This document shows positions 1 to 64,000 of a stretch of DNA of 64,000 nt, one piece after another. The position numbers and the translations under genes are program-made. The DNA comes from a virus (Duplodnaviria; Caudoviricetes). The notes under the pieces are model-generated. The model did not search any database. It was given only the letters and a program-made list of their open reading frames with translations, and was not told where the DNA came from. The stretch is from IMG/VR virus record IMGVR_UViG_3300034096_000868, positions 128 to 64,127 of that record; one strand, 5' to 3'. Each line of letters starts with the position of its first letter. Within the stretch, counting starts at the first letter, position 1.

Positions 1-131
1 CTATTTTTATAATGTTTATCTTGTTTTTCAATTTATTGATAGCATCATTTTTGCTTTCAGCTTCTACTTCGTACTTCATCTTTTTGCCAAATATTTCAAA
101 GTAAATTTTATATATTTTCATTTTATATAAT

Positions 132-401
132 TTAAGCGTAAATACTACCGATTACTTCTATTTTACTCATTACTTTGCTATCTTCTACTATTATTTTATT
201 CATAACCTCATCTATCCCATATTCGCTCCATAAGTAGTGATACAAGTACTTTATAAATTCAATACTGCATTGACTATTATTCAATTTTAAATAAATTCTA
301 TCGTATGAGTTATAAATAGTACTTATCCCATTAAATAATTCAACTGAATCTACTTTGTTAAGAATCCCAGTTTTGAAGTATTTTATTTTTATAATTTTCA
401 C
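132..401 (-). CDS. hypothetical protein
   Basis: 89-aa ORF from the track; no recognisable motif. Confidence 0.4.
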   Translation of the reverse strand: MKIIKIKYFKTGILNKVDSVELFNGISTIYNSYDRIYLKLNNSQCSIEFIKYLYHYLWSEYGIDEVMNKIIVEDSKVMSKIEVIGSIYA

Positions 402-460
402 AAAGCAAATATAAATATTAATTATTATATTTACACGTTCATTTTTATTGTTTTGGTTTG

Positions 461-478
461 GGGAGTATTTATACTCCC
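461..478. terminator. hairpin, possible intrinsic terminator
   Basis: GGGAGTAT-TT-ATACTCCC perfect stem followed by a T-rich tract. Confidence 0.5.
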
Positions 479-481
479 TAT

Positions 482-511
482 TTTGTTTTTAATAAATAAT
501 GTTTATATTTG
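482..511 (+). promoter_or_regulatory. Bacteroidota sigma-A-type promoter
   Basis: TTTG (482-485) and TATATTTG (504-511) match the -33 TTTG / -7 TAnnTTTG consensus; implies the downstream gene starts at ATG 532. Confidence 0.65.
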
Positions 512-531
512 CGAAACCAATAGTCAAAAAA

Positions 532-1506
532 ATGACAAAAACAGATATATGTAGAAGTTATTTAAAGAAGTTCCCAAATTTCCCAAACGCTAAATTAGCA
601 AGGATTATAGTCAAAGATAATCCGTTAATGTTTGATAGCATAGAAGCTACTAGAAGCATAATTAGAGGAATAACAGGTAATATGGGTAAGCGAGTTGTAA
701 AAAAGGATGCTGAAAATAAAACTCCACCAAAACCAATGAATCCATACAATCTTCCTGCATCCGATGAAACAAGTTTTACTCCATTTGTTATCAAAGCTAG
801 TAAAGTATTAGTACTTTCAGATATTCACATACCATATCACTCTATTAGTGCATTAACTGCCGTATTTGACTACACAAAGAAAATGAAAATAGATGCTATT
901 TTACTTAATGGTGATGTACTAGATTTCTTTGGGTTAAGTAGGTATTGCAAAGACCCTAAGAAAAGAAATTTTGCAGAGGAATTAAAAGCATTTGAAGAAT
1001 TTATGGATATACTTAACAATATCTATAAATGCAAAATTTACTTAAAAATTGGGAACCATGAAGAAAGATATAATCATTTCCTTTGGCAAAAAGCAGGAGA
1101 AATAGCTGATGTGGAGGAGTTTCAACTTGAAGAAATAATTAAAAAAAGAGCCAAAAATGTTACAATAATTGGTGAAAAAAGAATTATAAAATTAGGACAT
1201 TTGAACGTATTGCATGGACATGAATTTGCAGGAGGTGTATTTAGTCCAGTAAACATTGCAAGGGGTTTGTTTTTAAAGGCTAAGGTTTCAGCTATGCAAG
1301 GACATAACCACCAAACAAGTGAACATTCGGAAAGTAATTTAGAAGGCAAATTGACAACAACATTTAGTTTAGGTTGTCTATGTGAATTGAATCCTGAATA
1401 TATGCCTATAAACAAATGGAATCATGGTTTTGCAATAGTAGATATAGATGCTAAAGGCAATTTTGAAGTTCAAAACAAAAGAATATTAAAAGGTAAAGTA
1501 CTATAA
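532..1506 (+). CDS. calcineurin-like metallophosphoesterase
   Basis: motifs SDIH, NGDVLD, GNHE, HGHE, GHNH; start moved to the in-frame ATG 532 because the promoter overlaps 499-511. Confidence 0.85.
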   Translation: MTKTDICRSYLKKFPNFPNAKLARIIVKDNPLMFDSIEATRSIIRGITGNMGKRVVKKDAENKTPPKPMNPYNLPASDETSFTPFVIKASKVLVLSDIHIPYHSISALTAVFDYTKKMKIDAILLNGDVLDFFGLSRYCKDPKKRNFAEELKAFEEFMDILNNIYKCKIYLKIGNHEERYNHFLWQKAGEIADVEEFQLEEIIKKRAKNVTIIGEKRIIKLGHLNVLHGHEFAGGVFSPVNIARGLFLKAKVSAMQGHNHQTSEHSESNLEGKLTTTFSLGCLCELNPEYMPINKWNHGFAIVDIDAKGNFEVQNKRILKGKVL

Positions 1507-1838
1507 TGATACTATCATTAATAATATTATCTATTTGGGTTTTAGGGCTAACTTACTTTATATTTACTAAAAAATATCAAGATGACGAGGTTATTGACGA
1601 AGAGTTGGAAGAAGATATAGATTTTGAATTTGAAGCTCCTACTCGAGCTGAAAATATGCAAGTAATATCACTTGCACATGAATTATTTGAGCAAAGCGAC
1701 CCCATGATTAAAAGCCAACAAGCTACTAAGGAACGCACAATTAAGAAGTGTAAGAAAATTGCAAAAAGATACGTAGATGAAATTTATGATGAAACATTTT
1801 ATGTAGAAAAAACAGAAGAAAATGGAACAGAAAGCTAA
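1506..1838 (+). CDS. membrane-anchored hypothetical protein
   Basis: N-terminal hydrophobic helix then an acidic region; start overlaps the upstream stop. Confidence 0.6.
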   Translation: MILSLIILSIWVLGLTYFIFTKKYQDDEVIDEELEEDIDFEFEAPTRAENMQVISLAHELFEQSDPMIKSQQATKERTIKKCKKIAKRYVDEIYDETFYVEKTEENGTES

Positions 1839-2184
1839 AACAAAAGAAAAAGAATTAATTGCTTTTAGGAAGCATAAATTGTTCGCAGGTAGGTTAATTT
1901 CATTTTCAAAGAGTGGATATAGAAAAGCATACCCAAATAATGAAGTGATATTTAACTCATTTATTTACACTCCTAAAGGTAGAATAGTATGGTATGGTGA
2001 TATAGACTTGACTAGGAGCTGGAAGCAAGTATGGAAAGCTATGCAAGATTTAGGACTTAAAGAATTGCACATACAGTATGAAAATAGCGGATATCAAAAA
2101 GAAGCATCAATGTACATAATACGTGATAATAAATTATTTAGATACGTACGAGTAGCAAGTAATTTTACATATAGAATATTTTAA
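1822..2184 (+). CDS. hypothetical protein
   Basis: 120-aa ORF overlapping the upstream gene. Confidence 0.6.
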   Translation: MEQKAKTKEKELIAFRKHKLFAGRLISFSKSGYRKAYPNNEVIFNSFIYTPKGRIVWYGDIDLTRSWKQVWKAMQDLGLKELHIQYENSGYQKEASMYIIRDNKLFRYVRVASNFTYRIF

Positions 2185-2185
2185 T

Positions 2186-2214
2186 TTTGATTTAAGAATA
2201 TTTTTGTATATTTG
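2186..2214 (+). promoter_or_regulatory. Bacteroidota-type promoter
   Basis: TTTG (2186-2189) ... TATATTTG (2207-2214). Confidence 0.55.
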
Positions 2215-2241
2215 CAGTTCCATATATTTATATTTTAGACT

Positions 2242-2273
2242 AAAGCACTGCAATTTATTGTGGTGCTTTTTTT
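2242..2273 (+). terminator. intrinsic terminator
   Basis: AAAGCAC...GTGCTTT stem followed by a T tract. Confidence 0.55.
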
Positions 2274-2307
2274 ATTTTTTACTATATTCGCACTAAGTTA
2301 TAGTATA

Positions 2308-2751
2308 GTGGGGTCAAAAAGAAATATTTTCATTCAGCATAGCGTGAACCAGGAAACTGGCGAAGTAACAGACAAAATGTGGGTTACTAAACAAGCTATG
2401 AAGTATGCTAAGTTCATTAAGTACTATGCAGAGGGTAGTGAATATTTAGAACTTCTTACTCATGGACAATATAGAGTATTATTTGAATTAGCTCAATATA
2501 CTGAATATAATACCAATGTAATATCCATAGACAAAAATAAAAAAGACATTATAGCAGCTAAATGTAATATGAAATATATTAATCAAGTTATATCTATTTT
2601 ATCAAGATCCAACATCCTTGTAAAGCTATCATCTAACTCCTTTATGATAAATCCTAGAATATTGTTTAATGGAGAAGAAACGGAAAGGTTTAAAATTTTA
2701 CAAAATAAAGGTATTGTTTTAGGAATAAATAAATTAATTTTGCATAGTTAA
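2308..2751 (+). CDS. RepL-like / winged-helix DNA-binding protein
   Basis: VNQETGEV N-terminus and L..L....IL......FMINP...F.G C-terminal pattern typical of RepL-like proteins; GTG 2308 preferred because 2260 lies in the terminator. Confidence 0.5.
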   Translation: MGSKRNIFIQHSVNQETGEVTDKMWVTKQAMKYAKFIKYYAEGSEYLELLTHGQYRVLFELAQYTEYNTNVISIDKNKKDIIAAKCNMKYINQVISILSRSNILVKLSSNSFMINPRILFNGEETERFKILQNKGIVLGINKLILHS

Positions 2752-2962
2752 ATAAAATTAGTAGTTTTGCCAACAAACGTAAGTGATAGTGAATTAAAGA
2801 AAAAAATTATAAAGTCTTCTATAAAGGCTAAAGTCAAAAGACATTTTAATCTTTATGAATACAAATATAATTTTATCTTATCTTGCATTGAATACGTTTT
2901 GTTCTACAGATTAGAGAGAATTAGAATTAATAATATATTTAAAAACAAAAATAAGTTAAAAC

Positions 2963-3583
2963 ATGGAAGAGTTAAAAAGTACAAAAGTAAAAGCAAAAGG
3001 AAAGGTAGTGGAAATGGGAAAAAGACAAAGTGAACCAACACAGGTTGATTTAATGGTCTTACCTAGAGATTTACTAGGAAGTATTAGAGAGAACATAATA
3101 GATTTCTCAAATATGAACCGAAGTATGAAATCTAGTACTGCAAGAAAATTGCAGAAAAACATTCAAATTCTTGAATTAAATGCAAATGCATACATCAAGA
3201 AAGAAAGAGAACTAGTGGATGAATTTATCGTAGTAGAAGACGAAACGCCAGTTTGGTGGAATCAAGTTACTACTGAAAAAGTATATGAGGGCGAGGGAGA
3301 AGAAAAAAGACTTGCAGGTGGTACATTTAGAGCAAAATCTACTCCACAAGGTATGATTTTAGTAAATGCTGATAGTGAGCAATACTTTCCAAAAGAGGGC
3401 GAAGTAATGAAATACTTGCAAAAAGACATCACAAGAGAGGATGAGTATGTAGAAAAAATGAAGTCACTTCAAGGAACTCCGATTGAAATAAAAGTTATTC
3501 TTTTCACTGATGAAGAACTTAGCGACTTGAATGTGCCAACAGATTTATCATTCTTAAATATTTTTGTAGATGGAAAACAATAA
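2963..3583 (+). CDS. hypothetical protein
   Basis: 206-aa ORF with coding-like composition. Confidence 0.65.
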   Translation: MEELKSTKVKAKGKVVEMGKRQSEPTQVDLMVLPRDLLGSIRENIIDFSNMNRSMKSSTARKLQKNIQILELNANAYIKKERELVDEFIVVEDETPVWWNQVTTEKVYEGEGEEKRLAGGTFRAKSTPQGMILVNADSEQYFPKEGEVMKYLQKDITREDEYVEKMKSLQGTPIEIKVILFTDEELSDLNVPTDLSFLNIFVDGKQ

Positions 3584-3821
3584 CGAATTTATAGAACTAA
3601 AGACTTTCCATAGGGATGCCAACAACATCTCTAAAGAAAAGCTATCAAATATTCCACTAGACCACGTTAGAGGTGGAACGTATCGTACCTATGAAGATTC
3701 AGGAAAGCAAGTAGAAAATAAGACTATGATAATATTTGGTACTCACAAATATTATATAGCTATGAGTATAAGTGATTTAAAAACTCACCTAAGCAATAAA
3801 CTAGGGTTTAAATTTCATTAA
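3570..3821 (+). CDS. hypothetical protein
   Basis: 83-aa ORF overlapping the upstream gene. Confidence 0.55.
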   Translation: MENNNEFIELKTFHRDANNISKEKLSNIPLDHVRGGTYRTYEDSGKQVENKTMIIFGTHKYYIAMSISDLKTHLSNKLGFKFH

Positions 3822-3975
3822 AATGCCAACATACGAACATCCAAAAAAAAATCACAAAGCACCCGTTGTTAAACTAAAAGACACTGGTAGTTCTTTAATG
3901 CCTAAAAAAGCAAAGATAAACTGCGCTTGTAGTGGCACAAAAGATGCTAGAGTTAATAGACCCGGTAGATAAACT

Positions 3976-4497
3976 ATGGTAATATTTGCTAAATTCAACA
4001 AAAGTAAGAAAAAATGGGAGGTAGATGAAGATACCTGCAATTACTATGTTGAATTTAGGAATATACTAGAAAAACATGGAGCAAATGCTATTGCATTTAT
4101 AATTCTATATGCAGACCCTACAAGTCCATTTGCTTATGAGGAATCTGAATCTGTGCGTAGGGATGAAGTTTACGCATCAGTATTTGGAAAGGAAAAATTT
4201 GATGTAGAAGTCCTTAAAAATGCAATAAAAAAGTATCAACAGATTTGCGATACACAAGAAAATAAACTCCGAAAATCATACCTTAAAGGCGGTAAATTGC
4301 TAAGTAGTTATATAGATGGAGAAGCGGTTGTAAGTAGTGACAATCTAAAGGATATTATTACAATAATGAAAGAACTACCGACCGTTATCACAACTGTTGG
4401 TGAAATAAATAAAAGTGCCGATACGTCTGCTAAAGATGTTGTTGGGAAAGTCAAGTCGAATCGTAGCCTCTCATTCATAGAGGAGAAAAATAGATAA
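3976..4497 (+). CDS. putative terminase small subunit
   Basis: directly upstream of the large terminase; helical, with a FIILYADPTSPF motif; called mainly on position. Confidence 0.5.
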   Translation: MVIFAKFNKSKKKWEVDEDTCNYYVEFRNILEKHGANAIAFIILYADPTSPFAYEESESVRRDEVYASVFGKEKFDVEVLKNAIKKYQQICDTQENKLRKSYLKGGKLLSSYIDGEAVVSSDNLKDIITIMKELPTVITTVGEINKSADTSAKDVVGKVKSNRSLSFIEEKNR

Positions 4498-4503
4498 AAA
4501 GTT

Positions 4504-6330
4504 TTGAGTGTAAATTACACCGACTTTTCGCCCGTTATAAAATATGGAATCCCTGATTATAAAAGGGATAGTCCACAATGGTTCTCATGGCTCGAAGAAC
4601 AATTACATTACATTCTTAACGGATATACGCATGGTGGCACTACTATCACTGGTAGGCTATATTTCAAACTAAATTTTTTCAAGATACTTCACTTAGAAGA
4701 TGGAGATAGTCGTGAAAAAATGATTAGTCCTTACTATGTAGATGCTCAAAAAGACTTATATGATTTACTTGATTACTGCTATGAAAATGAAAGAGATTTG
4801 ATAGTTGGTAAAGGTAGAGATAAAGGATTTAGTTACGATTTAGCAAATATTTCACTATACGAAACTCATTTTTTCAAGGATAATCATATCATAATGCTAT
4901 TTCCTAGTGGAACTTCTCCTGCAAAGCAACAATTCAAGAATAAGTACAAATTAGGTTGGCAACATTTACTAGATGATTTTAAGGTAGACCCTGGTCTTTC
5001 AAATAATGCTGATTTATTAAAATATGGTTGGGTTGAAACTGATGAAGAAACGGGTAGAAAAACAGAACGTGGCAATTTATCTTCACTCACTATGCTTGAA
5101 GTAGTAAATGCCGATGTAGGTAAATCTGGACGTTTTAAGGTTATGGGATTAGAGGAGTTTGGGGAGATTAAAGACCCATTAAAACTTATTCAAACATCAA
5201 GAGCGAATTTACAAAAAGGTGCTAAAAAGTTTGGTACTATCATAGCTGGAGGTACGTCAAATGCATTCAATCATGGATATAAAGATTTTAGAACTTTGTG
5301 GTTTAATCACAATGATTATGGATTTGAAAAACTATTTATCCCTGCAAATAAAGCTTTATGGGGATTTGTTAAAGAAAATGGAGATAGCGATATGGAGGGT
5401 GCTGAAAAGTGGGTACTTGATAGAAGAAAAGGACTAAAAGACGATATTCTCACCATTGAGATGCAAAATTACCCTTTAACTGAAAAGGAAATGTTTGTAT
5501 CAATCAATCAAAGTCCATTTAATACAAACTACATATCATCGCAAATAGCCGATATTATGACTAACAAGGCTATTGAAAGTCAAATTAAAACGGGAAATTT
5601 ATATAAAGATAACAAGGATGGTAGTATAAAATTTGCAGAGTGCCTAGATGGTAGATGGAAAATTTACTTGCATCCAAAGAAAGGACTTATTAATAAAGAT
5701 GTGGGTGCGGTAGATCCATACAATAAAGGCGATGGAGGACAATTTGCTACATCAAAAGGTGCAATAGTAATTTATAGACCATTTAATGGATTGAGCGAAA
5801 TCGGGAATTTGCCGATTTGCATTTATCATAATAGGCCCAAAACTAAGGATATGTTTTTTGAGGATTGCTTACTTACTGCAATGTACTATGATTGCCAATT
5901 ATTATTTGAACATCAATTTGACGATTGGGCTGATTATTTTATCAAACGTAATGCACAGAAGTATTTAAAAAATAGACCAAACTTAGTAGATAATATTTAT
6001 AGCAAAAATAACAATCAAAAATATGGAGTACCAGCAACGCATCAATCTAAAGGAACTGCAGTTGAGGTGGCTATTAGGGATTTCGATGCAAACTGGGAAA
6101 ATCATGTTTTTATTGAATTGTTAGATGAATTAAGTAACTTTGGAACGGAAAATGTGGATTTAGCTATGGCATATATTTGGGCTGTATTACACGCAGAGGA
6201 CAATATAAAAATGCTTCCAGAGTTTATGCCAAAGAAAAAAGCAAAGCCGTTTATTCCATATACAATACATAGTGGGAATAAGATGATAGTAATAAGTACA
6301 GTCGAGCAACAGAAAATGATGACACGATAA
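4504..6330 (+). CDS. terL: terminase large subunit (crAss-like type)
   Basis: Walker A-like GKGRDKGFSY, Walker B GLEEFGE, GGT coupling motif, nuclease-domain AVDPY and DLAMA; upstream of the portal. Confidence 0.85.
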   Translation: MSVNYTDFSPVIKYGIPDYKRDSPQWFSWLEEQLHYILNGYTHGGTTITGRLYFKLNFFKILHLEDGDSREKMISPYYVDAQKDLYDLLDYCYENERDLIVGKGRDKGFSYDLANISLYETHFFKDNHIIMLFPSGTSPAKQQFKNKYKLGWQHLLDDFKVDPGLSNNADLLKYGWVETDEETGRKTERGNLSSLTMLEVVNADVGKSGRFKVMGLEEFGEIKDPLKLIQTSRANLQKGAKKFGTIIAGGTSNAFNHGYKDFRTLWFNHNDYGFEKLFIPANKALWGFVKENGDSDMEGAEKWVLDRRKGLKDDILTIEMQNYPLTEKEMFVSINQSPFNTNYISSQIADIMTNKAIESQIKTGNLYKDNKDGSIKFAECLDGRWKIYLHPKKGLINKDVGAVDPYNKGDGGQFATSKGAIVIYRPFNGLSEIGNLPICIYHNRPKTKDMFFEDCLLTAMYYDCQLLFEHQFDDWADYFIKRNAQKYLKNRPNLVDNIYSKNNNQKYGVPATHQSKGTAVEVAIRDFDANWENHVFIELLDELSNFGTENVDLAMAYIWAVLHAEDNIKMLPEFMPKKKAKPFIPYTIHSGNKMIVISTVEQQKMMTR

Positions 6331-6331
6331 T

Positions 6332-8545
6332 ATGAGAAATTTTAGTAACGTAGTTCCTGCGAAAAAGGACGAACAATTACAATGGGCAAAACAAGCCATT
6401 GATGCAATAATTCTTAGTGGACAAAACTGCTATAATGAGCGAGATTTAGAAAATATCAATTACGCAAAAGGTACAGTGCCTGAAAGCGACTTTGATTATG
6501 TTACTAAATTGTACGTAAATCCTAATACTCCAGATAGAGTTTTACCAGGAAGAATCCGACAAGTAAACACTATTGCTCATTTATTGAATAAGGCTATTGG
6601 GAAATATACTAGTGAAGAACTAGACTATGTTGTTTCGGTTATCAATAAAGAGGGATATGAAGAAAAGATTGAAGAAGTTTCGAAGATTGGAGCAGAAAAA
6701 CTTGCAAGATTTGTAAGACAACAAAGTGGTATTAATGAAATTTTAGGCGCGCCTATTGACGTGCTAGATGTAATTCAGCCAGAGGATATTGAGAAAATAA
6801 AAGGTGTGGATTATTCTAAATACCAAACGGAAGCTGAAATAAATTTATCTAAAGCATTACGTTGGATATTGACTGATACCATGAAAGGTATGCAGTATAA
6901 ACTTACTAATCAATTACTTTGGAACTACTTTGTTACAGGAAAAATGGCAGTAGATATTTATAAGGGATTGGAAGACCCCGAACTAGATGTAATTCCTACT
7001 CAAAATTTAATTTATGATTTAGATAGCACAAGTCCATTTATCCATAAAGGTAGATATGCAGGATATTACTATTCAGCTACTCCACAAGAAATTATTGATA
7101 AGTGTCCAAATTTAAGCCAAGAAGATGTAGATTATCTTAATGGACTAATGGAGAACTTTGGTAATGTAGGAGCATCTGCAATGGCTAAAACGTGGAAAGA
7201 TGGATGTGATTGGTTTATTGAGCAAGATACTTTATACATTGATTGTTACAAGATTTATTTCAAAGCAATCAAATGGGTAAAATGCAAAATAACTCCTAAT
7301 AAATTAGACGAGGATAATCCTCACGTACATTTCGTTGGAGATGATGACAAGCTAAGCGCTAACGATAAGTATGAGCAAAGATGCACTAATACGGTTTGGG
7401 AGTGTACTAGAATTGCAAGTAAAATATACTACCAATGTAGAGAAATGCCTAATCAAATTGTTTCAGAAGATACTCCAAGTGAAAGAGAGTTGCCAATAAA
7501 AGGGATTATAGATGGGCTTCATCCTTGCCTTGTAGATTTATTGAAACCTTTGGAATCAATGAAGATGAATGCTTTCTTCTCTATTGATAGGCTAGTAGGT
7601 CAAGCAAAAGGTAAAATATTAATTATTGATGAAGCTACAGAGGATAACCCTTTGGATAATCACTACAATATGATGGCTTATGGAGTATACCGAGTAAATT
7701 CAGCAAAAGAGGGCGATATGCAACTTAATGGAGGGCAAATAATCCAGCCAAAAGAAATCGATATGGGATTAAGTCAGGCAGTGTCTGACTTAATGAGATT
7801 TATCCAATTCCTAGATACAAGTATGTTATTGGTAACGGGGTTAAATGAGGGATATATGGGTATTGTAAATTCAAACACTGGATTAGGCACACAACAAAAT
7901 GCCATTCAACAAGCACAAATGAGTTTATATCCATACATTTCTACATGGTATAGTGTAATTCAATCATCACTGCAAGAAGTATGTAATTTATTTCCTATTT
8001 GTTGGAAAGATTCAGATAAGGTAAAATACTACATTGGTGAGCGTGGACAAAACTTTTTCAACCTTTCAAAAGACACAAATTGGTATTTGAATAGATATGG
8101 ATTAGTAGTTCAAAATAAGCTAAAACAACAACAACAAAAGAATGTTGCGGTTCAAACTGCTCAAATGTTATTGCCAACTGTGAATGATCCAAACTTTGCA
8201 TTAGCGTTAATGAAGATGGTAAATAGCCAAAGTGCTGCGGAAGCGGAGGAAATTTTAGAGAAAGGAGTTGTGGCTATAAATAAATTGAAAGCTGAAAGTG
8301 AGAAAAACGCTATGGAGCAATCACGTATGCAACAACAAGCAAATGCTGAAAGACTGCAGATTGAATCTGAACTTGAACTCAAACGTATTAATATTCCATT
8401 AGAGGTTGAGAAATTAAAAGGAGAAAATGCTATGGCATTACAAGAGCAAAAATTACGTCATTCAGAGGATGCTCAAGATGTGAGATATAAGCAAAATATC
8501 AAGGAAAAGATTGTAGAAAAAGAATTAAATAATTCAAATATCTAA
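6332..8545 (+). CDS. portal protein
   Basis: 737 aa immediately after terL, with a C-terminal coiled-coil Q/E-rich region; size and layout as in crAss-like portals. Confidence 0.75.
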   Translation: MRNFSNVVPAKKDEQLQWAKQAIDAIILSGQNCYNERDLENINYAKGTVPESDFDYVTKLYVNPNTPDRVLPGRIRQVNTIAHLLNKAIGKYTSEELDYVVSVINKEGYEEKIEEVSKIGAEKLARFVRQQSGINEILGAPIDVLDVIQPEDIEKIKGVDYSKYQTEAEINLSKALRWILTDTMKGMQYKLTNQLLWNYFVTGKMAVDIYKGLEDPELDVIPTQNLIYDLDSTSPFIHKGRYAGYYYSATPQEIIDKCPNLSQEDVDYLNGLMENFGNVGASAMAKTWKDGCDWFIEQDTLYIDCYKIYFKAIKWVKCKITPNKLDEDNPHVHFVGDDDKLSANDKYEQRCTNTVWECTRIASKIYYQCREMPNQIVSEDTPSERELPIKGIIDGLHPCLVDLLKPLESMKMNAFFSIDRLVGQAKGKILIIDEATEDNPLDNHYNMMAYGVYRVNSAKEGDMQLNGGQIIQPKEIDMGLSQAVSDLMRFIQFLDTSMLLVTGLNEGYMGIVNSNTGLGTQQNAIQQAQMSLYPYISTWYSVIQSSLQEVCNLFPICWKDSDKVKYYIGERGQNFFNLSKDTNWYLNRYGLVVQNKLKQQQQKNVAVQTAQMLLPTVNDPNFALALMKMVNSQSAAEAEEILEKGVVAINKLKAESEKNAMEQSRMQQQANAERLQIESELELKRINIPLEVEKLKGENAMALQEQKLRHSEDAQDVRYKQNIKEKIVEKELNNSNI

Positions 8546-8572
8546 GTATTAAAATAGGTGTGTTTAGTAATT

Positions 8573-8596
8573 GGGAGCTATTAGCTCCCTTTTTTT
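8573..8596 (+). terminator. intrinsic terminator between convergent operons
   Basis: GGGAGCTA-T-TAGCTCCC followed by T7. Confidence 0.8.
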
Positions 8597-8641
8597 AGAC
8601 TGCTCAATACAGAATAATTTAGCAGATGAAATACTTAGCTA

Positions 8642-9538
8642 TTAAACTGAATAATATTGAATAACTGCTCTAGCTGACCTATAACCTGCTGAACCTCTAT
8701 AAATCTTAATTTCATAACCAGTACCTCCACTATTTATTTTTAATTCTGATATACCACCATTCACACTAGGCGACATTCCATCACCTACTACTGCTGTTGC
8801 TAATGTACCACTTCCGTTATATAAAGCAGACCCATTTGCAGTTGAACCAGAAGGTATCTCTGGAACAGGACAATCTGGTGGCAATCCACAAGTAACTGAT
8901 GTTACAGATACTCCTGCATTTGCATAAATTAATGTAAGTCTTAAAGTAACTAATTTACCTACTTGCGACCATCTATAAGAATGATTAGTTGCACCAGATG
9001 GAGCTGTTGTTGCAGTCCATGTTATTGAACCACTATATACTTGTTCTGCAATATCTTTAAATGTATTATCTGTAGCGTTTGCAGTTGTATTTGTATTATT
9101 AGCTCTAAATGAGTAAGCAGATAATGATGTGCTTTGATATATCGTATCAAAATAAGTCTTTAGAAAAGCCTTAATATTTGCCCATGTAGATTTTAATAAA
9201 CTACTTCCATCTATAATAGGTACTAATTGAGTATCTGATAATGTTGCAGTTCCACTATCATTTACTTGTTCAGCAATACTTTTTAGATTATTTTGCGCAG
9301 CTATTTGAGCTTCACGAATAAATAATTGCAAGTCCTCAAACGTAGCAAACGCACCACTATTTATTTTTGATAAGTTAGCTACTGCTAGTTTTAAAGTCTT
9401 ATTACAATCCGTAATAAGAAAAATGTCTTTAGTGTATTCTACCCTAATACTTAGTAAGTAGAAATCATTAAAAACATTATTCGTATTATCAGTAACGTTT
9501 AAAAACCCATTACCAGCAGTTATAGTATAATCTATCAT
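8642..9538 (-). CDS. tail fibre / receptor-binding protein
   Basis: TWANIKAFLKTYFDTIY fibre-neck motif and a beta-rich, G/S/T-rich C-terminal domain (YRWSQVGKLVTLRL). Confidence 0.6.
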   Translation of the reverse strand: MIDYTITAGNGFLNVTDNTNNVFNDFYLLSIRVEYTKDIFLITDCNKTLKLAVANLSKINSGAFATFEDLQLFIREAQIAAQNNLKSIAEQVNDSGTATLSDTQLVPIIDGSSLLKSTWANIKAFLKTYFDTIYQSTSLSAYSFRANNTNTTANATDNTFKDIAEQVYSGSITWTATTAPSGATNHSYRWSQVGKLVTLRLTLIYANAGVSVTSVTCGLPPDCPVPEIPSGSTANGSALYNGSGTLATAVVGDGMSPSVNGGISELKINSGGTGYEIKIYRGSAGYRSARAVIQYYSV

Positions 9539-9549
9539 TCTTTTTTAAC

Positions 9550-9726
9550 CTACTTACCAGAAACATTAAAATCTTTTGCAACTGCTCCTAATACAGCTAT
9601 AGCTACAGCTATAATTAATTGACCTATCTGCTCTTTACTTCCTGTAAATCCTTCCGAAATAAATGTTTGAGCTACTAATAAGCCTGACGCTATTGCTCCT
9701 ATTAATGTCGTTCTCCAATTTTTCAT
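9550..9726 (-). CDS. putative holin (58 aa, missing from the ORF track)
   Basis: translates to MKNWRTTLIGAIASGLLVAQTFISEGFTGSKEQIGQLIIAVAIAVLGAVAKDFNVSGK: two TM helices and the KNWxTT...AKD pattern of small phage holins. Confidence 0.65.
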   Translation of the reverse strand: MKNWRTTLIGAIASGLLVAQTFISEGFTGSKEQIGQLIIAVAIAVLGAVAKDFNVSGK

Positions 9727-10079
9727 GATAATTTTTTTTTGTTTTTATTAAATGATTTTAACCTTTTTTTATTTTCTTTTAAATTTTCAAATTCTCGATT
9801 GACAATATCTGTCAAATCCTCACCTATTGATAATTTATAATGTGCTATTATTTCATTTGGTTCATATCCATGCTTCAAATCTTTTCTAATTTCTCTAGAT
9901 AATAACTCATACTTTTTTTCTTTTTTTCTTATTGTATCATTTTCAGCTTCTTGTTCTTGTACTGGAGTGCGAATTTCTTGCTTTTTTTCTATAACTGGCA
10001 CTAATTCCTTAGTCGTGTCTGAAACGCTAGAAATTGACTTAAAAAACTGAATTATTAATTCAATAATTGATTGCCACAT
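9723..10079 (-). CDS. hypothetical protein (lysis-region)
   Basis: 118-aa ORF coupled to the holin gene. Confidence 0.55.
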   Translation of the reverse strand: MWQSIIELIIQFFKSISSVSDTTKELVPVIEKKQEIRTPVQEQEAENDTIRKKEKKYELLSREIRKDLKHGYEPNEIIAHYKLSIGEDLTDIVNREFENLKENKKRLKSFNKNKKKLS

Positions 10080-10324
10080 TTTTTTTCTTCTTTTAATTCA
10101 GGTTCTTCACTTTTATTTATGAAAAGATAGCTAAAAAAATTAATTGGATTAATGTCATCTTTTGCAATGCCAAGTTTATTATTTATTACTGCAACTTGAC
10201 TTTCTAGCTTATTTGTCTTTTCTACATATTTGTCAATTTTGAAATATGTTTGACTTGTAAAAAAGCAAACAATAGTAAACATTATTCCTGTTATTGTCTT
10301 ATAAAAAAAATCTTGGTTTTTCAT
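10055..10324 (-). CDS. membrane protein with coiled coil
   Basis: N-terminal TM segment followed by a heptad-like region. Confidence 0.55.
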   Translation of the reverse strand: MKNQDFFYKTITGIMFTIVCFFTSQTYFKIDKYVEKTNKLESQVAVINNKLGIAKDDINPINFFSYLFINKSEEPELKEEKKCGNQLLN

Positions 10325-10349
10325 ACAAAATTAAAAATATTTTATGGTT

Positions 10350-11336
10350 TTAAAGTTTATACCATTTAGCTCCGTCTGTTACAAATTCAAACGCTTTATC
10401 ATTTCCTGTATAATCATAATGAGTAGCACCATCAATATTGCTCCCAGATTGTGGATTAATTGTAATATTATGATTTGTTGATTTTCTTTTTATAATAATT
10501 CTTGCAGTCATGCCATTAAAAAACATTTCAGATGCAATTGGCAAAATTATAGTTTTGCTTGATGCAGAATTATCAACTATTATAATTGATGCACATGTAG
10601 AAGCATCTAATGTAGTATTAGAGTTTATAACCTCAATAGATGTTGCATAGAATCCATTTACTTGTAATTTTGCTTCATTTGTAGTAGTTTCAAAGTTATC
10701 TATTCCAATGGCAGTTTTACCGTTTTTAAGGATTGTGAAAGCATCTGATGCAGCCCCATTACCATTACCTACAACGATTAACCTATCTGTTGGCTCAAAT
10801 GCTATGTCTGATATTGGAGTATAATCTGTATTTTGAAATCCTAAAGAAGTTTCTACATAAGATTTTGCAGTTGTTTCATATCCAGTTGCCATTGAAGATT
10901 TGCCACTTGCAATATTTCCACTACCTATTGATATTGACACTTCTCCACTTGCAGTATTACCACCACCAATAGTAGTAGAATAATCACCACTAGCAGTATT
11001 TGCCACTCCAATAGATTCAGCATTTAATCCTGTAACTGTGCTAGGATAAAAACTTCCTGCATCATAGTTTTCACTATATAAATAGTAAGATGAACCACCA
11101 CCACTAGTTCTACGTGCATATTGTTTTAAATCATCATATAGGTCTTGTGCAGTAGTAAATCCGTTTATAGGTAGGTATTTGGCATCAAATACTATATCGT
11201 TATTTTCACTGAATACATAAACTTTCGATAAGTCATTGCTTAATTTTACGTATTGCAAAGGTTTAGGCATTGTTTGAGTTACATCACCTAATTTAAACTC
11301 AATAGAATCAGTATTTACGGTATATTCAAATATCAT
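10350..11336 (-). CDS. tail fibre with YadA-head-like repeats
   Basis: repeats NTASGDYSTTIGGG / NTASGEVSISIGSG / NIASGKSSMATG, then VGNG...SDAFTILKNG and a C-terminal FVTDGAKWY domain. Confidence 0.7.
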   Translation of the reverse strand: MIFEYTVNTDSIEFKLGDVTQTMPKPLQYVKLSNDLSKVYVFSENNDIVFDAKYLPINGFTTAQDLYDDLKQYARRTSGGGSSYYLYSENYDAGSFYPSTVTGLNAESIGVANTASGDYSTTIGGGNTASGEVSISIGSGNIASGKSSMATGYETTAKSYVETSLGFQNTDYTPISDIAFEPTDRLIVVGNGNGAASDAFTILKNGKTAIGIDNFETTTNEAKLQVNGFYATSIEVINSNTTLDASTCASIIIVDNSASSKTIILPIASEMFFNGMTARIIIKRKSTNHNITINPQSGSNIDGATHYDYTGNDKAFEFVTDGAKWYKL

Positions 11337-11337
11337 A

Positions 11338-11559
11338 TTACATTAGTGTTTTTAAGTTGTTATATAAGTCAGTCATTGTAGTAAATCCATTAATAGGCAA
11401 GTTTTTAGCTTCAAAAGTAATGTCCCCATTTTCTTTATTTACGTAAATTTTATTTGTAGTATTGTCAATTTTTACATACTTCAAAGGTCTAGGTATTGTT
11501 TCAACTACACTACCTATTGTAAACTCTACTGAATCTGCTGTTGTTGTATATCCTATCAT
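11338..11559 (-). CDS. stand-alone paralog of the N-terminal domain of the adjacent fibre
   Basis: aligns over its length with residues 1-72 of 10350..11336 (shared LPINGFTT..DLY..LK). Confidence 0.7.
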   Translation of the reverse strand: MIGYTTTADSVEFTIGSVVETIPRPLKYVKIDNTTNKIYVNKENGDITFEAKNLPINGFTTMTDLYNNLKTLM

Positions 11560-11564
11560 AGTTC

Positions 11565-12275
11565 TTAGTTTGTTGAGTAATTTGCATATCCACCTACTAA
11601 TATTTCAGTAACCGGGAATAATGTAGGTAAGTATGATGACACTCCCATTAATCCATTATCTTGAATATATAAGCTACACGTTTTATAAACAGAAGCATCT
11701 ATATACCTAACTGGTATTATTGTAGTGTAAACTGGTCTATAAGCAACTGGCAATACTACCAAAGGAATATCTAATGCATTTTTAGTTAAATCTAATCCAT
11801 TTAAGTTTATTTCCACATATCCGTCCCCTCTTTTTCTAATATAGAAATAAGACAGAGCTGATGCACCAGAACCTGCTATATAACCATTTATTATAGTTCC
11901 ATCAATTAATGGGTCGCTTGGAGTTGTGCCTCTAATTGTTTTCCAAGTTTCATTCGCAGGAAACGTATACAAATTTATCCATGATGGATGTCCTATTGGC
12001 CTCCATTGAATAGTATTTGTTATTGTATCAAAATTCATTTCAACTCCAACTCCATCAGTTCCGTTTGTTCCATTTACCCCCGCAACTCCAGGCAATCCTT
12101 GTGGCCCTCTAAGTACTGGACTAGTTATTGAACTATTATCTGTTAGCGTTATAGTTACGGTATTATTTACGTTCCATGTGATAGTTTTTACACCTATACA
12201 AGCGCATTCATCTGTTGGTATTGGCACTTCTACAGAAGAAACTATCCCTTTATTACAATCTGTTGGCATTAGCAA
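11565..12275 (-). CDS. tail fibre-like protein with a short collagen repeat
   Basis: GPQGLPGVAGVNGTNGTDG G-X-Y repeat and LPVAYRP fibre-tip motif. Confidence 0.65.
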   Translation of the reverse strand: MLMPTDCNKGIVSSVEVPIPTDECACIGVKTITWNVNNTVTITLTDNSSITSPVLRGPQGLPGVAGVNGTNGTDGVGVEMNFDTITNTIQWRPIGHPSWINLYTFPANETWKTIRGTTPSDPLIDGTIINGYIAGSGASALSYFYIRKRGDGYVEINLNGLDLTKNALDIPLVVLPVAYRPVYTTIIPVRYIDASVYKTCSLYIQDNGLMGVSSYLPTLFPVTEILVGGYANYSTN

Positions 12276-12466
12276 TTACAATTTTTGTTAATAAAACACT
12301 CTATATCACATTCTTGTGTACCACATCCTATAATCCAATCAGCTAACATAAGTTTCGCTAATTTTTCTTCAAGTTTTGCAGTAGGTTTACCTAGACATTT
12401 ATTGTCTTGAATATTGCAATAAGTATTACTTATGCAAGTTCTAATTTTATTACTAGTTACAACCAT
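12269..12466 (-). CDS. small Cys-rich structural protein
   Basis: 65 aa, overlaps both neighbouring genes. Confidence 0.5.
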   Translation of the reverse strand: MVVTSNKIRTCISNTYCNIQDNKCLGKPTAKLEEKLAKLMLADWIIGCGTQECDIECFINKNCNC

Positions 12467-13745
12467 TGCATCCTTTTAAGCAGTCAAACAATAAGTTTTC
12501 TATTACTTTTTTAAGACAAGATACATTATGTTGGCTAGTGATTAGTATTGCTTGGTAGTTCAATAGCATATTCAATACCTCTTGTGCATTATTTTTCTCA
12601 CAACTTTCACAATCTTCTTTCAATACTTCTATTGCTCTATTTTGTATGCAATTTTTTAATTGGCAGTGAAATAATACATCTTGCTCCATATAACCAATTC
12701 TACAAGCCAATGAAGTATATACAAAATATTCTATTTTTACTACTTGCGAAGTTATTACCTCTGGACTTGATGCAGTGCCATAGCCAATTTGATAACCATT
12801 GATTATTACGCTAGGTGTTAGTGCAGTAGGTATGAAATCTGTAATATCAAATACTAAGCCATCTGCTCTAGTAACCCTAATCAAAGTAGAGGTTATATCT
12901 GAATAATCATAGTTTGGTGTGCCATATCCACCAGTGTTTGTTAAAGAATAAACTCCACTTGTATCAGTAAACTCTATTGACTTGCAACCTAATTTTTCTA
13001 ATACTGAAAATTTTACTCGGTTGTTAGATAGGATAGATCCACCACAACAAGGTATTAATAATGGAGTAGATATACAAACTCCTTGATTACCTCTAATTGT
13101 GTTTATTCTATATTCTAGTGTATAAGTTTTATTTGGCTCAAATGTAACTAATCCAAAATTTATTGAATTTAAGTCTATATATGAAGTTCCTAATGCATTT
13201 GGTAAGTATGGGCTATTGAAAACTCCTACTAATGTAACGCCATCCCATAAAGCAAAGTCAATATTTTGAATATTTGCTATGCTAGACGGAGCAGTAACAC
13301 CATATCCATTTGGATTTGTAAGTGCATTATATTCTTTAGTCGTATCTTGGTATCTAAATATTTGAGTGTCGCAATCAAAATCTATATCTGCGGTTACAAT
13401 TAGACTTGGAGTACAAGCCACTCCTTTTGTACAAGCAGTTGATGTGAATACTTGTGTTGTAAGCACTCCTAATCCACCACTATTTATCTCAATTTCATCT
13501 ACTACTTCTTCTGTACAAACCGCCTTAATGTCAATAGTCCCTGGAGTTGGACTTGGTTCATTACCAAAAGTTATTGTTGGGAAAGGTACACTATTTAAAA
13601 CTACATTTAAGTCTGTAACTAGTGTTGGAGATGCTAAATCTATTGGTAGTGATGGTAAATTATACCATGTACCATTTATCTTCAACCTAGTGATAATTGT
13701 ATTTAAAGGACAAATGAAGTTTGTGCTATATTTATTATATGCCAA
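12453..13745 (-). CDS. virion structural protein (tail hub/fibre base candidate)
   Basis: first gene of the fibre operon; internal repeat DTTKEYNALTNPNGYG / DTSGVYSLTNTGGYG. Confidence 0.55.
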   Translation of the reverse strand: MAYNKYSTNFICPLNTIITRLKINGTWYNLPSLPIDLASPTLVTDLNVVLNSVPFPTITFGNEPSPTPGTIDIKAVCTEEVVDEIEINSGGLGVLTTQVFTSTACTKGVACTPSLIVTADIDFDCDTQIFRYQDTTKEYNALTNPNGYGVTAPSSIANIQNIDFALWDGVTLVGVFNSPYLPNALGTSYIDLNSINFGLVTFEPNKTYTLEYRINTIRGNQGVCISTPLLIPCCGGSILSNNRVKFSVLEKLGCKSIEFTDTSGVYSLTNTGGYGTPNYDYSDITSTLIRVTRADGLVFDITDFIPTALTPSVIINGYQIGYGTASSPEVITSQVVKIEYFVYTSLACRIGYMEQDVLFHCQLKNCIQNRAIEVLKEDCESCEKNNAQEVLNMLLNYQAILITSQHNVSCLKKVIENLLFDCLKGCNGCN

Positions 13746-13784
13746 TTTATGTAAATTTAATTACTCCACTTAACTTCCGATTGG

Positions 13785-13792
13785 CAAATATA
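13785..13792 (-). promoter_or_regulatory. -7 promoter element for the tail-fibre operon
   Basis: CAAATATA = TATATTTG on the minus strand, 40 bp upstream of the 13745 start. Confidence 0.55.
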
Positions 13793-13842
13793 ATATATTT
13801 TAAACAAAACAAAATTTATTTTTATTTAATAGTAAAAAATAA

Positions 13843-13873
13843 TTTGCAATAATAAAAAATAATGTTAGATTTG
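13843..13873 (+). promoter_or_regulatory. Bacteroidota-type promoter
   Basis: TTTG ... TAGATTTG. Confidence 0.65.
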
Positions 13874-13953
13874 CACGTCTAAAATAATAAATAATACTAG
13901 AAATAATACAGAAAAATTAACTCACTTTTTTAAATAAATAAATAAATCACAAA

Positions 13954-14316
13954 ATGGAAATCAAAGGTAAAATAATACTAATCGGAGCAACTGAAACACT
14001 TGGAAAAGACTTTAAAAAAAGAGAAGTAGTTATCGAAACTACCGAAGAACAATATCCTCAAAAATTAAAAGTAGAATTTATTAAGGATAAATGTAGCGCA
14101 CTTGATGGATATAAGGTAGGCGATAATGTAGTAATCGGAATCAACCTTAGAGGCAATGAATATAAAGGAAAGTTCTATGTGAGTATACAAGGTTGGAAAA
14201 TAAATAGAGTTGGTGCAAATACAACCACTAGTCAAAGTACTGCTAAGGTACAACCTAGTGCTAGTGCAAACACTACAAATGAGGACAATGACCCAAATAA
14301 TGACTTGCCTTTTTAG
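13954..14316 (+). CDS. DUF3127-family single-stranded DNA-binding protein
   Basis: MEIKGKI...FKKREVV...YPQ...G....GW pattern and an acidic C-terminal DLPF tail. Confidence 0.85.
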   Translation: MEIKGKIILIGATETLGKDFKKREVVIETTEEQYPQKLKVEFIKDKCSALDGYKVGDNVVIGINLRGNEYKGKFYVSIQGWKINRVGANTTTSQSTAKVQPSASANTTNEDNDPNNDLPF

Positions 14317-14333
14317 TTTTTTTCAAAAAAAAC

Positions 14334-14363
14334 TTGCATTTTAAATATTTATTTTTAACTTTG
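14334..14363 (+). promoter_or_regulatory. Bacteroidota-type promoter for the replication operon (upstream of array A)
   Basis: TTG ... TAACTTTG. Confidence 0.6.
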
Positions 14364-14462
14364 CAGTAAATCATGTACGAGATGAGAAAGTTTAACAATT
14401 TAACGCCTTTGTGTTTGAACGTAGCTCGTACCTACTAGTAAAACCAGAGGCTTTTTTATTTT

Positions 14463-15197
14463 ATGAAAGACCCAGCATTTTTATTTTATAGTTCAGACTT
14501 TTTAAGTGGAATTTCAGATTTAACTATGGAAGAGCGAGGTCAATTTATTACTTTGCTTTGCTTACAACATCAAAAAGGATTTTTAAATGAAAAAACCATT
14601 AGGTTATCTGTAGGTTCTGTTTCGGTTGATGTAATGAGTAAGTTTAAAAAAAATGATAACGGAGAATTTTATAATGAAAGATTAAAAATTGAAATTGAAA
14701 AAAGAAATAATTTTACTGAAAGTCGTAGAAACAATGGGCTTCTAGGTGGTAGACCTAAAGAAAATAAAAAACCTAAAGGTAAACCTAATAGTAAACCTAA
14801 AAATAACCATATGGATAACCATATGGGAAATGAAAATGAAAATGAAAATATAGATATAATTATAGATAAAAATAATAGTATTGCAAAAATTGAAAAAACT
14901 GAAATTGAATTACTTTTTGATGAATTTTTAAAAATGCGAGTTAAGATAAAAAAACCTGCTACTGAAAAAGCTATTCAATTACTAAAAAAGAAACTCAATG
15001 AATTATCTGGTGGAAACGAATATAAAGCTATAAAAATAATTGAGCAGTCAATAGTTGGTGGATGGCAGGATTTTTATGAATTAAAGCCAATACAAGGAAA
15101 AGAAGATAGCAAAACTGCTAAATTAGGAAATACTTATTATACACTTTTAAATGAAATAAAAAATGAATCAGGAGAAACTACAAGAGAAATTCAGTAA
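14463..15197 (+). CDS. phage replication initiator (DUF1376/YdaU-like N-terminus)
   Basis: MKDPAFLFYSSDFL...LTMEERGQFITLLC...NGLLGGRPK, a low-complexity linker, and a C-terminal IIEQSI..GWQ domain. Confidence 0.75.
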   Translation: MKDPAFLFYSSDFLSGISDLTMEERGQFITLLCLQHQKGFLNEKTIRLSVGSVSVDVMSKFKKNDNGEFYNERLKIEIEKRNNFTESRRNNGLLGGRPKENKKPKGKPNSKPKNNHMDNHMGNENENENIDIIIDKNNSIAKIEKTEIELLFDEFLKMRVKIKKPATEKAIQLLKKKLNELSGGNEYKAIKIIEQSIVGGWQDFYELKPIQGKEDSKTAKLGNTYYTLLNEIKNESGETTREIQ

Positions 15198-15906
15198 AGA
15201 GCAAATACTTGAGGTAATAACAAATAGCTATGCTTTTGTTGGCTATAAACAAGATGTAGATGATATTAGATTGTTGCTAGAATTAATGTTTGTTCATGCT
15301 AACAAATCATGGAAACGATATAATTTATCAGAGATAATTTACTTTATAAATCTAGGATTAAAAGGGATATTTGGTAATTTTGCAGGATTATCAATGGCTA
15401 CTTTTTGCCAATTTGAAACCAATTATCAAAAACATGAAAATAATTATTACCGAAAAGAATATTTAAGATTGAATCCATTGCCAGAGCTAGTAGCAGTACA
15501 ACAACATACAGAAAGTGGAAAAGATGAAATAGTTGCAGATTCTATTATAAGCCGATTAAGAAGTAAAAAAGCTACAAACGGGGATTATGTTGTATGGTTC
15601 TCATATCTTCAAGAAAAAGGATTAGTAAATGATAAATCATGGATAAAATTTGTTATAGATGAAGTTAATAAATCTGAACCAGCTAAAGAAAGATATAAAT
15701 CTGAATTATTAAAACGAAAAACAATCTGTATGAGTTTAGTTCAAGAACATTTAGTTTTAGAAATAAACAAAGAATTAGAAGCTATCGAAAAAGACAATCC
15801 AAAGTTTGCTGAAATAGAATATTGGGCTAAAGTATTGTTCTTTGAAAATACTTTTTGCACAGATGAAAATATTAATAAACTAGAAACTTTTTTAAAAAAT
15901 AAATAA
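15163..15906 (+). CDS. replication-associated protein (helicase loader-like by position)
   Basis: overlaps the initiator gene; no decisive motif. Confidence 0.45.
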   Translation: MNQEKLQEKFSKEQILEVITNSYAFVGYKQDVDDIRLLLELMFVHANKSWKRYNLSEIIYFINLGLKGIFGNFAGLSMATFCQFETNYQKHENNYYRKEYLRLNPLPELVAVQQHTESGKDEIVADSIISRLRSKKATNGDYVVWFSYLQEKGLVNDKSWIKFVIDEVNKSEPAKERYKSELLKRKTICMSLVQEHLVLEINKELEAIEKDNPKFAEIEYWAKVLFFENTFCTDENINKLETFLKNK

Positions 15907-15911
15907 ACTAA

Positions 15912-16088
15912 ATGGAAAAAGAACTTAAAGAACTTTTAAAACTCAAAGAAAACGTAGTGAGGTGGAATATGTGTGCTGAACTCGATGAAAGGCTAGGATT
16001 AGACCCAACAAAATCAAATGAAAGTGCATTGTTTTACGAAAATGAATTAAATAGTAAATTGAAAAAGATTGTTGAAGCTTATGGGTAA
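15912..16088 (+). CDS. 58-aa hypothetical protein whose stop codon forms the first TAAC of array A
   Basis: MEKELKELLKLKENVVRW...KKIVEAYG* read by hand; TAA at 16086-16088. Confidence 0.55.
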   Translation: MEKELKELLKLKENVVRWNMCAELDERLGLDPTKSNESALFYENELNSKLKKIVEAYG

Positions 16089-16159
16089 CGGTTTCGGGCT
16101 TGGCGAAGTTTGCGAAGCGTTGGCTTGTGCGGTCGGGCAAATTGCGCCAAACCCGTGTT
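16087..16159. repeat. attC-like hairpin A1
   Basis: AAC GGTTT CGGGcTTGGCG..TTTGC / GCAAA..CGCCAAaCCCG T GTT; outer arm GTTATAAGAAGTAGC pairs with GCTATTTCTTATAAC at 16468-16482. Confidence 0.85.
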
Positions 16160-16198
16160 ATAAGAAGTAGCGGTTTATTAACGATAAATTTAATTAAA

Positions 16199-16468
16199 AT
16201 GGAAATAGAAAAACAAATTGATGATTTAACCTTTGAAAGATGGAGGTTTACATTTATGTATGGAACAATATTCTTAGATGGATATTGCTTACTGCAAAAA
16301 GAAAGCAAAAGGCACAAAAATTTTAAAGTGCTGAAACAATACGATAGAATAATAGGAAGGAGTAATACAATAGTGGAAAGTGAAGTGCCTTTTACTGATG
16401 AATTAAAAGCAGAAGCATTAAATCAATTTGTTTCTACGATAAAAGTTCTTAAATGGAGCGAAAGGTAG
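16199..16468 (+). CDS. cassette A1 hypothetical protein
   Basis: ATG 16199 after an A-rich leader; the track start at 16100 lies inside the hairpin. Confidence 0.65.
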   Translation: MEIEKQIDDLTFERWRFTFMYGTIFLDGYCLLQKESKRHKNFKVLKQYDRIIGRSNTIVESEVPFTDELKAEALNQFVSTIKVLKWSER

Positions 16469-16479
16469 CTATTTCTTAT

Positions 16480-16604
16480 AACGGTAAAATAATAAAAGCA
16501 GTAGCGATATGAAAGAACAAATTGAAAATATATTGATAAAGGTTGATGAAGGCACGATGCCTGTTCAACAAGCACTAAGCGAGCTATTGCTTTTATTTAG
16601 TGTT
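16480..16604. repeat. attC-like hairpin A2
   Basis: AATAAAAGCAGTAGC / GCTATTGCTTTTATT stem; arm GTTAGCGGTTCGTTGCC vs GGCAATGACCGCTAAC (16746-16761). Confidence 0.8.
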
Positions 16605-16760
16605 AGCGGTTCGTTGCCATCTATTGACCCATTAGATGACGAGAATAGCGAAATACATAAAATAGGTAGAGAAATAGCTGAAATGTCCGATGAAGAGTTT
16701 GATAATAATTGTAAAGCAATAACAGATATGCTGTCAAGGTCGAAAGGCAATGACCGCTAA
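16509..16760 (+). CDS. cassette A2 hypothetical protein (starts in the hairpin loop)
   Basis: reads through GTTAGCGGT (VSG); stop TAA is part of the terminal TAAC. Confidence 0.6.
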   Translation: MKEQIENILIKVDEGTMPVQQALSELLLLFSVSGSLPSIDPLDDENSEIHKIGREIAEMSDEEFDNNCKAITDMLSRSKGNDR

Positions 16761-16882
16761 CGGTCAAGTGTTGCCGAAGTGGGGGATTGTTAGTACAAAA
16801 GCCCATTAAAAGCACTACTGCCGAACACAGTACAAATGTTCATTAAATGCACGTTTGCCCCCCATTTTGGCAACACTATGTT
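16759..16882. repeat. attC-like hairpin A3
   Basis: AGTGTTGCCGAAGTGGGGG / CCCCCATTTTGGCAACACT; arm GTTGGTGGTTAGTGCC vs GGCATTACCACCAAC. Confidence 0.85.
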
Positions 16883-16922
16883 GGTGGTTAGTGCCTTTGT
16901 TAAACTGATTAAATAGAAAAAA

Positions 16923-17399
16923 ATGTCAAATAGAAATTTCAGAGGTCGGGTATTTCACTACTCAAATGATTGTGGCTGGGTTTATGGCGACTTTCATAAA
17001 ATGTATGATGGTAGTTTATACCATTATATAACTACATTACCTGACTTAGACAAAGACTGGCAAACTTCATATTATAATGTAGTTGCTGATACTATTACCC
17101 AAAGTACAGGATTAAAAGACAAAGATGGTAAAGAAATATTTGAAGGTGATATTGTTAAACATAAATTTCGTAGAATATGGCAAACTAAAGAACATATTTC
17201 AACAGTTGTTTGGTGTCAAGAATATTGCTGTTATTACTTGTTTGACGGTATTTGTAACCATAGAATGAGAGATGATATGGTTTATGAAATAATTGGTAAT
17301 TTCTTTGATAATAAGGATTTGGTAAAGGGCTATCCTCCTTGTCCAAAAGTAGAGCCATCAATAACAAATAAAAACTCATCCGATGACTTGCCATTTTAG
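16923..17399 (+). CDS. cassette A3: YopX-family protein
   Basis: FRG...WVYG...QSTGLKDKDGKEIFEGDIV...YEIIGN signature. Confidence 0.85.
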   Translation: MSNRNFRGRVFHYSNDCGWVYGDFHKMYDGSLYHYITTLPDLDKDWQTSYYNVVADTITQSTGLKDKDGKEIFEGDIVKHKFRRIWQTKEHISTVVWCQEYCCYYLFDGICNHRMRDDMVYEIIGNFFDNKDLVKGYPPCPKVEPSITNKNSSDDLPF

Positions 17400-17421
17400 G
17401 GTGTCTCGTGGCATTACCACC

Positions 17422-17547
17422 AACGTTAAACGGCTTTGTGACTGTGGTGGCAATAGAATTACTACTGTTCGTTACAGCACAAATGCCAAATAGGATTACC
17501 AAAGCTGAATATCAGCACATCAGCCACCATAGCACAAAACCGATGTT
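17422..17547. repeat. attC-like hairpin A4
   Basis: CGGCTTTGTGACTGTGGTGGC / GCCACCATAGCACAAAACCG; arm GTTGGTGGCAGGTTT vs AAACTTGCCACCAAC. Confidence 0.85.
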
Positions 17548-17586
17548 GGTGGCAGGTTTTTTTCTCGGTTTACAAATTTTAAAATT

Positions 17587-18072
17587 ATGCAAGTAATAGA
17601 AGAAATAGTAAAGATTTATCAAGCCAAAGACGGCACAAAATTCAAAGACAAAGGCGAATGTCAAACCTACGAAAAAGGTATTCCGTATGGTAATTATTAT
17701 GCTAAACTTTCAAACCTTAAAACTTTTGAAGTTACTGAAAACCATTTAAAACTAATAAAAAGAAATGTTATTGAATGGGTTTTTCATAGAGACGATTATA
17801 ATGCTGGTCATTTTTACCAAGATACAAAACGACCTTATGGAAATTCTGATTGGGTTGGTGATATTGCTGAAATTTTAGGAATTGAACCCGATTGCTCAAA
17901 TCCAAATGACGAAGACGAAAAATGGTTTTCTGAAAGTTTAGAGTACTTTTTAGTTTGTCATCATATTGATATGAGAATTGTAATGGAAATACTTTGTCAA
18001 AATTTGTCAATTCACAAAGGTAAATATGAAAGAGAAAGCGTTTATTCTTCGGACTGGGTGGCGGTCGCTTAA
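17587..18072 (+). CDS. cassette A4 hypothetical protein
   Basis: 161 aa; YQAKDGTKF..K.EC..YE N-terminus and KRPYGNSD motif. Confidence 0.7.
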   Translation: MQVIEEIVKIYQAKDGTKFKDKGECQTYEKGIPYGNYYAKLSNLKTFEVTENHLKLIKRNVIEWVFHRDDYNAGHFYQDTKRPYGNSDWVGDIAEILGIEPDCSNPNDEDEKWFSESLEYFLVCHHIDMRIVMEILCQNLSIHKGKYERESVYSSDWVAVA

Positions 18073-18082
18073 ACTTGCCACC

Positions 18083-18205
18083 AACGGTTCGCAGCTATAT
18101 TTAGTTGCGGATTTAGAATCACAAATTATCAAATTAGTAATAACTTAAATAGAAAGAAAAATGTCAAAGAAACCACAGAAACCGCAATTGAATATAGCTG
18201 TTGTT
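18083..18205. repeat. attC-like hairpin A5
   Basis: CAGCTATATTTAGTTGCGG / CCGCAATTGAATATAGCTG; arm GTTAGCGGTAGTTT vs AAATTACCGCTAAC. Confidence 0.85.
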
Positions 18206-18367
18206 AGCGGTAGTTTTTATTGGGTTCGTCCGTTCCATAAAGACGAGTTTGAACCTGCTAAATGTAAAGAACTATACGGAACAGATAAGCTATATTTTTT
18301 TTTCACAAATGGAAGTCGAATGGAAGTTGAACGTGCTTGGGAAGTAGAGCCGTTAAATTACCGCTAA
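18161..18367 (+). CDS. cassette A5 hypothetical protein
   Basis: 68 aa, identical to 59758..59964; starts in the hairpin loop and stops in TAAC. Confidence 0.7.
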   Translation: MSKKPQKPQLNIAVVSGSFYWVRPFHKDEFEPAKCKELYGTDKLYFFFTNGSRMEVERAWEVEPLNYR

Positions 18368-18412
18368 CGTTTTGCGTATAAAAAATCGTTTTAATGTTTT
18401 TTATACGCTGTT
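18366..18412. repeat. attC-like hairpin A6 (shortest, 47 bp)
   Basis: AAC GTTTT GCGTATAAAAAA / TTTTTTATACGC T GTT; arm GTTAGCAGTAGTAC vs GTATTACTGCTAAC (19491-19504). Confidence 0.85.
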
Positions 18413-18507
18413 AGCAGTAGTACGGATTTAAACCGCAAATGCTCATTCGGAGAACTGAACCTTTTTATTTTCTTTTTTGAGCGAGGACAAAATATTAAAA
18501 TAAAATT

Positions 18508-19491
18508 ATGACAATAGATTTAAGATACGGAGATACAATAGAACAAATGAAATTGATACCTGATAAAAGTATTGACTTTATTTGCTGTGATTTACCTTAT
18601 GGGACAACCGCTTGTATTTGGGATATAATTATACCATTTGATAAACTTTGGAGGGAATATAAAAGGATAATCAAAGATAAAGGAGTAATTGTATTGTTTG
18701 GTAGCGAACCATTTTCATCATTATTAAGAACATCTAATTTAGAGTGGTATAAATATGATTGGATTTGGGAAAAGAATAACGCAGGGAATTTTCAATTAGT
18801 AAATTATCAACCATTAAAAATACACGAAACCATATCAGTTTTTTATAATGAAACACCTAATATGGAATTTGCTAATATTATGGTTGAAAATATGAAAAGA
18901 CTAAACTTAAAGCAAATTGATATTTCAAAATTAGAACTTTCAAGAACAGGTGGAATGACAGGTTGGGTTACAAATAAAATGAACGGTTCTCAATTACCAA
19001 CAGAACAACAATGGAGTAAAATATGTGATTTGTTTGGTATTGAAAATAAATATGACGAAATACTTTTAACTGTAAAAAAGATTACATATAACCTTGAACT
19101 TGATGATACCAAATTAGTATTATCAAATAAAGGGAAAGCTGGAACATTAGGACATCTATCAAGTGAAAGTAAAAGAGAAACATACATACAAGATAAAACA
19201 GGTTATCCAAAAAGTATATTGAAATACAATAGAGAGAATGGATTACATCCAACTCAAAAACCTATACCATTGATGGAATTTTTAATAAAGACATATTCCA
19301 ATGAAGGTGAAACTGTATTAGATAATACGATGGGTAGTTGTTCAACAGGAATTGGATGTATAAATTTGAACCGAAACTTTATTGGGATAGATAATACAAA
19401 AAAGTATTTTAATATTTCTTTAAAGAGGGTGGAAGAAAAAAGAAAAGAAAAAGATTTTAACGTAGTAACTTCATTCGGAGATGGAATGTAG
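18508..19491 (+). CDS. cassette A6: beta-class N6-adenine/N4-cytosine DNA methyltransferase with an inserted HTH-like segment
   Basis: DLPYG (motif IV), HPTQKP, VLDNTMGSCSTG (motif I). Confidence 0.9.
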   Translation: MTIDLRYGDTIEQMKLIPDKSIDFICCDLPYGTTACIWDIIIPFDKLWREYKRIIKDKGVIVLFGSEPFSSLLRTSNLEWYKYDWIWEKNNAGNFQLVNYQPLKIHETISVFYNETPNMEFANIMVENMKRLNLKQIDISKLELSRTGGMTGWVTNKMNGSQLPTEQQWSKICDLFGIENKYDEILLTVKKITYNLELDDTKLVLSNKGKAGTLGHLSSESKRETYIQDKTGYPKSILKYNRENGLHPTQKPIPLMEFLIKTYSNEGETVLDNTMGSCSTGIGCINLNRNFIGIDNTKKYFNISLKRVEEKRKEKDFNVVTSFGDGM

Positions 19492-19532
19492 TATTACTGC
19501 TAACTTCTTTATTTACGCAACAAAAACACAAG

Positions 19533-19775
19533 ATGCAATATTTACGTGACATACAAGATGAGGTTTTTATAATTGTGGACTTTGGAGTTAAGTTTACAAA
19601 TCTACTAATTACTGATATTGGATTACTAAATTCAGAAACTGGCAAAATTCAAAAGAGATGCTACAATGCGGGTAGTTATGGATATTATATTAACGGAAAA
19701 TTCAAGTCAGAAAGTAAACTACCTAAATATCCATTTACTAAAATTATTCATATAAAAGATAAATTACCTTTTTAA
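19533..19775 (+). CDS. hypothetical protein
   Basis: 80 aa, first gene after array A; ends in KLPF. Confidence 0.55.
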   Translation: MQYLRDIQDEVFIIVDFGVKFTNLLITDIGLLNSETGKIQKRCYNAGSYGYYINGKFKSESKLPKYPFTKIIHIKDKLPF

Positions 19776-19782
19776 AAATAAA

Positions 19783-19812
19783 TTTGCAATTCGCTATTTT
19801 TTTATATATTTG
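19783..19812 (+). promoter_or_regulatory. Bacteroidota-type promoter
   Basis: TTTG ... TATATTTG. Confidence 0.55.
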
Positions 19813-19856
19813 CATCTCTGTTTGTTATTTAGATCCATTATTATTATTATTTGAAG

Positions 19857-19882
19857 AACTCCTATTTTATAGGAGTTTTTTT
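19857..19882 (+). terminator. intrinsic terminator
   Basis: AACTCCTAT-TTT-ATAGGAGTT plus T tract. Confidence 0.75.
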
Positions 19883-19890
19883 ATTTTTAA

Positions 19891-19920
19891 TTTGCTTTTT
19901 TAAAATATTCATTATATTTG
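19891..19920 (+). promoter_or_regulatory. Bacteroidota-type promoter for the capsid operon
   Basis: TTTG (19891) ... TATATTTG (19913-19920). Confidence 0.65.
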
Positions 19921-19975
19921 CAATAGTAAAAGTTAGAGTTAGAGTATAGTTAAGTGGAATTTACAACTATATTAA

Positions 19976-20980
19976 ATGTCAGAAATAGATAATGAAGTTA
20001 AAGTAGAAGAAGTTAAACCTACCTTTAATCCAGATGATTTTACAACATCTGCAAATAAAAAAGTAGAAGCCGAGCCAAGTAAAGAAGAACCTAAAGTAGT
20101 AGACACTACAAAGCAAGATGCGCCAACAGTAGAAACTGATGATGAAGATGATACTTTTGAAGTGTTATTTGAAGATTTAGACCTACAAGCACAAGCAAAT
20201 CCAAACACAACAAAGAAAGATGTATTCGCATCTATTAAAGAACTTGACCCTGATATTGACGATGAAGATAAAGCCGTTGAAAGCTACAAGTCTTTAAAGG
20301 AAGCAAATAAAAAATTATCAATCATAGCTAAAGGTCGCTCATTAATAGACACAGACACTGATATTATCGAGTGGAACAAAATGTCTAAAATGTCTGACCA
20401 AGACAAAGCTAAAGCAAAACTATACTTCGAGTATAAAAACAAAGGATTTGACCACGAAAAAGCTATTCAAAGAGTTGAAAAAACTATTGAAGAACTTAAT
20501 GAGGTAAGTCCTGAAACAATAGAAGATTACGCTATTGAGTACAACTCATTGCTAAAAAGAAATATTGAAGCAAAAACTAAACATATTGAAGATTCTATTC
20601 TAGCTAACAACATTGACCTAGATGTAGAAGACGAAGTATTAAAAAATACAGAAACAGCCATTCTTGATACTAAAGAATTTCTAGGTATGAATTTACCTAA
20701 AGATGAAACGAAAAGAGCAAAAATCCTCAAAGATGCAGGAAAGTTTGCCAATTCAACAGAGTTTAAGAAAGCACTAAAAGACCCTCAAACACTTAGCAAA
20801 ATCGCCCTATTCCTCAAATATGAGGATAATTGGAAGAATAACATTAAGCAAAAAGGAGTTTCTAAAGTTGCTATGGTTGAAAAAATGGCTACTGCACCAG
20901 CAGTTACGCCGTCTGTTTCAAAACATATTACTGAAAAAGCAAAAGGGTTCAATCAATTTAACCCCGATGGATTCAAGTAG
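19976..20980 (+). CDS. putative scaffolding protein
   Basis: acidic, helical, directly upstream of the MCP, as in crAss-like gene order. Confidence 0.55.
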   Translation: MSEIDNEVKVEEVKPTFNPDDFTTSANKKVEAEPSKEEPKVVDTTKQDAPTVETDDEDDTFEVLFEDLDLQAQANPNTTKKDVFASIKELDPDIDDEDKAVESYKSLKEANKKLSIIAKGRSLIDTDTDIIEWNKMSKMSDQDKAKAKLYFEYKNKGFDHEKAIQRVEKTIEELNEVSPETIEDYAIEYNSLLKRNIEAKTKHIEDSILANNIDLDVEDEVLKNTETAILDTKEFLGMNLPKDETKRAKILKDAGKFANSTEFKKALKDPQTLSKIALFLKYEDNWKNNIKQKGVSKVAMVEKMATAPAVTPSVSKHITEKAKGFNQFNPDGFK

Positions 20981-21031
20981 TATTGTTTTACATGAGTGAA
21001 GCAAGTGGAATATTAAAAAATTAAAAATTAA

Positions 21032-22504
21032 ATGAAAATTTATACTGGCGGATTGCCAAACAAAAATCCCGTAGACGGTCAATGGTTAGGTGACGTATTG
21101 TTACTTTACCCACAAATCAAGAAACAATTAGTAAAAAAATATTGCGATGATAAAACATTATGTTTTCTTCGTGATTTAATTGGACTAGATGCATCAATAA
21201 ATGAAACTGAATTCCAAAACAGACTAAAGTCTGGACAAATGGGTCTTTCAGGAGATAATATCTCTTGGGCAGTTCAAACGAAAGTTAGACCAGCTTTGAC
21301 TATAACTACATTGCCTCCAATCGGTTCTTCAATAGCACTAAACAGTACATTCACTATTGCATTTGCAGAAGATTGGTTATCTCCAGGAATGGTTGTGACT
21401 ATCAATGATAGCGTGAATGGTGGACAAATCAACTTGTTGATTATGACTGCGGCTACTGGTGCGGGGCCTTATTCTTACACTGCAAAAGTTATTGCAACTG
21501 CTGCGGTAACAATCCCTGCTGGTATAGTAGGTATTGGAGATAGTTTACCATGGACTTGGGCTGCAACTAGTACTTGTACTGAAAGTTGCGTAAAAGCATC
21601 TGTAGTAGCACCTGATTGGTATAAAAACTATACTACACATATCTGTATATCAAGACAAGTATGTAAAACTGGTGTAATGAATAGTACTTGGATAGAGGGA
21701 GCTAATGGCTCAATGTGTTTCCACTCAACAGAAGATTTACAAGTATTTGACTTGTTCTTAGGAACTATGGAAGCTGCCGTATACTATGGTAGAACTAATA
21801 AAAACTCTGCTGGTGCATCTGTGATTACTGGCCCTGATGGAACATTGACTACTGGTGATGGTATCGAAGCTCAAATAGAAGGTGGTAACGTAACTAACTT
21901 CTCTGTGGCTACATATACCAACCCTACGAACTACGCTGCATTCTTAGACTTGATAGAAGTAACTATCGAAGAATGGGCAGCTGAAAGAAACATGGCTAGT
22001 ACAGAATTATTCGCTAGATGCGGCCCTGCTGCATTCTCTTTACTTCAAAAAGTATTAGAGAAAAAAGCATTTACTGCTGGTGGATGTTGTACTTTACATG
22101 ACTTTAAGTCTGGAGAAGCGTATGACTATGCATTAGGTATGAATATCTTGCAATACCATTTTGCAGGTAATATTCTTAACCTAGAAAAATGTATGCTTTT
22201 CGGAAATACATCATTCCAACACGTAAGAAGTGGTAGTGTAATACCTAATGAATCATACAAATTCTTGATACATCCAAAAACAACTTGCGATGGGAAACCA
22301 TTGTATGAAATTTATTTCAGAGAGGGTTGTGGTACATCAAGTGCATTTACTTACAAGTATGTTCCTGGAAAGATGGATCCTAAAGACCCAACTTCTCCAA
22401 AAGCGGCTAACTTGTATGATGGCTACACTGCTGCATACGATACTGAATTTGTTGTGATAGTAAACGAGCCTAGCTCAATGTTACTATTTAGACCAATAGC
22501 TTAG
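21032..22504 (+). CDS. major capsid protein
   Basis: 490 aa, follows the scaffold-like gene and is followed by a terminator; E....YG and TGDGI..QI pattern of HK97-fold crAss-like MCPs. Confidence 0.75.
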   Translation: MKIYTGGLPNKNPVDGQWLGDVLLLYPQIKKQLVKKYCDDKTLCFLRDLIGLDASINETEFQNRLKSGQMGLSGDNISWAVQTKVRPALTITTLPPIGSSIALNSTFTIAFAEDWLSPGMVVTINDSVNGGQINLLIMTAATGAGPYSYTAKVIATAAVTIPAGIVGIGDSLPWTWAATSTCTESCVKASVVAPDWYKNYTTHICISRQVCKTGVMNSTWIEGANGSMCFHSTEDLQVFDLFLGTMEAAVYYGRTNKNSAGASVITGPDGTLTTGDGIEAQIEGGNVTNFSVATYTNPTNYAAFLDLIEVTIEEWAAERNMASTELFARCGPAAFSLLQKVLEKKAFTAGGCCTLHDFKSGEAYDYALGMNILQYHFAGNILNLEKCMLFGNTSFQHVRSGSVIPNESYKFLIHPKTTCDGKPLYEIYFREGCGTSSAFTYKYVPGKMDPKDPTSPKAANLYDGYTAAYDTEFVVIVNEPSSMLLFRPIA

Positions 22505-22519
22505 TAATAACACTAATAG

Positions 22520-22548
22520 TAAGGGAGTTCCGTAAAACTCCCTTATTT
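22520..22548 (+). terminator. intrinsic terminator after the MCP gene
   Basis: TAAGGGAGTT...AACTCCCTTA stem. Confidence 0.7.
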
Positions 22549-22601
22549 ATATTTTACATTAGAAATAAATTTTATTAAATCAAAAAAAAGTAAACAAGTA
22601 A

Positions 22602-23336
22602 ATGAGTAAAATAGTAGAAATCCGTCCGAATCCAAATTTTAGCGGTAACATAGTAGGTTCTCTTAAGATTAGTGGAGATTTCAAAGACACTAAAGGGAAA
22701 GTAATTCTATCTACATTAGGTAGAGAATCTTTAAAGATAGATGGTAATGGGATGCTTTTACAACCCGACTTATATCCATTACACGCTGACATTATTAAGG
22801 CAGCAACAGAAAGTCCAACATTTAGTGCTATGTTATCTTATCCAAAAGAAGGACAAACGCTAAGTGCAAACCAAAGATTTTATTTGCATGACCAAGAACT
22901 ACATGAGCAAAAAGAACATGACGTACTTGTAGAATCTCACAGATTATCCGATGAAATTCTAAACATGGATGATGCAAGAGTTGTAAACTTTGCAAAGATA
23001 TTCGGTATCTATGGTAGTGCTAAGAAATGTAAGAATGAACTAGTTAAGTTTAGTTCAGACAAAGTAAAAGCAAAAGAAATTGCAGACTACTTCAATAATC
23101 CTGATAGGCTTATTTTAGAGGTTATCCATGCATCACTTGAAAAAGGTAACGCTAGCGAGAAAAAAGGTTTGTATGCTGAAAATGGGTACTATTCTTACAT
23201 GGGTAATGCTATTGGATATGGAATAGACAAAGTTGTATTGTGGTGCAAAGAAGAAAAAGATATTTATATACACTTGAAAGGAAACGTATATAAAGATGAG
23301 GTAATTTCAAGTAAAGTCGATAAGAAAAATAAATAA
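22602..23336 (+). CDS. hypothetical protein (post-MCP conserved gene)
   Basis: 244 aa; position matches the conserved gene after the MCP in crAss-like genomes. Confidence 0.55.
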   Translation: MSKIVEIRPNPNFSGNIVGSLKISGDFKDTKGKVILSTLGRESLKIDGNGMLLQPDLYPLHADIIKAATESPTFSAMLSYPKEGQTLSANQRFYLHDQELHEQKEHDVLVESHRLSDEILNMDDARVVNFAKIFGIYGSAKKCKNELVKFSSDKVKAKEIADYFNNPDRLILEVIHASLEKGNASEKKGLYAENGYYSYMGNAIGYGIDKVVLWCKEEKDIYIHLKGNVYKDEVISSKVDKKNK

Positions 23337-23342
23337 TTCTTT

Positions 23343-23969
23343 ATGACATTTGAACAAATGTTTAATTTATCAAACTCCCTTTTAGATAAAGTAGGTTCTC
23401 CTTACTTTACTGAATCGGAGTTTGATGATTTTTGTAATATAGCTTATAATGATTGGATTGAGCAAGAATATAATAAATTTGAAATCAACCACGAGCATTC
23501 AGTTAAGCTAGATAGATTACTAGTGCCTTATACTAAGATTGGCACAGAGATATTTCTTACTACAGATATTACTAATTTTAGGTATCTAGCTAGGATAAAT
23601 GGAGAGTTTAATGACACTTGTGATGGATTAGTCACTAGGAATATTAGACAAGCTAAAAACAACAATATTGATGTTTTGAAGCAAGACCCTTTTAATAGAC
23701 CAACAACAAAAGAGCCGTTATTCTTTATTACAGCAGGGCCAAAAATAGAAGTTTTACCAACTGCTAATAGAGTAAATATTGTTTACGTACGTGATCCACA
23801 GAAAATTAATTCAGATACCAACCCAACGGGAGTATTTGAACTGCCCGATTATCTTGCAGAAGAAATAGTTGAAATGGCAGTTAGGAAACAAGATGTAAAC
23901 ACAGAAAACTACAACCAAGCAAATGCAATTAACAACGAAATAGCACAAAGAAATGGAGTATTTGAGTAA
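23343..23969 (+). CDS. tail ring / head-tail connector protein
   Basis: MTFEQM...LDK...E.D.F.N.A N-terminus and Y.R.P....ELP....EIV..AV C-terminus. Confidence 0.6.
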   Translation: MTFEQMFNLSNSLLDKVGSPYFTESEFDDFCNIAYNDWIEQEYNKFEINHEHSVKLDRLLVPYTKIGTEIFLTTDITNFRYLARINGEFNDTCDGLVTRNIRQAKNNNIDVLKQDPFNRPTTKEPLFFITAGPKIEVLPTANRVNIVYVRDPQKINSDTNPTGVFELPDYLAEEIVEMAVRKQDVNTENYNQANAINNEIAQRNGVFE

Positions 23970-24216
23970 CCAAGAGGCATTTAATCAAATAAATGCAATG
24001 ACGGATGAAGAATTGATTGAGTTTATAGTTCAATCTGAATTAGATATACCACATGACGTTGTTGGTGGTAAGCTAATAAATAGAGAAATGATTATTCATA
24101 ATCTAACGGGGATTAATCCTAATCCTAATGTTAGAATAACTTATACATGGAAAGGTGAAAAAACCGAACAAAAAATCACAGGAACAACCAGTGGATGTAA
24201 AACCTGCGGTAGTTAA
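23953..24216 (+). CDS. hypothetical protein
   Basis: 87 aa ending in GCKTCGS. Confidence 0.5.
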   Translation: MEYLSNQEAFNQINAMTDEELIEFIVQSELDIPHDVVGGKLINREMIIHNLTGINPNPNVRITYTWKGEKTEQKITGTTSGCKTCGS

Positions 24217-24287
24217 AAAAAAGTTAAAGGCAGTCAAAGTTTTAAATAACTTCACTAGAAGTTATGAAATTAAATTTATAGAAGAAG

Positions 24288-24959
24288 ATGCCAACAGCTA
24301 ATGAAATAGTTTATAACGTAAGAAACCTTTATTCAGAGGGTGTATCTAATAGAGATTATAGCTTCTCTGATAGACAAATACTCTATTGGGCAAAATACGT
24401 TAGAAATGACCTATTGTATAAGGATTTAAAAAATTCAGATATAATCAACCCACAATACGAGCAAGATTTTGGTTGTATAAAATTGACTAAGGTAGACCAA
24501 GCGAATTGCACCGAAGTTAAATGGGGAGAAAATCTACTTATGGCAATAATCCCAAAAGTTTTAGACTTACCAGGCAATGCTGGACTTACATTTTTAGGAC
24601 TAGTAGATAAAGTTAGCTCAATTCCAATAGGGATTACAGATGCAATTTTAGATAAATACGCACCTTACAAAAGAAAAAATGGAGTATCTGCTCAAATAAT
24701 TGGCAATAAAGTTTACATATATGGGAACAATGACTTGTGTTATATTAATGTGAGAGGTGTTGCTGATGATCCAACAACAATTCAAACTTGCGGTATAGAC
24801 AATGTAGAAAAGTGTTTCGATTGGGATAAGGATTGTTACCCTATACCTAGTCATTTAGAAAAGGCAATGTATGATATGATTTTTGCTCATACAATGCCAA
24901 TTATATTAAGAAGTTTACCGGATAATAAAAACGATGGCAGCAACGAAAGTAAGGTATGA
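24288..24959 (+). CDS. tail ring protein
   Basis: T..EIVY...S.RQI..W....R and V.GV..DP...YPIP pattern resembling crAss-like ring proteins. Confidence 0.6.
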   Translation: MPTANEIVYNVRNLYSEGVSNRDYSFSDRQILYWAKYVRNDLLYKDLKNSDIINPQYEQDFGCIKLTKVDQANCTEVKWGENLLMAIIPKVLDLPGNAGLTFLGLVDKVSSIPIGITDAILDKYAPYKRKNGVSAQIIGNKVYIYGNNDLCYINVRGVADDPTTIQTCGIDNVEKCFDWDKDCYPIPSHLEKAMYDMIFAHTMPIILRSLPDNKNDGSNESKV

Positions 24960-25422
24960 GAAAAAAGGTTATAATAAAGTTATAACTAATGAAAATGAGC
25001 ATAAGAAATGGAATTTCCTAATGCCATTGTCATTGCAGGAACTAGGTAAACTAACTTTAAAAAGGTATGTAGATAGGAAACAAGATGACACTGGATTTGT
25101 TGTACCTAGAAGAAAGAAACCAAGTCCTATACTTTTAAAACAGATGATACTCAAATATCTTGAATTTGCTATTGAGGAACTTATAGAGAATGGAGAGGTT
25201 TATTTTTTAAAGAAAAGACTTTATATAAAAAAGATACCTAGCAGAAAAGGATATGAGCATGATAAGAAATGGAATGGACACGAATATGTAGTGTTTATGG
25301 ATTCTATAAAGAAACTAATAACAAAGGAAAAGGAAATACAAGTAGAGTTTACTTTGGGTAAAAAATACCGAGAGATGCTTTATGAAAAAGTAAAAAATAA
25401 TTGGAACTACTATGAAAAATAA
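24934..25422 (+). CDS. basic protein, IHF/HU-like by position
   Basis: Lys/Arg-rich; sits between ring genes where crAss-like phages encode an IHF-like protein. Confidence 0.4.
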   Translation: MAATKVRYEKKGYNKVITNENEHKKWNFLMPLSLQELGKLTLKRYVDRKQDDTGFVVPRRKKPSPILLKQMILKYLEFAIEELIENGEVYFLKKRLYIKKIPSRKGYEHDKKWNGHEYVVFMDSIKKLITKEKEIQVEFTLGKKYREMLYEKVKNNWNYYEK

Positions 25423-25687
25423 TCATTTCTTATTAGAAACACTAAAACTTAGATTTGTAGGTAAACCAATTTCTACAGAAAGAAGAAGTATTTGCGAAAC
25501 TTGTCCAATTAAAGATGGAGAGTTTTGTTCTAGTTCAACAAAAGGTACTGCAGTTAAGAATTTAGAGTATGATGGAGAACAAAGAATATTAGGCAATCAA
25601 TATCCAGGTTGTGGGTGCATTATAAAGTGGAAAACGTCATTGATTAACGAAAAATGCCCATTAGGTAAGTGGGATAAAGCACAATAA
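25412..25687 (+). CDS. small Cys-rich (Zn-binding) protein
   Basis: R..IC..CP...C...GCGC...K.......CPLGKW. Confidence 0.65.
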   Translation: MKNNHFLLETLKLRFVGKPISTERRSICETCPIKDGEFCSSSTKGTAVKNLEYDGEQRILGNQYPGCGCIIKWKTSLINEKCPLGKWDKAQ

Positions 25688-26317
25688 ATGGAAATAATAA
25701 AATACGTAAGCACATTTACTCCTATTAGAACTGCTTGTGGCGATTTAGGTATGAGTGGAGTTATGCAAACGCTTGAAGAAGATTTAGTTCGTTGGGCAGT
25801 TGAGGCACAAGACTTGATAGGAAAAGAAAATGCACTGCAAAATAAGTCGGGAGATTTCACAATAAAAAATAACAAGATAAGGTATTGTGCTGATATGAAA
25901 ATAATTGATTGTGTTTCAATCAATGGAGAATTATATGATTTTGAGCAAAGAAATGAGTGTAGCGATTTAGTTACTAACACTTGTCCTTGTAGCAATGCAA
26001 ATTCTAAAAAGATATTCACTGCTGATGGATGTTTTATTTCATTCAGTCCTGCGGTAGAGGATGGTACGATTGCCAAAATTAAATATATGGCTAGACCAAT
26101 GGATGACAATGGTTATCCGAAAGTTGCAGATGTGTGTGTTATTGCAATACAAGAATACATTAAATGGAAACTATGCTTTAGATATAGAGATAATAGAAGT
26201 GCAGAGTGTCAAAGAAGATGGTATGAATTGTGCCGACAAGCGCGCTCACAATATAACCAACTTACACAAAAACAAATTGAATACTTAGGATACGTATTTA
26301 GAAACCCAAGAATATAG
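25688..26317 (+). CDS. tail ring protein
   Basis: W..EA...IG ... Y...P.D..GYP.V pattern; precedes the muzzle gene. Confidence 0.6.
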   Translation: MEIIKYVSTFTPIRTACGDLGMSGVMQTLEEDLVRWAVEAQDLIGKENALQNKSGDFTIKNNKIRYCADMKIIDCVSINGELYDFEQRNECSDLVTNTCPCSNANSKKIFTADGCFISFSPAVEDGTIAKIKYMARPMDDNGYPKVADVCVIAIQEYIKWKLCFRYRDNRSAECQRRWYELCRQARSQYNQLTQKQIEYLGYVFRNPRI

Positions 26318-29300
26318 ATGAAGCACATAAATAGTTTTAATGGAGGTATGAAAAGAGATTATAATGAAAATTATACTCAAGCAAATACCTATTTAGAAAG
26401 CCTTAACGGGAGATTAGTATTCAATGAAAATAACAATACTTTAGCATGGACTTTTGCCAATGGGACTACATTTGTATTTAATCTAAATGCAAATGAAGAA
26501 ATAGTAGGTGGGTGCGAATCTAATAATAAGCTCATACTTTTAGTTACCAATGGAGTTACTAGTAGAATAGTAGGACTAAAAGAAGACCAATTTGGAGTAT
26601 ATGCAATTTATGAATTATTCAATGATGATTATGATCCATACAATGATAGATTAAATTTCAGAAACAGATGTAAAGTAAATTCTATTGTAGAAAATGATGG
26701 TATTGAGCGAATATATTGGAATGATGATAGAAACGACCCAAGAGTATTTAATCTTTTTGCATTAGGCGATTGGGGTGCAGCATACAACCCTCCATATCCA
26801 AACTACTATTCAGTGCATTCAATGGATAGAATGATAGACTTGCATTGGGGTAATATTAGATTTTATAGAAACATTAGTGGTACATTAACCGTAGCTAAAA
26901 GACAATATTTTTATAGATATATTCATAAAAACGGATATACAAGTCCATGGTCGCCTATTTCAGAAGCTATATTTATAACTAGTGACGAGCCTAACTTAAC
27001 AGATTGGAATGAGTATGAAATGGAAGTGAGTGGCACTTCAACAAAGAAAGGACACATGATTAGGCTTACTGATTTAGATGTTCGATTTAATGAAGTAGAA
27101 GTAGGTTGTGTTGTTTGGGAAACGGATGAAGCACCAAAAAGAGCTTATGTGTTTCAAAAACTAGACATTACGGCATCAACTATTGACGTTTCGCACATTT
27201 CAGATGTTGGTAACGGCATACTTTTAGAAGAAATTAACCAAAGATACTTTGATGTTAGCCACGCTAAAACACAAAATATCAAAAATAACTTTTTACATGA
27301 GGGCAATATAGTATTAAGAGAACAACCATTAATTGCAGATGAAGTTCTAAATGCAATAACCATTACTCCTATAATAAGAGAAATGCTTAGTGATGAAACA
27401 AACACTAAGTTTCAATTACCGCTCACAAATCAAGCACCTAAAACTACATTTGTAACAAAAGGAGTATTTGGAGCAGTAACAGAAACATTGCCTATTGTTC
27501 AAGATTACATAAACTACAAAGGTACACAATGGGAACATACGTTCAAAGGACACTTTAGAGGGGGACTATATCCTTATTCTATTGTGTTATTTGATAGAAA
27601 AGGGCAACCATGCTTTGCCCAATATATAGGAGATTTTCAGTTTCCAGAGCAGTATAATAACAGTTGGTCATTAAAAAGACCTAGTGGAACAACTGTTGGA
27701 ACAACTGGTTCTATTGGAGATTACACATTGACAATTTACGACCCGGTAACTGGTGCAACAGACCCAATAACAGACACAATATTTAGAGGTTCAAACCACG
27801 CTTTAAAAATATTAGGAGCAAAATTTAGTGGTATTGATTTAACAGATATAATTTATGATGCTGATGGTAAAATTCAATTAAGTGGATTTTCTATTATTAG
27901 AAGTGATAGAGTTCCTGACATTATTTGTCAAGGACTATTATTGAATTGTACAGTTGAAGTAAATGAAGTAAATAACGAAAGTCCGTTTCCTGATGCATTA
28001 GGATATGAAAGGAATATACCTAAAGTTCAACCATTACATAGTCATGGTTCTGTATATTTATACAAAAACACATTACCAAACACTAGGCCATTCTATTCGC
28101 AAGGGATAACTCCTGCAAATCCGGTTGTAACGGCATCTGATGACGACCATGGTTCAAATAAAAGTGGTGGTAGATACGTTGCACAACACACATTTACATT
28201 TGAAGCTCCTGATTTTCTTATTGATTCAAACGTGATAAATACACAGGGAACAAACAAATTTAAAATAGTAGGTAACTGCCAACTATCATTCAATAGTCCA
28301 AAATTTGATTTGCAACCAATAGTAAATACTAGAAGTTATGCAAGTTCATTTAATGGAAATAACAATCAATTTAACACAAAGCACTATTCTACATTAATGG
28401 GTGGAGTTCAGTGGGTTAATGATTTAGATGGGGCAGGTTCAGTAGGTATAGGAAATGTTCAACCATTTGCCTTATGGGGAACTGAAAAAAATGCAGATGA
28501 AATAAAAGCACCCGTATTCAAAGAAGAATTTTATACTATTGGAGATGGATATTACTTAATATCAAATTGGGAAACATTCTTAAATGGTTATCAAAATCTA
28601 CCGCCAACAGAAGATTGGCAGGCTAGAGGGCATCAAAATTCAATATACGTATCAGCTAAGTTCGGAAATCTATTGAGTTTCTATGTGCCTTGGATAAATC
28701 CTACTGACATGACCTCAAATAGAAGTTGTTATTTCATAGCAAATTATAGAACTGGATTAGATGGATATGTGCTAGACGATAATATTGTAAAAAATAGAGT
28801 TTACAAAAATATAGGCCATTTTATTCCTATAAATCCAACTACAATATCACAAGCTACTTCGGGCGGTAGAATTGTATTTGACGATGTTGAAGTATGGGGT
28901 GGCGATTGTTTCGTAGATTTCTTTGATTATTGTAGATTAGTTCCTTTATATGAAGAAGACCCTGAAAATAGACGAGATTATGGATTAGGATTAATATTCC
29001 CAACTGAAAGCAAATTTAACTTCACTATGAAAAAAGGAAGTAGATATGCTAGAGTAGGAAGTAGATCACAGGCAAACGATATTAGTGGTGTATTGGGTGG
29101 AGATATGAATGAGATGATGCAAGATGGAATATTTCAAAGCAGAGTTTCAGATTATTATAGATTAGAAGAATTTAACGTAAATAAAGTACTACAAACGCCT
29201 GATGAAAATTTGAGTGTAAATAAGTATTTTGTTAGAAACGATTGTGGCTTAGATAGAACTGATTTTCCATTGATGTATATTCACTCTGAATTGAAATATC

Positions 29301-30376
29301 TTGGGGAATGCAATGATAGCTTTAGAAAGTTCAAAGTAAATAATTTTGCTTATGCAGATGGTAAGCATGGTTCTATAACCGAAATCGTAGATTTGTTTGA
29401 TGCAAACTACATAATCCAGGAGGGTGCTTTATCTAAAATGAGGTTCAATGAAAGGACAATGCTACAAGCAGCGCAAAACCAATTAACGGTTGGAAGTGGC
29501 AAAGGATATGATGGACAAGAATATATCCATACCGATTACGGAAGTCAGCACCAATGGTCTGTTATAGCAAATGGTAGAAGTATCTATGGAGTTGATGCCA
29601 ATAAAGGTAAGCAATGGAGATTTGGGCAAGATGGATTTAACATAATATCTGATACCTTTGGGATGCATAATTTCTTTACAGAGCAGTCTAAGTATTATTG
29701 GAAAAAGCCTTATGTTGGAGCGGATATTTATGAGAGTTTAGTCAATGAGGGTAACTTTGATGATGCTAGAATATGGGGTGGCATCCACTCTATATTTGAC
29801 TTTAAGAATAATAGTTTGATAACTACTTTCTCAAATAGAAACGGATTAGTAAAAACTACTAATGGAGATAATGCAACCGAATATACTATTGAGTATAATG
29901 AGGAAAGTAACAAATACACTTCATTTCATTCATTTAAGCCATTTATATATTGCAACTTAAAAAGGTCGTTTTATAGCCAAAATAATCTGTCTTTATACAA
30001 GCATGATGAGGGAACTCCTTTGGTTATTTATGGAGTTGATGCTACTGCTGAATTAATATATAACACTACTCCAAATCCAAATACTCAAAAGATTTATGAC
30101 AATATTAGAATGAGTATAAATCCAGAAGGCATGAATAATTTATTTTCATGGGAAGGTATCACAGAGGAGAATGATAGCCATTTAATTTCATTAAATACAG
30201 ATAGTAGAGTTAGGTATAGAGAGGGATTTTTAACATTTCCAACAAGAGAATTGAAAAAACCTACAAGATTAAGAGGAAAATTTGCAAAAAACAAATTTAC
30301 TTTTATTAGATTTGCAAGTGATAGGGCAATTATACCTTTGAGTGAGTGTGAATTTAGAATATCAAATAAATATTAA
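26318..30376 (+). CDS. tail muzzle / stabilisation protein
   Basis: 1352 aa; NSF.GGM..D N-terminus, IYWND..N.PR, GGDCF, YGSQH.WS, RLRGK motifs of P22 gp10-like / crAss muzzle proteins. Confidence 0.75.
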   Translation: MKHINSFNGGMKRDYNENYTQANTYLESLNGRLVFNENNNTLAWTFANGTTFVFNLNANEEIVGGCESNNKLILLVTNGVTSRIVGLKEDQFGVYAIYELFNDDYDPYNDRLNFRNRCKVNSIVENDGIERIYWNDDRNDPRVFNLFALGDWGAAYNPPYPNYYSVHSMDRMIDLHWGNIRFYRNISGTLTVAKRQYFYRYIHKNGYTSPWSPISEAIFITSDEPNLTDWNEYEMEVSGTSTKKGHMIRLTDLDVRFNEVEVGCVVWETDEAPKRAYVFQKLDITASTIDVSHISDVGNGILLEEINQRYFDVSHAKTQNIKNNFLHEGNIVLREQPLIADEVLNAITITPIIREMLSDETNTKFQLPLTNQAPKTTFVTKGVFGAVTETLPIVQDYINYKGTQWEHTFKGHFRGGLYPYSIVLFDRKGQPCFAQYIGDFQFPEQYNNSWSLKRPSGTTVGTTGSIGDYTLTIYDPVTGATDPITDTIFRGSNHALKILGAKFSGIDLTDIIYDADGKIQLSGFSIIRSDRVPDIICQGLLLNCTVEVNEVNNESPFPDALGYERNIPKVQPLHSHGSVYLYKNTLPNTRPFYSQGITPANPVVTASDDDHGSNKSGGRYVAQHTFTFEAPDFLIDSNVINTQGTNKFKIVGNCQLSFNSPKFDLQPIVNTRSYASSFNGNNNQFNTKHYSTLMGGVQWVNDLDGAGSVGIGNVQPFALWGTEKNADEIKAPVFKEEFYTIGDGYYLISNWETFLNGYQNLPPTEDWQARGHQNSIYVSAKFGNLLSFYVPWINPTDMTSNRSCYFIANYRTGLDGYVLDDNIVKNRVYKNIGHFIPINPTTISQATSGGRIVFDDVEVWGGDCFVDFFDYCRLVPLYEEDPENRRDYGLGLIFPTESKFNFTMKKGSRYARVGSRSQANDISGVLGGDMNEMMQDGIFQSRVSDYYRLEEFNVNKVLQTPDENLSVNKYFVRNDCGLDRTDFPLMYIHSELKYLGECNDSFRKFKVNNFAYADGKHGSITEIVDLFDANYIIQEGALSKMRFNERTMLQAAQNQLTVGSGKGYDGQEYIHTDYGSQHQWSVIANGRSIYGVDANKGKQWRFGQDGFNIISDTFGMHNFFTEQSKYYWKKPYVGADIYESLVNEGNFDDARIWGGIHSIFDFKNNSLITTFSNRNGLVKTTNGDNATEYTIEYNEESNKYTSFHSFKPFIYCNLKRSFYSQNNLSLYKHDEGTPLVIYGVDATAELIYNTTPNPNTQKIYDNIRMSINPEGMNNLFSWEGITEENDSHLISLNTDSRVRYREGFLTFPTRELKKPTRLRGKFAKNKFTFIRFASDRAIIPLSECEFRISNKY

Positions 30377-30379
30377 ATC

Positions 30380-32320
30380 ATGTTATACAGTAGCAATACA
30401 CCTTACTCTTACACCGCACCGCCAACATACATTGATGCCTATGGTTATTCAGGAGGGTCTAGTGGATATAATAGAGCAGCTGCGAATAGTGTAGAGGGAG
30501 CAGTTAGTAGTACGGCAGGAGGCATATTAGGCAATATACCTATAATTAGCTCATTCTATAATATTGGTAGCAGTGCATACAAAGGACTAAAAAGTACCGA
30601 TAGTGTAGCTGGTGATGTGACTGCAAACTTATTTGCACCACACAATCAATATTTTGCTAATCTTGACAATAGCATAGACTTAAATAAAAGAAGGAAAAGA
30701 CTGCAGTTTGTTAAGGGAGCAGACGGGAAAATGACTTATGCAGGTAATCAATCACAAATAAGAAATTACGATAAAGCTAAACGTAAACAAGATATAAAAG
30801 GCACTCTAAGTATTTTAGATTTCATATTACCCGGCATTGGGTCTTCAATATCGGCTGGTATTGAGGGTAAACAAGATAGACAAGCCGAGCAAGAAAGAAT
30901 AGACTATAATAGAAAGTTACAAAATTACTACCAACAACAAACTGGTATGGCTATTCCTGCATATCAAACGCAAGATGCAACACCATATAATAGTGCTATT
31001 ACGCAAGGATTTATGAGTGGAGCAATGGGATTGTTTGATGCTTATGGTGGTAAGAAAGATAAAAAAGAAGAAACTGCACCACAAATGCAAGGTGGTAGTA
31101 TGCCAATGGACACTACAAAAATGGTTTATGACCCTGAAATAAAAGTAAACACACAAGGAGATAATTATAATTGGAGTTCTGGAACTTATGGTTTTACAGA
31201 TGGTGGTGTGGCGGTAGTTGGTGGTAAAGGAAACGATGATATAGCATTGGTAGATACTAATAGTGGAGAAGATACGGGAGTTCGTGTTGAAAAAGGCGAG
31301 ATGTTGGTTATTTCAAAAGATAATGTAGAAGCTATTGAGGATGCATTAGAAAAAGGAGATAAGGAATCAATTTATGATATTATTCGCAGACAATTCAAGG
31401 AAGAACCAACTGAAATGGAAGAAGGTAAGGAAGGATATAATGGTGGAGGATGGTTTGACTTAAACCAACAATTTGCACAAAGAAATTATCCTATGGATTT
31501 GGAAAACGGAAATCAAAATAGAGTTTTCAATCCCGAAATAGAATCTGCATTAGCTCAAAATTTCTTTGATGAATCAACTAGTGGGAAAGCATCCGATTTG
31601 ATATATGGAGAAGATGTAGAAGTGGAAACCGAATATCCATTACTTGCAGAAAGTGTATATACAAGCAATGTTCCTGCATCAAATGGGAAATTCTATGATA
31701 AATTAAAAGGTATTGACTTTGGAAATTTAGCAGGAAATGCCTATGATGGATATAGATTTGGACTAGGATTATCTAATTCTCAAAAAGAACTACCTAGATG
31801 GACATTACCTACTGAATATTTAGAGTATGGACAAAGATTAAGGTCAGAAGCTGATAGAGGTTTAACTCCAGAAGAATTGTCATTGCTCAATACAACTGCC
31901 GATGAAAATTCAAGATATGCAATGGCAAATGTATATAATTTGGCAGGTGGTAACGCAGGGTTAGCACTAGCAAATATTCAAAACGTAGGTGGCAACAGAA
32001 TGCAAGATGCAATTAAAATAAACGCATTGGATGCTGAAAGAGAAAGAGCAAATTTAGCTAACTATGGCTCATTTTTAGGTAAAATGAATGATTATGATAG
32101 ACAACAATTTGAAGATAGATTGTTGCAAGATGAAAGGACTAAAATGGCCGCTGCTAAATTAACACAAGATGCTTATAAAAATATGACTAATAGAGCAGAT
32201 TACAATAAGGCTTATGGAAACAATAGCTTGTATTCTCAATTAGAACAAGAGTATTTAAAACAAAGGGAGTTGGAAACACAACAAAAAGAGAATTATAAAA
32301 AATATTTATTATCATTATAA
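30380..32320 (+). CDS. virion cargo / ejection protein
   Basis: Gly/Ala/Gln-rich, VEKGE motif, first gene after the muzzle. Confidence 0.55.
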   Translation: MLYSSNTPYSYTAPPTYIDAYGYSGGSSGYNRAAANSVEGAVSSTAGGILGNIPIISSFYNIGSSAYKGLKSTDSVAGDVTANLFAPHNQYFANLDNSIDLNKRRKRLQFVKGADGKMTYAGNQSQIRNYDKAKRKQDIKGTLSILDFILPGIGSSISAGIEGKQDRQAEQERIDYNRKLQNYYQQQTGMAIPAYQTQDATPYNSAITQGFMSGAMGLFDAYGGKKDKKEETAPQMQGGSMPMDTTKMVYDPEIKVNTQGDNYNWSSGTYGFTDGGVAVVGGKGNDDIALVDTNSGEDTGVRVEKGEMLVISKDNVEAIEDALEKGDKESIYDIIRRQFKEEPTEMEEGKEGYNGGGWFDLNQQFAQRNYPMDLENGNQNRVFNPEIESALAQNFFDESTSGKASDLIYGEDVEVETEYPLLAESVYTSNVPASNGKFYDKLKGIDFGNLAGNAYDGYRFGLGLSNSQKELPRWTLPTEYLEYGQRLRSEADRGLTPEELSLLNTTADENSRYAMANVYNLAGGNAGLALANIQNVGGNRMQDAIKINALDAERERANLANYGSFLGKMNDYDRQQFEDRLLQDERTKMAAAKLTQDAYKNMTNRADYNKAYGNNSLYSQLEQEYLKQRELETQQKENYKKYLLSL

Positions 32321-32331
32321 AATAAAATACT

Positions 32332-33711
32332 ATGCCTATAACAGGAGGAGGTGGAAATGTTGTTGATTGGGGCTTGCTCACTGCCTTACAAGGGGTAGAT
32401 GATTGGCAACAGAAACGCCTTGATAGAAATGCTGAACTTAATCAAGCAAAACAATTACGTGACTTAGCCGAGCAACAAAAACAACAGCAACAAGAAGCTG
32501 GCGATAAAGTATTCAATATTTATAATGAAGTAGCTAAATTAAAAGTATTGCCTCCCGATACTGAAAAAATTAGAGTAAAAAACGAGGAATTGATAAATCC
32601 TATAATAAATGGTATCAAAAAATATGGCGGCGATGTGAATTTATATTTACAAAGTGGTGGGTACAATGATTTAGTAAAATACAATCAAGATTTACAAGGT
32701 AGCAATGAAGTTGTTTCAGCATTGCGTAGGGCAAAAGATAGTGCAGATTTACAAAATGATGTGAAAGCAGGTAAAATTATTAGACCTGTATACCAAGATG
32801 TGAATGGTTCAAAACAAAAACTTAATCCACAAGACGAACTATCGGCTTTTTTAGATGGCAAGAAAGATGATTTTCAGTATAGAGGTGGGTTTGATCCATT
32901 TAAGTTTGATTTTAGAGATGCATTTTCAAAAACTTATGCTAACAAGGAAAGAAAGTATGCAGAAGCAACAAGAGAAGATGTTGTTAATATGGGACTTACT
33001 GCTGCTAAAGAAAAAGGTATGAATAAGGATGATGCTCTTTATTATGCAGAAGTTGTTGCAGACATATATAAGGAAGGTATAGACAATGGCAATTTAACAC
33101 CTTATATATATAAGTTTGATAATCCATTGGATGACCAAGTTAAGCAAAGTATTCTTGATAAGAATAAAGCTACAACAAACTATACTAATGCTAGAACAAA
33201 TAAAATAAATAGTGGTGGTGGAGATGGTGGTGAAAATGACCCTTATTGGATAAGAAGCATAATGGGTGGTGGAGAAGTTGCAAAGTATGCAACTGGAGAA
33301 TTAATGAATGTAGATTCTGGATATGGTAAAGTTGTCAATACTGAATATATAGAAGCAAAACAAGGACTTCCTTATATAGAGGGAATTACTGGAACGCCTA
33401 AAAGAATTATAAAACTAACTTTTAATTCATCAGACAAAGGAGAAACTACTAAATCATTTGACCTTTCAGACCCAAAACAATTAGCTGAATTAAATTCACT
33501 ACACGCTTTTGGTAGAGTTTCAAAAACATATCCAGATAGAGAGCAAGAATATTTAGATGCTAGTGGGAATACTTCCGTAAAAACGTATAGAAAAGAAACT
33601 CAAACTACTAAAGAGCAGACATATACAATAAAAGGTAAAACTTATACATTGAAAGAGCTTAATGAATTAGGTTATAATGAAGAACAAGTAAAAAATTATC
33701 TAAACAAATAA
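32332..33711 (+). CDS. virion cargo / ejection protein
   Basis: 459 aa, coiled-coil N-terminus, in the cargo cluster. Confidence 0.5.
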   Translation: MPITGGGGNVVDWGLLTALQGVDDWQQKRLDRNAELNQAKQLRDLAEQQKQQQQEAGDKVFNIYNEVAKLKVLPPDTEKIRVKNEELINPIINGIKKYGGDVNLYLQSGGYNDLVKYNQDLQGSNEVVSALRRAKDSADLQNDVKAGKIIRPVYQDVNGSKQKLNPQDELSAFLDGKKDDFQYRGGFDPFKFDFRDAFSKTYANKERKYAEATREDVVNMGLTAAKEKGMNKDDALYYAEVVADIYKEGIDNGNLTPYIYKFDNPLDDQVKQSILDKNKATTNYTNARTNKINSGGGDGGENDPYWIRSIMGGGEVAKYATGELMNVDSGYGKVVNTEYIEAKQGLPYIEGITGTPKRIIKLTFNSSDKGETTKSFDLSDPKQLAELNSLHAFGRVSKTYPDREQEYLDASGNTSVKTYRKETQTTKEQTYTIKGKTYTLKELNELGYNEEQVKNYLNK

Positions 33712-36700
33712 TGGCAAATAACAAAGGACAACAAGACCCTCTAGGAATTTTAGATAATAGATCAACTCAATCAGACCCATTGGGTATTTTAGGGGATAAT
33801 TCTAACAAGCCAACTACAACCCAAACAAATACACCAAAAGTTGTTGAGCAAAAAGTTGTTGAAACTAAGCCTACAAATACTCCAATAAAAAATCCTTTTG
33901 AGCCAACTAGGTCTGTAAACCAAGTAGGACAAAATGTTACAGAGGGAATGTCTGGAGAGCCAACCCAAGCACCTTATTTTAGTAAAACTAATCAAAAGCT
34001 AAAAGAAGTAGAAGCGAAAAAAGCTAATATTGACAATATAGCAAAAGAGGAACTACTTAAAAAAGAATATATCCAATTAGGTACCGGTAACGCAAGATTG
34101 CAAGGTAAAGAATTTGTATTTAATAATGATGAATTTAATCAGTTCAAACAAGAACAAAGCAAACCTAAAAGCACAGTAGAAACAATTTTAGACCAAGCAT
34201 TTACTGGAGTAGGTAATTTGGTAGAAAATACAGTTACTGGACTAGCAGGATTTGTTGGTGCAAAAAGAGATGTGCCAATACAAGTGCAAGAGCAAGAAAC
34301 TATTATTGCTCCAATAATGAACGAAAAAAGCATGGTTGATAGCGAATACAATAAATTACAATCAACTTTAAAAGGTAATAATAAGGCACTAGAAGTTCAA
34401 AAAGCAACTGGAAAAAACATTGTAGATGTAACTCTTGATGAATTAATACCTAAAACAGAAAGTGATACTAAATTTGAATCAACTAAACTAGCTGAATTTA
34501 AAAAGAGTAGTGCCGATGCATTAAATACTATCTATGGTAGAATGAATTATGTCTATAATGAGAATGAAGATAAATTCAATGCATTAGATAATCTTGATGA
34601 AAAGATAAAAACTACACAAGATGAAACTGAAAGAAATACTTTAATAAATGAGTATAATACTATTGTAAATGAGCCAAGTATAAAAGAATACTTTGCACTA
34701 CAAAGTAAATATAAAGGATTTCAAGATGAAATTGGGAATCGATTAAAAACAGACTTTGCTTCTGCAACAAAAGATATTGAAGACAATAAATCAAATTTTT
34801 TATTTAATAAAATAGTTGAAAATACTGGTGGGAAATTAGCCGCAGGGATATTATCTGCTCCATATAGAACCATAATGGCACTCGGAGGAGATGAAGAAGA
34901 AGCTAAGAAACAATTTAGAGGCAGTTTAGATGTGTCACAAGGTATTCAAGATTACCTAGAACAAAATTCTAAATTCACTGACAAATACGATACTCCAAAC
35001 TTCTACAATCAAACTGATTACAAAGGATATAAGTTATTAGTAGATGAAAATGGTAATGCCTACTCATTGAGAGATGAAAATTTGAAAGAGGTAAATGACG
35101 AAAAAGGAATATTGTCTGAATGGAATAACCTGGAGAAAAAAACCAAAGTTGAAAATACATTCAATCCATATAGCACCTTGGCTACTACATCGCAAGTAGT
35201 TGCTGATATGGCCCCACTATTTGCAGGTGGTTATGTCACACAAGGTAGTAGAGCAGCTGCAACATTATTAGGTGGTGCAACTATTGTCGCACAAACTCAA
35301 AATGATATTTACGATAGTGTAAAAGATAGAACGGATCTAAATGAGCGTGAGAAAAACGCTTACGCTATGGCAGTTTCTACTGCATTGGCTGGACTAAATA
35401 TGGCAGTAACACCTAAATTTGAGTTAAACTTATTAGGAGCTACATCAAATGCAGAAAAAAGTGCATTGAAAAAAATAATTACTGATAATGCAGTCAAGTA
35501 TGCTAGTGGCGAGATAACTGCAATGCAAGTTGCTAAGGAATATGCTAAGTATTTTGTAAAAAATGCAAGTAAAGAAGCAGTACAAGAGGTTGCCGAGGAG
35601 TGGTTGTATGAGCCATTAGTTCAAAATACCGTAACCGATATTACCAATAAGGCAACAGGGAGTAATATTGAGATGCAGAAAATTGATGCAAATAGTATGA
35701 AAGACGTGCTTATCCCAACTGTTTTAGCAACTGGACTAATGAGTGGGCTAAGTTCTTATAGAGGTAAGAATGAACTGCAGTTAGAAGCGTTAAATGATGC
35801 AGTAAATAATGTAGATAGATTCAACTTAATAACTGACAATTTGGTTGCTAATGGTGGAATGGATGAAGTTAAGGCTACTGAAACCAAAAAGATTGTTTCT
35901 AAGATTGCAAATACTATTGAACAAGCTAATGTTACAGATGAAACTGATAAGCGAAATTTGACTAATTTATTGTTCCAAAATGAAACTATTAGAGTTAGGA
36001 TGGATGGAAACATCAGTGATGAATTAAAGTCTGTTTATAAGAAGCAAATAGCCGATAATCAAGCATTAGTTGATAAGATTATAAGTAACCAACCAATCCC
36101 TACTGAAACTTTACAAGAAGCTAAACTAGAAGTTGCACCAACTCCAACTACTACTGAAAATGCACAAGTTCAAGAACCTAATGTTGCAAGTCAAAAAGAT
36201 ATAACTATCCTAGAGAAGAAGATTGAATTAGCTAAGACTTTGGGAGAAGATACGAGTGATTTAGAAAAACAACTAAAACAAAAACAAGATGCCGTTCAAG
36301 AGCAAATCTCAAATGAAATTGTGTTACCAACTCAACAACTCGAATTGGGATTGTCAGAAGTGGAGCAAGGAAATGAAGAACCTAAAGTCGCTACCGAACA
36401 AAGTAGCCAAGCCGAAGAAGAAGTAAAGGTTGAAGAAGTAACTCAATCTGAAAGTAACCCTACATTAAGAGATGTAGAGAGTACAGCTAAGACGTTGGAG
36501 GATATAAACAAAAAAGAGCAAGAAGAATTAGCTAAAGTAAAACCTATTTTAGTTCCTAAATTACCTGAATTTCCCACTCCAAAAGATATAGAAATTGTTG
36601 AAGAAAAACAAAAATTAGCTGATGAAATAAATGCTAAACGTGAGGCAATTAAACAAGATTTTGCAGACAAAAGGAAAGCAGCAGAATCCCTACTCTCTAA

Positions 36701-39056
36701 AGAACAAGTATCCACAATGGACACTAAGGTGGACACTAAGGTTGAAAAAGTAACACCTACTGAACCTACTACTCCAAAAGTAAAACTCAATCCTAAGCAA
36801 TCATGGATGCGAAATGATAAAGTGATGAAAGTATTAAATACTTTTACAGAACCTATCAATTTAGAACATAGAATTGCAAACTACTTCATCAGTGGAGGAT
36901 TTGTCAATAAAGATAGTGTTATAAAAGAAGTTGGACTTAAAACTGCCGATATTAAAGGTATGCAAAGTGCATATAGAAATGATAAAGGTGGAACTATTGA
37001 GGAATTAGCCGAAATGTTACACGAGGAAGATATGAGCGCATCTGGTGGCGAACAATCTAATTATGGAGATATGCAAGAATATCGTGATGCAATAATTGAT
37101 TTTTTTAATACAAATACCTCATTGAAAGAAGCAGTAGCTAATTGGAGCGATAGAATTGATAAACTTACGCAACAAGAAGAACCCCCTATTATTGAAGAAG
37201 AAGATGCAAATTATTTTGAAAATTTACAAAAAGAGGTGGATATTTACGAAAATTACTTATCTTCGCTTTCTAAAGAACAAATAGATGAAATCTACAAAGA
37301 ATATGAAACTAGCGACAATACTAGCAACCAACAAGTTACAAGTGGACAAGATACTCCAACTTCCGCAGGAACAGAGAACGCAGGAACAGAACAAGACAGT
37401 GGAGGATTGGAACAATCTAAAGAGCAAACACAACCTACCTTAGAGCAAGTAAACTCCGAAATAGGAGTGCTTAATTCTTTGATTAGCAAAGCTGAAAAAG
37501 AACTTTCTAAACTCAAAGATGCACTATCCAACAACTTAAAAGAAAATCAAATTGATGCATTTGCAGGGGCAAAGGCACAATCTATGTTCAACGATAAAGG
37601 CGAACAACAAGCCATTGTTGATAGCAAAGAAAATGAACTAAAAACACTCAAAGACCAACTAGCTTCACTCAAAGAAACAAAGCAGAGATTAGAGGATAGT
37701 GTTAATCAAAATCCATTATTCCAAACAAAGAAAAAAGGTAAGTTCGAAACTATATCCAAAGAGAACTTTCAAAAATTAATAGGTAAACTCAAAAAAGCAT
37801 TCCCGAAAATTAATGTTAATTTGATTAGCAATGATAAAACTATCGAAGTGCTAAGTAAAGGTGGTGTAGATATTTTAAAAACTAAAACAGGCACTATATA
37901 TGGGTTTGTAAAAGATGGAGAAATCTACATAAATGAGGATGCTGGATTAAATGCCAATACTCCTATACACGAATTTTCTCACGTTTGGGTGCAAACTATG
38001 AAAGCGCAATTCCCTAATACGTACAAGAATATAATTGAGAAAATAAAACAAGAGAAATCTTTAATAGAGCAAAAACGAAAAGATCCAAATTATAGTAAAT
38101 TAAGCGATGATGCACTTGCTGATGAAGTCTTAGCCGAAATGGTAGGGAATAAAGGCGAAAAAGACTTTTTGGATGGATTAAAAGGGGCAAAGAAAACTTT
38201 GATACAACAAGTATTGAAGTCAGTAAGCGATGTATGGAAAAGGATAAAAGATATTTTCACAAGCCAAAGTCCAAACATTAAAAAATGGACTAATGAGCAG
38301 TTCCAAAATGCTACTATTGAAGATATAGTAAATAATGTTACGGCTGATTTGTTGGGCGGTAGAGAGGTAGGTAGAGAAGAAAAATTAGCTAAAGGAGTAA
38401 CGCTTATGACATTGCCTAATGGAGAAAAGGTAAAAGTGAAAAATGTGAACTCGGAAGTAGTAAATGGGTTCTACTCAAATACTGAAAATGCACTTGCACA
38501 AGTTAAGCAAGATAAAATGAGTGGAAACCAATGGGTTACACAATTGCTTTCAAGAGGTGCGAATAAAGAAGAAATGAAGTGGACTACACTATCCGATTTC
38601 TTAGAGCAAAATAAAGACAAATCTATTTCTAAAAAGGACATACAACAATATCTTAAAGATAATAGAATTGAAGTGGTGGAAGTTGTGAAGGGAGCAGAAG
38701 AAAAGCAAGTAAAGTATAAGCAATTATCAGATATGCCCAATGCAATATACGGTTTTGCTGAAAGGTTTATTGAAACGGGGGATAAAAAATTCTTAAAAGA
38801 AATAGAAAAAGAAGGTTACACTATTCATTATGATAATAATGGCGAAGTAGATTACTTTACAAAAGAAGGAAAAACATTTGTAACAGACCCAACCAAATTC
38901 TCTCAATACCAATTAGAAGGAGAAAAAGAAAACTATGCCGAAAAATTAGTTATATTACCAAACAAAGAAGTAAATATTTCAGAATTTGTTGATGCCAATG
39001 CGGATTATATTATTGAAACATACAAAAAAAGTGGTAAATTAGTAGTCGAATGTTAA
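33711..39056 (+). CDS. large polyvalent cargo protein, part 1, with a zincin-like metallopeptidase motif
   Basis: 1781 aa; YGFV..G.IY.N......TPIHEFSH...ADEVLA (HExxH) module; ends in VVEC. Confidence 0.7.
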   Translation: MANNKGQQDPLGILDNRSTQSDPLGILGDNSNKPTTTQTNTPKVVEQKVVETKPTNTPIKNPFEPTRSVNQVGQNVTEGMSGEPTQAPYFSKTNQKLKEVEAKKANIDNIAKEELLKKEYIQLGTGNARLQGKEFVFNNDEFNQFKQEQSKPKSTVETILDQAFTGVGNLVENTVTGLAGFVGAKRDVPIQVQEQETIIAPIMNEKSMVDSEYNKLQSTLKGNNKALEVQKATGKNIVDVTLDELIPKTESDTKFESTKLAEFKKSSADALNTIYGRMNYVYNENEDKFNALDNLDEKIKTTQDETERNTLINEYNTIVNEPSIKEYFALQSKYKGFQDEIGNRLKTDFASATKDIEDNKSNFLFNKIVENTGGKLAAGILSAPYRTIMALGGDEEEAKKQFRGSLDVSQGIQDYLEQNSKFTDKYDTPNFYNQTDYKGYKLLVDENGNAYSLRDENLKEVNDEKGILSEWNNLEKKTKVENTFNPYSTLATTSQVVADMAPLFAGGYVTQGSRAAATLLGGATIVAQTQNDIYDSVKDRTDLNEREKNAYAMAVSTALAGLNMAVTPKFELNLLGATSNAEKSALKKIITDNAVKYASGEITAMQVAKEYAKYFVKNASKEAVQEVAEEWLYEPLVQNTVTDITNKATGSNIEMQKIDANSMKDVLIPTVLATGLMSGLSSYRGKNELQLEALNDAVNNVDRFNLITDNLVANGGMDEVKATETKKIVSKIANTIEQANVTDETDKRNLTNLLFQNETIRVRMDGNISDELKSVYKKQIADNQALVDKIISNQPIPTETLQEAKLEVAPTPTTTENAQVQEPNVASQKDITILEKKIELAKTLGEDTSDLEKQLKQKQDAVQEQISNEIVLPTQQLELGLSEVEQGNEEPKVATEQSSQAEEEVKVEEVTQSESNPTLRDVESTAKTLEDINKKEQEELAKVKPILVPKLPEFPTPKDIEIVEEKQKLADEINAKREAIKQDFADKRKAAESLLSKEQVSTMDTKVDTKVEKVTPTEPTTPKVKLNPKQSWMRNDKVMKVLNTFTEPINLEHRIANYFISGGFVNKDSVIKEVGLKTADIKGMQSAYRNDKGGTIEELAEMLHEEDMSASGGEQSNYGDMQEYRDAIIDFFNTNTSLKEAVANWSDRIDKLTQQEEPPIIEEEDANYFENLQKEVDIYENYLSSLSKEQIDEIYKEYETSDNTSNQQVTSGQDTPTSAGTENAGTEQDSGGLEQSKEQTQPTLEQVNSEIGVLNSLISKAEKELSKLKDALSNNLKENQIDAFAGAKAQSMFNDKGEQQAIVDSKENELKTLKDQLASLKETKQRLEDSVNQNPLFQTKKKGKFETISKENFQKLIGKLKKAFPKINVNLISNDKTIEVLSKGGVDILKTKTGTIYGFVKDGEIYINEDAGLNANTPIHEFSHVWVQTMKAQFPNTYKNIIEKIKQEKSLIEQKRKDPNYSKLSDDALADEVLAEMVGNKGEKDFLDGLKGAKKTLIQQVLKSVSDVWKRIKDIFTSQSPNIKKWTNEQFQNATIEDIVNNVTADLLGGREVGREEKLAKGVTLMTLPNGEKVKVKNVNSEVVNGFYSNTENALAQVKQDKMSGNQWVTQLLSRGANKEEMKWTTLSDFLEQNKDKSISKKDIQQYLKDNRIEVVEVVKGAEEKQVKYKQLSDMPNAIYGFAERFIETGDKKFLKEIEKEGYTIHYDNNGEVDYFTKEGKTFVTDPTKFSQYQLEGEKENYAEKLVILPNKEVNISEFVDANADYIIETYKKSGKLVVEC

Positions 39057-39820
39057 GTAATAATTTTTATATATATCGCCACATACGACCTGATACCAAT
39101 GAAGTTTTCTATATTGGTAAAGGGAATAATATGGATAAGAGAAGAAGCGAATATCGTAGAGCTTACCAATTAAGCGGAAGAACTGAATTTTGGAGAAATA
39201 TAGTAGCTAAAAACAACGGTATTTTTAATGTAGAAATACTATGGAATTGTGAAACCGAACAAGAAGCCAATACTAAGGAGATTGAATTTATTGAACTGTA
39301 TGGCAGAAGGGATTTATGTAAAGGCACTCTTGTTAATTTAAGTAATGGCGGAGAGGGCGTAAAAGGAGTTATTTTTAGTAAGGATGTTATTACTAAAAGA
39401 AGTGGTAAAAATCATTACAATTACAAAGGTGGGTTAATGGATAAATACAAGCAAGAAAAAGAAATTAGAAAAAATAAAATATCTGTTATAAATACTGAAA
39501 CAAAAGAAATATTTAGAACTATTACTGATGCAGCAAAAAGTATTGGGATAAGGGTATCAAGCTTAGCAAGATACTTAAATGGCACAAAAACAAATAAAAC
39601 ATCACTTTGCTATTATTCAGATTATTTAGCGAATGATTATAAGGTATTGCAACCCAAAAAAGAAAACAAAGGAGTTTGGAGAAAAGTAATAGATATTGAA
39701 ACAGGAAATATTTATGATAGCATAAGAAAATCTTTATCGGCAACAACTTATAAAGAACAAACTATTAGGAAAATGTTAGACGGGAGAATGGTTAATAAAA
39801 CAAATTTAAGATACGCATAA
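39050..39820 (+). CDS. free-standing GIY-YIG-like homing endonuclease with NUMOD1-type repeats
   Basis: FYIYRH...FYIGKG...E...I......LVN...GGEG followed by two V.N.ET.EIF.TI..AA-type DNA-binding repeats. Confidence 0.8.
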   Translation: MLSNNFYIYRHIRPDTNEVFYIGKGNNMDKRRSEYRRAYQLSGRTEFWRNIVAKNNGIFNVEILWNCETEQEANTKEIEFIELYGRRDLCKGTLVNLSNGGEGVKGVIFSKDVITKRSGKNHYNYKGGLMDKYKQEKEIRKNKISVINTETKEIFRTITDAAKSIGIRVSSLARYLNGTKTNKTSLCYYSDYLANDYKVLQPKKENKGVWRKVIDIETGNIYDSIRKSLSATTYKEQTIRKMLDGRMVNKTNLRYA

Positions 39821-42800
39821 TGGCAGCACCTTGTAAATACTATATCAACGGCAAAACGCTTTCAAAAGAGCAGTTTTTAGACTATGTAAAAACATTATCG
39901 CAAGATGAAATTGCTAATGTAACGCCTCTTATGAAAAAGAAAGTTGGTGAATTTCGCAGTAGTCATTTTGACGAGAAAAATATTTTAGTGCATATTAGGC
40001 ACAATACCCGAACAGATGCAGAAGGTAACAAAGTATTGTTTTTGGAAGAAGTTCAAAGTGATTGGGGGCAAACAGGTAAGAGAGAGGGGTTCAAACAAAA
40101 CAACTTAGAACAATTAAAAAATCAACTTGTTGAAGCAGAAAATGAATATAATAAATTAGATTTCATTAATTTAAAACTTTCAGAAGTAATGAATACTCCT
40201 GAAGCAAAAAAAGTTGAAGAATTAAGAGAAAAAATAAATGCAGAAGAAAAAGTTATAGCTCCTGCTCCATTTGTAATGGACACAAATACTTGGACTAAAT
40301 TAGGTTTAAAAGTAGCCCTTAAAGAAGCGGTTAAACAAGGTGCTGATAAGATTGCTTGGACAACAGGGGAACAACAAAATGAAAGGTATGATTTAAGTAA
40401 GAGCGTAAAAAAAATTGAATGGAGAAGAGATGGGGATTCCTATACGTTAAGCATAACAGGGATTGACAATAATACGGGAAGACCAGAAAGCGTACTGAAA
40501 GCAAAAGACCTTAACGAATTAGAAGGTATAGTTGGAAAAGAAATTGCCCAAAAAATATTTGATGAGTCAGAAAAAAAGAATAAAAAAGTAAATTTAGCAA
40601 GCAAAATATTTCAAGAGGGATCTTGGAGAAAAGCATGGAGTTACGAAACACCAAGCGGGTATGTCAAAAAAGCAAAAGAGGATACAAAAGAAAGCGCATT
40701 AGAAGGCGCAAAAGAAGCGTGGGGAGCAACGTCTTCTAATGGTGTAGTAGAAGGGGAAAATCTTAAAGTAGGCGGCAAAGGCATGAAAGGCTTTTACGGT
40801 TCTCCAACAGAAAATAGTTTAGGAATTGTAGGTAATGTAGCTAAGAGTTTGTTTAAGCAAGAGCCGAAAACGGTTGAAATTAAAGGACAAGAAAAAGGTG
40901 TAAACAAAAAACAATTTGAGTTTTCGGAAAAAGATGGGATGGTTCACGTAAGAGATTCTGATGGTAATTATGTTGGAGATTATGCGACTAAAAAAGATGC
41001 AGATATAGCAATAAGTGAATATGTTAATACACAAAATACCTCCACTCAACACTCCATAGACATAACACCCGAACTAAAAGCACAGGTAGAGGAAGGACAA
41101 GCGTTATTTCAAATAGATTCAAGCAATGCTTCTCAAAACGACAAAGAAACTGCTATCAAAAACTTAGTAGAAAAATGGAAAGCAGATGGACTATCTGATA
41201 CTGAAATTAAAAATATCCTTTCTGAATCACAAACAGGCAAAACTTTCATAGATAAACTTTTTCCTAAAGAGCCAAAAGAACGCTCATTTAGTAGAACGCT
41301 AGAAGATATGCCTACACAAGTGCAAAATCTAGTAGAAAATAAGGATTATATACCTACAACCAATCCCGAGCAAGAAGCCGTTGCCGATAACTTCATTAAA
41401 GAAAATGGAATTGAAGAAGCTACTAAAATATTAATCGATAATAAGACAAGTGAATTATCAGATGCCGAAACTAACATAGTAGCCATGAAGTTGATTAAAA
41501 TTAACAACAAAAATGGTAATTATAAAGAAAGTGCTAGAATATTTGATGAAGTTGCTGAAAAACTTACCGAAGCTGGTAGATTAATTCAAACTGCTGCACT
41601 ATGGAACTTAATGACAGAGCAAGGAGCAGTTGAATACGCTATGAGGTTAAAATCAAAAGGCAGAGTAGCACAAAAAGAAGTAGTAGAACAAGAAGTAAAA
41701 ACTACCAAAGAAAAAATTATAGAAATCGCAAGAGAAATAAATGGATCAAAAGAAATTAAAGATGCCATTGCAAAAATCTACTCAAAAAGAGAGCGTATAT
41801 CTAAGACTAAAAGCCAAAAAGCTATTGATTGGTTGGAAAGTATTAAGGTTAAAGATATGGCATTTACTGCTTTGCCTGGAGTAAACTTACTTCCTGCTAC
41901 CTACAACACTGCAATTAACATTATCCAAACTGGTATCAAAGCAAATATTATGTTAAATACGGCGGTTGCACAAGCTGTAAAATATATTCGTGAAAATATC
42001 ACTGCTGATGAAAGTTTTGATGAAAGCAAGTTCAAGAAATTCATACTAGATAATTTACCTAAGATTGAAGATGATGCCATAAAGGTTGCTGAACAAGAAC
42101 TAGGTAAGAAAATATCCGATGTGGTAAATGCTCACTATGATATTAAGGAAGAATATAAGAAATCATTACTTGATAGCATATTGAGCAAAACTGACTTGAC
42201 GGAATTAGAAGCAAAGGTTATTGCAGATATAGTTGAAACCAAGTTTGCACAAGAAGCCGATAAAAAGCTAGATGCACTAGAAAAGAAACAAAAATCACAA
42301 GCTAAGAAAGTTGATGATAAAATTGCCAAGGTAGAATCTGAAATAAAAGCTATTGAGAATGGAACGTACAAGCAAGACAAAAAATATCCTACTACTAAGA
42401 GCGAGAAACAAAAAGAACTAGATGTTTTACGTAAGCAAAAGCGTGAATTACTAGGTACAGAGCAACCATACGTGAAAATTGTAGATAGAATCAATAAAGG
42501 GACAATTTCTAATACTGATATGAAAGAATTGCTTTATTCAGACATTGGATTATCTAATTTAGATGCAAATACCATAGCTAAAATTGAGGAAATGCATAGA
42601 AAAGTTAAGGATGCTCCACAAGGCTCGGCAGAACAAAGAGATAGATTAGCTGATTTACTAGATTTTATTGACAAAGAAATAAACGGAACAGATAATTGGG
42701 CCATTGCTAAAAGTTTAATGTATGCAAGTTTACTTTCGGCATCAAGTACGCAAGTAAAAAACTTTGTATCTAATACTATGCAAATGACTGCAGAAGCGTA

Positions 42801-44496
42801 CGTAAATTCTATGCTTATGTTAGCAAAAGGCGATGCAAAAGGAATATCTGGATTAGCTAAAGGATTGCTAGTTGGACTTGAAAGAGGTGGATTAGAAGCA
42901 ATAAAAGTGTTAAAGACTGGTTATGACCCAAATAAAAAGGTATTATTACTTGATAGCAACCCTAAAATATCTAGGAAAGATGTATTAGAATCATATACCG
43001 GTAATATTAAACCTATTTCGTGGGCAAAGTATGTTAGGAGATTAATGGTTGCAGCCGATACTTTATTCTACTATGGAGTTAAAGAAATGGAAAGCTATGT
43101 TTTAGCTAGACAAATTGCATTAAAAAGTGGATTGAAAGGCAAAGCATTGACTGATAAGATTAACGAAACCTTATTGAAAGGCGAATCGTACTACAATGAA
43201 TTTAAAAAACAAGCAATCCAGGAGGGATATTTAGATACTAAAACTCAAAAACGTAGGATATTTGAATTAATAGAAATGAATCGTGATAGGGCTATCACTG
43301 ATAAAGCCGATGTTTCAGCATTGAAAGCTACATATAACAATGACCCCGTTGGAGCATTAGGTACATTATCAAGAGGACTGCAGTCTTTGACTAATACCAT
43401 AACTAAAGCAAATAAACCATTAGGATTAGCTATTACTTCAATCATACCATTCACAAGAGTAATTTCAAACGTAGTAAATGAGCAATTAAATTGGACACCA
43501 CTAGGTTATGCAAGAGCATTGACTGAAAAAGGTAGTATATTTTCAAGTCCAGAGCAGATGAAGCTCACTGATGAAGAACGCTCTAAATTAGTTATCAAAG
43601 CAACTACCGGAATGTTACTTGCAATAGGATTTTTAGCTTATGCCTTAAAAGATGATGATGATGAAGATAAAATCTTTGATGTAACTGCTAATGGATATGG
43701 TAATAGTTACAAAAATACTGCATTATATCCACTAGGTTGGAAGCCTTATACTATTGGTATTAAAATGCCTAATGGTAAATGGATAAGATATAATTATCAA
43801 AATACTCCTTTTGGGCAATTACTTGGTATGATAGGAACTATTGCAGATAGCAAAAAGTACAATAAAGATGCCGATATGACCGATAGAGTAGGGTTGTTTG
43901 CATCTACTACTGCAAATCAAATGTTTAGCGCTAGTGCATTGCAAGGTGCATCCACTTTATTTGATGCACTAGGTAGTAAAGATAGCGAAAATATGAATAA
44001 GATATTAGAATTAGCTATATCTAAGGCGAAAATGCCAATACCTAACATTGCCAAAGAAGCCTACAACATATTCGATAACCAACTTTATGATAAATCGGAT
44101 ATAAAAGGAATGGTAATTAATAATGTGCCGGTATTCCAACTATTAGGCAGACCTAAATTGAATGTATTTGGCGAACCTATTAAGAAGTCAAGATATGGTG
44201 CATTGCTATTGTTACCTGAAACTGACAACACATTGAAATCATTGTATGAAGTAGGAGTTGTGCCAACTATTCCATTAAAAAACAAGAAAATCTATGGAGA
44301 GGAAATGACTAATGAGCAGTTCTATGATTATGTAGAAACTAGAGGTAAGTATTTAAGAAAAATCACAGAGGAAAATCTTGATTATATCACTAGTTTTACA
44401 GATAAGAGAGAGGCTAAATCAGCGTATAGTAATATTGAGCAACAAGCTACAAAAGAAGCAGAGGATATTATCTACAGCAGGTATTTCAAGAAATAA
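39820..44496 (+). CDS. large polyvalent cargo protein, part 2
   Basis: 1558 aa; SSHFDEKNILVH.R....G.KVLFLEEVQSDW near the N-terminus, then a long helical region; starts MAAPC. Confidence 0.7.
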   Translation: MAAPCKYYINGKTLSKEQFLDYVKTLSQDEIANVTPLMKKKVGEFRSSHFDEKNILVHIRHNTRTDAEGNKVLFLEEVQSDWGQTGKREGFKQNNLEQLKNQLVEAENEYNKLDFINLKLSEVMNTPEAKKVEELREKINAEEKVIAPAPFVMDTNTWTKLGLKVALKEAVKQGADKIAWTTGEQQNERYDLSKSVKKIEWRRDGDSYTLSITGIDNNTGRPESVLKAKDLNELEGIVGKEIAQKIFDESEKKNKKVNLASKIFQEGSWRKAWSYETPSGYVKKAKEDTKESALEGAKEAWGATSSNGVVEGENLKVGGKGMKGFYGSPTENSLGIVGNVAKSLFKQEPKTVEIKGQEKGVNKKQFEFSEKDGMVHVRDSDGNYVGDYATKKDADIAISEYVNTQNTSTQHSIDITPELKAQVEEGQALFQIDSSNASQNDKETAIKNLVEKWKADGLSDTEIKNILSESQTGKTFIDKLFPKEPKERSFSRTLEDMPTQVQNLVENKDYIPTTNPEQEAVADNFIKENGIEEATKILIDNKTSELSDAETNIVAMKLIKINNKNGNYKESARIFDEVAEKLTEAGRLIQTAALWNLMTEQGAVEYAMRLKSKGRVAQKEVVEQEVKTTKEKIIEIAREINGSKEIKDAIAKIYSKRERISKTKSQKAIDWLESIKVKDMAFTALPGVNLLPATYNTAINIIQTGIKANIMLNTAVAQAVKYIRENITADESFDESKFKKFILDNLPKIEDDAIKVAEQELGKKISDVVNAHYDIKEEYKKSLLDSILSKTDLTELEAKVIADIVETKFAQEADKKLDALEKKQKSQAKKVDDKIAKVESEIKAIENGTYKQDKKYPTTKSEKQKELDVLRKQKRELLGTEQPYVKIVDRINKGTISNTDMKELLYSDIGLSNLDANTIAKIEEMHRKVKDAPQGSAEQRDRLADLLDFIDKEINGTDNWAIAKSLMYASLLSASSTQVKNFVSNTMQMTAEAYVNSMLMLAKGDAKGISGLAKGLLVGLERGGLEAIKVLKTGYDPNKKVLLLDSNPKISRKDVLESYTGNIKPISWAKYVRRLMVAADTLFYYGVKEMESYVLARQIALKSGLKGKALTDKINETLLKGESYYNEFKKQAIQEGYLDTKTQKRRIFELIEMNRDRAITDKADVSALKATYNNDPVGALGTLSRGLQSLTNTITKANKPLGLAITSIIPFTRVISNVVNEQLNWTPLGYARALTEKGSIFSSPEQMKLTDEERSKLVIKATTGMLLAIGFLAYALKDDDDEDKIFDVTANGYGNSYKNTALYPLGWKPYTIGIKMPNGKWIRYNYQNTPFGQLLGMIGTIADSKKYNKDADMTDRVGLFASTTANQMFSASALQGASTLFDALGSKDSENMNKILELAISKAKMPIPNIAKEAYNIFDNQLYDKSDIKGMVINNVPVFQLLGRPKLNVFGEPIKKSRYGALLLLPETDNTLKSLYEVGVVPTIPLKNKKIYGEEMTNEQFYDYVETRGKYLRKITEENLDYITSFTDKREAKSAYSNIEQQATKEAEDIIYSRYFKK

Positions 44497-44521
44497 AAAA
44501 GCCACTCAATTAATGAGTGGC
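44495..44521 (-). terminator. intrinsic terminator between convergent operons
   Basis: GCCACTCA(A)TTAATGAGTGGC stem preceded by A6, which is a T tract on the minus strand. Confidence 0.7.
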
Positions 44522-44728
44522 ACATGTAGAATTTTAAATTTAATACGCAAATATAATGTTTTTTTATTAAAACAAAATATTAAAATCGCCAATTATTAAT
44601 TTTATTAGTATATATATCATACTTATTTTAATTACAATATCTAATATTGTAGAGTTCCATATTTTTTTTAATACGTCTATAAGTTTTTTCATTTTTTTTT
44701 ATTTAAAGTTAAAAATTATTTTAGATAC

Positions 44729-45142
44729 TTAAATCCCAAAAATTAATCCTACTGCATCTCTAGAATGCTCACTAGTTCTTTTATCCCATTTAGTCATTTT
44801 TGCGAATTGATCCGCCGAAACTTTTGTCTTGTTGTTCTTCGGGGCAACCATTTCAAAGTTATATCCTAAATCTTTGAGGAAATCCTCCCAAATAGTTGCA
44901 TCCCTTTTGATACTTCCTGCACCTTGTTGTTTTGCACTTGCATTACTCCCAAACCATTTACGTTGCCTTGCATCCTCAACACGAATTAGCGCTTCATTTT
45001 TGTCAAATTCTCGCACTTTATCCATTGCTTGATGTATTAGTATAGTTTCAACGACTTCAAGCCTTTTTTCAGCCTTATTCCAAACTGCAAAGCCAGTGTT
45101 TTTCCCAGTGTCAATTCCAATGTAGTATTTATAGTGCTTCAT
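44729..45142 (-). CDS. RuvC-like Holliday-junction resolvase
   Basis: YIGIDTGKNTGFA, VRVED and EHSRDA acidic RNase H-fold motifs. Confidence 0.75.
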   Translation of the reverse strand: MKHYKYYIGIDTGKNTGFAVWNKAEKRLEVVETILIHQAMDKVREFDKNEALIRVEDARQRKWFGSNASAKQQGAGSIKRDATIWEDFLKDLGYNFEMVAPKNNKTKVSADQFAKMTKWDKRTSEHSRDAVGLIFGI

Positions 45143-45157
45143 TATTCTATTTTCATA

Positions 45158-45421
45158 TTAATGAGGGCAATGTTCTGTTACATCTAAATAAGTGTCTTTG
45201 TTTGCACTTTTAAATAAGTTTGGATTATTTGCCATTATACAAACTCCAATAAGTTCATTTATGCTATACATAATTATATGTTCAACATAAAACTCTGTAA
45301 CAACTATTTCGTTATATGTTTTACTACTTTCTATTAATCGTAACATATCTTCTGAATACTTGTTACTTATACCACCATTGTACTTATCAAGTACTACCTG
45401 TATTTTGTCTTTTAGTGTCAT
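45158..45421 (-). CDS. hypothetical protein
   Basis: 87-aa ORF in the minus-strand operon. Confidence 0.5.
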   Translation of the reverse strand: MTLKDKIQVVLDKYNGGISNKYSEDMLRLIESSKTYNEIVVTEFYVEHIIMYSINELIGVCIMANNPNLFKSANKDTYLDVTEHCPH

Positions 45422-45577
45422 TAGTTTAGTTCTTTTAGTTTATTTTTAATAAAAAACCCAAACAAGGGCGGCTGTTTGGGTCTTTAGTACTATATAGAAA
45501 CCTCTTTTGAGGATTAATAGTTTATTTATGACTTATACCCGCCCGAGTAAGTGGAGCAAAGATAGTTATTTTTTTCA

Positions 45578-48451
45578 TTAATCAAAATTTATTTTCAAAT
45601 TTCTGATTATTTTTTCCAAACAAGCTACTACTATTGAGTTGCCACCTTGACGATACAACTGCGAATCAGATAAACTATTCTTAGGATTGGCCTCATTGTA
45701 TTTTTTCACATTATCCATAAAACTTTCCTCGAAGTCCATCAAACGGAATACTTCGGTTGGGGTTAATCGGCGTATTCTTTTGTTCTGATTTGTAGCTAAT
45801 CCACTTCTATCGCTTCTTAAAGCAGGAGAATATTTATCATAAACCCTTGTTTCTTCTCCAAAACTATTAGTTAAATCTAAAATAACAGGCTCTTGTGTTC
45901 CACCTTGAATAAAGTTTTGCTCAACTGCAATCTTAGGCTCTTGATTCCCACCACCCATAGTATGAATTGTTGGTGCAACACCATTTTTATCATAAACTCT
46001 ACCACTTTGCTCATGTGTTTTATCCCACTTGCCACCCGTTAGTTGATATTCTACTATCGGATTAGGTTCAGAACTAACCATAACTAAGTTATCTTTTTGA
46101 ACAGTTGTAATTGCATTGCTAGTGCTACTCTCATTTGGTTCAATATTCTGCTCAATAACTCCATCCTCATTATATCTGCCTCGCATAGCAACTATTGTAG
46201 GTTCGTCAAGTAATATATTTTTACTTCTAGCATCCGTATCTAAAGTAGTCATTACTCCATTTACATCATAAACCCTATTATGCTGAAATGGTTGTTTGCC
46301 TCCACTCTCTTTACTAGGATTTAATTGTCTTACTTCTGGAGTGTTATCTTCAATCACACCACTCTCCACATATCCATTGGCATAACCATGTGTTCTTGCA
46401 CACATATTTGGACTTACTCCATTATCTGAATAAACTTGACTTGCTTGTGTATCTTGATTGATAAATCCTACTTTGAGAATATTATCAGTAGGACATAAAG
46501 CTGCGTTAGCTCTTATTGTTACTGCTATTGAGTTTTCATCTTTATAATCTACTGCAAATCCTGTTCCTTTTTTATTATGCCTATCAGCATGACTTGTTAG
46601 CATATTTAACATACTATCACTCAAAAAATACTTTTCATCTACAATAGGTTCTAAAACATCTTTTAATCTTAGTTTTAAAACTTCTTTTATAGGGAATCTG
46701 AAACTATTATCTGCATCATCACGAATACCAACAATAAATATCCTTTCTCTATTTTGTGGCACTCCATGTTCTTTTGCATTTAGCACCTGGAAATAGATAT
46801 GATATGGCACACTATCCTCATAAGGAATAAAAGTTGCATTGCCATTAATTGATTTACCCCCTAGATAATTAATCCATTCGGAAAAAGTCTTACCATACTT
46901 AGCTTTTTTATCCGTTTTGTCATGTGAAAGCAAACCTTTGACATTTTCAAAAATGAAGTATTTGGGTTTATTTTCACGTATGAAGTCTAGTGAACTGAAA
47001 AACAAGACACCTCGTTTGTCATCTTTACCCTTTCTTTTACCAGCCAAAGAAAATGATTGGCAGTTATGTACTATTGCTTGATTAGCGGTATAAGAATGAT
47101 CGTTTTCAACCGTTATATCATAAACTTCTTCAACTTCTTCGGTTTGTTTAATGTATTTTATTGGATACCATATTTTATCGTCAATAACGACAGCGTTAGA
47201 TTGCTTACGCATTTCTTTTCTAAATTCTAATACATAATAATCTCTTTGATTAACTACTCTGCCTTGTATTATTGTTGTGTTTGGAGTTTTAACTATTCTT
47301 AAATTAGAATTTACATTGTGTATTTTAGCAATACAAAGTTGCAAACCCATCAATAATTCTTTACTAATAGAAGTTGCTCTAAATGCATCCTTATGAATAT
47401 GTCCATCTCCATCCATATATCCATTAACGAAATGTTTTAATATGTCAATAGGTAGGTTTATAATAGATTGAGGTATCCTTTTATTTATTGCTCCTTTACC
47501 TAAACCTATTTCTTTTATAAGATTTACTAATCCGTTTGAAAATATAAATAATTTGCGAACTCCATTTATTTCTTTACTAATATGATGTTTTACTTTTATT
47601 TTGGTAGATATTTCATCAACTTTATCTTTTCCTATTGCTAACATGACAGCGTCTCCTTTTGATTTGCCTTTATATTTCGACTCTCTTAACCATCCGTCAG
47701 CGACATATCTGCCTAATATGTAAGCTATTTCTTCTGTTATGCTATATTTATTTTCAATTAATTGAGGTATATTAATGCCAATAAAATGATTCTTAGTTAG
47801 ATTTTTAGCTTCTATCCATTTAGGTTCACTAAATACTCTTATTTGTGTTCTATTTTTATATACATAAGACTTTTCTCTAACATAATATTTATGATTCTCT
47901 GTGGTTTTAGTTTCTAATATTCCTTGAGCTTTTACATTTAATATTTTAGAGTATTTACTTCCTTTCGCTATTACCTTTTCGTACTTATTATTGTGAGTTA
48001 ATACCATATCTCCAATATTAATATCTTTAATTTGAACAAATCCTTCGCTTGTGTTTATTAAAGTATCTCCAGAAAAGCAAGGTACAGAGGACATATACAA
48101 GTCGATTGGATCTACCGGAACTTCTCTTTCATACATATTAAAAGGAAAATAGAATGAGAAAGTTTTAGCAAACTCATTGGCATCTACTAATATTTGCTTA
48201 TCTTCATCACATACTTCAATACTAGCATCCATTAGTGCAATCCTTTTTACTTCATCACAAAAGAACTTATGTTTTTTAGATTGTGCAATCTGAACATCTT
48301 TATCTGTTCCATATTGAATACAATAGTTTAGCCTAGCATAGTAATCAAAATCACACGCAAAACTTTCCTCATAGTCAATACCTAATCTTTTAACTGCTTG
48401 AATTAGAGAACCTACTCCACAGCAGTCCGAACCAACTTTAATTTTAGCCAT
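45578..48451 (-). CDS. C5-cytosine DNA methyltransferase containing an intein
   Basis: P-[intein]-CQSFS..GK (motif IV), FENVKGL (VI), PQNRERIF (VIII), RRLTP.E..RLM, YRQGGNSIVV (X). Confidence 0.9.
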   Translation of the reverse strand: MAKIKVGSDCCGVGSLIQAVKRLGIDYEESFACDFDYYARLNYCIQYGTDKDVQIAQSKKHKFFCDEVKRIALMDASIEVCDEDKQILVDANEFAKTFSFYFPFNMYEREVPVDPIDLYMSSVPCFSGDTLINTSEGFVQIKDINIGDMVLTHNNKYEKVIAKGSKYSKILNVKAQGILETKTTENHKYYVREKSYVYKNRTQIRVFSEPKWIEAKNLTKNHFIGINIPQLIENKYSITEEIAYILGRYVADGWLRESKYKGKSKGDAVMLAIGKDKVDEISTKIKVKHHISKEINGVRKLFIFSNGLVNLIKEIGLGKGAINKRIPQSIINLPIDILKHFVNGYMDGDGHIHKDAFRATSISKELLMGLQLCIAKIHNVNSNLRIVKTPNTTIIQGRVVNQRDYYVLEFRKEMRKQSNAVVIDDKIWYPIKYIKQTEEVEEVYDITVENDHSYTANQAIVHNCQSFSLAGKRKGKDDKRGVLFFSSLDFIRENKPKYFIFENVKGLLSHDKTDKKAKYGKTFSEWINYLGGKSINGNATFIPYEDSVPYHIYFQVLNAKEHGVPQNRERIFIVGIRDDADNSFRFPIKEVLKLRLKDVLEPIVDEKYFLSDSMLNMLTSHADRHNKKGTGFAVDYKDENSIAVTIRANAALCPTDNILKVGFINQDTQASQVYSDNGVSPNMCARTHGYANGYVESGVIEDNTPEVRQLNPSKESGGKQPFQHNRVYDVNGVMTTLDTDARSKNILLDEPTIVAMRGRYNEDGVIEQNIEPNESSTSNAITTVQKDNLVMVSSEPNPIVEYQLTGGKWDKTHEQSGRVYDKNGVAPTIHTMGGGNQEPKIAVEQNFIQGGTQEPVILDLTNSFGEETRVYDKYSPALRSDRSGLATNQNKRIRRLTPTEVFRLMDFEESFMDNVKKYNEANPKNSLSDSQLYRQGGNSIVVACLEKIIRNLKINFD
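47063..48079 (-). mobile_element. intein (339 aa) with a LAGLIDADG homing endonuclease
   Basis: starts CFSGDTLI, block B TTENHKY, LGRYVADG and FVNGYMDGDG motifs, ends VYDITVENDHSY...VHN, followed by Cys+1. Confidence 0.92.
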
Positions 48452-48460
48452 ATATGTATA

Positions 48461-48643
48461 TTATTTTAAGTATCTAAATAAGAAAAAAGGATTGAATGCA
48501 TTTTTTTCAGGTATAGTATCAATGCCATCATTTCTACTATTGCTTTCCTCACTGATATTGTGCAAGTAAATAGTGAAGTAATTGTAAATCACCAGGACAC
48601 CATAAAAGAATAGTATGATTATTAGTAGTAGTTCCATGTTCAT
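48461..48643 (-). CDS. small membrane protein
   Basis: hydrophobic N-terminus; lies just downstream of a -7 element at 48663-48670. Confidence 0.4.
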   Translation of the reverse strand: MNMELLLIIILFFYGVLVIYNYFTIYLHNISEESNSRNDGIDTIPEKNAFNPFFLFRYLK

Positions 48644-48662
48644 TATTTTAGTTTTAGAACTG

Positions 48663-48670
48663 CAAATATA
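48663..48670 (-). promoter_or_regulatory. -7 promoter element (minus strand)
   Basis: CAAATATA = TATATTTG on the minus strand. Confidence 0.55.
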
Positions 48671-48679
48671 TAAAATTAA

Positions 48680-50140
48680 ACCAATAACAAAAAATATTTC
48701 GCAATATTAAATAATCACTTATCCACATTTTCAACCATCCAAATATCCAAAATCGTAGTCCTACAACTACAAATCGTAGTCCTACGAATAACAATGTTAT
48801 TCCTACAACTATCATTTTCCTCTGAAACCCACGCCAGACAAGGAAACCCCTATCTTATCTTATATACTCTAAAATACAACCCAAGTTTATCCACATTTTT
48901 AAACAAGAAAATAATCCAATAAAAATAAACCCAACCATAAAACCAAAAATCAACCACCAAATAATATTGTTTTTTTTATCAAAATTTCTACCACAATTTT
49001 TCAACCACCAAAAAACCAAATAACAAAAACCCCAAGACCAATCTAAATTTATTCTAACAATCAAACCAACAAAGCAATAATCAAAATTAATGATACACAC
49101 TAACTTTTTAGGTATGTCCTTAACTACCCCTCCTACATATTTCAAAAACAAAACTACCCCCTATATGATTTGCAAAAAGTTTCAAAACAAATTCATTTTT
49201 ATTTGGCTGGTTTAAATTGTGATATTATTGTATGGATTGTAATAGCTTAATCTTAATTACACAGATGCTCAAATTAAAGACTTTATATACTTGCATGATA
49301 GTTTGTACATCTCTATCAAAGAAAGTTTAAATTTAGCACCTTAAAATCACAATACCAAAATAGCTTTATTTAGAATTAATCTAAATAGTATCACTGACTT
49401 AGTGACATATTCTATTTAACATAATATAATATTATAAGACACTGTACTATTTACTATACAAAATAGCTATTGTATAAAAAATGATCTATTTTATCAATTT
49501 GTTTGAAGCAAATATCTATAAAAATAAATTCAAAACCTCTGGAAGCCTTGTCTTTGTTACAAAATACCTCATCTAAAAAAAGTCTATTGTTTGAATTGGT
49601 ATGATTGGAATAGTTTATTTAGACAGATTCTAAATAAGGAACTATTGATTTTATTGGTTTTGATTGAGATATGGTTTTGTTATTTAGAATGATTCTAAAT
49701 AGTGGTATAATAATAAAATTTAGGTTAGCCTAAATATTTGTTTTTAGGTTGTTTGTTTGGATCATTGCTTTATATTTTTTATTGAGTAAATTATATACTA
49801 TTGTATTAAATAGGTATGTTTTTTTTATTTTTATATATTCGGATGATAAAAGAGTATATAAATAGGTTAAAGAGGTATTTTTTTTTATATATGGTGCTTC
49901 CTTTGGTCGCACTATGAGTGATTGTAATGTATAAATATGCTTTGTTGGTTGGTTGTATCCTGGTTAATGGTTTCAGATATTAGTGTAAAACTTGTATTTA
50001 TTGCAACTTTTAATAATTAAAATATATATTTTTTAAGTACATTTTTTATGCTATTTTATCAAATATTATCTAAATAGATGTTACAACATATAACTTTTTT
50101 AGTGCTTCAAAGCCTTATAAACATTGAAAAACTAAAAATA
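48680..50140. other. long non-coding region (candidate origin / genome-end / control region)
   Basis: about 1.5 kb without credible ORFs between divergent promoters; contains direct repeats, palindromes and a dif-like site. Confidence 0.6.
49414..49442 (-). other. dif-like XerC/XerD site
   Basis: ATTTAACATAA (reverse complement of the canonical XerD arm TTATGTTAAAT) + TATAATA + TTATAAGAC. Confidence 0.55.
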
Positions 50141-50152
50141 AATGCAAAATAT

Positions 50153-50185
50153 TTTGCATTAATAAAAAAAATATATTTATATTTG
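50153..50185 (+). promoter_or_regulatory. Bacteroidota-type promoter for the early-gene cluster
   Basis: TTTG (50153) ... TATATTTG (50178-50185). Confidence 0.7.
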
Positions 50186-50235
50186 CATCATCAAATTAAA
50201 CAAATATTTATTAATCAAATCAAAAATTAAAAAAA

Positions 50236-51171
50236 ATGAACAATCTAAATTTAACAACAGAAGTAAAAAAATCTAATTCACTAGTACATAGAATTGATAT
50301 TAATAATCAAAAAAATAATTGTATTATAAAAATTAAACTAAATGATGAATGTAAAAATGGACATCAAGACTTTTCAATTACTGCCACTTTTTGGGAAATT
50401 AATAAAGTGAGAAATGATAGAAATATGATTATGGGCGGTTGTTGTCATGATCAAATATTAAAAGTGCAACCAAATTTAAAAATGTTTGTTAATTTGCATT
50501 TATGTGATTATAACGGCGCTCCAATGTATCCAGAGGCTAATGGCTTTTATCATTTAATTAACGGTTTCAATAATACCAAACCACAAGACCCAAACTTTTT
50601 AACAGAATATTGCGACTATTATAGAATTTCAGCAGAACAATTTGCCGAACTTTCAAAAACTAAAGAACAGGATTATTTTGGCTATTTATTACATAAATTA
50701 GGCATATTAGACCAATGGAAAGAAGAAGCAAAAAAAGCTCTTATAGAGTTAGAAAAACTAACAAATACGACATTTGTAAACGATAGTACAAAGCAAAATT
50801 ATAAATTCACTGCGGAACAAATAAAAGAAATTGCAGAAAAAGAAAAAAATGGCTTCTATTCAGTTGAAAATATAGAGCAAAGAGAATCCAAAAAAATAGC
50901 AGATAAAAAAGCTAAATTATTACAAGACTTGAAAGATAATTTCGATAAAAAATATAATGAGGCTTTAATGGATTACGAAATTGATAAGATATTAATTGAA
51001 TTGTTTAATACAAAAGATAATGTAATATTCTACAATCATACTAATAAATGTGTGGTAAATTGGCAAAATAATTCATATACTAAAAAATATACTCTAACAG
51101 AATTTAAGCAATTTATTGACATAGCAAAAAAAAATACTTTGCTAAAACATATTGAATTTGAGTTAAAATAA
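50236..51171 (+). CDS. hypothetical protein (early region)
   Basis: 311 aa with L.DECKNGH..FSITA...GGCCH..I...P....V.LHL.D..G.PMY motif block. Confidence 0.75.
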   Translation: MNNLNLTTEVKKSNSLVHRIDINNQKNNCIIKIKLNDECKNGHQDFSITATFWEINKVRNDRNMIMGGCCHDQILKVQPNLKMFVNLHLCDYNGAPMYPEANGFYHLINGFNNTKPQDPNFLTEYCDYYRISAEQFAELSKTKEQDYFGYLLHKLGILDQWKEEAKKALIELEKLTNTTFVNDSTKQNYKFTAEQIKEIAEKEKNGFYSVENIEQRESKKIADKKAKLLQDLKDNFDKKYNEALMDYEIDKILIELFNTKDNVIFYNHTNKCVVNWQNNSYTKKYTLTEFKQFIDIAKKNTLLKHIEFELK

Positions 51172-51173
51172 AA

Positions 51174-51229
51174 GATTAACTGATGAGGATTAAATATCCG
51201 AAACGGCTTGAAATATAGCCGTATTAATC
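51174..51229 (+). ncRNA. type I hammerhead ribozyme
   Basis: stem I GATTAA/TTAATC, core CTGATGA, stem II GGAT-TAAAT-ATCC, GAAA, stem III CGGCT-TGAAATAT-AGCCG, cleavage triplet GTA (51221-51223). Confidence 0.9.
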
Positions 51230-51268
51230 AAAAGTCAGTCGCAGACTATAACAGGCGAACAAAACAAT

Positions 51269-51787
51269 ATGAAAAATATAAGAATAAAAGTGTACAAGTT
51301 TAACGAACTATCACAAGACGCACAAGACAAAGCTATTGAAAAATTAAATAGTATTAATGTAGATTTTGACTGGTGGGTATATATTTATGAGGATGCCAAA
51401 GAGATCGGATTGAAAATTACTAGTTTTGACTTAGATAGGAACAGACACGCAAAAGGAGAATTTATTTTAAGTGCTGCAGAAGTCTCACAAAATATAATCA
51501 ACAATCATGGAGAAAATTGCGAAACATACAAAACGGCTTCTAATTTTTTAGAGTATTGGCAACCTATATTTAATGCTTACACGGATGAAGAAAATGAAAA
51601 ATATGAAAGTAGAGAAGCAGAGGAAGAAATGCAAGAAATTGAAGAAGAATTTTTATATAGTTTATTAGAAGATTATAGCATAATGTTACAAAATGGATAT
51701 GAATATCTACAAAGTGACGAAGCAATTATTGAAACAATAGAGGCCAATGATTATCACTTTTTAGCAAACGGAGAGCTATTTAATTAA
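51269..51787 (+). CDS. acidic hypothetical protein
   Basis: VYKFNELS..AQ..AIE ... EYL.SDEAI.E.I.AN.Y.F..NG, a pattern common in phage early genes. Confidence 0.75.
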   Translation: MKNIRIKVYKFNELSQDAQDKAIEKLNSINVDFDWWVYIYEDAKEIGLKITSFDLDRNRHAKGEFILSAAEVSQNIINNHGENCETYKTASNFLEYWQPIFNAYTDEENEKYESREAEEEMQEIEEEFLYSLLEDYSIMLQNGYEYLQSDEAIIETIEANDYHFLANGELFN

Positions 51788-51818
51788 CCAATTCAAAACA
51801 CAATCTAAATTTATAAAT

Positions 51819-52055
51819 ATGAAAGACTTATTTGAAGATTACGAAAACCAACCACAAGAAATTGCCGATATAATACAAAGGTATGCCGATGATTTTGGAG
51901 GGGACGGCAACGAAATGGACTATAAAGACACAGCCAATATGTGCGAAGAAATGGAAGCTATAGGCTATACATTCGATTTTGGGCTAGATAACGAGCCGTT
52001 CGGACTTAGACCAATAGGAACAAAATTAGAAGAATTAGAGGGCTTTGAAGATTAA
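51819..52055 (+). CDS. small acidic protein
   Basis: DLFE...P...GYTFDFGLD.EP..L. Confidence 0.65.
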   Translation: MKDLFEDYENQPQEIADIIQRYADDFGGDGNEMDYKDTANMCEEMEAIGYTFDFGLDNEPFGLRPIGTKLEELEGFED

Positions 52056-52305
52056 TAAACACAAAACACATATCATGCAAAATCATCCAATAGCAGAACA
52101 ATACAGCATCCACCGAAAAATCAATATAAGGGCAAACGCTTTGTTTTATTTTGAGTATAAACAATATAAACAAATGCAAGAAAATAAACTAATTTTAGCA
52201 CCTTACTACAACGATAAGCTAATGAATCAAAGCAAATATGTAGCGTATATAAATTCAATACCTCAATACGTTAAAAATTTAGAAAAACATTAAAAATATA
52301 ATACA

Positions 52306-52545
52306 ATGAAACAAACAGAGATAAAACCAACTAATTTAAATTTTTTATTTATAGACCAAATTGCAAACTTTGCACATCTAGTCAAAACGGAAACACAAAG
52401 CAAAGATCAGTTTTTAGAAGCAATAAAAAATACTTATTGCTTATCTAATCCAAAAAATAACTTATTCTATATAGCCACAGAAAAAAGTATTTTTGATACC
52501 ATAAGGCTAAACAATACAAGAAGCTCAATTTTATTTAACCAATAA
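52306..52545 (+). CDS. hypothetical protein
   Basis: 79-aa ORF with an A-rich leader. Confidence 0.5.
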   Translation: MKQTEIKPTNLNFLFIDQIANFAHLVKTETQSKDQFLEAIKNTYCLSNPKNNLFYIATEKSIFDTIRLNNTRSSILFNQ

Positions 52546-52561
52546 CACAAAACACAGACTA

Positions 52562-52846
52562 ATGAACCATATAGTAATACAAGAAACTGGCAAACAAAAT
52601 TTACGCCAACTAGTAATAAAACACGAGATATTTAAACACAGAGAATTTGTCGCACTCCATGACATGGAAAAGCTAATCATACGTAAACCTTATCAAATGG
52701 AGGATAAAAAAACTTATGTGTTTTCAAATAACAAAAGTTATTGTTACGGAACTATTCAAAGCAATGTAGAACCAGGCAAGTACCTCATAGACGAGGAAGA
52801 AAGCAACGAAGACCAATTAATCATCTATTACGAAGATAAAATTTAA
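52562..52846 (+). CDS. hypothetical protein
   Basis: 94-aa ORF preceded by an AAAACACAGAC leader. Confidence 0.55.
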   Translation: MNHIVIQETGKQNLRQLVIKHEIFKHREFVALHDMEKLIIRKPYQMEDKKTYVFSNNKSYCYGTIQSNVEPGKYLIDEEESNEDQLIIYYEDKI

Positions 52847-52964
52847 TAATTAAAATCAAAACACAGACAATGGAAAAGGATATATATAAAGCATTTATTT
52901 ACGTTACGTTCTGCATAGGAGCAGTAGCAGTAATTTACAATCTATTCAATTAAAACACAAAACA

Positions 52965-53192
52965 ATGCACACAAAAATAAATCTAAAAGACTTAGGGCAA
53001 GATATGAAAGTACTTTTTATATCTTCTGATGGTGAAATTCTAAACACAGACCACAATGCTAAAGCCTTTATAGGCAAGTTTGTAGATACAAGTAAGCTAA
53101 ATGTAGGAGATAGCATAAGAATAGGTGCAATAGGCACAAAATACACGAAATATGAGGGATTAATAATCGAAAAAATAACACGAAACGCATAA
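52965..53192 (+). CDS. hypothetical protein
   Basis: 75-aa ORF preceded by AAAACACAAAAC. Confidence 0.55.
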   Translation: MHTKINLKDLGQDMKVLFISSDGEILNTDHNAKAFIGKFVDTSKLNVGDSIRIGAIGTKYTKYEGLIIEKITRNA

Positions 53193-53193
53193 T

Positions 53194-53595
53194 ATGACAA
53201 ACACAATACATAATAAGCTCAAAAAAATAGAATTGCTACAAATCGAATTGAATAGCATTCAAGAAAAAATTATGCAAATAAATAGATTTATGGCAGATAC
53301 TCACAATCTAAATATTCAAAACACAAATCTAACTTTGTCTTTCAAAAAAAAAGATGAAGAACATGGAGATAAAAACACAGAAACTTCATGGATAGATATT
53401 GAAAGACAAAAATTCTTAAAAAGTCATTTTTTGTTTATGTTTGATACTACTCCAGACAATACTTCAAAACACACACACTCCATAGACATTGAAATAAACA
53501 ACACGCTATTAGCAGTAATAATTGACACTATAAATGCCAATCTGCATGAACGTAAAAAATCTATATTATTTGAACTTAAAAACTTACTTAAATGA
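53194..53595 (+). CDS. hypothetical protein
   Basis: 133-aa ORF. Confidence 0.55.
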   Translation: MTNTIHNKLKKIELLQIELNSIQEKIMQINRFMADTHNLNIQNTNLTLSFKKKDEEHGDKNTETSWIDIERQKFLKSHFLFMFDTTPDNTSKHTHSIDIEINNTLLAVIIDTINANLHERKKSILFELKNLLK

Positions 53596-53804
53596 TTTTC
53601 ATGCCTAGAGTTATAGCAGAAAGTATTTGCGACACAAAAACAGAAGCAAATATCATAGAGCAACTAGATGCTAAAGCAGAAAGGATGCTACTAGATAAGA
53701 AAATATGGCAACAAATAATGGTGGATGATCCAACCGAAAACTTAAAAAAACTAATGCTACAATGGAAAATACAAATACAATTACGAAGCTCCCAGCCACA
53801 ATAG
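53592..53804 (+). CDS. hypothetical protein
   Basis: 70-aa ORF with ATGA overlap. Confidence 0.5.
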   Translation: MIFMPRVIAESICDTKTEANIIEQLDAKAERMLLDKKIWQQIMVDDPTENLKKLMLQWKIQIQLRSSQPQ

Positions 53805-53988
53805 GTAAACACAAAACACACACATTAAAGCTATATTTCAAACACATGGAGTTGAAAGCCAGTCTTAATGAAACCTTTGAACTAGAAGCTCTATATAAGT
53901 ACCTGAATGAACAAGAACAAGAGCAATCACTGAAATACCTCAATAAAAAAGGCTATAATTTAACTAATCAAACAATTTTAATAAATAA

Positions 53989-54258
53989 ATGCAAATGAAA
54001 ACAATTAAAATAGGCAGAATAGAAATTGAAGTAAAAGACGGTGATTATATAATGTTTAATGGTTCAGTTTATCAATTTGTTACTGGAGATATGAGAACAT
54101 TAAAACACGAAGGATTTAATATTTACACTAGTTTACGTATGCCAAATACATTGGTTAAAAAAATAAATTTTAGTGAATTAAAACAAGTAGATTTAATTTC
54201 TAATGGAATGGTAATCAAAAAATGGTTTTTTAACAATCAAAATAAAACATCATGCTAA
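53989..54258 (+). CDS. hypothetical protein
   Basis: 89-aa ORF. Confidence 0.55.
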   Translation: MQMKTIKIGRIEIEVKDGDYIMFNGSVYQFVTGDMRTLKHEGFNIYTSLRMPNTLVKKINFSELKQVDLISNGMVIKKWFFNNQNKTSC

Positions 54259-54584
54259 ACTATATATTATTTCAAAACCCAAAAGACACGTATTCTGGAC
54301 TGCCCCATGCAAGTTGTATGATTTACAAACCAGGACAACAGCTAATCAATTACAACCTAAGTAATTCTGATGTAAAAGATAAGCCATTTCTCAATACAGA
54401 ACTACTTGGTAGAATCATAAAAGCTAAAATTGATAAACTCAATTACTCTATTCAGTACGCATACTGGATGCACTCTAAGATTTACGGAGTAAAAAGAAAC
54501 TTTGAGGAATTTAGGATCAATAAAACTCACTATGAAAAAGTAATTCTAGCAAAGAAAATCAAAACACAAAATAAATTTTCTTAA
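54252..54584 (+). CDS. hypothetical protein
   Basis: 110-aa ORF. Confidence 0.5.
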   Translation: MLNYILFQNPKDTYSGLPHASCMIYKPGQQLINYNLSNSDVKDKPFLNTELLGRIIKAKIDKLNYSIQYAYWMHSKIYGVKRNFEEFRINKTHYEKVILAKKIKTQNKFS

Positions 54585-54602
54585 ATTATTAATGAAAAAT
54601 AT

Positions 54603-54632
54603 TTTGCATTTAATAAAATTTAATTATATTTG
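54603..54632 (+). promoter_or_regulatory. Bacteroidota-type promoter for the recombination operon (upstream of array B)
   Basis: TTTG ... TATATTTG; near-copy of the 50153 promoter. Confidence 0.7.
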
Positions 54633-54652
54633 CACTGCTAAAAAATAATATT

Positions 54653-54991
54653 ATGGACAAAAATAAATACAATCACTTAGACAACTTCATTAAACTAGAA
54701 GAAGAACTACAATCTATACTAGAACGCTATCCATACGTTGAAAAAATCAATTTAGTTTACGAACCTAATAGATTATCACAAAACAATCTAAATGCCTTAG
54801 AATTAGCTTATAGCAACTCTGATGCACAGATAGTAAACAACGAACATTCAGGAGAATTTGAAAGCTATTTTATGATGAAATCTAACAAGCTAGAAATGTG
54901 TACTTGGAATGGAATAGCTCCAATGAGTGATGCTGATAAAAAAGAGGAACTAGGGATTGAAAGACTAGAAGAAGAAAGACAATCAAATTAA
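54653..54991 (+). CDS. hypothetical protein
   Basis: 112-aa ORF directly after the promoter. Confidence 0.6.
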   Translation: MDKNKYNHLDNFIKLEEELQSILERYPYVEKINLVYEPNRLSQNNLNALELAYSNSDAQIVNNEHSGEFESYFMMKSNKLEMCTWNGIAPMSDADKKEELGIERLEEERQSN

Positions 54992-55016
54992 TTAATCAAA
55001 ACACAAATACTAAAAA

Positions 55017-55655
55017 ATGTCAGACAATAAACCACAAATATCACTTATTAAGAAAAGCGATTTAACTTTATGCGATTCTCAATTACTTTCTGAAAATCAA
55101 CTGCAATTCATATTAAGACCTACTCCAGAGAAATTCAAACGTAAAAGACCTGCTAAAGGTGGTGGAACGTGGGATTATGTTTCAGTAGGCTATATCCAAA
55201 AAGCACTTAACCTTATGTTTGGTTGGGATTGGGATTTTGAAGTTACAGAGCAAATTGTGAACATAGATGCTAAAGAGGTGATTTGCAAAGGTAGATTGAC
55301 TGTAAGAATAGTTAAGGACGGTCAAACTAGAACGATAACTAAAACTCAATTTGGCAATAAAGATATAATGTTTAGAAAAGATGGCAATATCCCATTATCT
55401 CTAGGAAATGATCTAAAATCTGCTGCATCCGATGCACTTAAAAAATGTGCATCCATGCTAGGGATTGCTCAAGATGTTTATAATGCTACTGAATTTAAAG
55501 AAGTAGTTATTGAAGAAACAATATTTAAAGACGTGGCACAAATGCTTACTAATTGCGAAAGTGCAGATGAAGTAGATGCTGTTTATTTCATGCTTAACGA
55601 GGAGGAGCAAGAGAAATATTTGCCACTTATAAATAGATTGAAAAATGGATTTTAA
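55017..55655 (+). CDS. Rad52/Rad22-family single-strand annealing protein
   Basis: YV....I...LN..FG..W.FEV ... K.AASDALKKCA..LGIA.DVY. Confidence 0.85.
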   Translation: MSDNKPQISLIKKSDLTLCDSQLLSENQLQFILRPTPEKFKRKRPAKGGGTWDYVSVGYIQKALNLMFGWDWDFEVTEQIVNIDAKEVICKGRLTVRIVKDGQTRTITKTQFGNKDIMFRKDGNIPLSLGNDLKSAASDALKKCASMLGIAQDVYNATEFKEVVIEETIFKDVAQMLTNCESADEVDAVYFMLNEEEQEKYLPLINRLKNGF

Positions 55656-56565
55656 CGATTACCTATTTAGAAGCCACATGGTTGGCAATATCATTTGTTC
55701 ATCAAATCCTTTAACCGAAAACCAAAAGGCTAAATTTGAGGAACTACATCAAAGATTTATAGGTAATGGAAAGCCATTAACTCCTAACCAAGACGCAGAG
55801 TACATATCTTTACGACACAAAGACAATGAATCTAAGATTATCAAATTCACAGATACTGCAAAGAACGCTCTAGCTGATATAGTTTTTTACGAAACTACTG
55901 GCCGAAAAAACTTACTAGATATTAAGAATTTCAAAAAAGGTATTATACGCGAAAAAGAATCAAGAGATTTGCTTTCTGCAGTTGCCGGAATACTTTTTAC
56001 AAAAGATGATGAAAGACGTTCTAATCAGTGGGTAACTGGGAAAAGAGATATTAAATTTGACATTATCCTAGATATTAAAAACTCATTTAGCCTAGAATCA
56101 TTTAGAAAACATTTACTAGAAAGCACCAATGCAATATACTTAAGTCAAATGGATTGCTATATGGAGCTATGGGATAGCAAAAATTCAATAATTTGCCATT
56201 GCTTGATAGATACTCCAATACAACTTGTAAACAACGAAATTAGAGCATTATCTTACAAAGTAGATTTATATAATCCTGGTGGAGATATTTATGATGATAG
56301 AATACCCGAAGTGAAGTCTGTAATACAAAATCATATCTTTACTCGTAAAGGACTAGAAGAATATTGTCAGCAGTCTACAAATATTTTTATAGAATGGTTT
56401 GATGATTTCAAAGAGATACCAAAAGAGCAAAGGGTTCACATGATTGAGCATCCATTTAGCCAAGATAGAATTGAACAAAGAAATGAGTGTATCATTAAAG
56501 CTAGGGAGTACATGAATACAATTAAACCTACTAATAAAATTATAAATTTAAAAGATTATTTATGA
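55645..56565 (+). CDS. PD-(D/E)xK (YqaJ/lambda-Exo-like) exonuclease
   Basis: FRSH..G, G...E, G..D....DIK.S, Y..Q...YM motifs; paired with the SSAP. Confidence 0.7.
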   Translation: MDFNDYLFRSHMVGNIICSSNPLTENQKAKFEELHQRFIGNGKPLTPNQDAEYISLRHKDNESKIIKFTDTAKNALADIVFYETTGRKNLLDIKNFKKGIIREKESRDLLSAVAGILFTKDDERRSNQWVTGKRDIKFDIILDIKNSFSLESFRKHLLESTNAIYLSQMDCYMELWDSKNSIICHCLIDTPIQLVNNEIRALSYKVDLYNPGGDIYDDRIPEVKSVIQNHIFTRKGLEEYCQQSTNIFIEWFDDFKEIPKEQRVHMIEHPFSQDRIEQRNECIIKAREYMNTIKPTNKIINLKDYL

Positions 56566-56864
56566 GAATAGAATCGCAAGGCACAAAAAACTTTAAGAAA
56601 TTCATGCTTAAAGCAAAAAAAATAAATTATAGCAAGAATTTGAAAAACTTAAAAAATGAATTTAAGCTAGATGACAGGCAGTATGATTTGCTATATAGAT
56701 ACTTAATTATGGTATTTTGCAAGCCTACAATTCAAGTTTATATTGGTGGATCAGAAATACCTCATATAAAGAAGAATATTGAGAAAGCAAATCAGATATA
56801 CTTGTACGCACAAGCATTTGTTAGTGAGAATAAAATATTGCTTAATCAAGAAATAATTGATTAA
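56562..56864 (+). CDS. hypothetical protein
   Basis: 100-aa ORF, last gene before array B. Confidence 0.5.
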   Translation: MRIESQGTKNFKKFMLKAKKINYSKNLKNLKNEFKLDDRQYDLLYRYLIMVFCKPTIQVYIGGSEIPHIKKNIEKANQIYLYAQAFVSENKILLNQEIID

Positions 56865-56880
56865 CGGAGCAATTTTGCTC

Positions 56881-56997
56881 AACGTCCGAGTGCTTGGCGA
56901 AGTTGCCGAACACAAAAGTTAAACTGAAAAACAAAAGTTGAAATTATGGATAAAGTTGAATTGAAAGACGAAACGGCAATTTTGCCAAACCCGTGTT
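56881..56997. repeat. attC-like hairpin B1
   Basis: TTGGCGAAGTTGCCG / CGGCAATTTTGCCAA; arm GTTATGTGCTGGGC vs GCCTTGCACATAAC. Confidence 0.8.
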
Positions 56998-57569
56998 ATG
57001 TGCTGGGCGGTTTAAAGAAGTATTCTGTTATTTACGCTGACCCTGCTTGGAGTTACGATTTTAAAGAGCCTACTGCATCCAAAGGTGGGGCGAAAGGAAG
57101 TGGTTATTCAGCAGGTGTTAATTACTACTATGGAACAATGACAACTAAACAGATACTTGAATTGCCTGTAAAAAACATTTGCGAAAAGGATTGTGTGCTT
57201 TTTCTATGGGCGACTAATCCGCTTTTACCCGAAGCCTTAGAAACGATGAAGGCTTGGGGGTTCAAATACAAAACGATGATTACTTGGCACAAAGAACGAT
57301 GCAAAGGAATGGGATATTGGTTTCGTGGGCATACCGAACATATTTTAGTAGGGGTAAAAGGGAATGTAAAAGCGTTTCGTTCTTTGGAACACAATATAAA
57401 AAAGTTGCCCGTAGAAAAGCATAGCAAAAAGCCTGATGAATTTAGGCAAATGATTGAAGCAGTTACAGGCAATTTAGGAAATAGAATAGAATTGTTTGCA
57501 AGGAATAACCACGAGGGATGGGATGCTTGGGGAAATGAAGTAGGTTCGTCTGTCGAAGTAGGATGGTAG
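56946..57569 (+). CDS. cassette B1: MT-A70-family N6-adenine methyltransferase
   Basis: YSVIYADPAW, LFLWAT, WGFKYKT..W.K, G.GYWFRG.TEH, HSKKP, IELFAR, GWDAWGNE. Confidence 0.9.
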   Translation: MDKVELKDETAILPNPCYVLGGLKKYSVIYADPAWSYDFKEPTASKGGAKGSGYSAGVNYYYGTMTTKQILELPVKNICEKDCVLFLWATNPLLPEALETMKAWGFKYKTMITWHKERCKGMGYWFRGHTEHILVGVKGNVKAFRSLEHNIKKLPVEKHSKKPDEFRQMIEAVTGNLGNRIELFARNNHEGWDAWGNEVGSSVEVGW

Positions 57570-57579
57570 CCTTGCACAT

Positions 57580-57702
57580 AACGGTCTAGGGCTTGACGCA
57601 GGTAGGAATAGAAAGCATAATTGCTTGTTTACTTACCAATGCTGAAAAGAGTGCTAAAGCCGAATAAAGCACCAAAGCCCTACTTGCGTTCAAACCCTTG
57701 TT
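57580..57702. repeat. attC-like hairpin B2
   Basis: AGGGCTTGACGCAGGTAGG / CCTACTTGCGTTCAAACCCT; arm GTTATATGCCGTTTT vs AAAATGGCATATAAC. Confidence 0.85.
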
Positions 57703-57751
57703 ATATGCCGTTTTTATCGGCTCAAATTTTTAACTTTTAAATAATAAATAT

Positions 57752-58087
57752 ATGTCTAAAATAACACAAGAAGATTATACAAAAGCACTTGAAACTATTA
57801 AAAAATTTCAATGTCAATGCTCAAAATGCGGAACACAATTTGGTGATAGGTGGGAATGGAATGCAAATTCATTCAAACTACAATTAAATATAGATTGCCA
57901 AAGTACAGACGCTTTATTTGGCGAAAAAGCAAATGAAATAGGGTTTAATCATCCTGCAATAGAAAAAGGTGCAGGGTATCAAAGATTAACGATTTCAAGC
58001 GGTAGAGAATTGCCTTATAGACTTTGTCCATCTTGTCATAGAAAGTTTTTTCGTCTTATAGGGGACTTTCTGCAAAATGGCATATAA
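57752..58087 (+). CDS. cassette B2: Zn-finger-like protein
   Basis: CSKCG ... LCPSCH; stop codon in TAAC. Confidence 0.7.
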   Translation: MSKITQEDYTKALETIKKFQCQCSKCGTQFGDRWEWNANSFKLQLNIDCQSTDALFGEKANEIGFNHPAIEKGAGYQRLTISSGRELPYRLCPSCHRKFFRLIGDFLQNGI

Positions 58088-58176
58088 CGTGATGCGGCTT
58101 TGTGTCTGTTTGCCCCTTGCTCAAAGTTTCAAGTTATCACAAATGTTGATGGGGCAAATAGCACAAAACCGCTGTT
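58086..58176. repeat. attC-like hairpin B3
   Basis: GCGGCTTTGTGTCTGTTTGCCCC / GGGGCAAATAGCACAAAACCGC; arm GTTATAGGCAGTAGGG. Confidence 0.85.
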
Positions 58177-58227
58177 ATAGGCAGTAGGGATTTTTAGCAG
58201 AATGTTTAATTTAAAAACAAATAAAAA

Positions 58228-58665
58228 ATGAACAACTTAAAAACAAAAGAAGATAGACAAGAAGCTATCAAACAAATTGAAAAAAGTTTTTTAACTACAA
58301 TCAAAAGTAATGGGCTTGAACTTTCAGAAGAAGCTGTTTGCAGAATAAACCAAAATAGTATTGAACTTGGTATTTGTGCAATAGGAAAGTATGCTGAAAA
58401 AGGTTATCAAATGGCTTTTGCATCGGCTATTGAATTGTATGCAAAAAGCTATGATGATGAACTTGGATTTGGAAGAAAAGAAAACGAAATAAACTTTGGT
58501 AGTTCTGGTTCTTTTAATCCATCTGAACGAGAAAGTTATTGGAGAACTATACACGCTGCATCTGTATTGAAAAATTGGGATATTGTTTCAGAAATTGTAA
58601 ATACCCATTGCAAAATGTATTGTGATTTGAGCAAGAAAATCTTTGAGGTAAATGTTCAATCGTAG
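58228..58665 (+). CDS. cassette B3 hypothetical protein
   Basis: 145-aa ORF filling the cassette. Confidence 0.7.
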   Translation: MNNLKTKEDRQEAIKQIEKSFLTTIKSNGLELSEEAVCRINQNSIELGICAIGKYAEKGYQMAFASAIELYAKSYDDELGFGRKENEINFGSSGSFNPSERESYWRTIHAASVLKNWDIVSEIVNTHCKMYCDLSKKIFEVNVQS

Positions 58666-58683
58666 CACGTCTGCCCTATTGCC

Positions 58684-58805
58684 TACGTTGAGCATATACG
58701 AAGGCAGGGCTTTGAAACTCAAATGCTCGTTTACTTCCGAAAGTTTAATCAACATATAAAAGCTGAAAGTTTGCACTTCTGCCCTGCTTTTGTATATGTA
58801 TTGTT
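58684..58805. repeat. attC-like hairpin B4 (junction AAC damaged)
   Basis: CATATACGAAGGCAGGGC / GCCCTGCTTTTGTATATG; arm GTTGGCAGTAGTGCT vs AGCATTACTGCCAAC. Confidence 0.8.
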
Positions 58806-58846
58806 GGCAGTAGTGCTTTTTGTCAAACTAGAATAAATTTAAGAAT

Positions 58847-59137
58847 ATGGAATTATGTAATTTTTCAAAGGCTTGGGTTGGTAATTGTAAAAATGAAAAA
58901 CCTTGCAAAGAACACGCTGAAATTAAATGCGGTTCTTGTGGTGAGCCTGCCACAAGAGAATGTGCTGAAACTGGTCAATTTGTTTGCGGTGTTCCTCTGT
59001 GTGATAATTGTGAGCATACTATCTACGAAGATGGTACAAATGGAGGTATTGGTTTTAATCAACAACGACCACACGAAGGAATGAAGTCACATTGTAAAAA
59101 GTCAGAACAAAAATTTAAAAGCTGGTATGAGCGGTAG
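58847..59137 (+). CDS. cassette B4: Cys-rich Zn-binding protein
   Basis: multiple CxxC / CxxH motifs in 96 aa. Confidence 0.7.
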   Translation: MELCNFSKAWVGNCKNEKPCKEHAEIKCGSCGEPATRECAETGQFVCGVPLCDNCEHTIYEDGTNGGIGFNQQRPHEGMKSHCKKSEQKFKSWYER

Positions 59138-59156
59138 TGTCGGTAGCATTACTGCC

Positions 59157-59237
59157 AACGTTTTGCAGATTGGCGAAGTTGCAAAATTGCGTTGGATTTG
59201 TGCGGTGGGATTTTGCAATTTTTGCCAATGTGCTGTT
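59157..59237. repeat. attC-like hairpin B5
   Basis: GCAgATTGGCGAAGTTGCAAAAT / ATTTTGCAATTTTTGCCAATgTGC; arm GTTATCAGCAGTTCT vs AGAATTGCTGATAAC. Confidence 0.85.
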
Positions 59238-59276
59238 ATCAGCAGTTCTTTTTTCACACTTAAATAATTATCAAAA

Positions 59277-59678
59277 ATGAATACATTAAAATTAACACTA
59301 AAAAAACAATGGTTTGACCTTATCAAAGAAGGTATCAAAACCGAAGAGTACAGAGAAATAAAGCCTTATTGGTTTGAAAGATTAGTTTTTCAATATGAAA
59401 AGGCTTTTAAATATTGCACTGGATATGATTACAAGCAACAACTTTATGTAAACGAAGGAATACAACATACTCTTTCTGAAAGTAAAAAATCAATGGTTGC
59501 AATGAAACCTTTTGACTTTGTAGAATTTACAAATGGATATAATTCTACAAGCCCAAAAATCACTTTAGAGTGTCAAAATATTATAATTGGGCAAGGATTA
59601 GAAGAATGGGGAGCAGTCAAGGGCGAAAGATATTTTATAATCAAACTCGGTCGTGAGGTTGGTCGGCAGAATTGCTGA
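59277..59678 (+). CDS. cassette B5: ASCH/PUA-like domain protein
   Basis: L.L.LKKQWFDLI..G.KTEEYRE.KPYW..RL ... F.NGY ... YF.I.LG. Confidence 0.8.
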   Translation: MNTLKLTLKKQWFDLIKEGIKTEEYREIKPYWFERLVFQYEKAFKYCTGYDYKQQLYVNEGIQHTLSESKKSMVAMKPFDFVEFTNGYNSTSPKITLECQNIIIGQGLEEWGAVKGERYFIIKLGREVGRQNC

Positions 59679-59679
59679 T

Positions 59680-59970
59680 AACGGTTCGCAGCTATATTTA
59701 GTTGCGGATTTAGAATCACAAATTATCAAATTAGTAATAACTTAAATAGAAAGAAAAATGTCAAAGAAACCACAGAAACCGCAATTGAATATAGCTGTTG
59801 TTAGCGGTAGTTTTTATTGGGTTCGTCCGTTCCATAAAGACGAGTTTGAACCTGCTAAATGTAAAGAACTATACGGAACAGATAAGCTATATTTTTTTTT
59901 CACAAATGGAAGTCGAATGGAAGTTGAACGTGCTTGGGAAGTAGAGCCGTTAAATTACCGCTAACGTTTT
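59680..59970 (+). repeat. exact dispersed repeat, copy 2 (cassette B6 = A5, including its hairpin 59680-59802)
   Basis: identical by eye to 18083..18373. Confidence 0.95.
59758..59964 (+). CDS. cassette B6 hypothetical protein
   Basis: identical 68-aa translation to 18161..18367. Confidence 0.7.
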   Translation: MSKKPQKPQLNIAVVSGSFYWVRPFHKDEFEPAKCKELYGTDKLYFFFTNGSRMEVERAWEVEPLNYR

Positions 59971-60084
59971 CGGGCTTTGCGTAGTAGGGGATTAAATGCA
60001 CTACGCTTGGTCTTAGCACAAATGTTTATTAGAAGCAGATAGTTTGGTTTAGCACTATCGCCCCTATTACGCAAAGCCCGTGTT
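59963..60084. repeat. attC-like hairpin B7
   Basis: CGGGCTTTGCGTAGTAGGGG / CCCCTATTACGCAAAGCCCG; arm GTTATATGAAGGTGGG vs CCCACTTTCATATAAC. Confidence 0.9.
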
Positions 60085-60180
60085 ATATGAAGGTGGGATT
60101 TTCACGCACTACACTTAAATAGAAGCACGTAAAAAGAAAAAGAAAAAATGAGCGTGGGAAACAATTTAATTTAAACAAAA

Positions 60181-60726
60181 ATGGGAACAAGAAATTTAAC
60201 AATGGTTATTAACCAAGAAGGAGAAAAGAAAGTAGCACAATACGGACAATGGGATGGTTATCCATCTGGAGTTGGGGTAGGTGTTCTTAAATTCCTTAAA
60301 GACAAAGAGGTGTTTGAAAAATTCAAAGTCAACTTATCTAAAGTGAGATTTTTAGATGAAGAAGGTGTTGATAAGGAATTTATTGAAAGCTACAATAAAA
60401 ATGCTCCACAATGGAGCAATGAACCAGACAACAGAACCGAAGAACAAAAACGTTGGTTTTCTACTTATTGCAATCGTGATTTAGCAGAAGAAGTTTTAAC
60501 CAATATCGCCAACTCTACTGACAAAGAAATTGTTTTAATGGATAGAGAAAACACCGCAAAAGGTGATGGATGGGTAGAATATTCGTATGTTATAAACTTG
60601 AAAGAAAATACGCTTGGCGTTTATGGACACATTGACCAAGAGCCAATGAAAGTTTACAAACTTGATGAACTACCTGAAGAAGATGTTTTCGTTTCTGAAT
60701 TGGAAGGAGTTGAAGAAGAAGATTAA
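60181..60726 (+). CDS. cassette B7 hypothetical protein
   Basis: MGTR......QY.QWDGYP.G.G ... EY.YVI.L motif pattern seen in phage hypothetical proteins. Confidence 0.75.
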   Translation: MGTRNLTMVINQEGEKKVAQYGQWDGYPSGVGVGVLKFLKDKEVFEKFKVNLSKVRFLDEEGVDKEFIESYNKNAPQWSNEPDNRTEEQKRWFSTYCNRDLAEEVLTNIANSTDKEIVLMDRENTAKGDGWVEYSYVINLKENTLGVYGHIDQEPMKVYKLDELPEEDVFVSELEGVEEED

Positions 60727-60800
60727 AAAGAGCGTGGGCGGATTTTTTCTTTTTCTTTCTCACGAAAGTTCAATCGAAGCACGTCTGCCCACTTTCATAT

Positions 60801-61033
60801 AACGGCATTGGGCTAAACGCAGTAGGGGTTTCCTACCTGTAAAGATGGAATGGCAGACAATTCAAGTTTAACTTTGTTCTTGATTGTTTGGACGACATCC
60901 CCCTATTGCGTTTTAACCCATGTTATAAGTCTGGTGGCGGGGCGTAGTGATTAAGGTAACAATAAGGGCAGAGTAAACTGCACAAACCCTAAATTAAATC
61001 CACTACCATTAATGCCCGCCACTTGCTTATAAC
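60801..61033 (+). other. cassette B8: ORF-less cassette with hairpin 60801-60924
   Basis: TGGGCTAAACGCAGTAGGGG / CCCCTATTGCGTTTTAACCCA; arm GTTATAAGTCTGGTGGCGGG vs CCCGCCACTTGCTTATAAC; no ATG-initiated + strand ORF over about 25 codons seen. Confidence 0.75.
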
Positions 61034-61116
61034 GGTTGGGTGTATGAGAAGGTTTGCTTGTAGAAACTTTCAAATTACAACTGAACTTAATAGCAAACTT
61101 TCTTATACACTTTGTT
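61031..61116. repeat. attC-like hairpin B9
   Basis: GTGTATGAGAAGGTTTGCT / AGCAAACTTTCTTATACAC; arm GTTATGTGTTGTTTT vs AAAATGACACATAAC. Confidence 0.85.
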
Positions 61117-61143
61117 ATGTGTTGTTTTTAAATTAAATAAAAT

Positions 61144-61371
61144 ATGGAAACAGGAAATTTAATTAAATCAACCAATTTCAACACAACACCATATTGGGTT
61201 GTAAAATGTGATAATTCAAATTTAATTGGTAATAGAAATGGTGAATTACCAATAGACCCTTTGAGTTTTAATTTTCATCCTTGGTCTATCTTAGAAAACA
61301 GAACGGTTAAATTTGAATTGGTTGAAATTGGTAGTGATGATAGATTGAAATGGTATGCTCGTCTAAAATGA
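61144..61371 (+). CDS. cassette B9 hypothetical protein
   Basis: 75-aa ORF whose stop lies in the terminal arm. Confidence 0.65.
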   Translation: METGNLIKSTNFNTTPYWVVKCDNSNLIGNRNGELPIDPLSFNFHPWSILENRTVKFELVEIGSDDRLKWYARLK

Positions 61372-61376
61372 CACAT

Positions 61377-61452
61377 AACGTTTTGCAGATAAGCGAAGGC
61401 ACAAATAGCGTTGGCTTTAGCGAGGAATTTGGGCTTTTGCTTATGTGCTGTT
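61377..61452. repeat. attC-like hairpin B10
   Basis: GCAgATAAGCGAAGGC.CAAAT / ATTTG.GCTTTTGCTTATgTGC; arm GTTAGCAGTAGGTTT vs AAACTTACTGCTAAC. Confidence 0.85.
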
Positions 61453-61497
61453 AGCAGTAGGTTTTTTAACTAATTATAAATTTAAAATAAATACAAA

Positions 61498-61731
61498 ATG
61501 GAAAATCAAGAAGTATTAAAATTCACTTGGAAAAAAGGAATTAAAGAAGTAAAACCTGCACACCCAATGGTTCAAAATTGGATGTTTACAGAAGAAACAG
61601 AAGAACAAGCAAGTTTAGCACATTATATGGCTGTTGTTGCTGAAAAGAATGGATTAACGGCAAATGATTTGCAACACTTATTCCCTGCTGTCCTTCGGAT
61701 GTTGAAAGATAGTTCAGCGTGGTCTAAGTAA
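61498..61731 (+). CDS. cassette B10 hypothetical protein
   Basis: 77-aa ORF filling the cassette. Confidence 0.65.
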   Translation: MENQEVLKFTWKKGIKEVKPAHPMVQNWMFTEETEEQASLAHYMAVVAEKNGLTANDLQHLFPAVLRMLKDSSAWSK

Positions 61732-61741
61732 ACTTACTGCT

Positions 61742-61795
61742 AACGTGTATATGTATTCAATACTCACAATTTATTAATAATCAAAAATATATATT
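61742..61795. other. candidate attI-like primary insertion site
   Basis: last AAC of array B, not followed by a hairpin, 51 bp before the integrase ATG. Confidence 0.55.
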
Positions 61796-62629
61796 ATGGA
61801 TTTTCTAAAGTATCAAAATAAATTTAGAATTGATTTAGATTTAAAATATTCTAATTCTTTGCAAACTAGAAATAATTATTTTTCTTGTGTTGTTAATTTT
61901 TTACAACATTTTAAAAATGAAAAAGAGCCTAAATCAATAAGTACTGATTCTATTAAATTATATTTGCTTTCTTTTAAAACTATAAATACTCGTAGAGCAA
62001 ACTTATGTGCAATAAAAGCATTTTACAAGCTAACTGTGAATATGCCTAATAAAATAGATAGAGTTCCTTTTCCTCAAAAAGAAAGAAGATTACCTATTAT
62101 TATAGATCAAATTGATGTACAGAAAATGTTTGATGTGTGTTCCAACTTGAAACACAAGTGTGTAATGGCAGTTCTCTATGGTACTGGAGTGAGAATATCC
62201 GAATTAATAGGCATTAAATTAAGTGATATTAGAAGAAATGAAAAGACTATTAGAATAATAGGCAAGGGGAATAAAGAAAGATTTGTGCCACTAAATGATA
62301 GCCTACTTCAATTAATAACAAATTATTGGAGAGAATATAAAACTAAAATATGGTTGTTTGAAAATGATTTATCACATACTCAATATAGCAAAAGAAGTGT
62401 TGGTTTGTTTTTAAAATCATTTAAAGAAAAAGCAAACATAAAAAGTCCAGTAAGTCCTCATAAATTCAGACACTCACACGCTACTGCATTATTAGAGCAA
62501 GGAACAGATTTAAGAATCATACAAAAGGAACTTGGACATAACTCAATAAAAACAACCCAATTATATACTCATGTATCTACAAATATTATAAGTAAAATAA
62601 ACTCACCATTAAACAATATAAACATATAA
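61796..62629 (+). CDS. tyrosine recombinase, integron-integrase-like
   Basis: catalytic R (YGTGVRISE), K (GKGNKER), HxxR (HKFRH), H (LGH), Y (TTQLYTHV); the YTHV....SPL ending resembles IntI. Confidence 0.92.
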   Translation: MDFLKYQNKFRIDLDLKYSNSLQTRNNYFSCVVNFLQHFKNEKEPKSISTDSIKLYLLSFKTINTRRANLCAIKAFYKLTVNMPNKIDRVPFPQKERRLPIIIDQIDVQKMFDVCSNLKHKCVMAVLYGTGVRISELIGIKLSDIRRNEKTIRIIGKGNKERFVPLNDSLLQLITNYWREYKTKIWLFENDLSHTQYSKRSVGLFLKSFKEKANIKSPVSPHKFRHSHATALLEQGTDLRIIQKELGHNSIKTTQLYTHVSTNIISKINSPLNNINI

Positions 62630-62631
62630 AA

Positions 62632-62928
62632 ATGAAACTAGCAAAACCAACAACTGCACTAACAGAGGTGCTTTATGAACTGCTCACAAAGAAAAGTATA
62701 AGCAATGCAGATTTGCCTTATATGTGGGGTTTCCGTTCAAGAATAAGCAATTTAACTACTAAGTATGGTATTCAGTTAAATTCTACTATGATAACTGCTA
62801 AAAATAAGCATGGTAGAGCTTATTCATACGTACAACATCAGTTAATGAAAAGAAAAGATGCTTTAAAAACCTATAATAAACTTATAGGAAATGAAAAAAA
62901 AGAAATTATCAAATATTTTAAAAAATAA
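62632..62928 (+). CDS. winged-HTH DNA-binding protein
   Basis: VLYELL...SIS.....FRSRISNL...GI.L pattern. Confidence 0.55.
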   Translation: MKLAKPTTALTEVLYELLTKKSISNADLPYMWGFRSRISNLTTKYGIQLNSTMITAKNKHGRAYSYVQHQLMKRKDALKTYNKLIGNEKKEIIKYFKK

Positions 62929-63000
62929 CCGATAGGGTATAAAATCGTACTAAATCATATAATTAACACCCTTTAGGGTACAAACTAAAACAAACAAACT

Positions 63001-63669
63001 ATGCAATATCAAAGCAAAATAAACAATATCTTAGCTGATGTTATAAGAGGAACTAGAAACGAAATACAATACACAATTACAGATGCTAATTATGATATTC
63101 ACAATATATTTAATGGTAAAGTAACCCCAGAAATACTAGAAAAAACAAGCACTATTGATTATTTAATCAATGAATCTTGTTCAGTATTTGGCATACAAGA
63201 TAGAGAAGAAATATTTAGTCCATCTAGGAAAAGAGCTAGGGTATTAGCTAGACAAACTTGTATGTATTTGCTAGACAAATATAGAGCTGGAACTTTAGAG
63301 CAAATAGGTAGAATGTTTGGAGGTCGAGACCATTCAACAGTTATTCATAGCAAAAATGCAATTCAAAATATAATTGATGTTGAAGATGCTTTTTATGATA
63401 AGGTTGCATTAGTAGAAGAGAGACTTGTTGAATACATGAACTCGTCTAATAAGGCAATAAATGTAACAGAATTAACGCCACCAAAACCACCTTTTAACAT
63501 ACATTTGCTTGTTGAAAAAATAAATCAAATTAGACATAAGCAATTATTTTCAGTAGACCCTGAATTAATAAAATCTAGTAAAATTGAAAAAGGTACGTGT
63601 GATATAATTTTGTCTTTAATAAAAGAAATAAGTAATGAACAAGAGGCAACTATACTATCAAGCAAATAA
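63001..63669 (+). CDS. protein with a DnaA C-terminal (domain IV) HTH
   Basis: SRKR..V.ARQ..MYL......TL..IG..FGGRDHSTV.HS; no AAA+ domain. Confidence 0.85.
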   Translation: MQYQSKINNILADVIRGTRNEIQYTITDANYDIHNIFNGKVTPEILEKTSTIDYLINESCSVFGIQDREEIFSPSRKRARVLARQTCMYLLDKYRAGTLEQIGRMFGGRDHSTVIHSKNAIQNIIDVEDAFYDKVALVEERLVEYMNSSNKAINVTELTPPKPPFNIHLLVEKINQIRHKQLFSVDPELIKSSKIEKGTCDIILSLIKEISNEQEATILSSK

Positions 63670-63898
63670 AGAACGAATAAAAGCAAAGCAAAGGGAATGG
63701 AGAGCTAAAAATCCAGACTTGGTATATGCAAGTAAAGTTCATTTTAGAGCAAAATATCAAAAAGAATTACATGATGTTTACATTAAGGAAGTGCTAGTGA
63801 ATAGAAAAGGATACAAACGCTCTGAAATAACTCCAGAACTTATCGAAATTCAAAGAAATATTATAAAACTAAGTAGATATGTTAAACGAACTAAATAA
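63635..63898 (+). CDS. basic hypothetical protein
   Basis: YYQANKERI...REW..KNP and L.D.YI..L.......I.PELIE..R patterns. Confidence 0.6.
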   Translation: MNKRQLYYQANKERIKAKQREWRAKNPDLVYASKVHFRAKYQKELHDVYIKEVLVNRKGYKRSEITPELIEIQRNIIKLSRYVKRTK

Positions 63899-64000
63899 AG
63901 CCTTATTAGGGCAAATAAAGAAAATTGAATCTGAAAAGAATTTAGATACAGAGGTGTTAAAATCAAAAGAAATTTGTAGATTGAGCAATCAAGTTATAAA

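What the first reader, a model, noticed from the sequence alone, without database searches (positions are those of the whole stretch)
16087..19504. Second, integrase-less array in the replication operon, 37 kb from array B
Seen: six cassettes with the same site grammar. The array starts at the TAA-C stop of a 58-aa gene (15912-16088) and ends at an AAC with no hairpin (19502). Inference: this is a second docking site served in trans by the 61796 recombinase. Both arrays lie co-directional and downstream of phage promoters (14334 and 54603), so the phage operon promoter may replace the integron Pc promoter.
Basis: partly seen in the sequence, partly recalled or inferred. Interest (0 to 1): 0.82.

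Follow-up and report, generated by a model that had tools for sequence, protein, structure and literature searches.

The report
Second swappable-gene array in a phage
This lake-water phage carries a second row of six small swappable genes, each bounded by a folding DNA site, that sits far from the phage's only recombinase gene and is filled differently in related phages, so it behaves like an integron cassette array without its own enzyme.

Summary
Positions 16087-19504 hold six cassettes. Each begins with an imperfect hairpin (AACG...TGTT, 47-126 nt) and ends at the next AAC. The array starts in the TAA-C stop of a 58-aa gene and ends at an AAC with no hairpin.

A covariance model built from such sites gives 15 strong hits in the 64 kb. 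All are on the + strand, 6 in this array and 9 in array B.

- A 98-99% identical relative carries a different last cassette, swapped exactly at AAC|.
- Four kinds of first cassette follow the same gene end in other relatives.
- Cassette A5 is identical (283/283 nt) to B6 in array B.
- Cassette A2 is identical (278/279 nt) in phages whose flanking replication gene is only 43% identical.
- No empty allele was found.

The record's only tyrosine recombinase (61796) is Xer-like and lacks the IntI insertion. That it serves array A in trans is plausible but not shown, because relatives with no tyrosine recombinase hold arrays at the same dock, and host genomes encode homologues.

The site family occurs in 74 of 151 sampled Bacteroidota genomes. 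Phage CALINs are already published (Qi 2023). This scan has met the same system before on other DNA.

The parts
13844..13873 (+). Promoter-like site of the Bacteroidota type (TTTG, spacer, TAnnTTTG), upstream of the ssb-like gene and the replication genes
   Evidence: The consensus itself is recalled, not taken from a call.
14334..14363 (+). It matches only the relaxed pattern TTG...TAACTTTG.
   Evidence: It was not matched by the strict pattern.
15912..16088 (+). 58-aa gene (g58). Its TAA stop overlaps the first AAC, so it forms the left border of the dock.
   Evidence: Homologues of 91-93% identity end in ..GGGAAATAAC| in relatives and are followed by other cassettes.
16087..16159 (+). Site A1. 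It heads cassette A1 (16090-16482, ORF 16199-16468, 89 aa, no family).
   Evidence: (57.8 bits)
16480..16604 (+). Site A2. It heads cassette A2 (16483-16761). The ORF 16509-16760 (83 aa) starts inside the hairpin loop.
   Evidence: The cassette is 278/279 nt identical in L007, L010 and L013.
16759..16882 (+). Site A3. It heads cassette A3 (16762-17424, ORF 16923-17399, YopX family).
   Evidence: Pfam PF09643, E = 7e-15.
17422..17547 (+). Site A4. It heads cassette A4 (17425-18085, ORF 17587-18072, 161 aa, no family).
18083..18205 (+). Site A5. It heads cassette A5 (18086-18368, ORF 18161-18367, 68 aa).
   Evidence: It is identical (283/283 nt) to 59683-59965 in array B.
18366..18412 (+). Site A6 (short, 47 nt). 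It heads cassette A6 (18369-19504, ORF 18508-19491, N6/N4 DNA methyltransferase).
   Evidence: 48 bits. Pfam PF01555, E = 4.5e-25. In relative L004 it is replaced by a different methyltransferase cassette. It is about 82-90% identical in parts to Flavobacterium phage mymlan6-1.
19502..19521 (+). Terminal AAC with no hairpin, plus the flank TTCTTTATTTACGCAAC. I read it as an attI-like dock.
   Evidence: The same flank follows the array in L004 and L012. It is 17/20 identical to the array end about 100 nt from a recombinase gene in bacterial genome G132. That comparison was made post hoc.
19533..19775 (+). 80-aa gene downstream of the dock, conserved in relatives. It is not a cassette.
19853..19881 (+). 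The only terminator-like hairpin with a T run on the + strand between 13700 and 20100
59683..59965 (+). Cassette B6 in array B, the second copy of A5
61796..62629 (+). 277-aa tyrosine recombinase, the only one in the record and the candidate enzyme acting in trans

Best explanation
Array A is a working-type gene-cassette array of the integron-like system found in Bacteroidota and their phages.

The unit: each mobile unit runs from the base after one AAC to the next AAC. It holds a hairpin site, one promoterless ORF and a terminal arm that pairs with the outer arm of the unit's own hairpin. This is what a unit that circularises and recombines at AAC| would look like.

The dock: the array sits at an attI-like site made of the stop codon of g58 plus the flank TTCTTTATTTACGCAAC. 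It lies inside the phage replication operon and is presumably transcribed by read-through.

Exchange: units are inserted, lost and exchanged by site-specific recombination of the folded + strand. A tyrosine recombinase supplied in trans would catalyse this. The most likely enzyme is the phage's own 277-aa Xer-like protein, encoded 42 kb away next to array B. Homologous enzymes from the host or from co-infecting phages may also act.

Shown: the sites, the unit borders, exchange at AAC| between genomes and between the two arrays, and the absence of a nearby recombinase.

Inferred: the folded-strand mechanism, which enzyme acts, and expression by read-through.
For: Sites and statistics. Covariation: 18 of 23 pairs have compensatory changes, and two G.T pairs are kept in 17/17 and 16/17 sequences.

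Unit borders: each cassette's 3' end pairs better with the arm after its own hairpin than the upstream neighbour's end does, in 14 of 16 cassettes (Wilcoxon p = 5e-4). The + strand folds more stably in 14 of 16 sites.

Exchange at AAC|:
- L004 has 98-99% identical flanks and identical cassettes A1-A5, but A6 is replaced by a 713-bp cassette with an MT-A70-like gene. The junctions are GCTAAC| and AAC|TTCTTT.
- A5 equals B6 at 283/283 nt, with only AAC shared on the left and AAC plus 5 nt on the right.
- A2 is 278/279 nt identical in L007, L010 and L013, where the replication protein is 43% identical.
- Four different first cassettes follow the g58 end in 7 distinct records.
- Lake-water contigs support the same picture. 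One joins a g58 variant directly to A2, and another continues past 19504 into a different hairpin.

Enzyme:
- There is one PF00589 match in the record.
- It lies 52 nt from the hairpin-less AAC of array B.
- It is 36% identical to a recombinase beside a chromosomal array.
- Relative L126 has the identical enzyme and array B refilled with 5 other cassettes.

Dock: the flank is conserved in L012 and is 17/20 identical to the G132 array end.

Expression.
Against: - No recombination was observed directly and no empty allele was found.
- Four relatives with arrays at this dock have no PF00589 match. Two of them have terminal repeats, and one is rated 100% complete. An enzyme encoded in the same genome is therefore not needed to keep or vary such an array.
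- The recombinase lacks the insertion that IntI uses on folded attC.
- The flanks after the terminal AAC of arrays A and B are only loosely alike (my reading).
- The loose attI pattern is no commoner in 401 genomes (29 matches in 27 genomes) than its reversed control, about 50 matches by my count.
- The + strand G.T bias would also suit hairpins in the mRNA.
- Only this one assembly places both arrays on a single molecule. Two relatives tile most of the circle but neither spans both arrays.
Confidence: 0.6

Rival explanations
1. It is the same kind of cassette array, but only recombinases from the host chromosome or from co-infecting phages service it. The 61796 enzyme acts only on array B or is the phage's lysogeny integrase.
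For: - Relatives with arrays at this dock have no tyrosine recombinase (0 of 4 records, against 1 of 1 for the own record as positive control).
- R1-type sites occur in 74 of 151 sampled genomes of the phylum.
- Recombinase genes lie at array ends in bacterial genomes.
- Published phage CALINs are in virulent phages with no integrase, and one Polaribacter phage site was recombined by a foreign IntI1 (Qi 2023; section 3.4 read).
Against: - The identical cassette in both arrays of this genome is most simply explained by one enzyme acting on both.
- Both arrays fit the same model.
- Bacterial cassettes carry their ORFs on the opposite strand relative to the site, so the phage pool is distinct.
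Confidence: 0.25
2. It is a fossil array. The sites once served recombination, but present differences between phages come from homologous recombination between similar hairpins or flanks, for example by the phage's own recombination genes.
For: - Hairpin families are shared between unrelated cassettes. The B10 hairpin is 94.5% identical to one in L012, B3's is 86% identical to one in mymlan6-1, and A6's is 87% identical to one in P12002L, each with a different ORF.
- The phage has recombination-type early genes upstream of array B. I did not characterise them.
Against: In the three exchanges examined, the junctions share only 3-8 nt, which is too little for homologous exchange. The breakpoints fall at AAC| each time. 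Pairing of a cassette's own two ends has no role in homologous exchange.
Confidence: 0.1
3. The hairpins are RNA elements of the operon (processing, stability or attenuation signals) and are not recombination sites.
For: - The hairpins lie 5' of each ORF on the transcribed strand.
- G.T pairs favour that strand.
- Some ORFs start inside the loops.
Against: - No Rfam family matches.
- No T run follows the hairpins; the only + strand terminator-like site is at 19853.
- In bacterial arrays the same sites lie on the strand opposite to the ORFs.
- RNA elements do not explain whole units swapped at AAC| or the pairing of ends that lie an ORF apart.
Confidence: 0.04

Closest known systems
CALINs (clusters of attC sites lacking an integron integrase) in phages, in particular the one in Polaribacter phage P12002L (Qi et al. 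2023, PMC9892861; abstract, section 3.4 and passages read)
   Same: - A row of hairpin-bounded cassettes in a phage, with no integrase nearby.
- DNA methyltransferase cargo.
- The A6 hairpin is 84-87% identical to a P12002L hairpin.
- The paper reports that one P12002L site was recombined by IntI1, from its bottom strand only.
   Different: - Here the same genome also has an array next to a recombinase.
- One cassette is shared by both arrays.
- The dock is conserved and variably filled in relatives.
- The ORFs are sense to the folding strand.
- The paper treats such sites as bacterial integron parts carried by phages, and in the parts I read it names no phage recombinase for them.
Classical integrons (IntI, attI, attC), including sedentary chromosomal integrons and the 'inverted integrase' group
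   Same: - Single-ORF promoterless cassettes.
- Imperfect hairpin sites closed by AAC...GTT.
- Crossover at that triplet.
- A hairpin-less insertion site at one end of the array.
- Sites of variable length.
   Different: - The recombinase lacks the IntI-specific insertion.
- The sites have a 4-nt one-sided loop and two conserved G.T pairs in place of the known extrahelical bases.
- ORFs are inverted relative to the site.
- Expression comes from a phage operon, not from Pc.
- This array has no adjacent enzyme.
The Bacteroidota integron-like system seen by this scan on other DNA (earlier notes). I found no paper on it.
   Same: - The same site model hits 74 of 151 sampled genomes, in clusters on one strand.
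- Recombinases of 355-369 aa without the insertion lie at array ends.
- One of them is 36% identical to the phage enzyme.
   Different: In the three bacterial arrays I read, the ORFs lie on the strand opposite to the site and run the same way as the recombinase gene. In the phage arrays the ORFs are on the site strand.
Xer recombination of folded single-stranded phage DNA at dif (CTX-type IMEX elements); recalled, not from a call
   Same: A small Xer-type enzyme without the IntI insertion acts on a folded single strand.
   Different: That system integrates whole phage genomes at the host dif site and does not build cassette arrays. The 61796 protein is below the curated cut-offs of XerA, XerC and XerD.

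Membership tests
Integron (strict sense) | An integrase of the IntI type with the IntI-specific insertion in the catalytic domain | tested here: not met
   TIGR02249 matches in two stretches and scores 156.9 bits against a cut-off of 265. NF011946 scores 96.4 against 435. Against VchIntIA (2a3v), query residues 208-274 align to chain residues 253-319, so about 45 residues are missing. In addition, no integrase lies within 42 kb of array A.
Integron (strict sense) | attC sites: imperfect inverted repeats closed by ..AAC / GTT.., of variable length, with structure conserved more than sequence | tested here: met
   Lengths are 47-126 nt in array A. 18 of 23 pairs have compensatory changes. The 7-nt boxes RYYYAAC and GTTRRRY are only partly obeyed (my reading).
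Integron (strict sense) | Extrahelical bases and an unpaired central spacer that mark the recombining (bottom) strand | tested here: inconclusive
   A 4-nt loop on the 5' side only, and two near-invariant G.T pairs (17/17 and 16/17), take that place. The + strand is more stable in 14 of 16 sites. Whether these features act like extrahelical bases is unknown.
Integron (strict sense) | Crossover at the conserved triplet, so that cassettes are exchanged as whole units | tested here: met
Integron (strict sense) | Cassette ORF followed by its attC and read away from attI and Pc | tested here: not met
   In all 6 cassettes the hairpin precedes the ORF on the coding strand, and the ORFs point towards the hairpin-less end. 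The bacterial arrays have the classical layout.
CALIN | Two or more attC sites close together with no integron integrase nearby, as called by IntegronFinder | not testable with these tools
   The structural definition is met: 6 sites in 3.4 kb, with the nearest recombinase 42 kb away. I could not run IntegronFinder's own attC model.
Bacteroidota integron-like system (known to me only from this scan) | Sites fitting the hairpin model of about 125-140 nt, arrayed on one strand, with an insertion-less IntI/Xer-like recombinase at an array end | tested here: met
   All 6 array A sites fit R1. The model hits 74 of 151 genomes. Recombinases lie at array ends. Array A itself lacks the recombinase.
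XerC/XerD/XerA chromosome-dimer resolvases | A score above the curated family cut-off | tested here: not met
   XerA scores 194.5 against 220, XerD 182.7 against 329.6 and XerC 177.6 against 335.15.
Intrinsic terminators or known structured RNAs | A GC-rich stem followed by a T run, or a match to an Rfam family | tested here: not met
   The only + strand terminator-like site between 13700 and 20100 is at 19853. There are no Rfam matches.
Promoter-stem-loop cassettes of T4-type phages (recalled) | Each unit carries its own early promoter next to a stem-loop | tested here: not met
   No TAnnTTTG precedes any cassette ORF. The single match in the array (19361) lies inside the A6 ORF.

The most novel reading that the evidence does not exclude
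Phages of Bacteroidota run their own version of an integron.
- One small Xer-like recombinase without the IntI insertion serves several attI-like docks in the same genome in trans.
- The cassette pool is phage-specific and 'flipped', with ORFs on the folding strand. New genes therefore join the 3' end of an existing phage operon and are expressed by read-through instead of from an integron promoter.
- Array A would be the first dock shown to share a cassette with the enzyme-linked array.
- Its hairpin-less end would be a true attI of the family that also sits beside recombinase genes in bacterial chromosomes.
Probability: 0.45. Interest if true: 0.8.

Novelty: new variant of a known kind. Interest (0 to 1): 0.64.

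Why it matters
Integron surveys report almost no integrons in Bacteroidetes (Néron 2022, passage read). Phage CALINs have been read as stray bacterial integron parts (Qi 2023).

This array suggests a different picture. It sits at a dock that is conserved across diverged phages and is refilled unit by unit. It shares a cassette with a second array that lies beside a small recombinase. It carries phage-type cargo, including DNA methyltransferases that can protect phage DNA from restriction.

If the enzyme acts in trans, it would explain how integrase-less arrays in many phages stay dynamic. It would also give a simple, testable route by which phages trade anti-defence and other accessory genes.

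Tried and rejected
Empty allele. Exact searches of viral contigs with the right flank and the left flank found only the L004 record. A 15-nt search with the relatives' g58 end gave 107 stretches. Most were chance hits, and every one of them that encodes g58 has a filled site. My first filter, was useless and I replaced it with tblastn.

Metagenome scans. The single protein found nothing. The alignment found 3 loci.

Function of cargo. PHROGs gave no family for 8 of 10 proteins. Pfam gave none for 7 of 10. The Atlas searches on A4 and A1 gave nothing usable.

Recombinase relatives in genome contigs. Only two distant hits appeared (26-30% identity) and neither had an array. L127 (71% identical enzyme) is cut 55 nt before the gene, so its array cannot be seen. 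In cultured flavobacterial phages Ingeline and Freya the integrase is 27-32% identical, and a ..YAAC with no hairpin lies about 55 nt before the gene, but the model found no sites there at E <= 0.01. P12002L (L002) also gave no model hit, and my grammar scan gave none either. Its hairpins are short.

attI pattern. The loose pattern matched 27 of 401 genomes (29 places). The reversed control matched about 50 places by my count, so the pattern as such is not enriched. Of the 20 loci examined, 8 share a longer common motif and 4 have a recombinase ORF about 100 nt away.

Model searches. L007 and L012 gave no rows, although two L007 sites were training sequences. I treat this as a gap in the tool. 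For those two I rely on the near-identical L010 and L013 and on my own scan.

Other negatives.
- Records G006 and G007 do not contain the array A region. G001 is cut at window 63382, so whether the array A relative has the recombinase cannot be told.
- RNA read-through could not be tested. The RNA runs held small shares and the single read-laying run went to DNA runs.
- Parts of the stretch without cover are not evidence.
- The first energy-only scan was too noisy and I replaced it.

Full report
What is there. The window is almost the whole of a 64,127-base virus record with about 31% G+C.

On the + strand, after an ssb-like gene (13954-14316) and two replication-type genes (14463-15197 with a weak O-like/primosomal match, and 15163-15906), comes a 58-aa gene, g58. 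Its stop codon TAA (16086-16088) overlaps an AAC (16087-16089). From there to 19504 there are six units. Each starts with an imperfect hairpin that opens AACG and closes TGTT, then has one ORF, and ends at the next AAC. After the last AAC (19502-19504) there is no hairpin, only the flank TTCTTTATTTACGCAAC and an 80-aa gene.

Two of the six ORFs have a family: YopX (E = 7e-15) and an N6/N4 DNA methyltransferase (E = 4.5e-25). The other four have none in Pfam or PHROGs, and two Atlas searches added nothing.

Is it more than chance?
- A scan for AACG[GT]...TGTT[AG] with the triplets forced to pair gave 16 hits on the + strand. Fifteen lie in this array (6) or in array B (9). The - strand gave 2 hits.
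- At a stricter energy there were 14 hits. Thirty dinucleotide shuffles gave 0 (26 shuffles), 1 (3 shuffles) or 2 (1 shuffle).
- An alignment of 17 sites of 122-126 nt (8 from the window, 9 from relatives) has a consensus of AACG:TGTT, a 4-nt loop on the 5' side only, and a stem of about 18 pairs. 18 of 23 pairs show compensatory changes, and two G.T pairs are kept in 17/17 and 16/17 sequences.
- The covariance model built from this alignment (R1) finds 15 sites in the window at E <= 1.5e-7. All are on the + strand and all lie in the two arrays, including A1 and A6, which it was not trained on. It misses B1.
- No Rfam family matches.

Are the units mobile? Three kinds of evidence say yes.

(1) Ends. 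The last 16 nt plus AAC of each cassette pair with the arm that follows the GTT of that cassette's own hairpin, an ORF away. They do so better than the upstream neighbour's end in 14 of 16 cassettes of both arrays (mean score 8.5 against 1.0, Wilcoxon p = 5e-4). That is what a unit that closes into a circle at AAC would show.

(2) Copies.
- Cassette A5 (18086-18368) is identical at 283/283 nt to 59683-59965 in array B, with different neighbours on both sides. L126, a relative with the identical recombinase, lacks this cassette in its array B.
- Cassette A2 is identical at 278 of 279 nt in L007, L010 and L013, phages whose neighbouring replication protein is only 43% identical.

(3) Alleles.
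- The record behind L004 matches window 12092-18369 at 99.2% and 19501-26322 at 98.1%. Between those stretches it has 713 bp of other sequence: a hairpin plus an MT-A70-like methyltransferase gene in place of cassette A6. The junctions are GCTAAC| and AAC|TTCTTTATTTACGC.
- In the seven distinct records that encode g58, four different first cassettes follow ..TAAC|.
- L008 and L014 lack g58, and there the array starts right after the replication gene.
- By the model, the dock holds 6 sites in the window and in L004, 4 in L010 and L013, 2 in L011 and 1 in L008 and L014.
- Contigs of four lake-water runs add further contexts. One joins a g58 variant straight to A2. One runs past 19504 into another hairpin. 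Two others follow A5 with yet other hairpins.

In the three exchanges I could read base by base, the sequences shared across the junction are 3-8 nt long. This fits site-specific recombination and not homologous recombination. The predicted empty allele was not found.

Which enzyme? The record has one tyrosine recombinase (one PF00589 match), the 277-aa protein at 61796-62629. It starts 52 nt after the hairpin-less AAC of array B.
- Its best matches are XerA, XerD and XerC, all below their cut-offs. It matches the integron-integrase models in two pieces that skip the IntI-specific insertion.
- Against the solved VchIntIA structure, about 45 residues are missing at that place. It is therefore not an IntI.
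- It is 36% identical to a recombinase beside a chromosomal array in a bacterial genome.
- In L126 the identical enzyme sits beside an array B that holds five quite different cassettes, with breakpoints at the array's two ends.

That it also serves array A is a fair inference from the shared cassette and the shared site model. It is not shown. Four related records with arrays at the g58 dock have no PF00589 match, while the own record served as positive control. Two of the four have terminal repeats, and one is rated 100% complete. So arrays at this dock persist and vary without an enzyme of their own.

The wider family. R1 hits 74 of 151 genomes sampled from the phylum of a Bacteroidetes MAG at E <= 1e-4, often in clusters. 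I read four such clusters, in genomes G132, G019, G049 and G088.
- Sites lie 0.4-3 kb apart, all on one strand.
- In the three arrays where I mapped ORFs, the ORFs lie on the opposite strand, that is, the classical ORF-then-attC order.
- A recombinase of 355-369 aa without the IntI insertion lies at or near an array end.
- One of these genomes also has a canonical IntI elsewhere (429.7 bits).

In the phage arrays, by contrast, the ORFs are on the site strand and point towards the hairpin-less end (6 of 6 here). The same holds in mymlan6-1 and in the relatives.

Earlier notes of this scan describe the same system on many other genomes, and my searches agree with them independently. I found no paper on it in six searches. 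IntegronFinder 2.0 reports that only In0 had been found earlier in Bacteroidetes, and adds one complete integron in Salinibacter (passage). Smyshlyaev et al. note that the insertion is not fully conserved in their 'integron-like' recombinase subgroup (passage).

The dock. The first bacterial array end I looked at (G132) reads ..GCCAAC|TTGTTTATATGCGCAAC, about 100 nt from the recombinase stop. The end of array A is identical to it at 17 of 20 positions, and L012 has the same flank.

This comparison was post hoc. The loose pattern is not enriched in 401 genomes against its reversed control (29 against about 50 matches). Of the 20 loci examined, however, 8 share a longer common motif and 4 have a recombinase ORF about 100 nt away. 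I therefore read the hairpin-less end as an attI-like site, with moderate confidence.

Expression. Promoter-like sites of the Bacteroidota type lie at 13844 (strict pattern) and at 14334 (relaxed pattern only). The next ones are at 19784 and 19892, after the array. No TAnnTTTG precedes any cassette ORF. The one match in the array (19361) is inside the methyltransferase ORF. The only + strand terminator-like site between 13700 and 20100 is at 19853-19881. I could not test it with RNA data.

What is known. Qi et al. 2023 (abstract, section 3.4 and passages read) found 17 CALINs in 10,705 phage genomes. One is in Polaribacter phage P12002L and has methyltransferase cassettes. They showed that one of its sites recombines with attI1 through IntI1, from the bottom strand only. 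The A6 hairpin is 84-87% identical to a P12002L hairpin. An integrase-less attC-type array in a phage is therefore a known kind.

The new points are these:
- a conserved, variably filled dock in the replication operon;
- a second array with a small insertion-less recombinase in the same genome;
- an identical cassette in both arrays;
- the inverted ORFs;
- the link to a phylum-wide family of sites.

Caveats.
- The two arrays are joined only in this one assembly. L004's record covers window 63382 through the start to about 26 kb and beyond, and L126's record covers array B through the start to at least 5.2 kb. The gene order is thus supported, but neither record spans both arrays.
- E-values from R1 are rough.
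- L007 and L012 gave no rows in the model searches.

Verdict. The reading as a second, enzyme-less cassette array at a real dock is supported. Service in trans by the 61796 enzyme is the best guess (about 0.6), with host or co-infecting enzymes as the main rival.

Noticed in passing
window 19783-19881: A strict promoter-like site (19783-19812) is followed about 40 nt later by the only terminator-like hairpin of the region (19853-19881). A second promoter-like site follows at 19891. This could be a very short transcript, or a terminator placed between two promoters.
   Followed up: no
window 62632-63898, compared with L007-L014: In 40-kb relatives the g58 array is followed directly by homologues of the genes that here follow the recombinase (98 aa, 222 aa with a DnaA C-terminal-like match, 87 aa; up to 100% identity). 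Relative to them, this phage has about 43 kb, including the structural genes, array B and the recombinase, lying between the two arrays.
   Followed up: partly
L001 (Flavobacterium phage vB_FspS_mymlan6-1, MN812227), locus 1-5000: A cultured phage has at least 10 R1-type sites on one strand, between four DNA methyltransferase genes and small ORFs. The array ends at ..CTTATAAC| with no hairpin.
   Followed up: partly
L124 (Polaribacter phage Freya_6) 1-1000 and L123 (Cellulophaga phage Ingeline_1) 7800-7960: Xer-like integrases of cultured flavobacterial phages are preceded, about 55 nt before the start codon, by ..YAAC with no hairpin. The Freya isolates differ in length upstream of the integrase (its position is 74, 535 or 1007).
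   Followed up: partly
G019:C5:61111-62052: One sampled genome of the phylum encodes a full-length canonical integron integrase (TIGR02249, 429.7 bits against a cut-off of 265) in addition to insertion-less recombinases next to R1-type arrays.
   Followed up: no
window 51174-51229: Another first-reader note reports a hammerhead ribozyme here. The Rfam scan of the whole window at gathering thresholds returned no family. I did not look further.
   Followed up: partly
window 60925-61030: A unit in array B with no ORF of 70 aa or more. It is only 107 nt of sequence between two sites, and its two ends pair with each other.
   Followed up: no
window 58684-58686: Site B4 opens with TAC instead of AAC. 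The end of cassette B3 looks shortened by two bases there, so this junction may be dead.
   Followed up: partly
window 14363-14462: Between the 14334 promoter-like site and the first replication gene there is a hairpin (GTACGAG...CTCGTAC) followed by a T run, a possible leader or attenuator.
   Followed up: no

Follow-up and report, generated by a model that had tools for sequence, protein, structure and literature searches.

The 64,000-nt window analyzed here, meaning the whole stretch of DNA studied, is almost the entire genome (64 kb) of a Flavobacteriia-type phage from lake water, and it carries a recombination site that resembles those of integrons but differs in construction and is common in Flavobacteria phages. 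The mobile unit consists of a hairpin plus the gene that follows it, with crossover at AAC, and is the mirror image of a classical cassette. Every one of the 16 window cassettes, six in array A and ten in array B (Table 1), has ends that pair. Each unit opens with a GC-rich hairpin, which is followed by an upstream arm of 15 nt, the gene, and a downstream arm, likewise of 15 nt, whose final AAC holds the crossover. The left border of array B is ambiguous (AAC at 56865 or 56883) and its first hairpin is degenerate. As the main explanation we favor, with confidence a little on the positive side, cassettes that fold into two half-sites, each carrying a G.T wobble, and that are used by an Xer-type recombinase.

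Table 1. Arrays, units, and recombinase region of the window (positions in the 64,000-nt stretch).
Feature	Position	Strand	Details
Array A, six units, without adjoining recombinase gene	16090..19504	+	opens with full hairpin, closes at hairpin-less AAC
Unit A1	16090..16482	+	hairpin 16090-16156, upstream arm 16157-16171, ORF 16199-16468, downstream arm 16468-16482
A1 stem wobble	16108..16142	+	G16108 opposite T16142, stem position 14 (fold and family statistics)
A1 stem position 5 mismatch	C16099/A16151	+	from fold
Unit A2	16483..16761	+	AT-rich hairpin 16483-16601, upstream arm from 16602, downstream arm ends 16761; 1-nt bulge
Unit A3, YopX-family ORF 16923-17399	16762..17424	+	upstream arm from 16880; 1-nt bulge
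Unit A4	17425..18085	+	upstream arm from 17545; ungapped G.T at 11
Unit A5	18086..18368	+	hairpin 18086-18202, ORF start 18161 in loop, upstream arm from 18203; ungapped G.T
Unit A6, N6/N4 DNA methyltransferase 18508-19491	18369..19504	+	short hairpin 18369-18409, upstream arm from 18410; ungapped G.T
Array B, ten units	56866..61744	+	closes at AAC 51 nt before recombinase gene
Unit B1, MT-A70 methyltransferase, ORF start 56946 in hairpin loop	56866..57582	+	upstream arm from 56995; T.T at 10, G.T at 11
Unit B2	57583..58088	+	upstream arm from 57700; ungapped G.T
Unit B3	58089..58686	+	upstream arm from 58174; downstream arm ends CCTAC
Unit B4	58687..59159	+	upstream arm from 58803; ungapped G.T
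Unit B5	59160..59682	+	upstream arm from 59235; ungapped G.T
Unit B6, exact copy of A5	59683..59965	+	within 291-nt identity
Unit B7	59966..60803	+	upstream arm from 60082; ungapped G.T; arms paired to position 16
Unit B8	60804..61033	+	112 nt between arms, no ORF of at least 60 aa; 1-nt bulge
Unit B9	61034..61379	+	upstream arm from 61114; T.G at 10, G.T at 11
Unit B10, last before recombinase gene	61380..61744	+	upstream arm from 61450; ungapped G.T
Hairpin-less junction, last AAC to recombinase start codon; candidate attI-like insertion site	61745..61795	+	layout common to L076 and L037
Xer-like tyrosine recombinase, 277 aa	61796..62629	+	Pfam Phage_integrase 8.6e-41

In unit A1, the arms (GTTATAAGAAGTAGC from 16157 and GCTATTTCTTATAAC up to 16482) paired at 14 of 15 positions, position 11, counted back from the C of AAC, placing G16167 opposite T16472. 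The downstream arm carried T at position 11 without gaps in 15/16 window cassettes. The sixteenth, B3, terminates in CCTAC instead of ..TAAC, and its T falls on position 11 once three missing bases are allowed; lacking three bases of ..TAAC, this unit has lost its AAC crossover triplet. An ungapped G.T at position 11 was present in 12/16 cassettes, and a 1-nt bulge in the upstream arm was required for the wobble in A2, A3, and B8. In agreement with the sequence-only reading, which had T at position 11 facing G in every cassette, the wobble was found in 16/16 with bulges and the B3 deletion allowed. Its count of 13 cases with G at position 11 matches our 12 ungapped cassettes plus B3, and the same three bulged cassettes were re-found.

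For comparison, a collection of 186 further non-redundant cassettes was compiled from cultured Flavobacterium phages and IMG/VR contigs, all outside the window; adding the 11 window cassettes detected automatically by the finder gave a set of 197. Seeding used a single hairpin motif, and the hits were filtered by our own fold-based site finder, hence the sample represents one family and its array neighbors. The finder required positions 1-3 (AACG...TGTT), with position 11 playing no part in detection, and gave 0 hits when the wrong strand was scanned, both in the window and in the five cultured-phage loci. Other scans were rejected: a first attC-like scan (1 hit) was too strict, an arm-pair scan too loose (148 pairs, mostly chance), and an ungapped-stem scan missed many sites, so the fold-based finder was used instead. 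A seed-motif scan of genome contigs gave mostly chance matches in unrelated bacteria, with any site in 26/120 loci and at least two sites on one strand in only 3 (L169, L192, and L228).

Across the 186 nonwindow cassettes, position 11 was T in 179 downstream arms and G in 147 upstream arms, an ungapped G.T occurring in 144 and a Watson-Crick pair in 5. Every other position from 4 to 15 was Watson-Crick in 108 to 177 of the 186, and R-box positions 1-8 were paired, those from 1 to 3 being imposed by the finder. The position of the mismatch is therefore not random in this larger sample, and the conserved structural determinant proposed from the sequence alone was upheld both here and in the window. 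Its proposed arms of 14 to 20 bp did not generalize: pairing was high through position 15 and ended sharply past it, position 16 being Watson-Crick in 39/186. With one bulge allowed, the G/A difference at position 11 was found in 178/197 cassettes; the 19/197 in which the wobble is absent count against the main reading. Positions 5-7, 9, and 13-15 differed freely among cassettes, always with compensation. This covariation was specific to the individual cassette, own arms forming 8.61 Watson-Crick pairs of 11, whereas arms on either side of a hairpin formed 4.55 and randomly matched arms 4.45. Within the 197-cassette set, own-arm pairing was higher than pairing with the neighbor in 165 cassettes, equal in 12, and lower in 20.

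A second wobble was found in the hairpin stem, where position 14 was T in 244/261 hairpins and G-paired in 223/261. The base profile of the stem 3' arm matched the downstream-arm profile best when shifted by 3 (score 0.225, against 0.079 for the runner-up), so that the half-site is repeated. Given that the same wobble lies 10 nt from an AAC-like core in the hairpins, it is part of both recombinase half-sites, and since both share one design, arm position 11 represents a fixed half-site element that is present twice. The folded strand holds two inverted binding-box-like halves (R and L) as integron sites do, and, as in attC sites, AAC and GTT enclose an inverted repeat that is imperfect and whose R boxes are complementary; both triplets are present in every window site but B3 (TAC). 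Extrahelical bases opposite AAC, expected of attC, were not found, their place being taken by fixed mismatches and wobbles, including a conserved C.A mismatch at stem position 5 of the + strand, whose A was unpaired in 143/261. The unpaired excess sits on the AAC arm, where crossovers are seen, left minus right being 2 to 5 nt in 269/281 hairpins, those falling in the eight most frequent of the listed offset classes. In classical attC sites, according to the available text of Nivina 2016 (PMC5027507), extrahelical bases lie on the arm opposite the recombined-strand AAC, and extra bases on the AAC arm mark the nonrecombined strand, which counts against the main reading.

Under our main explanation, the + strand, which is gene-sense, would fold into two inverted half-sites, an outer R formed by the own-arm duplex and an inner L formed by the hairpin stem, each with an AAC (or AAAC) core toward the center, a G-C pair 7 nt out, and the G.T wobble 10 nt out. 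An Xer-type tyrosine recombinase bound to each half-site would read the wobble, or the wobble would shape the DNA locally for it, thereby doing the job of the extrahelical bases in classical attC sites. As G.T exists only in folded single-stranded DNA and is C.A on the other strand, it would signal both the folded form and the correct strand. The data show the conservation, the covariation, the repeated half-site, the borders of the unit, and the movement of cassettes; we infer the folding in vivo, the strand that is cut, and the enzyme that acts.

Alternatively, the wobbles may be purely thermodynamic strand selectors that no protein reads, their fixed place being due to common descent. Consistent with such a role, and also with the main reading, the + strand fold was better in 195/202 circle-form junctions (mean 3.9 kcal/mol) and more stable in 15/15 validly computed window units, and the available text of Nivina 2016 (PMC5027507) describes G:T mispairs as generally enriched on the recombined strand of classical attC sites. 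Stability could act anywhere, yet the wobble is fixed in each half-site at 10 nt from the AAC core, with neighbors that vary with compensation, and the conserved C.A mismatch on the same strand opposes simple selection for stability. We consider this alternative unlikely. Because the C.A mismatch lies on the + strand, stability alone would favor the other strand, a point that also counts against the main reading.

The sequence-only reading had proposed that the G.T arm duplex is fully formed in the excised circle alone and could favor integration over excision. The arms are cassette-specific, and because own arms pair, they would extend a hairpin in a circularized unit; in silico they add about 7.6 kcal/mol to the circularized window junctions on the + strand relative to the array form (the B3 value being invalid). 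This part of the proposal stands, except that the hairpin is upstream of the gene, not downstream. As a mark of the circle the wobble fails, since the same G.T is found in every stem, excised or not; forming regardless of excision, the stem wobble is a feature of each half-site. Furthermore, the arms could pair in a single-stranded array by looping out the gene, so restriction to the excised circle does not follow, and cassette excision clearly occurs in nature, as the translocation between lillamy phages described below attests. As a whole, the reading of a circle-only arm duplex that biases toward integration is improbable.

Comparison of related cassettes located the borders of the mobile unit. 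Among cassette pairs with similar bodies, only the upstream hairpin was common in 13, only the downstream one in 0, both in 14, and neither in 5. Left ends of homology blocks lay at AAC in 19 cases and at GTT in 7; right ends lay at AAC in both loci in 7 cases, at AAC with a site detected in only one locus in 8, and at GTT in 0. The 7/28 left ends on the GTT side count against the main reading, as do GTT-side breaks in 3/24 contig loose ends among those listed. Five metagenome-contig joints on array B were discarded, having sides of 20 to 22 letters. Movement of a cassette was captured in sibling virulent phages, where one unit lies mid-array in phage lillamy9-1 and at the hairpin-less array end in lillamy9-3, cut exactly after AAC at both borders. 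Likewise, the window contains an exact 291-nt repeat (18083-18373 and 59680-59970) that begins at the AAC before the unit and stops 5 nt beyond the unit's own AAC. Unit A6 has a counterpart in Flavobacterium phage mymlan6-1, a cassette of ~85% identity whose arms are the same. Running from AAC to AAC, the unit that holds the arms first noticed is 16090-16482 and not 16157-16482. The attC arrangement of a site 3' of the ORF, with units running G/TT to G/TT on the coding strand, was not observed.

ORFs were on the site strand in 175 cassettes, compared with 13 on the opposite strand. This bias, several start codons inside hairpin loops (including that of the A2 ORF at 16509), and T-runs after many upstream arms would also suit a role in RNA, with G.U-paired arms or hairpins in the transcript acting as processing, terminator, or translation-control elements. 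Such a role could coexist with recombination, but as the explanation of the arms it is very improbable: no Rfam family match was found anywhere in the window, unit borders, translocation, and duplication fall exactly at AAC, a recombinase gene adjoins arrays, and the conserved AAC/GTT crossover core would be left unexplained. Least probable of all is a double-stranded reading, in which the arms are terminal inverted repeats whose ends are distinguished by G:C on the left and A:T on the right at position 11, because, strictly end-specific as that difference is, protein-bound repeats should keep a consensus and not vary at positions 5-7, 9, and 13-15, free variation that is always compensated being the signature of base pairing, and the same G/T asymmetry separates both arms of each hairpin.

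The recombinase encoded downstream of array B matched XerA (194.5 bits, cut-off 220), XerD (182.7, cut-off 329.6), and XerC (177.6, cut-off 335.15) as its best NCBIfam models, all below the cut-offs, in addition to the Pfam family in Table 1. The integron integrase model TIGR02249 gave 156.9 bits (cut-off 265); integron-integrase models matched residues 20-191 and 207-275, skipping model positions ~188-261, and the IntI-specific additional domain was absent. An Xer-like recombinase directly after the terminal AAC was also encoded in L076 (50% identity) and L037 (36%), and phage lillamy9-3 showed unit insertion at the junction equivalent to 61745..61795. A metagenome contig end at 61747 continues, as a weak observation, into different hairpin-like sequence. 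Across the three terminal junctions, neither an attI-like consensus nor, by eye, a dif-like second arm emerged consistently. In Cellulophaga phage Ingeline, whose integrase is 32.5% identical, no clear array was found upstream, only remnants. No Flavobacterium phage was among the organisms listed at E<=1e-20 for the recombinase query, and most array phages, including the virulent lillamy and mymlan, are without such a recombinase; both observations count against the main reading. Array A, with 6 sites and no adjoining recombinase, has the composition of a CALIN, provided that its sites are attC-like.

Integron sites provide the classic example of a recombinase reading DNA shape rather than sequence, with extrahelical bases regarded as the key to strand choice. 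A large natural family that seemingly serves this purpose through another code, and with the cassette layout reversed, would offer a second, independent solution for testing what shape-reading recombinases really read. Virulent phages, not bacteria alone, thus run cassette exchange. More broadly, we give an even chance to a distinct and widespread phage counterpart of integrons, with mirror-polarity cassettes, wobble-coded folded sites, and Xer-type enzymes, that shuffles anti-restriction methyltransferase and other accessory genes on ecological time scales. In this reading the enzymes would be encoded by the phage, or else supplied by the host or by a prophage living in the same cell, the coding strand would be reactive, and the site lies 5' of the gene. 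The same evenly weighted reading has one G.T per half-site plus the fixed C.A replacing extrahelical bases, and virulent phages of Flavobacteriia as the users. Standard integron-finding programs probably miss some of these sites or assign them the wrong orientation. In the available text of Nilsson 2020, the Flavobacterium lillamy and mymlan phages are called virulent, and the variable cassettes of cultured relatives are DNA methyltransferases whose presence tracks plating efficiency across hosts; the system therefore bears on phage host range.

Phage attC clusters have been published, and our literature search found no description of this architecture. Polaribacter phage P12002L has cassette homology with array A and, by eye, the same kind of arms. 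The fold-based finder returned no site in P12002L, and its short sites were instead read by eye: T was at downstream position 11 in 4/4 cassettes, facing G ungapped in two and with a bulge in one, with T.T in the other. The available text of Qi 2023 (PMC9892861) reports HattCI/Infernal hits in P12002L, counts this phage among phage CALINs, and notes "divergent directions" in it. There, the bottom strand of P12002L_attC2 (the paper's label) recombined with attI1 by IntI1 in vivo, and the top strand, likewise so labeled, gave no recombinants.

Like classical integron attC sites, the phage sites are bordered by AAC...GTT and form an imperfect hairpin made of two inverted half-sites, the complementarity of the two cassette ends is cassette-specific, G:T is in excess on one strand, and insertion occurs at a hairpin-less end site. 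Both systems array promoter-poor small genes, which in the phages include orphan DNA methyltransferases. Unlike in classical integrons, pairing of the phage arms has a constant length of 15 bp and includes a wobble at a fixed place, the stem adds another fixed wobble as well as a fixed C.A mismatch in place of extrahelical bases, and the unpaired extra bases are on the AAC arm. The phage hairpin lies 5' of the gene, genes are read toward the recombinase, and the recombinase is without the IntI insertion. In a Vibrio chromosomal integron control of 21 cassettes, own-arm pairing faded after 9 to 12 bp, and position 11 was Watson-Crick in 13 and a wobble in 1; this control consisted of L254 only, L255 and L256 having been dropped because the quick finder gave no clean repeat-defined array.

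Recombination of the Xer/dif type also acts on folded single-stranded phage DNA, namely CTX-phi attP(+) with XerCD, and pdif modules are Xer-dependent. Consistent with this system, the phage recombinase is nearest to XerA/XerD/XerC models, two inverted half-sites of ~11-15 bp flank a short center and may resemble dif arms, a folded single strand is the likely substrate, and enzyme-less phages could borrow the enzyme of the host. In contrast, no double-stranded dif-like core, 28-30 bp with two 11-bp arms and a 6-8 bp center, was apparent by eye at the three terminal junctions, and long cassette arrays that end in an insertion site are typical of integrons and not of Xer systems. The PeSL mobile regulatory cassettes of T4-type phages reportedly shuffle by homologous recombination between promoter/stem-loop repeats (Arbiol et al. 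2010). Both there and here, small phage genes in hyperplastic regions are flanked by stem-loops and shuffled among related phages; unlike PeSL, however, the phage cassettes described here have junctions exact at a 3-nt core and arms that are specific to each cassette.

The window covered all but 127 bases of the 64,127-base virus record, with a G+C content of about 31% overall, and encoded a terminase, a portal protein, replication proteins, several DNA methyltransferases and a capsid protein matching the crAss-type capsid family. Its DNA was contained in lake-water metagenome runs from 2020 to 2025, and an Rfam search of the window matched no known RNA family. In the two arrays, each hairpin had ..AAC to its left and GTT.. 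to its right. Outside the arrays, a 957-aa ORF matched DNA methyltransferase families as well as nuclease, primase and reductase-like PHROGs.

Coordinates of the arrays, the recombinase gene and individual features in the window
Feature	Coordinates	Strand	Description
Array A	16090-19504	+	small genes, GC-rich hairpins between them
Hairpin between A1 and A2	16483-16601		AT-rich
957-aa ORF	45578-48451	minus	outside the arrays
Array B	56866-61744	+	small genes, GC-rich hairpins between them
B3 downstream arm	58671-58686		AAC core lost
Unit B8	60804-61033		112 nt between arms
Exact 291-nt repeat	18083-18373 = 59680-59970		from one AAC to slightly beyond the next
Tyrosine recombinase ORF	61796-62629	+	follows array B

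A fold-based finder (AACG, then a closing hairpin, then TGTT) returned 14 sites on the + strand of the window and zero on the minus strand; the degenerate sites B0 and B3 were positioned by eye. Defined as a gene with its flanks, the window cassettes were 16 in total, identical to those of the sequence-only reading, whose claim of paired arms with a G.T at position 11 (counted from the C of AAC) in every cassette was borne out. In 12 of the 16, the 15-nt arms, starting from GTT upstream and ending in AAC downstream, paired ungapped with G opposite T at position 11, as in A1, the first cassette of array A, where T16472 faces G16167. The same opposition formed in A2, A3 and B8 once a 1-nt bulge was allowed in the upstream arm. 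B3 was missing three bases of ..TAAC from its downstream arm, the AAC core among them, and is probably no longer mobile. Unit B8 had unusually long arms, of about 20 bp with one bulge, and no ORF of at least 60 aa. The stem of the hairpin between A1 and A2 resembled a degenerate cassette arm pair, with a G.T occurring in the same motif; the hairpin looks like the remains of a cassette.

The array regions of the window matched virulent cultured Flavobacterium phages (vB_FspS series), Polaribacter phages and others, and phage mymlan6-1 carried an array of the same kind. We scanned IMG/VR with one hairpin motif, which gave 120 loci, 55 of them with at least two sites on one strand. With a cassette taken as the DNA between two consecutive same-strand sites, the collection held 218 cassettes, 197 of which had unique arms (11 in the window, 186 outside it); the seed motif and finder restrict it to one family, its counts include related, non-independent contigs, and arm positions 1-3 are fixed by its construction. 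Among the 186 outside cassettes, position 11 was T in 179 downstream arms and G in 147 upstream arms. G.T formed in 144, against only 5 cassettes with a Watson-Crick pair there; at the remaining positions between 4 and 15, 108 to 177 cassettes had a Watson-Crick pair. The pattern is genuine and far from random, and the position of the wobble proved not to be random in this larger collection either. Pairing dropped at position 16 (Watson-Crick in 39/186), so the arm length of 14 to 20 bp claimed from the sequence alone does not hold as a rule. With one bulge allowed, the G/A difference at position 11 was present in 178 of the 197 unique cassettes and absent from 19. Among 120 mostly chance motif matches in bacterial genomes, the sole loci with at least two same-strand sites were L169 (a Sinomicrobium MAG), L192 (a Clostridia MAG) and L228.

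Arms were matched to their own cassette. Scored as Watson-Crick pairs over 11 positions (4-15 minus 11), the upstream and downstream arms of one cassette formed a mean of 8.61 pairs, compared with 4.55 when a downstream arm was set against the upstream arm of the following cassette, across the hairpin, and 4.45 between random partners. Own pairing exceeded neighbor pairing in 165 of 197 cassettes, equaled it in 12 and was lower in 20. Positions 5-7, 9 and 13-15 varied freely between cassettes with compensation, which argues for base pairing rather than a protein-bound consensus repeat. In two sets of methyltransferase cassettes (L004:8697, L019:4411 and L052:5645; L023:2379 and L035:8169), arms were identical at 15/15 positions and hairpins differed, while the bodies shared only 26 to 29% of 8-mers (estimated at roughly 85% identity); the arms are more strongly conserved than the genes they flank.

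Several observations, at odds here with the sequence-only reading, identify the mobile unit as hairpin plus gene, with crossover at AAC on the gene-sense strand and entry of new units at the array's downstream end. Each array had a full hairpin at its start and an AAC without a following hairpin at its end. Across 37 pairs of similar-bodied cassettes, both flanking hairpins were alike in 14 and neither in 5, only the upstream hairpin in 13 plus 5 with a borderline downstream hairpin, and only the downstream hairpin in 0. Homology blocks between loci started at AAC 19 times and at GTT 7 times; they ended at AAC 7 times, plus 8 with a detected site in one locus only, a short way into the next hairpin 11 times, and never at GTT. 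The exact repeat shared by the two arrays had borders of the same kind. The clearest case came from the sibling virulent Flavobacterium phages lillamy9-1 and lillamy9-3, equal in length, where one unit (hairpin, arm, gene, arm) missing internally from lillamy9-3 was found at its hairpin-less array end, with AAC exactly at both junctions. Between lillamy9-6 and lillamy9-3, one AAC-to-AAC unit was replaced. Contrary to this pattern, GTT-side breaks do exist, namely the 7 block starts, and in one mymlan cassette (L001:2391 vs L005:7687) the exchange took in both the hairpin and the initial 8 nt of the upstream arm. The arms of this chimera now mismatch at positions 5-8, a rare break within an arm. 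Metagenome contigs on array B gave weak evidence on borders, with 6 ends at AAC and 3 at GTT among the 24 shown of 131 loose ends. A single contig end at 61747 continued beyond the last AAC of array B into another hairpin-like sequence, and would fit an extra cassette beside the recombinase gene in another population. Several cassette genes had their start codon within the upstream hairpin's loop (window positions 56946, 18161 and 16509; the L004 and L019 methyltransferase cassettes), such that the hairpin 3' arm together with the upstream arm encodes the N-terminus, making site and coding sequence overlap.

We compared 261 unique array hairpins, counting stem positions from the base beside the T that precedes GTT. 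The 3' arm carried C at positions 3-4, A opposite C at position 5 (unpaired in 143/261), A at position 6 (249/261) and T at position 14 (244/261), the last having G as its partner in 223. Shifted by 3, this arm had a base profile matching that of the downstream cassette arm (score 0.225; other shifts at most 0.079), aligning the AAC cores, C at +7, T at +10 and A/C at +11. Arm position 11 thus belongs to a half-site element that occurs twice in the site. Both AAC-like strands were directed towards the site center, the orientation to be expected of two recombinase-binding half-sites. In silico, the + strand folded better in 195 of 202 circle-form junctions, by a mean of 3.9 kcal/mol. The circle form, with a cassette's own arms around the upstream hairpin, also proved the more stable, by a mean of about 7.6 kcal/mol over the array form on the + strand of the window (the B3 coordinate being off here). 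We consider the chances slightly better than even that the position-11 wobble is part of a recombinase half-site, where it would certify that the DNA is folded and that the strand is the correct one; the main rival is that its role is purely thermodynamic. The sequence-only suggestion that the G.T forms only in the excised circle and favors integration over excision is weakened, since the second wobble, in the hairpin stem, forms in any folded state.

The window recombinase was closest to XerA, XerD and XerC models, below every cut-off, and integron-integrase models matched it in two pieces, skipping the IntI-specific region. Homologs lay directly after an array at loci L076 (50% identity) and L037 (36%) and inside one at L062 (30%); in the window, the insertion end of array B was 51 nt before the gene. 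No Flavobacterium phage was among the organisms listed with matches at E<=1e-20, and the main text of Nilsson et al. 2020 (PMC7077304), where these phages are called virulent, does not contain the word 'integrase'. Cultured virulent phages with visible cassette shuffling thus appear to have no such recombinase gene, in which case the enzyme must come from elsewhere, putatively the Xer of a host or the recombinase of a prophage.

The retrieved text of Nilsson et al. 2020 (PMC7077304) describes Flavobacterium phages and links methyltransferase differences to plating efficiency, with no mention of hairpins, palindromes or integrons. Qi et al. 2023 (PMC9892861) report 17 attC clusters in phages, including one with methyltransferase cassettes and attC sites of 'divergent directions' in Polaribacter phage P12002L, a site of which recombined with attI1 under IntI1. 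P12002L shared cassette homology with array A and, judged by eye, the same kind of arms. Our literature search found no prior account of 15-bp arms, a fixed wobble or the reversed layout. On the recombined strand of classical attC sites, G:T mispairs are more frequent (1.24 vs 0.39 per site) and extrahelical bases lie opposite AAC (Nivina et al. 2016, PMC5027507). The phage sites share the G:T property; unlike classical sites, their unpaired excess is on the AAC arm (about 5 nt vs 1 nt). As a control, 21 cassettes were delimited by the repeat of a Vibrio chromosome whose IntI scored above the family cut-off. Own-arm pairing there was good through position 9 and partial over 10-12, and had vanished by 13, so arms that reach somewhat past the 7-bp R box are ordinary; position 11 was Watson-Crick in 13 cassettes, mismatched in 7 and a wobble once. 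The paired arms with their G.T mark the phage sites as a variant class, in Flavobacteriia phages, of integron-like sites for folded-DNA recombination. Unlike those of the Vibrio chromosomal integron, their arms have a fixed 15 bp and a fixed wobble.

Follow-up and report, generated by a model that had tools for sequence, protein, structure and literature searches.

An identical cassette in two arrays

How does a single phage genome come to carry the same stretch of DNA, letter for letter, in two separate gene arrays, and where does the shared unit begin and end? In the window analysed here, i.e., 64,000 nt of the viral record IMGVR_UViG_3300034096_000868, which stems from a phage in lake water, positions 18083-18373 and 59680-59970 are 100% identical over 291 nt by MAFFT alignment, by a repeat finder (family D1, 2 copies, 291 nt, 100%, spacing 41597) and by direct string comparison. 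The self-alignment bears out the original observation of an identity that starts at an AAC and ends 5 nt past the next one. The second-longest direct repeat in the window has only 74 nt at 70%, and the 291-nt identity can therefore not be put down to chance. In the string comparison the match grows by 0 nt on the left and by 0 nt on the right. At the left edge, copy A reads cttgccacc and copy B attgctgat before the AAC, and at the right edge both read CCGCTAACGTTTT, followed by g in the first and c in the second. The neighbouring cassettes are unlike in the two arrays, as had also been noted: copy A (A5) lies between A4 and A6, the latter an N6_N4 methyltransferase cassette, and copy B (B6) between B5 (ASCH-like) and B7. 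We regard it as quite likely that this identity represents one cassette of a phage-borne integron-like system, present in both arrays and moved at AAC, with a 277-aa recombinase as the most likely catalyst.

The duplicate could be a product of the assembly, if a single real cassette had been collapsed, or a chimeric repeat formed, and the assembler had put it into both arrays. The assemblies are from short reads, the de Bruijn contigs stop precisely where the repeat does and B5-B6-B7 is carried in one piece by none of the listed contigs. However, in run X1, possibly the source of the record, the 291 nt of the repeat form a contig of their own with a depth of 26.7, twice that of the contigs on both flanks (13.0 for 56778-59709 and 12.6 for 59941-61158). 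The contig coming from B5 enters B6 by 30 nt with no earlier branch (X1 record 3 and X4 record 28), B6 and B7 are joined in contigs from two further runs (X2 record 13, 59680-61056, and X4 record 29, 59680-60258), and another X4 contig joins the end of A4 to the cassette. An independent record from a relative phage (G001, see below) has A4-A5 in the same context as well. Read joints with sides of 20–22 nt were left out of this evidence, and stretches without contig cover in X2-X4 were not counted as absence. The doubled depth of the repeat contig and the junction contigs from the other runs speak for two real copies, and an artefact is extremely improbable.

The arrays and their sites

Both copies belong to arrays on the + strand that open with a hairpin and close with a gene and a bare AAC, delimited here from the sequence, the complementarity of the arms and the folds. 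Array A (16087..19504) has six cassettes, with AAC at 16087, 16480, 16759, 17422, 18083 and 18366 and a terminal hairpin-less AAC at 19502. Array B (56881..61744) has ten, with AAC at 56881, 57580, 58086, ~58686 (a degenerate junction), 59157, 59680, 59963, 60801, 61031 and 61377 and the terminal AAC at 61742. As expected of attC, all 16 sites are imperfect palindromes of variable length (47–126 nt from AAC to GTT) with pairing AAC/GTT boxes, and each of them folds into a stem with an asymmetric internal loop. The two ends of every cassette are complementary over ~14 nt. In these terminal arms, position 11 is a G.T in 10 of the 16 cassettes without indels. The predicted folds suggest a weak strand preference: those of the + strand are more stable at 11 of the 16 sites, with a mean difference of -1.6 kcal/mol (Wilcoxon p = 0.006, 15 unique sites), and in the A5/B6 cassette itself the + and - strand folds are equal, at -12.3 kcal/mol each.

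General detectors gave little in the window. Rfam at gathering thresholds had 0 matches in it, and ARAGORN found no tRNA there or in the array of a second relative phage (G002). The motif TAACGTTTT, with one mismatch permitted, shows no enrichment there (33 found vs. 39 expected) and is therefore useless as a site detector. A crude site scan of the window returned 22 + strand matches and 6 - strand matches, with 4–13 in shuffles, and only its score-12 matches were specific to the arrays.

The duplicated cassette measures 283 nt from its AAC to the base preceding the next AAC (A5, 18083..18365; B6, 59680..59962; both +) and can be read as an imperfect, attC-like hairpin with a 68-aa gene downstream of it. 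The predicted site of A5 (18083..18216, +; a DNA fold of 123 nt with -12.3 kcal/mol) starts with the AAC at 18083, after which ~6 nt stay unpaired before a long, imperfect stem; GTTAGCGG at 18203 and the terminal arm on the 3' side complete it. The 3' arm of the long stem is inside the coding sequence. A short local stem at 18092-18110, without a GTT box, was tried as the A5 hairpin and dropped, the fold being the long hairpin with the coding 3' arm. Between the arm GTTAGCGGTAGTTT and the cassette end AAATTACCGCTAAC, 13 of 14 positions pair, with the G.T at position 11, and a compensatory change (C>G / G>C) was detected in the cassette site of two other loci (L118 and L121).

The gene appears in the ORF list at 18161..18367 in copy A and at 59758..59964 in copy B (both +), with identical DNA; its start codon is part of the hairpin loop, and the boundary AAC is overlapped by its TAA stop. 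Relatives of it are present in 10 IMG/VR contigs. Its dN/dS was 0.12–0.23 against 8 relatives; the values for L009 and L119 (0.47 and 0.56), computed without gap alignment, were left out. The 68-aa protein had 0 matches in Pfam or PHROGs, and most of the other cassette genes are likewise without a match in either.

Boundaries and turnover of the cassettes

Elsewhere, in 10 IMG/VR and 8 metagenome loci, the A5/B6 cassette was found with 12 distinct contexts on its upstream side and as many on its downstream side, and in every one of them the homology begins at AAC and stops at CCGCTAA(C/T). The cassette is, in other words, a discrete unit that occurs in varied contexts with the crossover in a conserved triplet. 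In three of the loci (L009, L119 and L122) no stem was seen, by eye, in the sequence after the cassette, as expected for a terminal cassette. The recurrence of the same ends supports the predicted 283-nt unit, from AAC to AAC and with the hairpin 5' of the gene, and homology beyond the AAC boundaries was found in none of the contexts examined. The further claim that the duplicate pins the crossover to AAC holds only with the help of these wider contexts, since the identity of the two copies by itself narrows it to the shared AACGTTTT. This word opens 4 of the 16 cassettes of the window (A6, B5, B7 and B10, read by eye from the sequence), and in 10 other downstream contexts outside the window divergence comes directly after AAC, so that the 5-nt GTTTT overhang is best seen as a coincidence of the successors. 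The cut itself would lie inside AAC, probably as AA|C; an AAT variant at this boundary in L002 and L003 hints at a third base supplied by the downstream partner.

Turnover between near-identical phages takes place at exactly the same triplet. The first example is the relative mentioned above (G001), 97–99% identical to the phage studied here, which matches 16000-18369 at 100% and the sequence from 19501 on at 96.8%. Only the last cassette of its array A differs: where the window has A6 (1136 nt), this relative has an MT-A70 cassette of 717 nt, and the edges of the swap are exactly AAC 18366 and AAC 19502. The first of these is the A5/A6 boundary AAC (18366..18368, +), identified as a crossover site by the end of the 100% identity at 18369 and by the junction sequences. 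In the second relative (G002) the flanks of array B are 94.9% and 99.4% identical and the recombinase protein is 100% identical, and between the flanks there are 1791 nt of unrelated cassettes vs. 4855 nt here, and the breaks fall on the first AAC of the array and on its last. The terminal swap in one phage and the replacement of array B in the other lend weight to the earlier suggestion of recent copying or movement by a system that is probably active.

Homologous recombination or gene conversion between the arrays might produce a duplicate with no site-specific enzyme. There are stretches of similarity between the hairpins of different cassettes (e.g., B5 and B10), and the re-assortment of hairpin cores against genes described below could be an exchange of this kind. 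However, the two copies share 0 nt of left flank and 5 nt past the AAC on the right, which is too little, and the exact ends are repeated in 12 + 12 unrelated contexts. Homology ends cluster at AAC in other arrays as well: when the fetched loci were compared all against all at no less than 93% identity, 17 of 38 unique left ends fell 0–2 nt from AAC, and 16 of 40 right ends (read by eye) fell at AAC. We consider homologous exchange a very unlikely origin of the duplicate.

Two cassettes behave differently. The hairpin of B5 is only 77% identical to that of a fetched locus (L019) and the remainder 99.3%, and the B7 gene is accompanied by three unrelated hairpins in three contigs. Gene body and hairpin core thus appear to have had separate histories in B5 and B7, with the break at the GTT box, a situation that is not explained by exchange at AAC only. 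Such breaks are what could be expected from the classical polarity, i.e., a crossover at G|TT of the 3' box with the hairpin owned by the gene upstream, and the complementarity of the terminal arms fits this arrangement and the AAC model equally well. Under the classical polarity, though, the identity of the two copies should run from 18204 through the next hairpin to 18410, whereas it was observed from 18083 to 18373. Both arrays, besides, have the hairpin first and the gene plus bare AAC last, and in the same comparison of the fetched loci 0 of 78 unique homology ends were located at the GTT box of a site. Recombination with the classical polarity is, on this evidence, extremely unlikely, and exchange at AAC, with the hairpin moving on the 5' side of its gene, is the reading retained here.

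A recombinase at the end of array B

The array B end adjoins a gene for a tyrosine recombinase of 277 aa (61796..62629, +) that matches PF00589 and PF13495, is IntI-like or Xer-like and remains below all NCBIfam cut-offs. The IntI models match it in two pieces (TIGR02249, 156.9 bits with a cut-off of 265; PRK15417, 96.4 with 435), and the Xer equivalog cut-offs are not reached either (XerA_Arch 194.5 vs. 220, XerD 182.7 vs. 329.6 and XerC 177.6 vs. 335). When it is aligned with the IntI4 chain 2a3v, residues 191-207 of the query face 191-252 of the chain, with ~45 residues missing; the IntI-specific additional domain (the helix I2 insertion) is absent from the phage protein, and the C-terminal SPL is common to both. 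No other product of the record matches PF00589. The record is rated 61% complete, so a second enzyme may sit elsewhere in the genome. Relatives of the recombinase in deposited phages reach 36% identity at most, bacterial genome contigs gave just two distant matches (26–30% identity), and the terminase and portal genes had no match in a DNA search against known phages.

The 54 nt between the terminal AAC of array B and the start of the recombinase gene form a putative attI-like junction (61742..61795, +; AAC GTGTATATGTA...), with a motif that is conserved at related loci. This motif, AAC-N3-6-AT[AC]T[AG], which was defined post hoc after viewing the data, was found in 52 of 56 recombinase loci and in 1 of 56 cases in a control window, and the distance from its AAC to the ATG was 53–56 nt in 38 loci and 70 nt in 11 (49/56). 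The terminal junction of array A reads AAC TTCTTTATTT and is without the TATATG motif seen beside recombinase genes; no recombinase gene is found beside this array, and that of the same genome adjoins array B. The linkage of the recombinase family to arrays of this type is conserved: a scan for AAC-stem-GTT over 80 viral loci with relatives of the recombinase (41–100% identity) produced 204 matches upstream on the same strand and 34, 33 and 33 in the other three compartments. Among the 59 loci having at least 1500 nt upstream, 47 had two matches or more.

A different hairpin-recognising machinery, either an IS200/IS605-like HUH transposase or a host enzyme, might nevertheless move the cassettes, with the phage recombinase devoted to, e.g., dimer resolution or integration. 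IS200/IS605 elements have a subterminal hairpin and insert beside a short fixed word, and the units described here resemble them in both respects. The best scores of the recombinase, moreover, are with Xer models, and tblastn found no match to it in the cassette-bearing loci within the DNA fetched. Against such a machinery, the 64,127-nt record contains no match to the Y1 HUH transposase (PF01797), for which control genomes did match, and the sites are ~8-fold enriched upstream of the recombinase family, on the same strand, over the 80 loci. The fixed position of the AAC junction, 53–56 or 70 nt 5' of the start codon in 49 of 56 loci, also argues for the phage enzyme, and the paired AAC...GTT boxes, which are the signature of attC, point in the same direction. 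We judge another machinery to be unlikely.

Proposed mechanism and implications

According to the mechanism that we favour, the cassette would have been copied or moved between the arrays by site-specific recombination inside the AAC that borders the hairpin on its 5' side. The 277-aa tyrosine recombinase located by the hairpin-less attI-like end of array B would most likely be the catalyst, and array A would be served in trans. The substrate would probably be folded single-stranded DNA of the + strand, i.e., the coding strand would correspond to the folded bottom strand of classical attC, the one whose AAC is cut. The geometry is mirrored with respect to classical integrons, with a hairpin that moves 5' of its gene and with genes that point to the recombinase. 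Copying from B6 to A5 is the favoured direction, since A5 would have been terminal until A6 came. Neither copy is now at the terminal (attI-like) position, and further events or an attC x attC insertion have to be assumed.

On a broader scale, we lean towards the view that phages of freshwater Bacteroidota-type hosts run an integron class of their own. Its I2-less, IntI-like 277-aa enzyme would act on folded coding-strand hairpins at AAC, dock cassettes at the attI-like site that lies 54 nt 5' of the recombinase gene and serve a remote array in trans. In this way the phage population would trade accessory genes, with DNA methyltransferases prominent among them, at a pace above that of point mutation. 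The I2 insertion would, if this is true, be dispensable for recombination at hairpin sites, and gene capture of the integron type would extend beyond cells. The additional domain of IntI is considered essential for integron recombination (Smyshlyaev et al. 2021; PMC8138268). Its absence here poses a testable question: can a plain Xer-sized recombinase work on folded single-stranded sites?

The duplicate can be regarded as a natural experiment, in which the ends of the unit are fixed to a three-base word, the side of the gene on which the site moves is revealed and two arrays 41.6 kb apart are seen to share one pool. Combined with the swaps in two near-identical phages, it provides evidence for ongoing gene capture by a virus, beyond static attC-like repeats. 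It also suggests a possible phage route for the exchange of anti-restriction methyltransferases and of many genes of unassigned function.

Comparison with known systems

The resemblance to classical integrons (IntI, attI and attC, as in class 1 and the Vibrio cholerae chromosomal integron) is extensive. In both, the units lack promoters, mostly hold one gene and are lined up in arrays; the sites are imperfect hairpins between ...AAC and GTT... boxes, and the two ends of a cassette pair. Both also have a crossover within the AAC/GTT triplet, turnover of content between near-identical genomes and a hairpin-less site beside a tyrosine recombinase of the IntI/Xer branch with a C-terminal SPL. The differences are equally clear. 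The phage recombinase has 277 aa, is without the ~45-residue insertion of IntI and falls below the cut-offs of the IntI models; the phage hairpin lies 5' of its own gene, while the integron attC is 3' of the gene; and the phage genes point to a co-directional recombinase downstream, while transcription of integron cassettes starts at Pc and leads away from intI. In addition, the terminal arms extend over ~14 nt and include a fixed G.T, the system is carried by a phage, and a second array is found 37 kb off.

Other systems share some of these features. In the "inverted integrase" integrons of Treponema denticola and others, the integrase is co-directional with the cassette genes, but a true IntI is located upstream of the array and attC downstream of each gene. 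The co-directionality is therefore alike, and the phage differs in having the recombinase downstream and the hairpins before the genes. The dif modules of Acinetobacter plasmids are moved by XerC/XerD at pdif sites, which are 28-bp, double-stranded and alternating in orientation. They are also small gene modules bounded by sites of plain Xer-type recombinases and found in many contexts, but the phage has hairpins of 47–126 nt and an array with a terminal docking site. Finally, the PeSL cassettes of T4-type phages, reportedly a promoter plus stem-loop repeats thought to be shuffled by homologous exchange, are said to have neither AAC/GTT boxes nor a recombinase. As here, they involve small phage accessory genes, each with a stem-loop before it, that are shuffled among related phages.

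Our literature search, from which supplements (relevant to the orientation of the cassettes in Polaribacter phage P12002L) were left out, found no description of a phage array with its own recombinase. The closest precedent is the part of Qi et al. (2023; PMC9892861) used here, which reports CALINs in phages including P12002L, whose host belongs to the Bacteroidota and which carries two methyltransferases. Like the arrays described here, those CALINs have attC-like sites, in virulent phages, and cassettes with DNA methyltransferases. They differ in being orphan sites, assayed with the bacterial IntI1, and in the "divergent directions" given for P12002L, and that part of the paper describes no dedicated phage recombinase, unit boundaries or inverted geometry. 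As far as this source goes, published work on phages has dealt with orphan attC clusters only. Array A, taken alone, formally fits the definition of a CALIN (two or more attC sites and no integrase within the element), yet a recombinase is encoded beside array B of the same genome.

Identity and Reality of the Two Copies

The cassette found as fifth unit of array A (A5) and as sixth unit of array B (B6) is one and the same sequence, with 291 nt identical between 18083-18373 and 59680-59970 and no further bases shared on the left or the right. The left edges of the copies differ (cttgccacc|AAC in array A, attgctgat|AAC in array B), while at the right edge both share CCGCTAACGTTTT and then diverge. 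The original observation of an identity between these coordinates starting at AAC is exact on alignment, with 0 nt of extension to the left. The runner-up among direct repeats in the window is 74 nt long at 70% identity.

One copy could have been created by the assembly, the cassette not being truly present in both arrays. Contigs of four sequencing runs (X1-X4, of which X1 may be the source sample) were therefore mapped to 56500-62700 as a test for such an artefact. In X1 the repeat was assembled on its own, as a contig of precisely 291 nt (59680-59970) with a depth of 26.7, compared to 13.0 and 12.6 for the flanking contigs (56778-59709 and 59941-61158), as expected of a de Bruijn graph when a repeat has two copies. 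The contig on the left enters the repeat by 30 nt without any earlier branch, indicating that B5 is followed by B6 in this run. Other junctions were recovered as well: B6-B7 in X2 (record 13, 59680-61056) and X4 (record 29, 59680-60258), B5 continuing 30 nt into B6 in X4 (record 28), and A4-A5 in X4, where a contig ending at 59680 carries the last 30 nt of A4. The last junction appears in the same context in the independent record of a near-identical relative phage (G001), and a 1570-nt contig of X3 (record 22) has the cassette with other flanks. None of the contigs listed for X1-X4 covers B5-B6-B7 in one piece, as an artefact would predict, but the depth of the repeat and the junction contigs make this explanation very improbable. 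The identity of A5 and B6 is exact and real.

Cassette Ends in Other Contexts

Relatives of the 68-aa protein encoded by the cassette were found in 10 IMG/VR contigs, and a 24-nt word of the cassette was present in 8 metagenome contigs. Contigs sharing a context were merged before counting (the window's array A copy with L001, upstream only; L002 with L003; L004 with L123), leaving 12 different upstream neighbours, which end in GCCACC, GCTGAT, GCGCAC, TGATT, GCCGCT, ACCGAT, GCAGGT, ACACAT, CCCTAT, GTGCCT, GCCCAT and GCCACT, and 12 different downstream neighbours. In every context the homology starts at AAC and stops at CCGCTAAC (CCGCTAAT in L002 and L003). Since the bases vary on either side, C or T before AAC and G, A or T after the terminal AAC, the crossover is placed within the triplet or at its edges. 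The 5-nt overhang seen in the window is a coincidence, both successors beginning with AACGTTTT, as do 4 of the 16 units (by reading of the sequence). The unit, its boundary and the activity of the system, all inferred from the window, are supported by independent DNA of many contigs. In three contigs (L009, L119 and L122) no stem was seen in the sequence after the cassette, like at the array ends of the window.

Purifying selection acts on the 68-aa gene, with dN/dS values between 0.12 and 0.23 against eight relatives (two more rows, not gap-aligned, were dropped). In L118 and L121 the stem shows a compensatory change, from CAGCTATA/TATAGCTG to CAGGTATA/TATACCTG (C>G and G>C), that replaces Ala by Pro in the protein. 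The pairing was kept and the replacement accepted, indicating that DNA structure outranks protein sequence at that position.

Three other contigs (L007, L008 and L010, ca. 2890-3215) contain a 70% identical homologue with a promoter-like AT-rich upstream region, no hairpin before it, and an AAC plus hairpin downstream. This homologue is a resident gene in front of an array, so that the same gene family occurs both as resident at the array head and as cassette.

Anatomy of Arrays and Sites

Both arrays consist of small genes on the + strand with imperfect hairpins between them. Array A has six units (AAC at 16087, 16480, 16759, 17422, 18083 and 18366, with 19502 as the bare AAC) and array B ten (56881 to the bare AAC at 61742). 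The spacers follow a constant order: a variable arm and AAC, ca. 5 nt without pairing, a stem (12-23 bp), loop and returning stem, 1-2 nt, GTT and a second variable arm. Over ca. 14 nt, the arm that follows GTT in each unit is reverse-complementary to the arm preceding the next AAC. Ten of the 16 units deviate from this only by a G.T at position 11, equivalent to C.A on the opposite strand; five more contain an indel, and B3 has a degenerate end.

The A5/B6 site is predicted to fold over 123 nt (AAC 18083 to GTT 18203, + strand) rather than as a short local stem. Its 3' arm and GTTAGCGG box belong to the protein-coding part of the 68-aa gene, and the hairpin loop contains the start codon of this gene (ATG, 18161). 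Unit B8 (60801-61030, 230 nt) has a 124-nt hairpin site with matching terminal arms and no ORF of at least 50 aa; it is an empty or non-coding cassette. At the B3/B4 junction (58680-58692) GCCTA-CG stands where GCCTATAACG is expected and the AAC is absent, so that B3 and B4 have probably merged and no longer move separately, forming a single immobile unit.

Cassette Turnover in Related Phages

One viral record of 64,127 bases, classed as linear by IMG/VR and estimated to be 61% complete (CheckV), supplies the 64,000 bases of the window. The window has a G+C of ca. 31%, and PHROG matches identify the large terminase subunit at 4504-6330 and the portal protein at 6332-8545. A DNA search with the terminase and portal genes found no relative among deposited phages, and almost all sequencing runs containing the sequence of the window are lake-water metagenomes. 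Rfam, searched at gathering thresholds, gave no family match in the window, 51174-51229 included.

Two near-identical relatives allowed the comparison of one array each, the record of G001 covering array A and that of G002 array B. G001 (33.8 kb) is 96.7-99.2% identical to the window over 1-30162, reaching 100% over 16000-18369, and the last unit is the only difference in array A. The window's A6 (1136 nt) codes for an N6_N4 methyltransferase, and in its place G001 has a unit of 717 nt that brings its own hairpin and encodes an MT-A70 methyltransferase. The swap is bounded by CCGCT|AAC and |AAC TTCTTTATTT. G002 (41.3 kb) has a 100% identical recombinase and array B flanks that are 94.9 and 99.4% identical, enclosing 1791 nt of unrelated units versus 4855 nt in the window; homology stops at 56884 and resumes at 61740, i.e., at the first and last AAC. 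Outside the arrays there are further variable spots: both relatives have ca. 1.16 kb extra after the portal gene (8523-8545), and the segment at 11106-12091 is replaced in G001. The first unit of the G002 array has two tRNA T-arm-like words, GGTTCGA(T/C)TCC, in its hairpin loop (positions ca. 60-200), and ARAGORN detected no tRNA in this array.

An all-against-all survey of the fetched loci and both arrays (at least 93% identity over at least 150 nt) gave 38 left and 40 right unique internal ends of homology. Seventeen of the left ends fell 0-2 nt from an AAC common to both partners, where about 2 were expected by our own base-composition estimate, and four more lay 4-12 nt upstream of AAC, inside shared terminal arms. 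On the right, 16 ends were at AAC (by reading). No end among the 78 coincided with the GTT box of a site, and the others were mostly outside arrays. Four loci (L157, L159, L160 and L162) share several units of 287-340 nt that are 99-100% identical and differ in order.

The Recombinase and Its Relatives

The 277-aa tyrosine recombinase adjoining array B (61796-62629, + strand; PF00589 and PF13495 domains) starts 54 nt past the last AAC. It scores below every NCBIfam cut-off: 194.5 for XerA_Arch (cut-off 220), 182.7 for XerD (329.6) and 156.9 for the integron integrase TIGR02249 (265), the latter matching in two pieces. Aligned to the Vibrio cholerae integrase IntI4 (2a3v), it has residues 191-207 opposite 191-252 of the integrase and lacks ca. 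45 residues, the IntI-specific insertion. This insertion is regarded as essential for integron recombination (Smyshlyaev et al., 2021, PMC8138268). At the C-terminus, the ...SPL... tail can be aligned with that of IntI4, unlike those of the Xer structures. The record has no second PF00589 match, and no Y1 HUH transposase was found in it.

Relatives form at least 120 protein clusters at 47% identity or more, with 272-318 aa (nearly all 276-282). A profile from 21 clusters retrieved 443 viral stretches. Eighty loci were retained from these and scanned for sites (AAC; 4-7 nt; a stem of 12 bp, one mismatch being allowed; 0-3 nt; GTT). Upstream of the recombinase (229 kb) there were 204 matches on the same strand and 34 on the other, and downstream (293 kb) 33 on each. 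Two or more same-strand matches occurred upstream in 47 of the 59 loci with at least 1500 nt of upstream sequence, and downstream in 8 of 74.

A junction AAC-N3-6-ATATG(T)A is conserved at a fixed distance before the recombinase in the window (61742-61795) and among the 56 related loci in which the N-terminus is complete and the upstream sequence reaches 120 nt or more. The word AAC-N3-6-AT[AC]T[AG], picked after inspecting the sequences, lies within 120 nt before the start codon in 52 of these 56 loci and in a control window in one; AAC and ATG are 53-56 nt apart in 38 loci and 70 nt in 11. The junction is a candidate docking site.

Comparison with Integrons and Proposed Mechanism

The system works like an integron, with two differences: integron integrases have the IntI insertion that the phage recombinase lacks, and integrons have attC after the gene. 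Orphan attC clusters have been reported in phages (Qi et al., 2023, PMC9892861). One of them, in Polaribacter phage P12002L, contains two methyltransferases and has sites in "divergent" directions, and the phage attC sites were recombined with IntI1. The parts of that paper available to us describe neither a phage recombinase nor unit ends, and our literature searches, supplements apart, turned up no phage array described as having a recombinase of its own. The duplicate cassette gives base-level resolution of a little-described, phage-borne integron variant.

An integron-like cycle is the simplest reading. The recombinase would bind folded hairpins and exchange strands within AAC; the unit would be excised as a circle, in which its two arms could pair perfectly, and be re-inserted with either another hairpin or the hairpin-less junction as its target. 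At a classical attC it is the folded bottom strand, antisense to the cassette genes, that is cut (5'-AA|C). The polarity here mirrors the textbook integron: the coding strand carries the unit-bounding AAC, each gene comes after its hairpin, and reading proceeds towards the recombinase, so that cassette expression must come from phage promoters upstream of the arrays. A strand preference is weakly visible in the modelled folding energies, which favour the + strand at 11 of the 16 sites (by -1.6 kcal/mol in the mean; p = 0.006 in a Wilcoxon test on the 15 unique sites) and are equal for both strands at the A5/B6 site.

Since G001 and the window have A1-A5 alike and differ in no unit but the one after A5, A5 was probably terminal in their common ancestor. 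This favours insertion of a B6 copy at the array A junction, i.e., copying from B6 to A5, after which A6 and the unit of G001 would have arrived separately.

Observations at Odds with the Proposed Mechanism

Some observations do not fit the proposed mechanism. The TATATG word is absent from the terminal junction of array A (19502), and neither A5 nor B6 is terminal at present. Both B5 and B7 show a sharp break of identity at the GTT box. The hairpin of B5 (59157-59235) is identical to L019 (2884-2961) at 60 of 78 positions (77%), and from GTT to the end at 446 of 449 (99.3%). The B7 gene with its GTTATATGAAGG box is 91-93% identical in L037 and L036, with unrelated hairpins in all three contigs (59963-60082 in the window). 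In other pairs the genes differ and the common part comprises the 3' hairpin half and the leader as far as the start codon: A1 (16146-16205) is 91.7% identical to the unit of G001 (L001, 3278-3337), and L178 and L183 have 161 nt in common (94%). Together, the GTT-box breaks and shared leaders indicate that hairpin cores and gene bodies re-assort and have separate histories, which could be due to rarer events on the other strand or to homologous exchange between similar hairpins. The sharing of 3' hairpin halves and leaders hints at how new cassettes are built.
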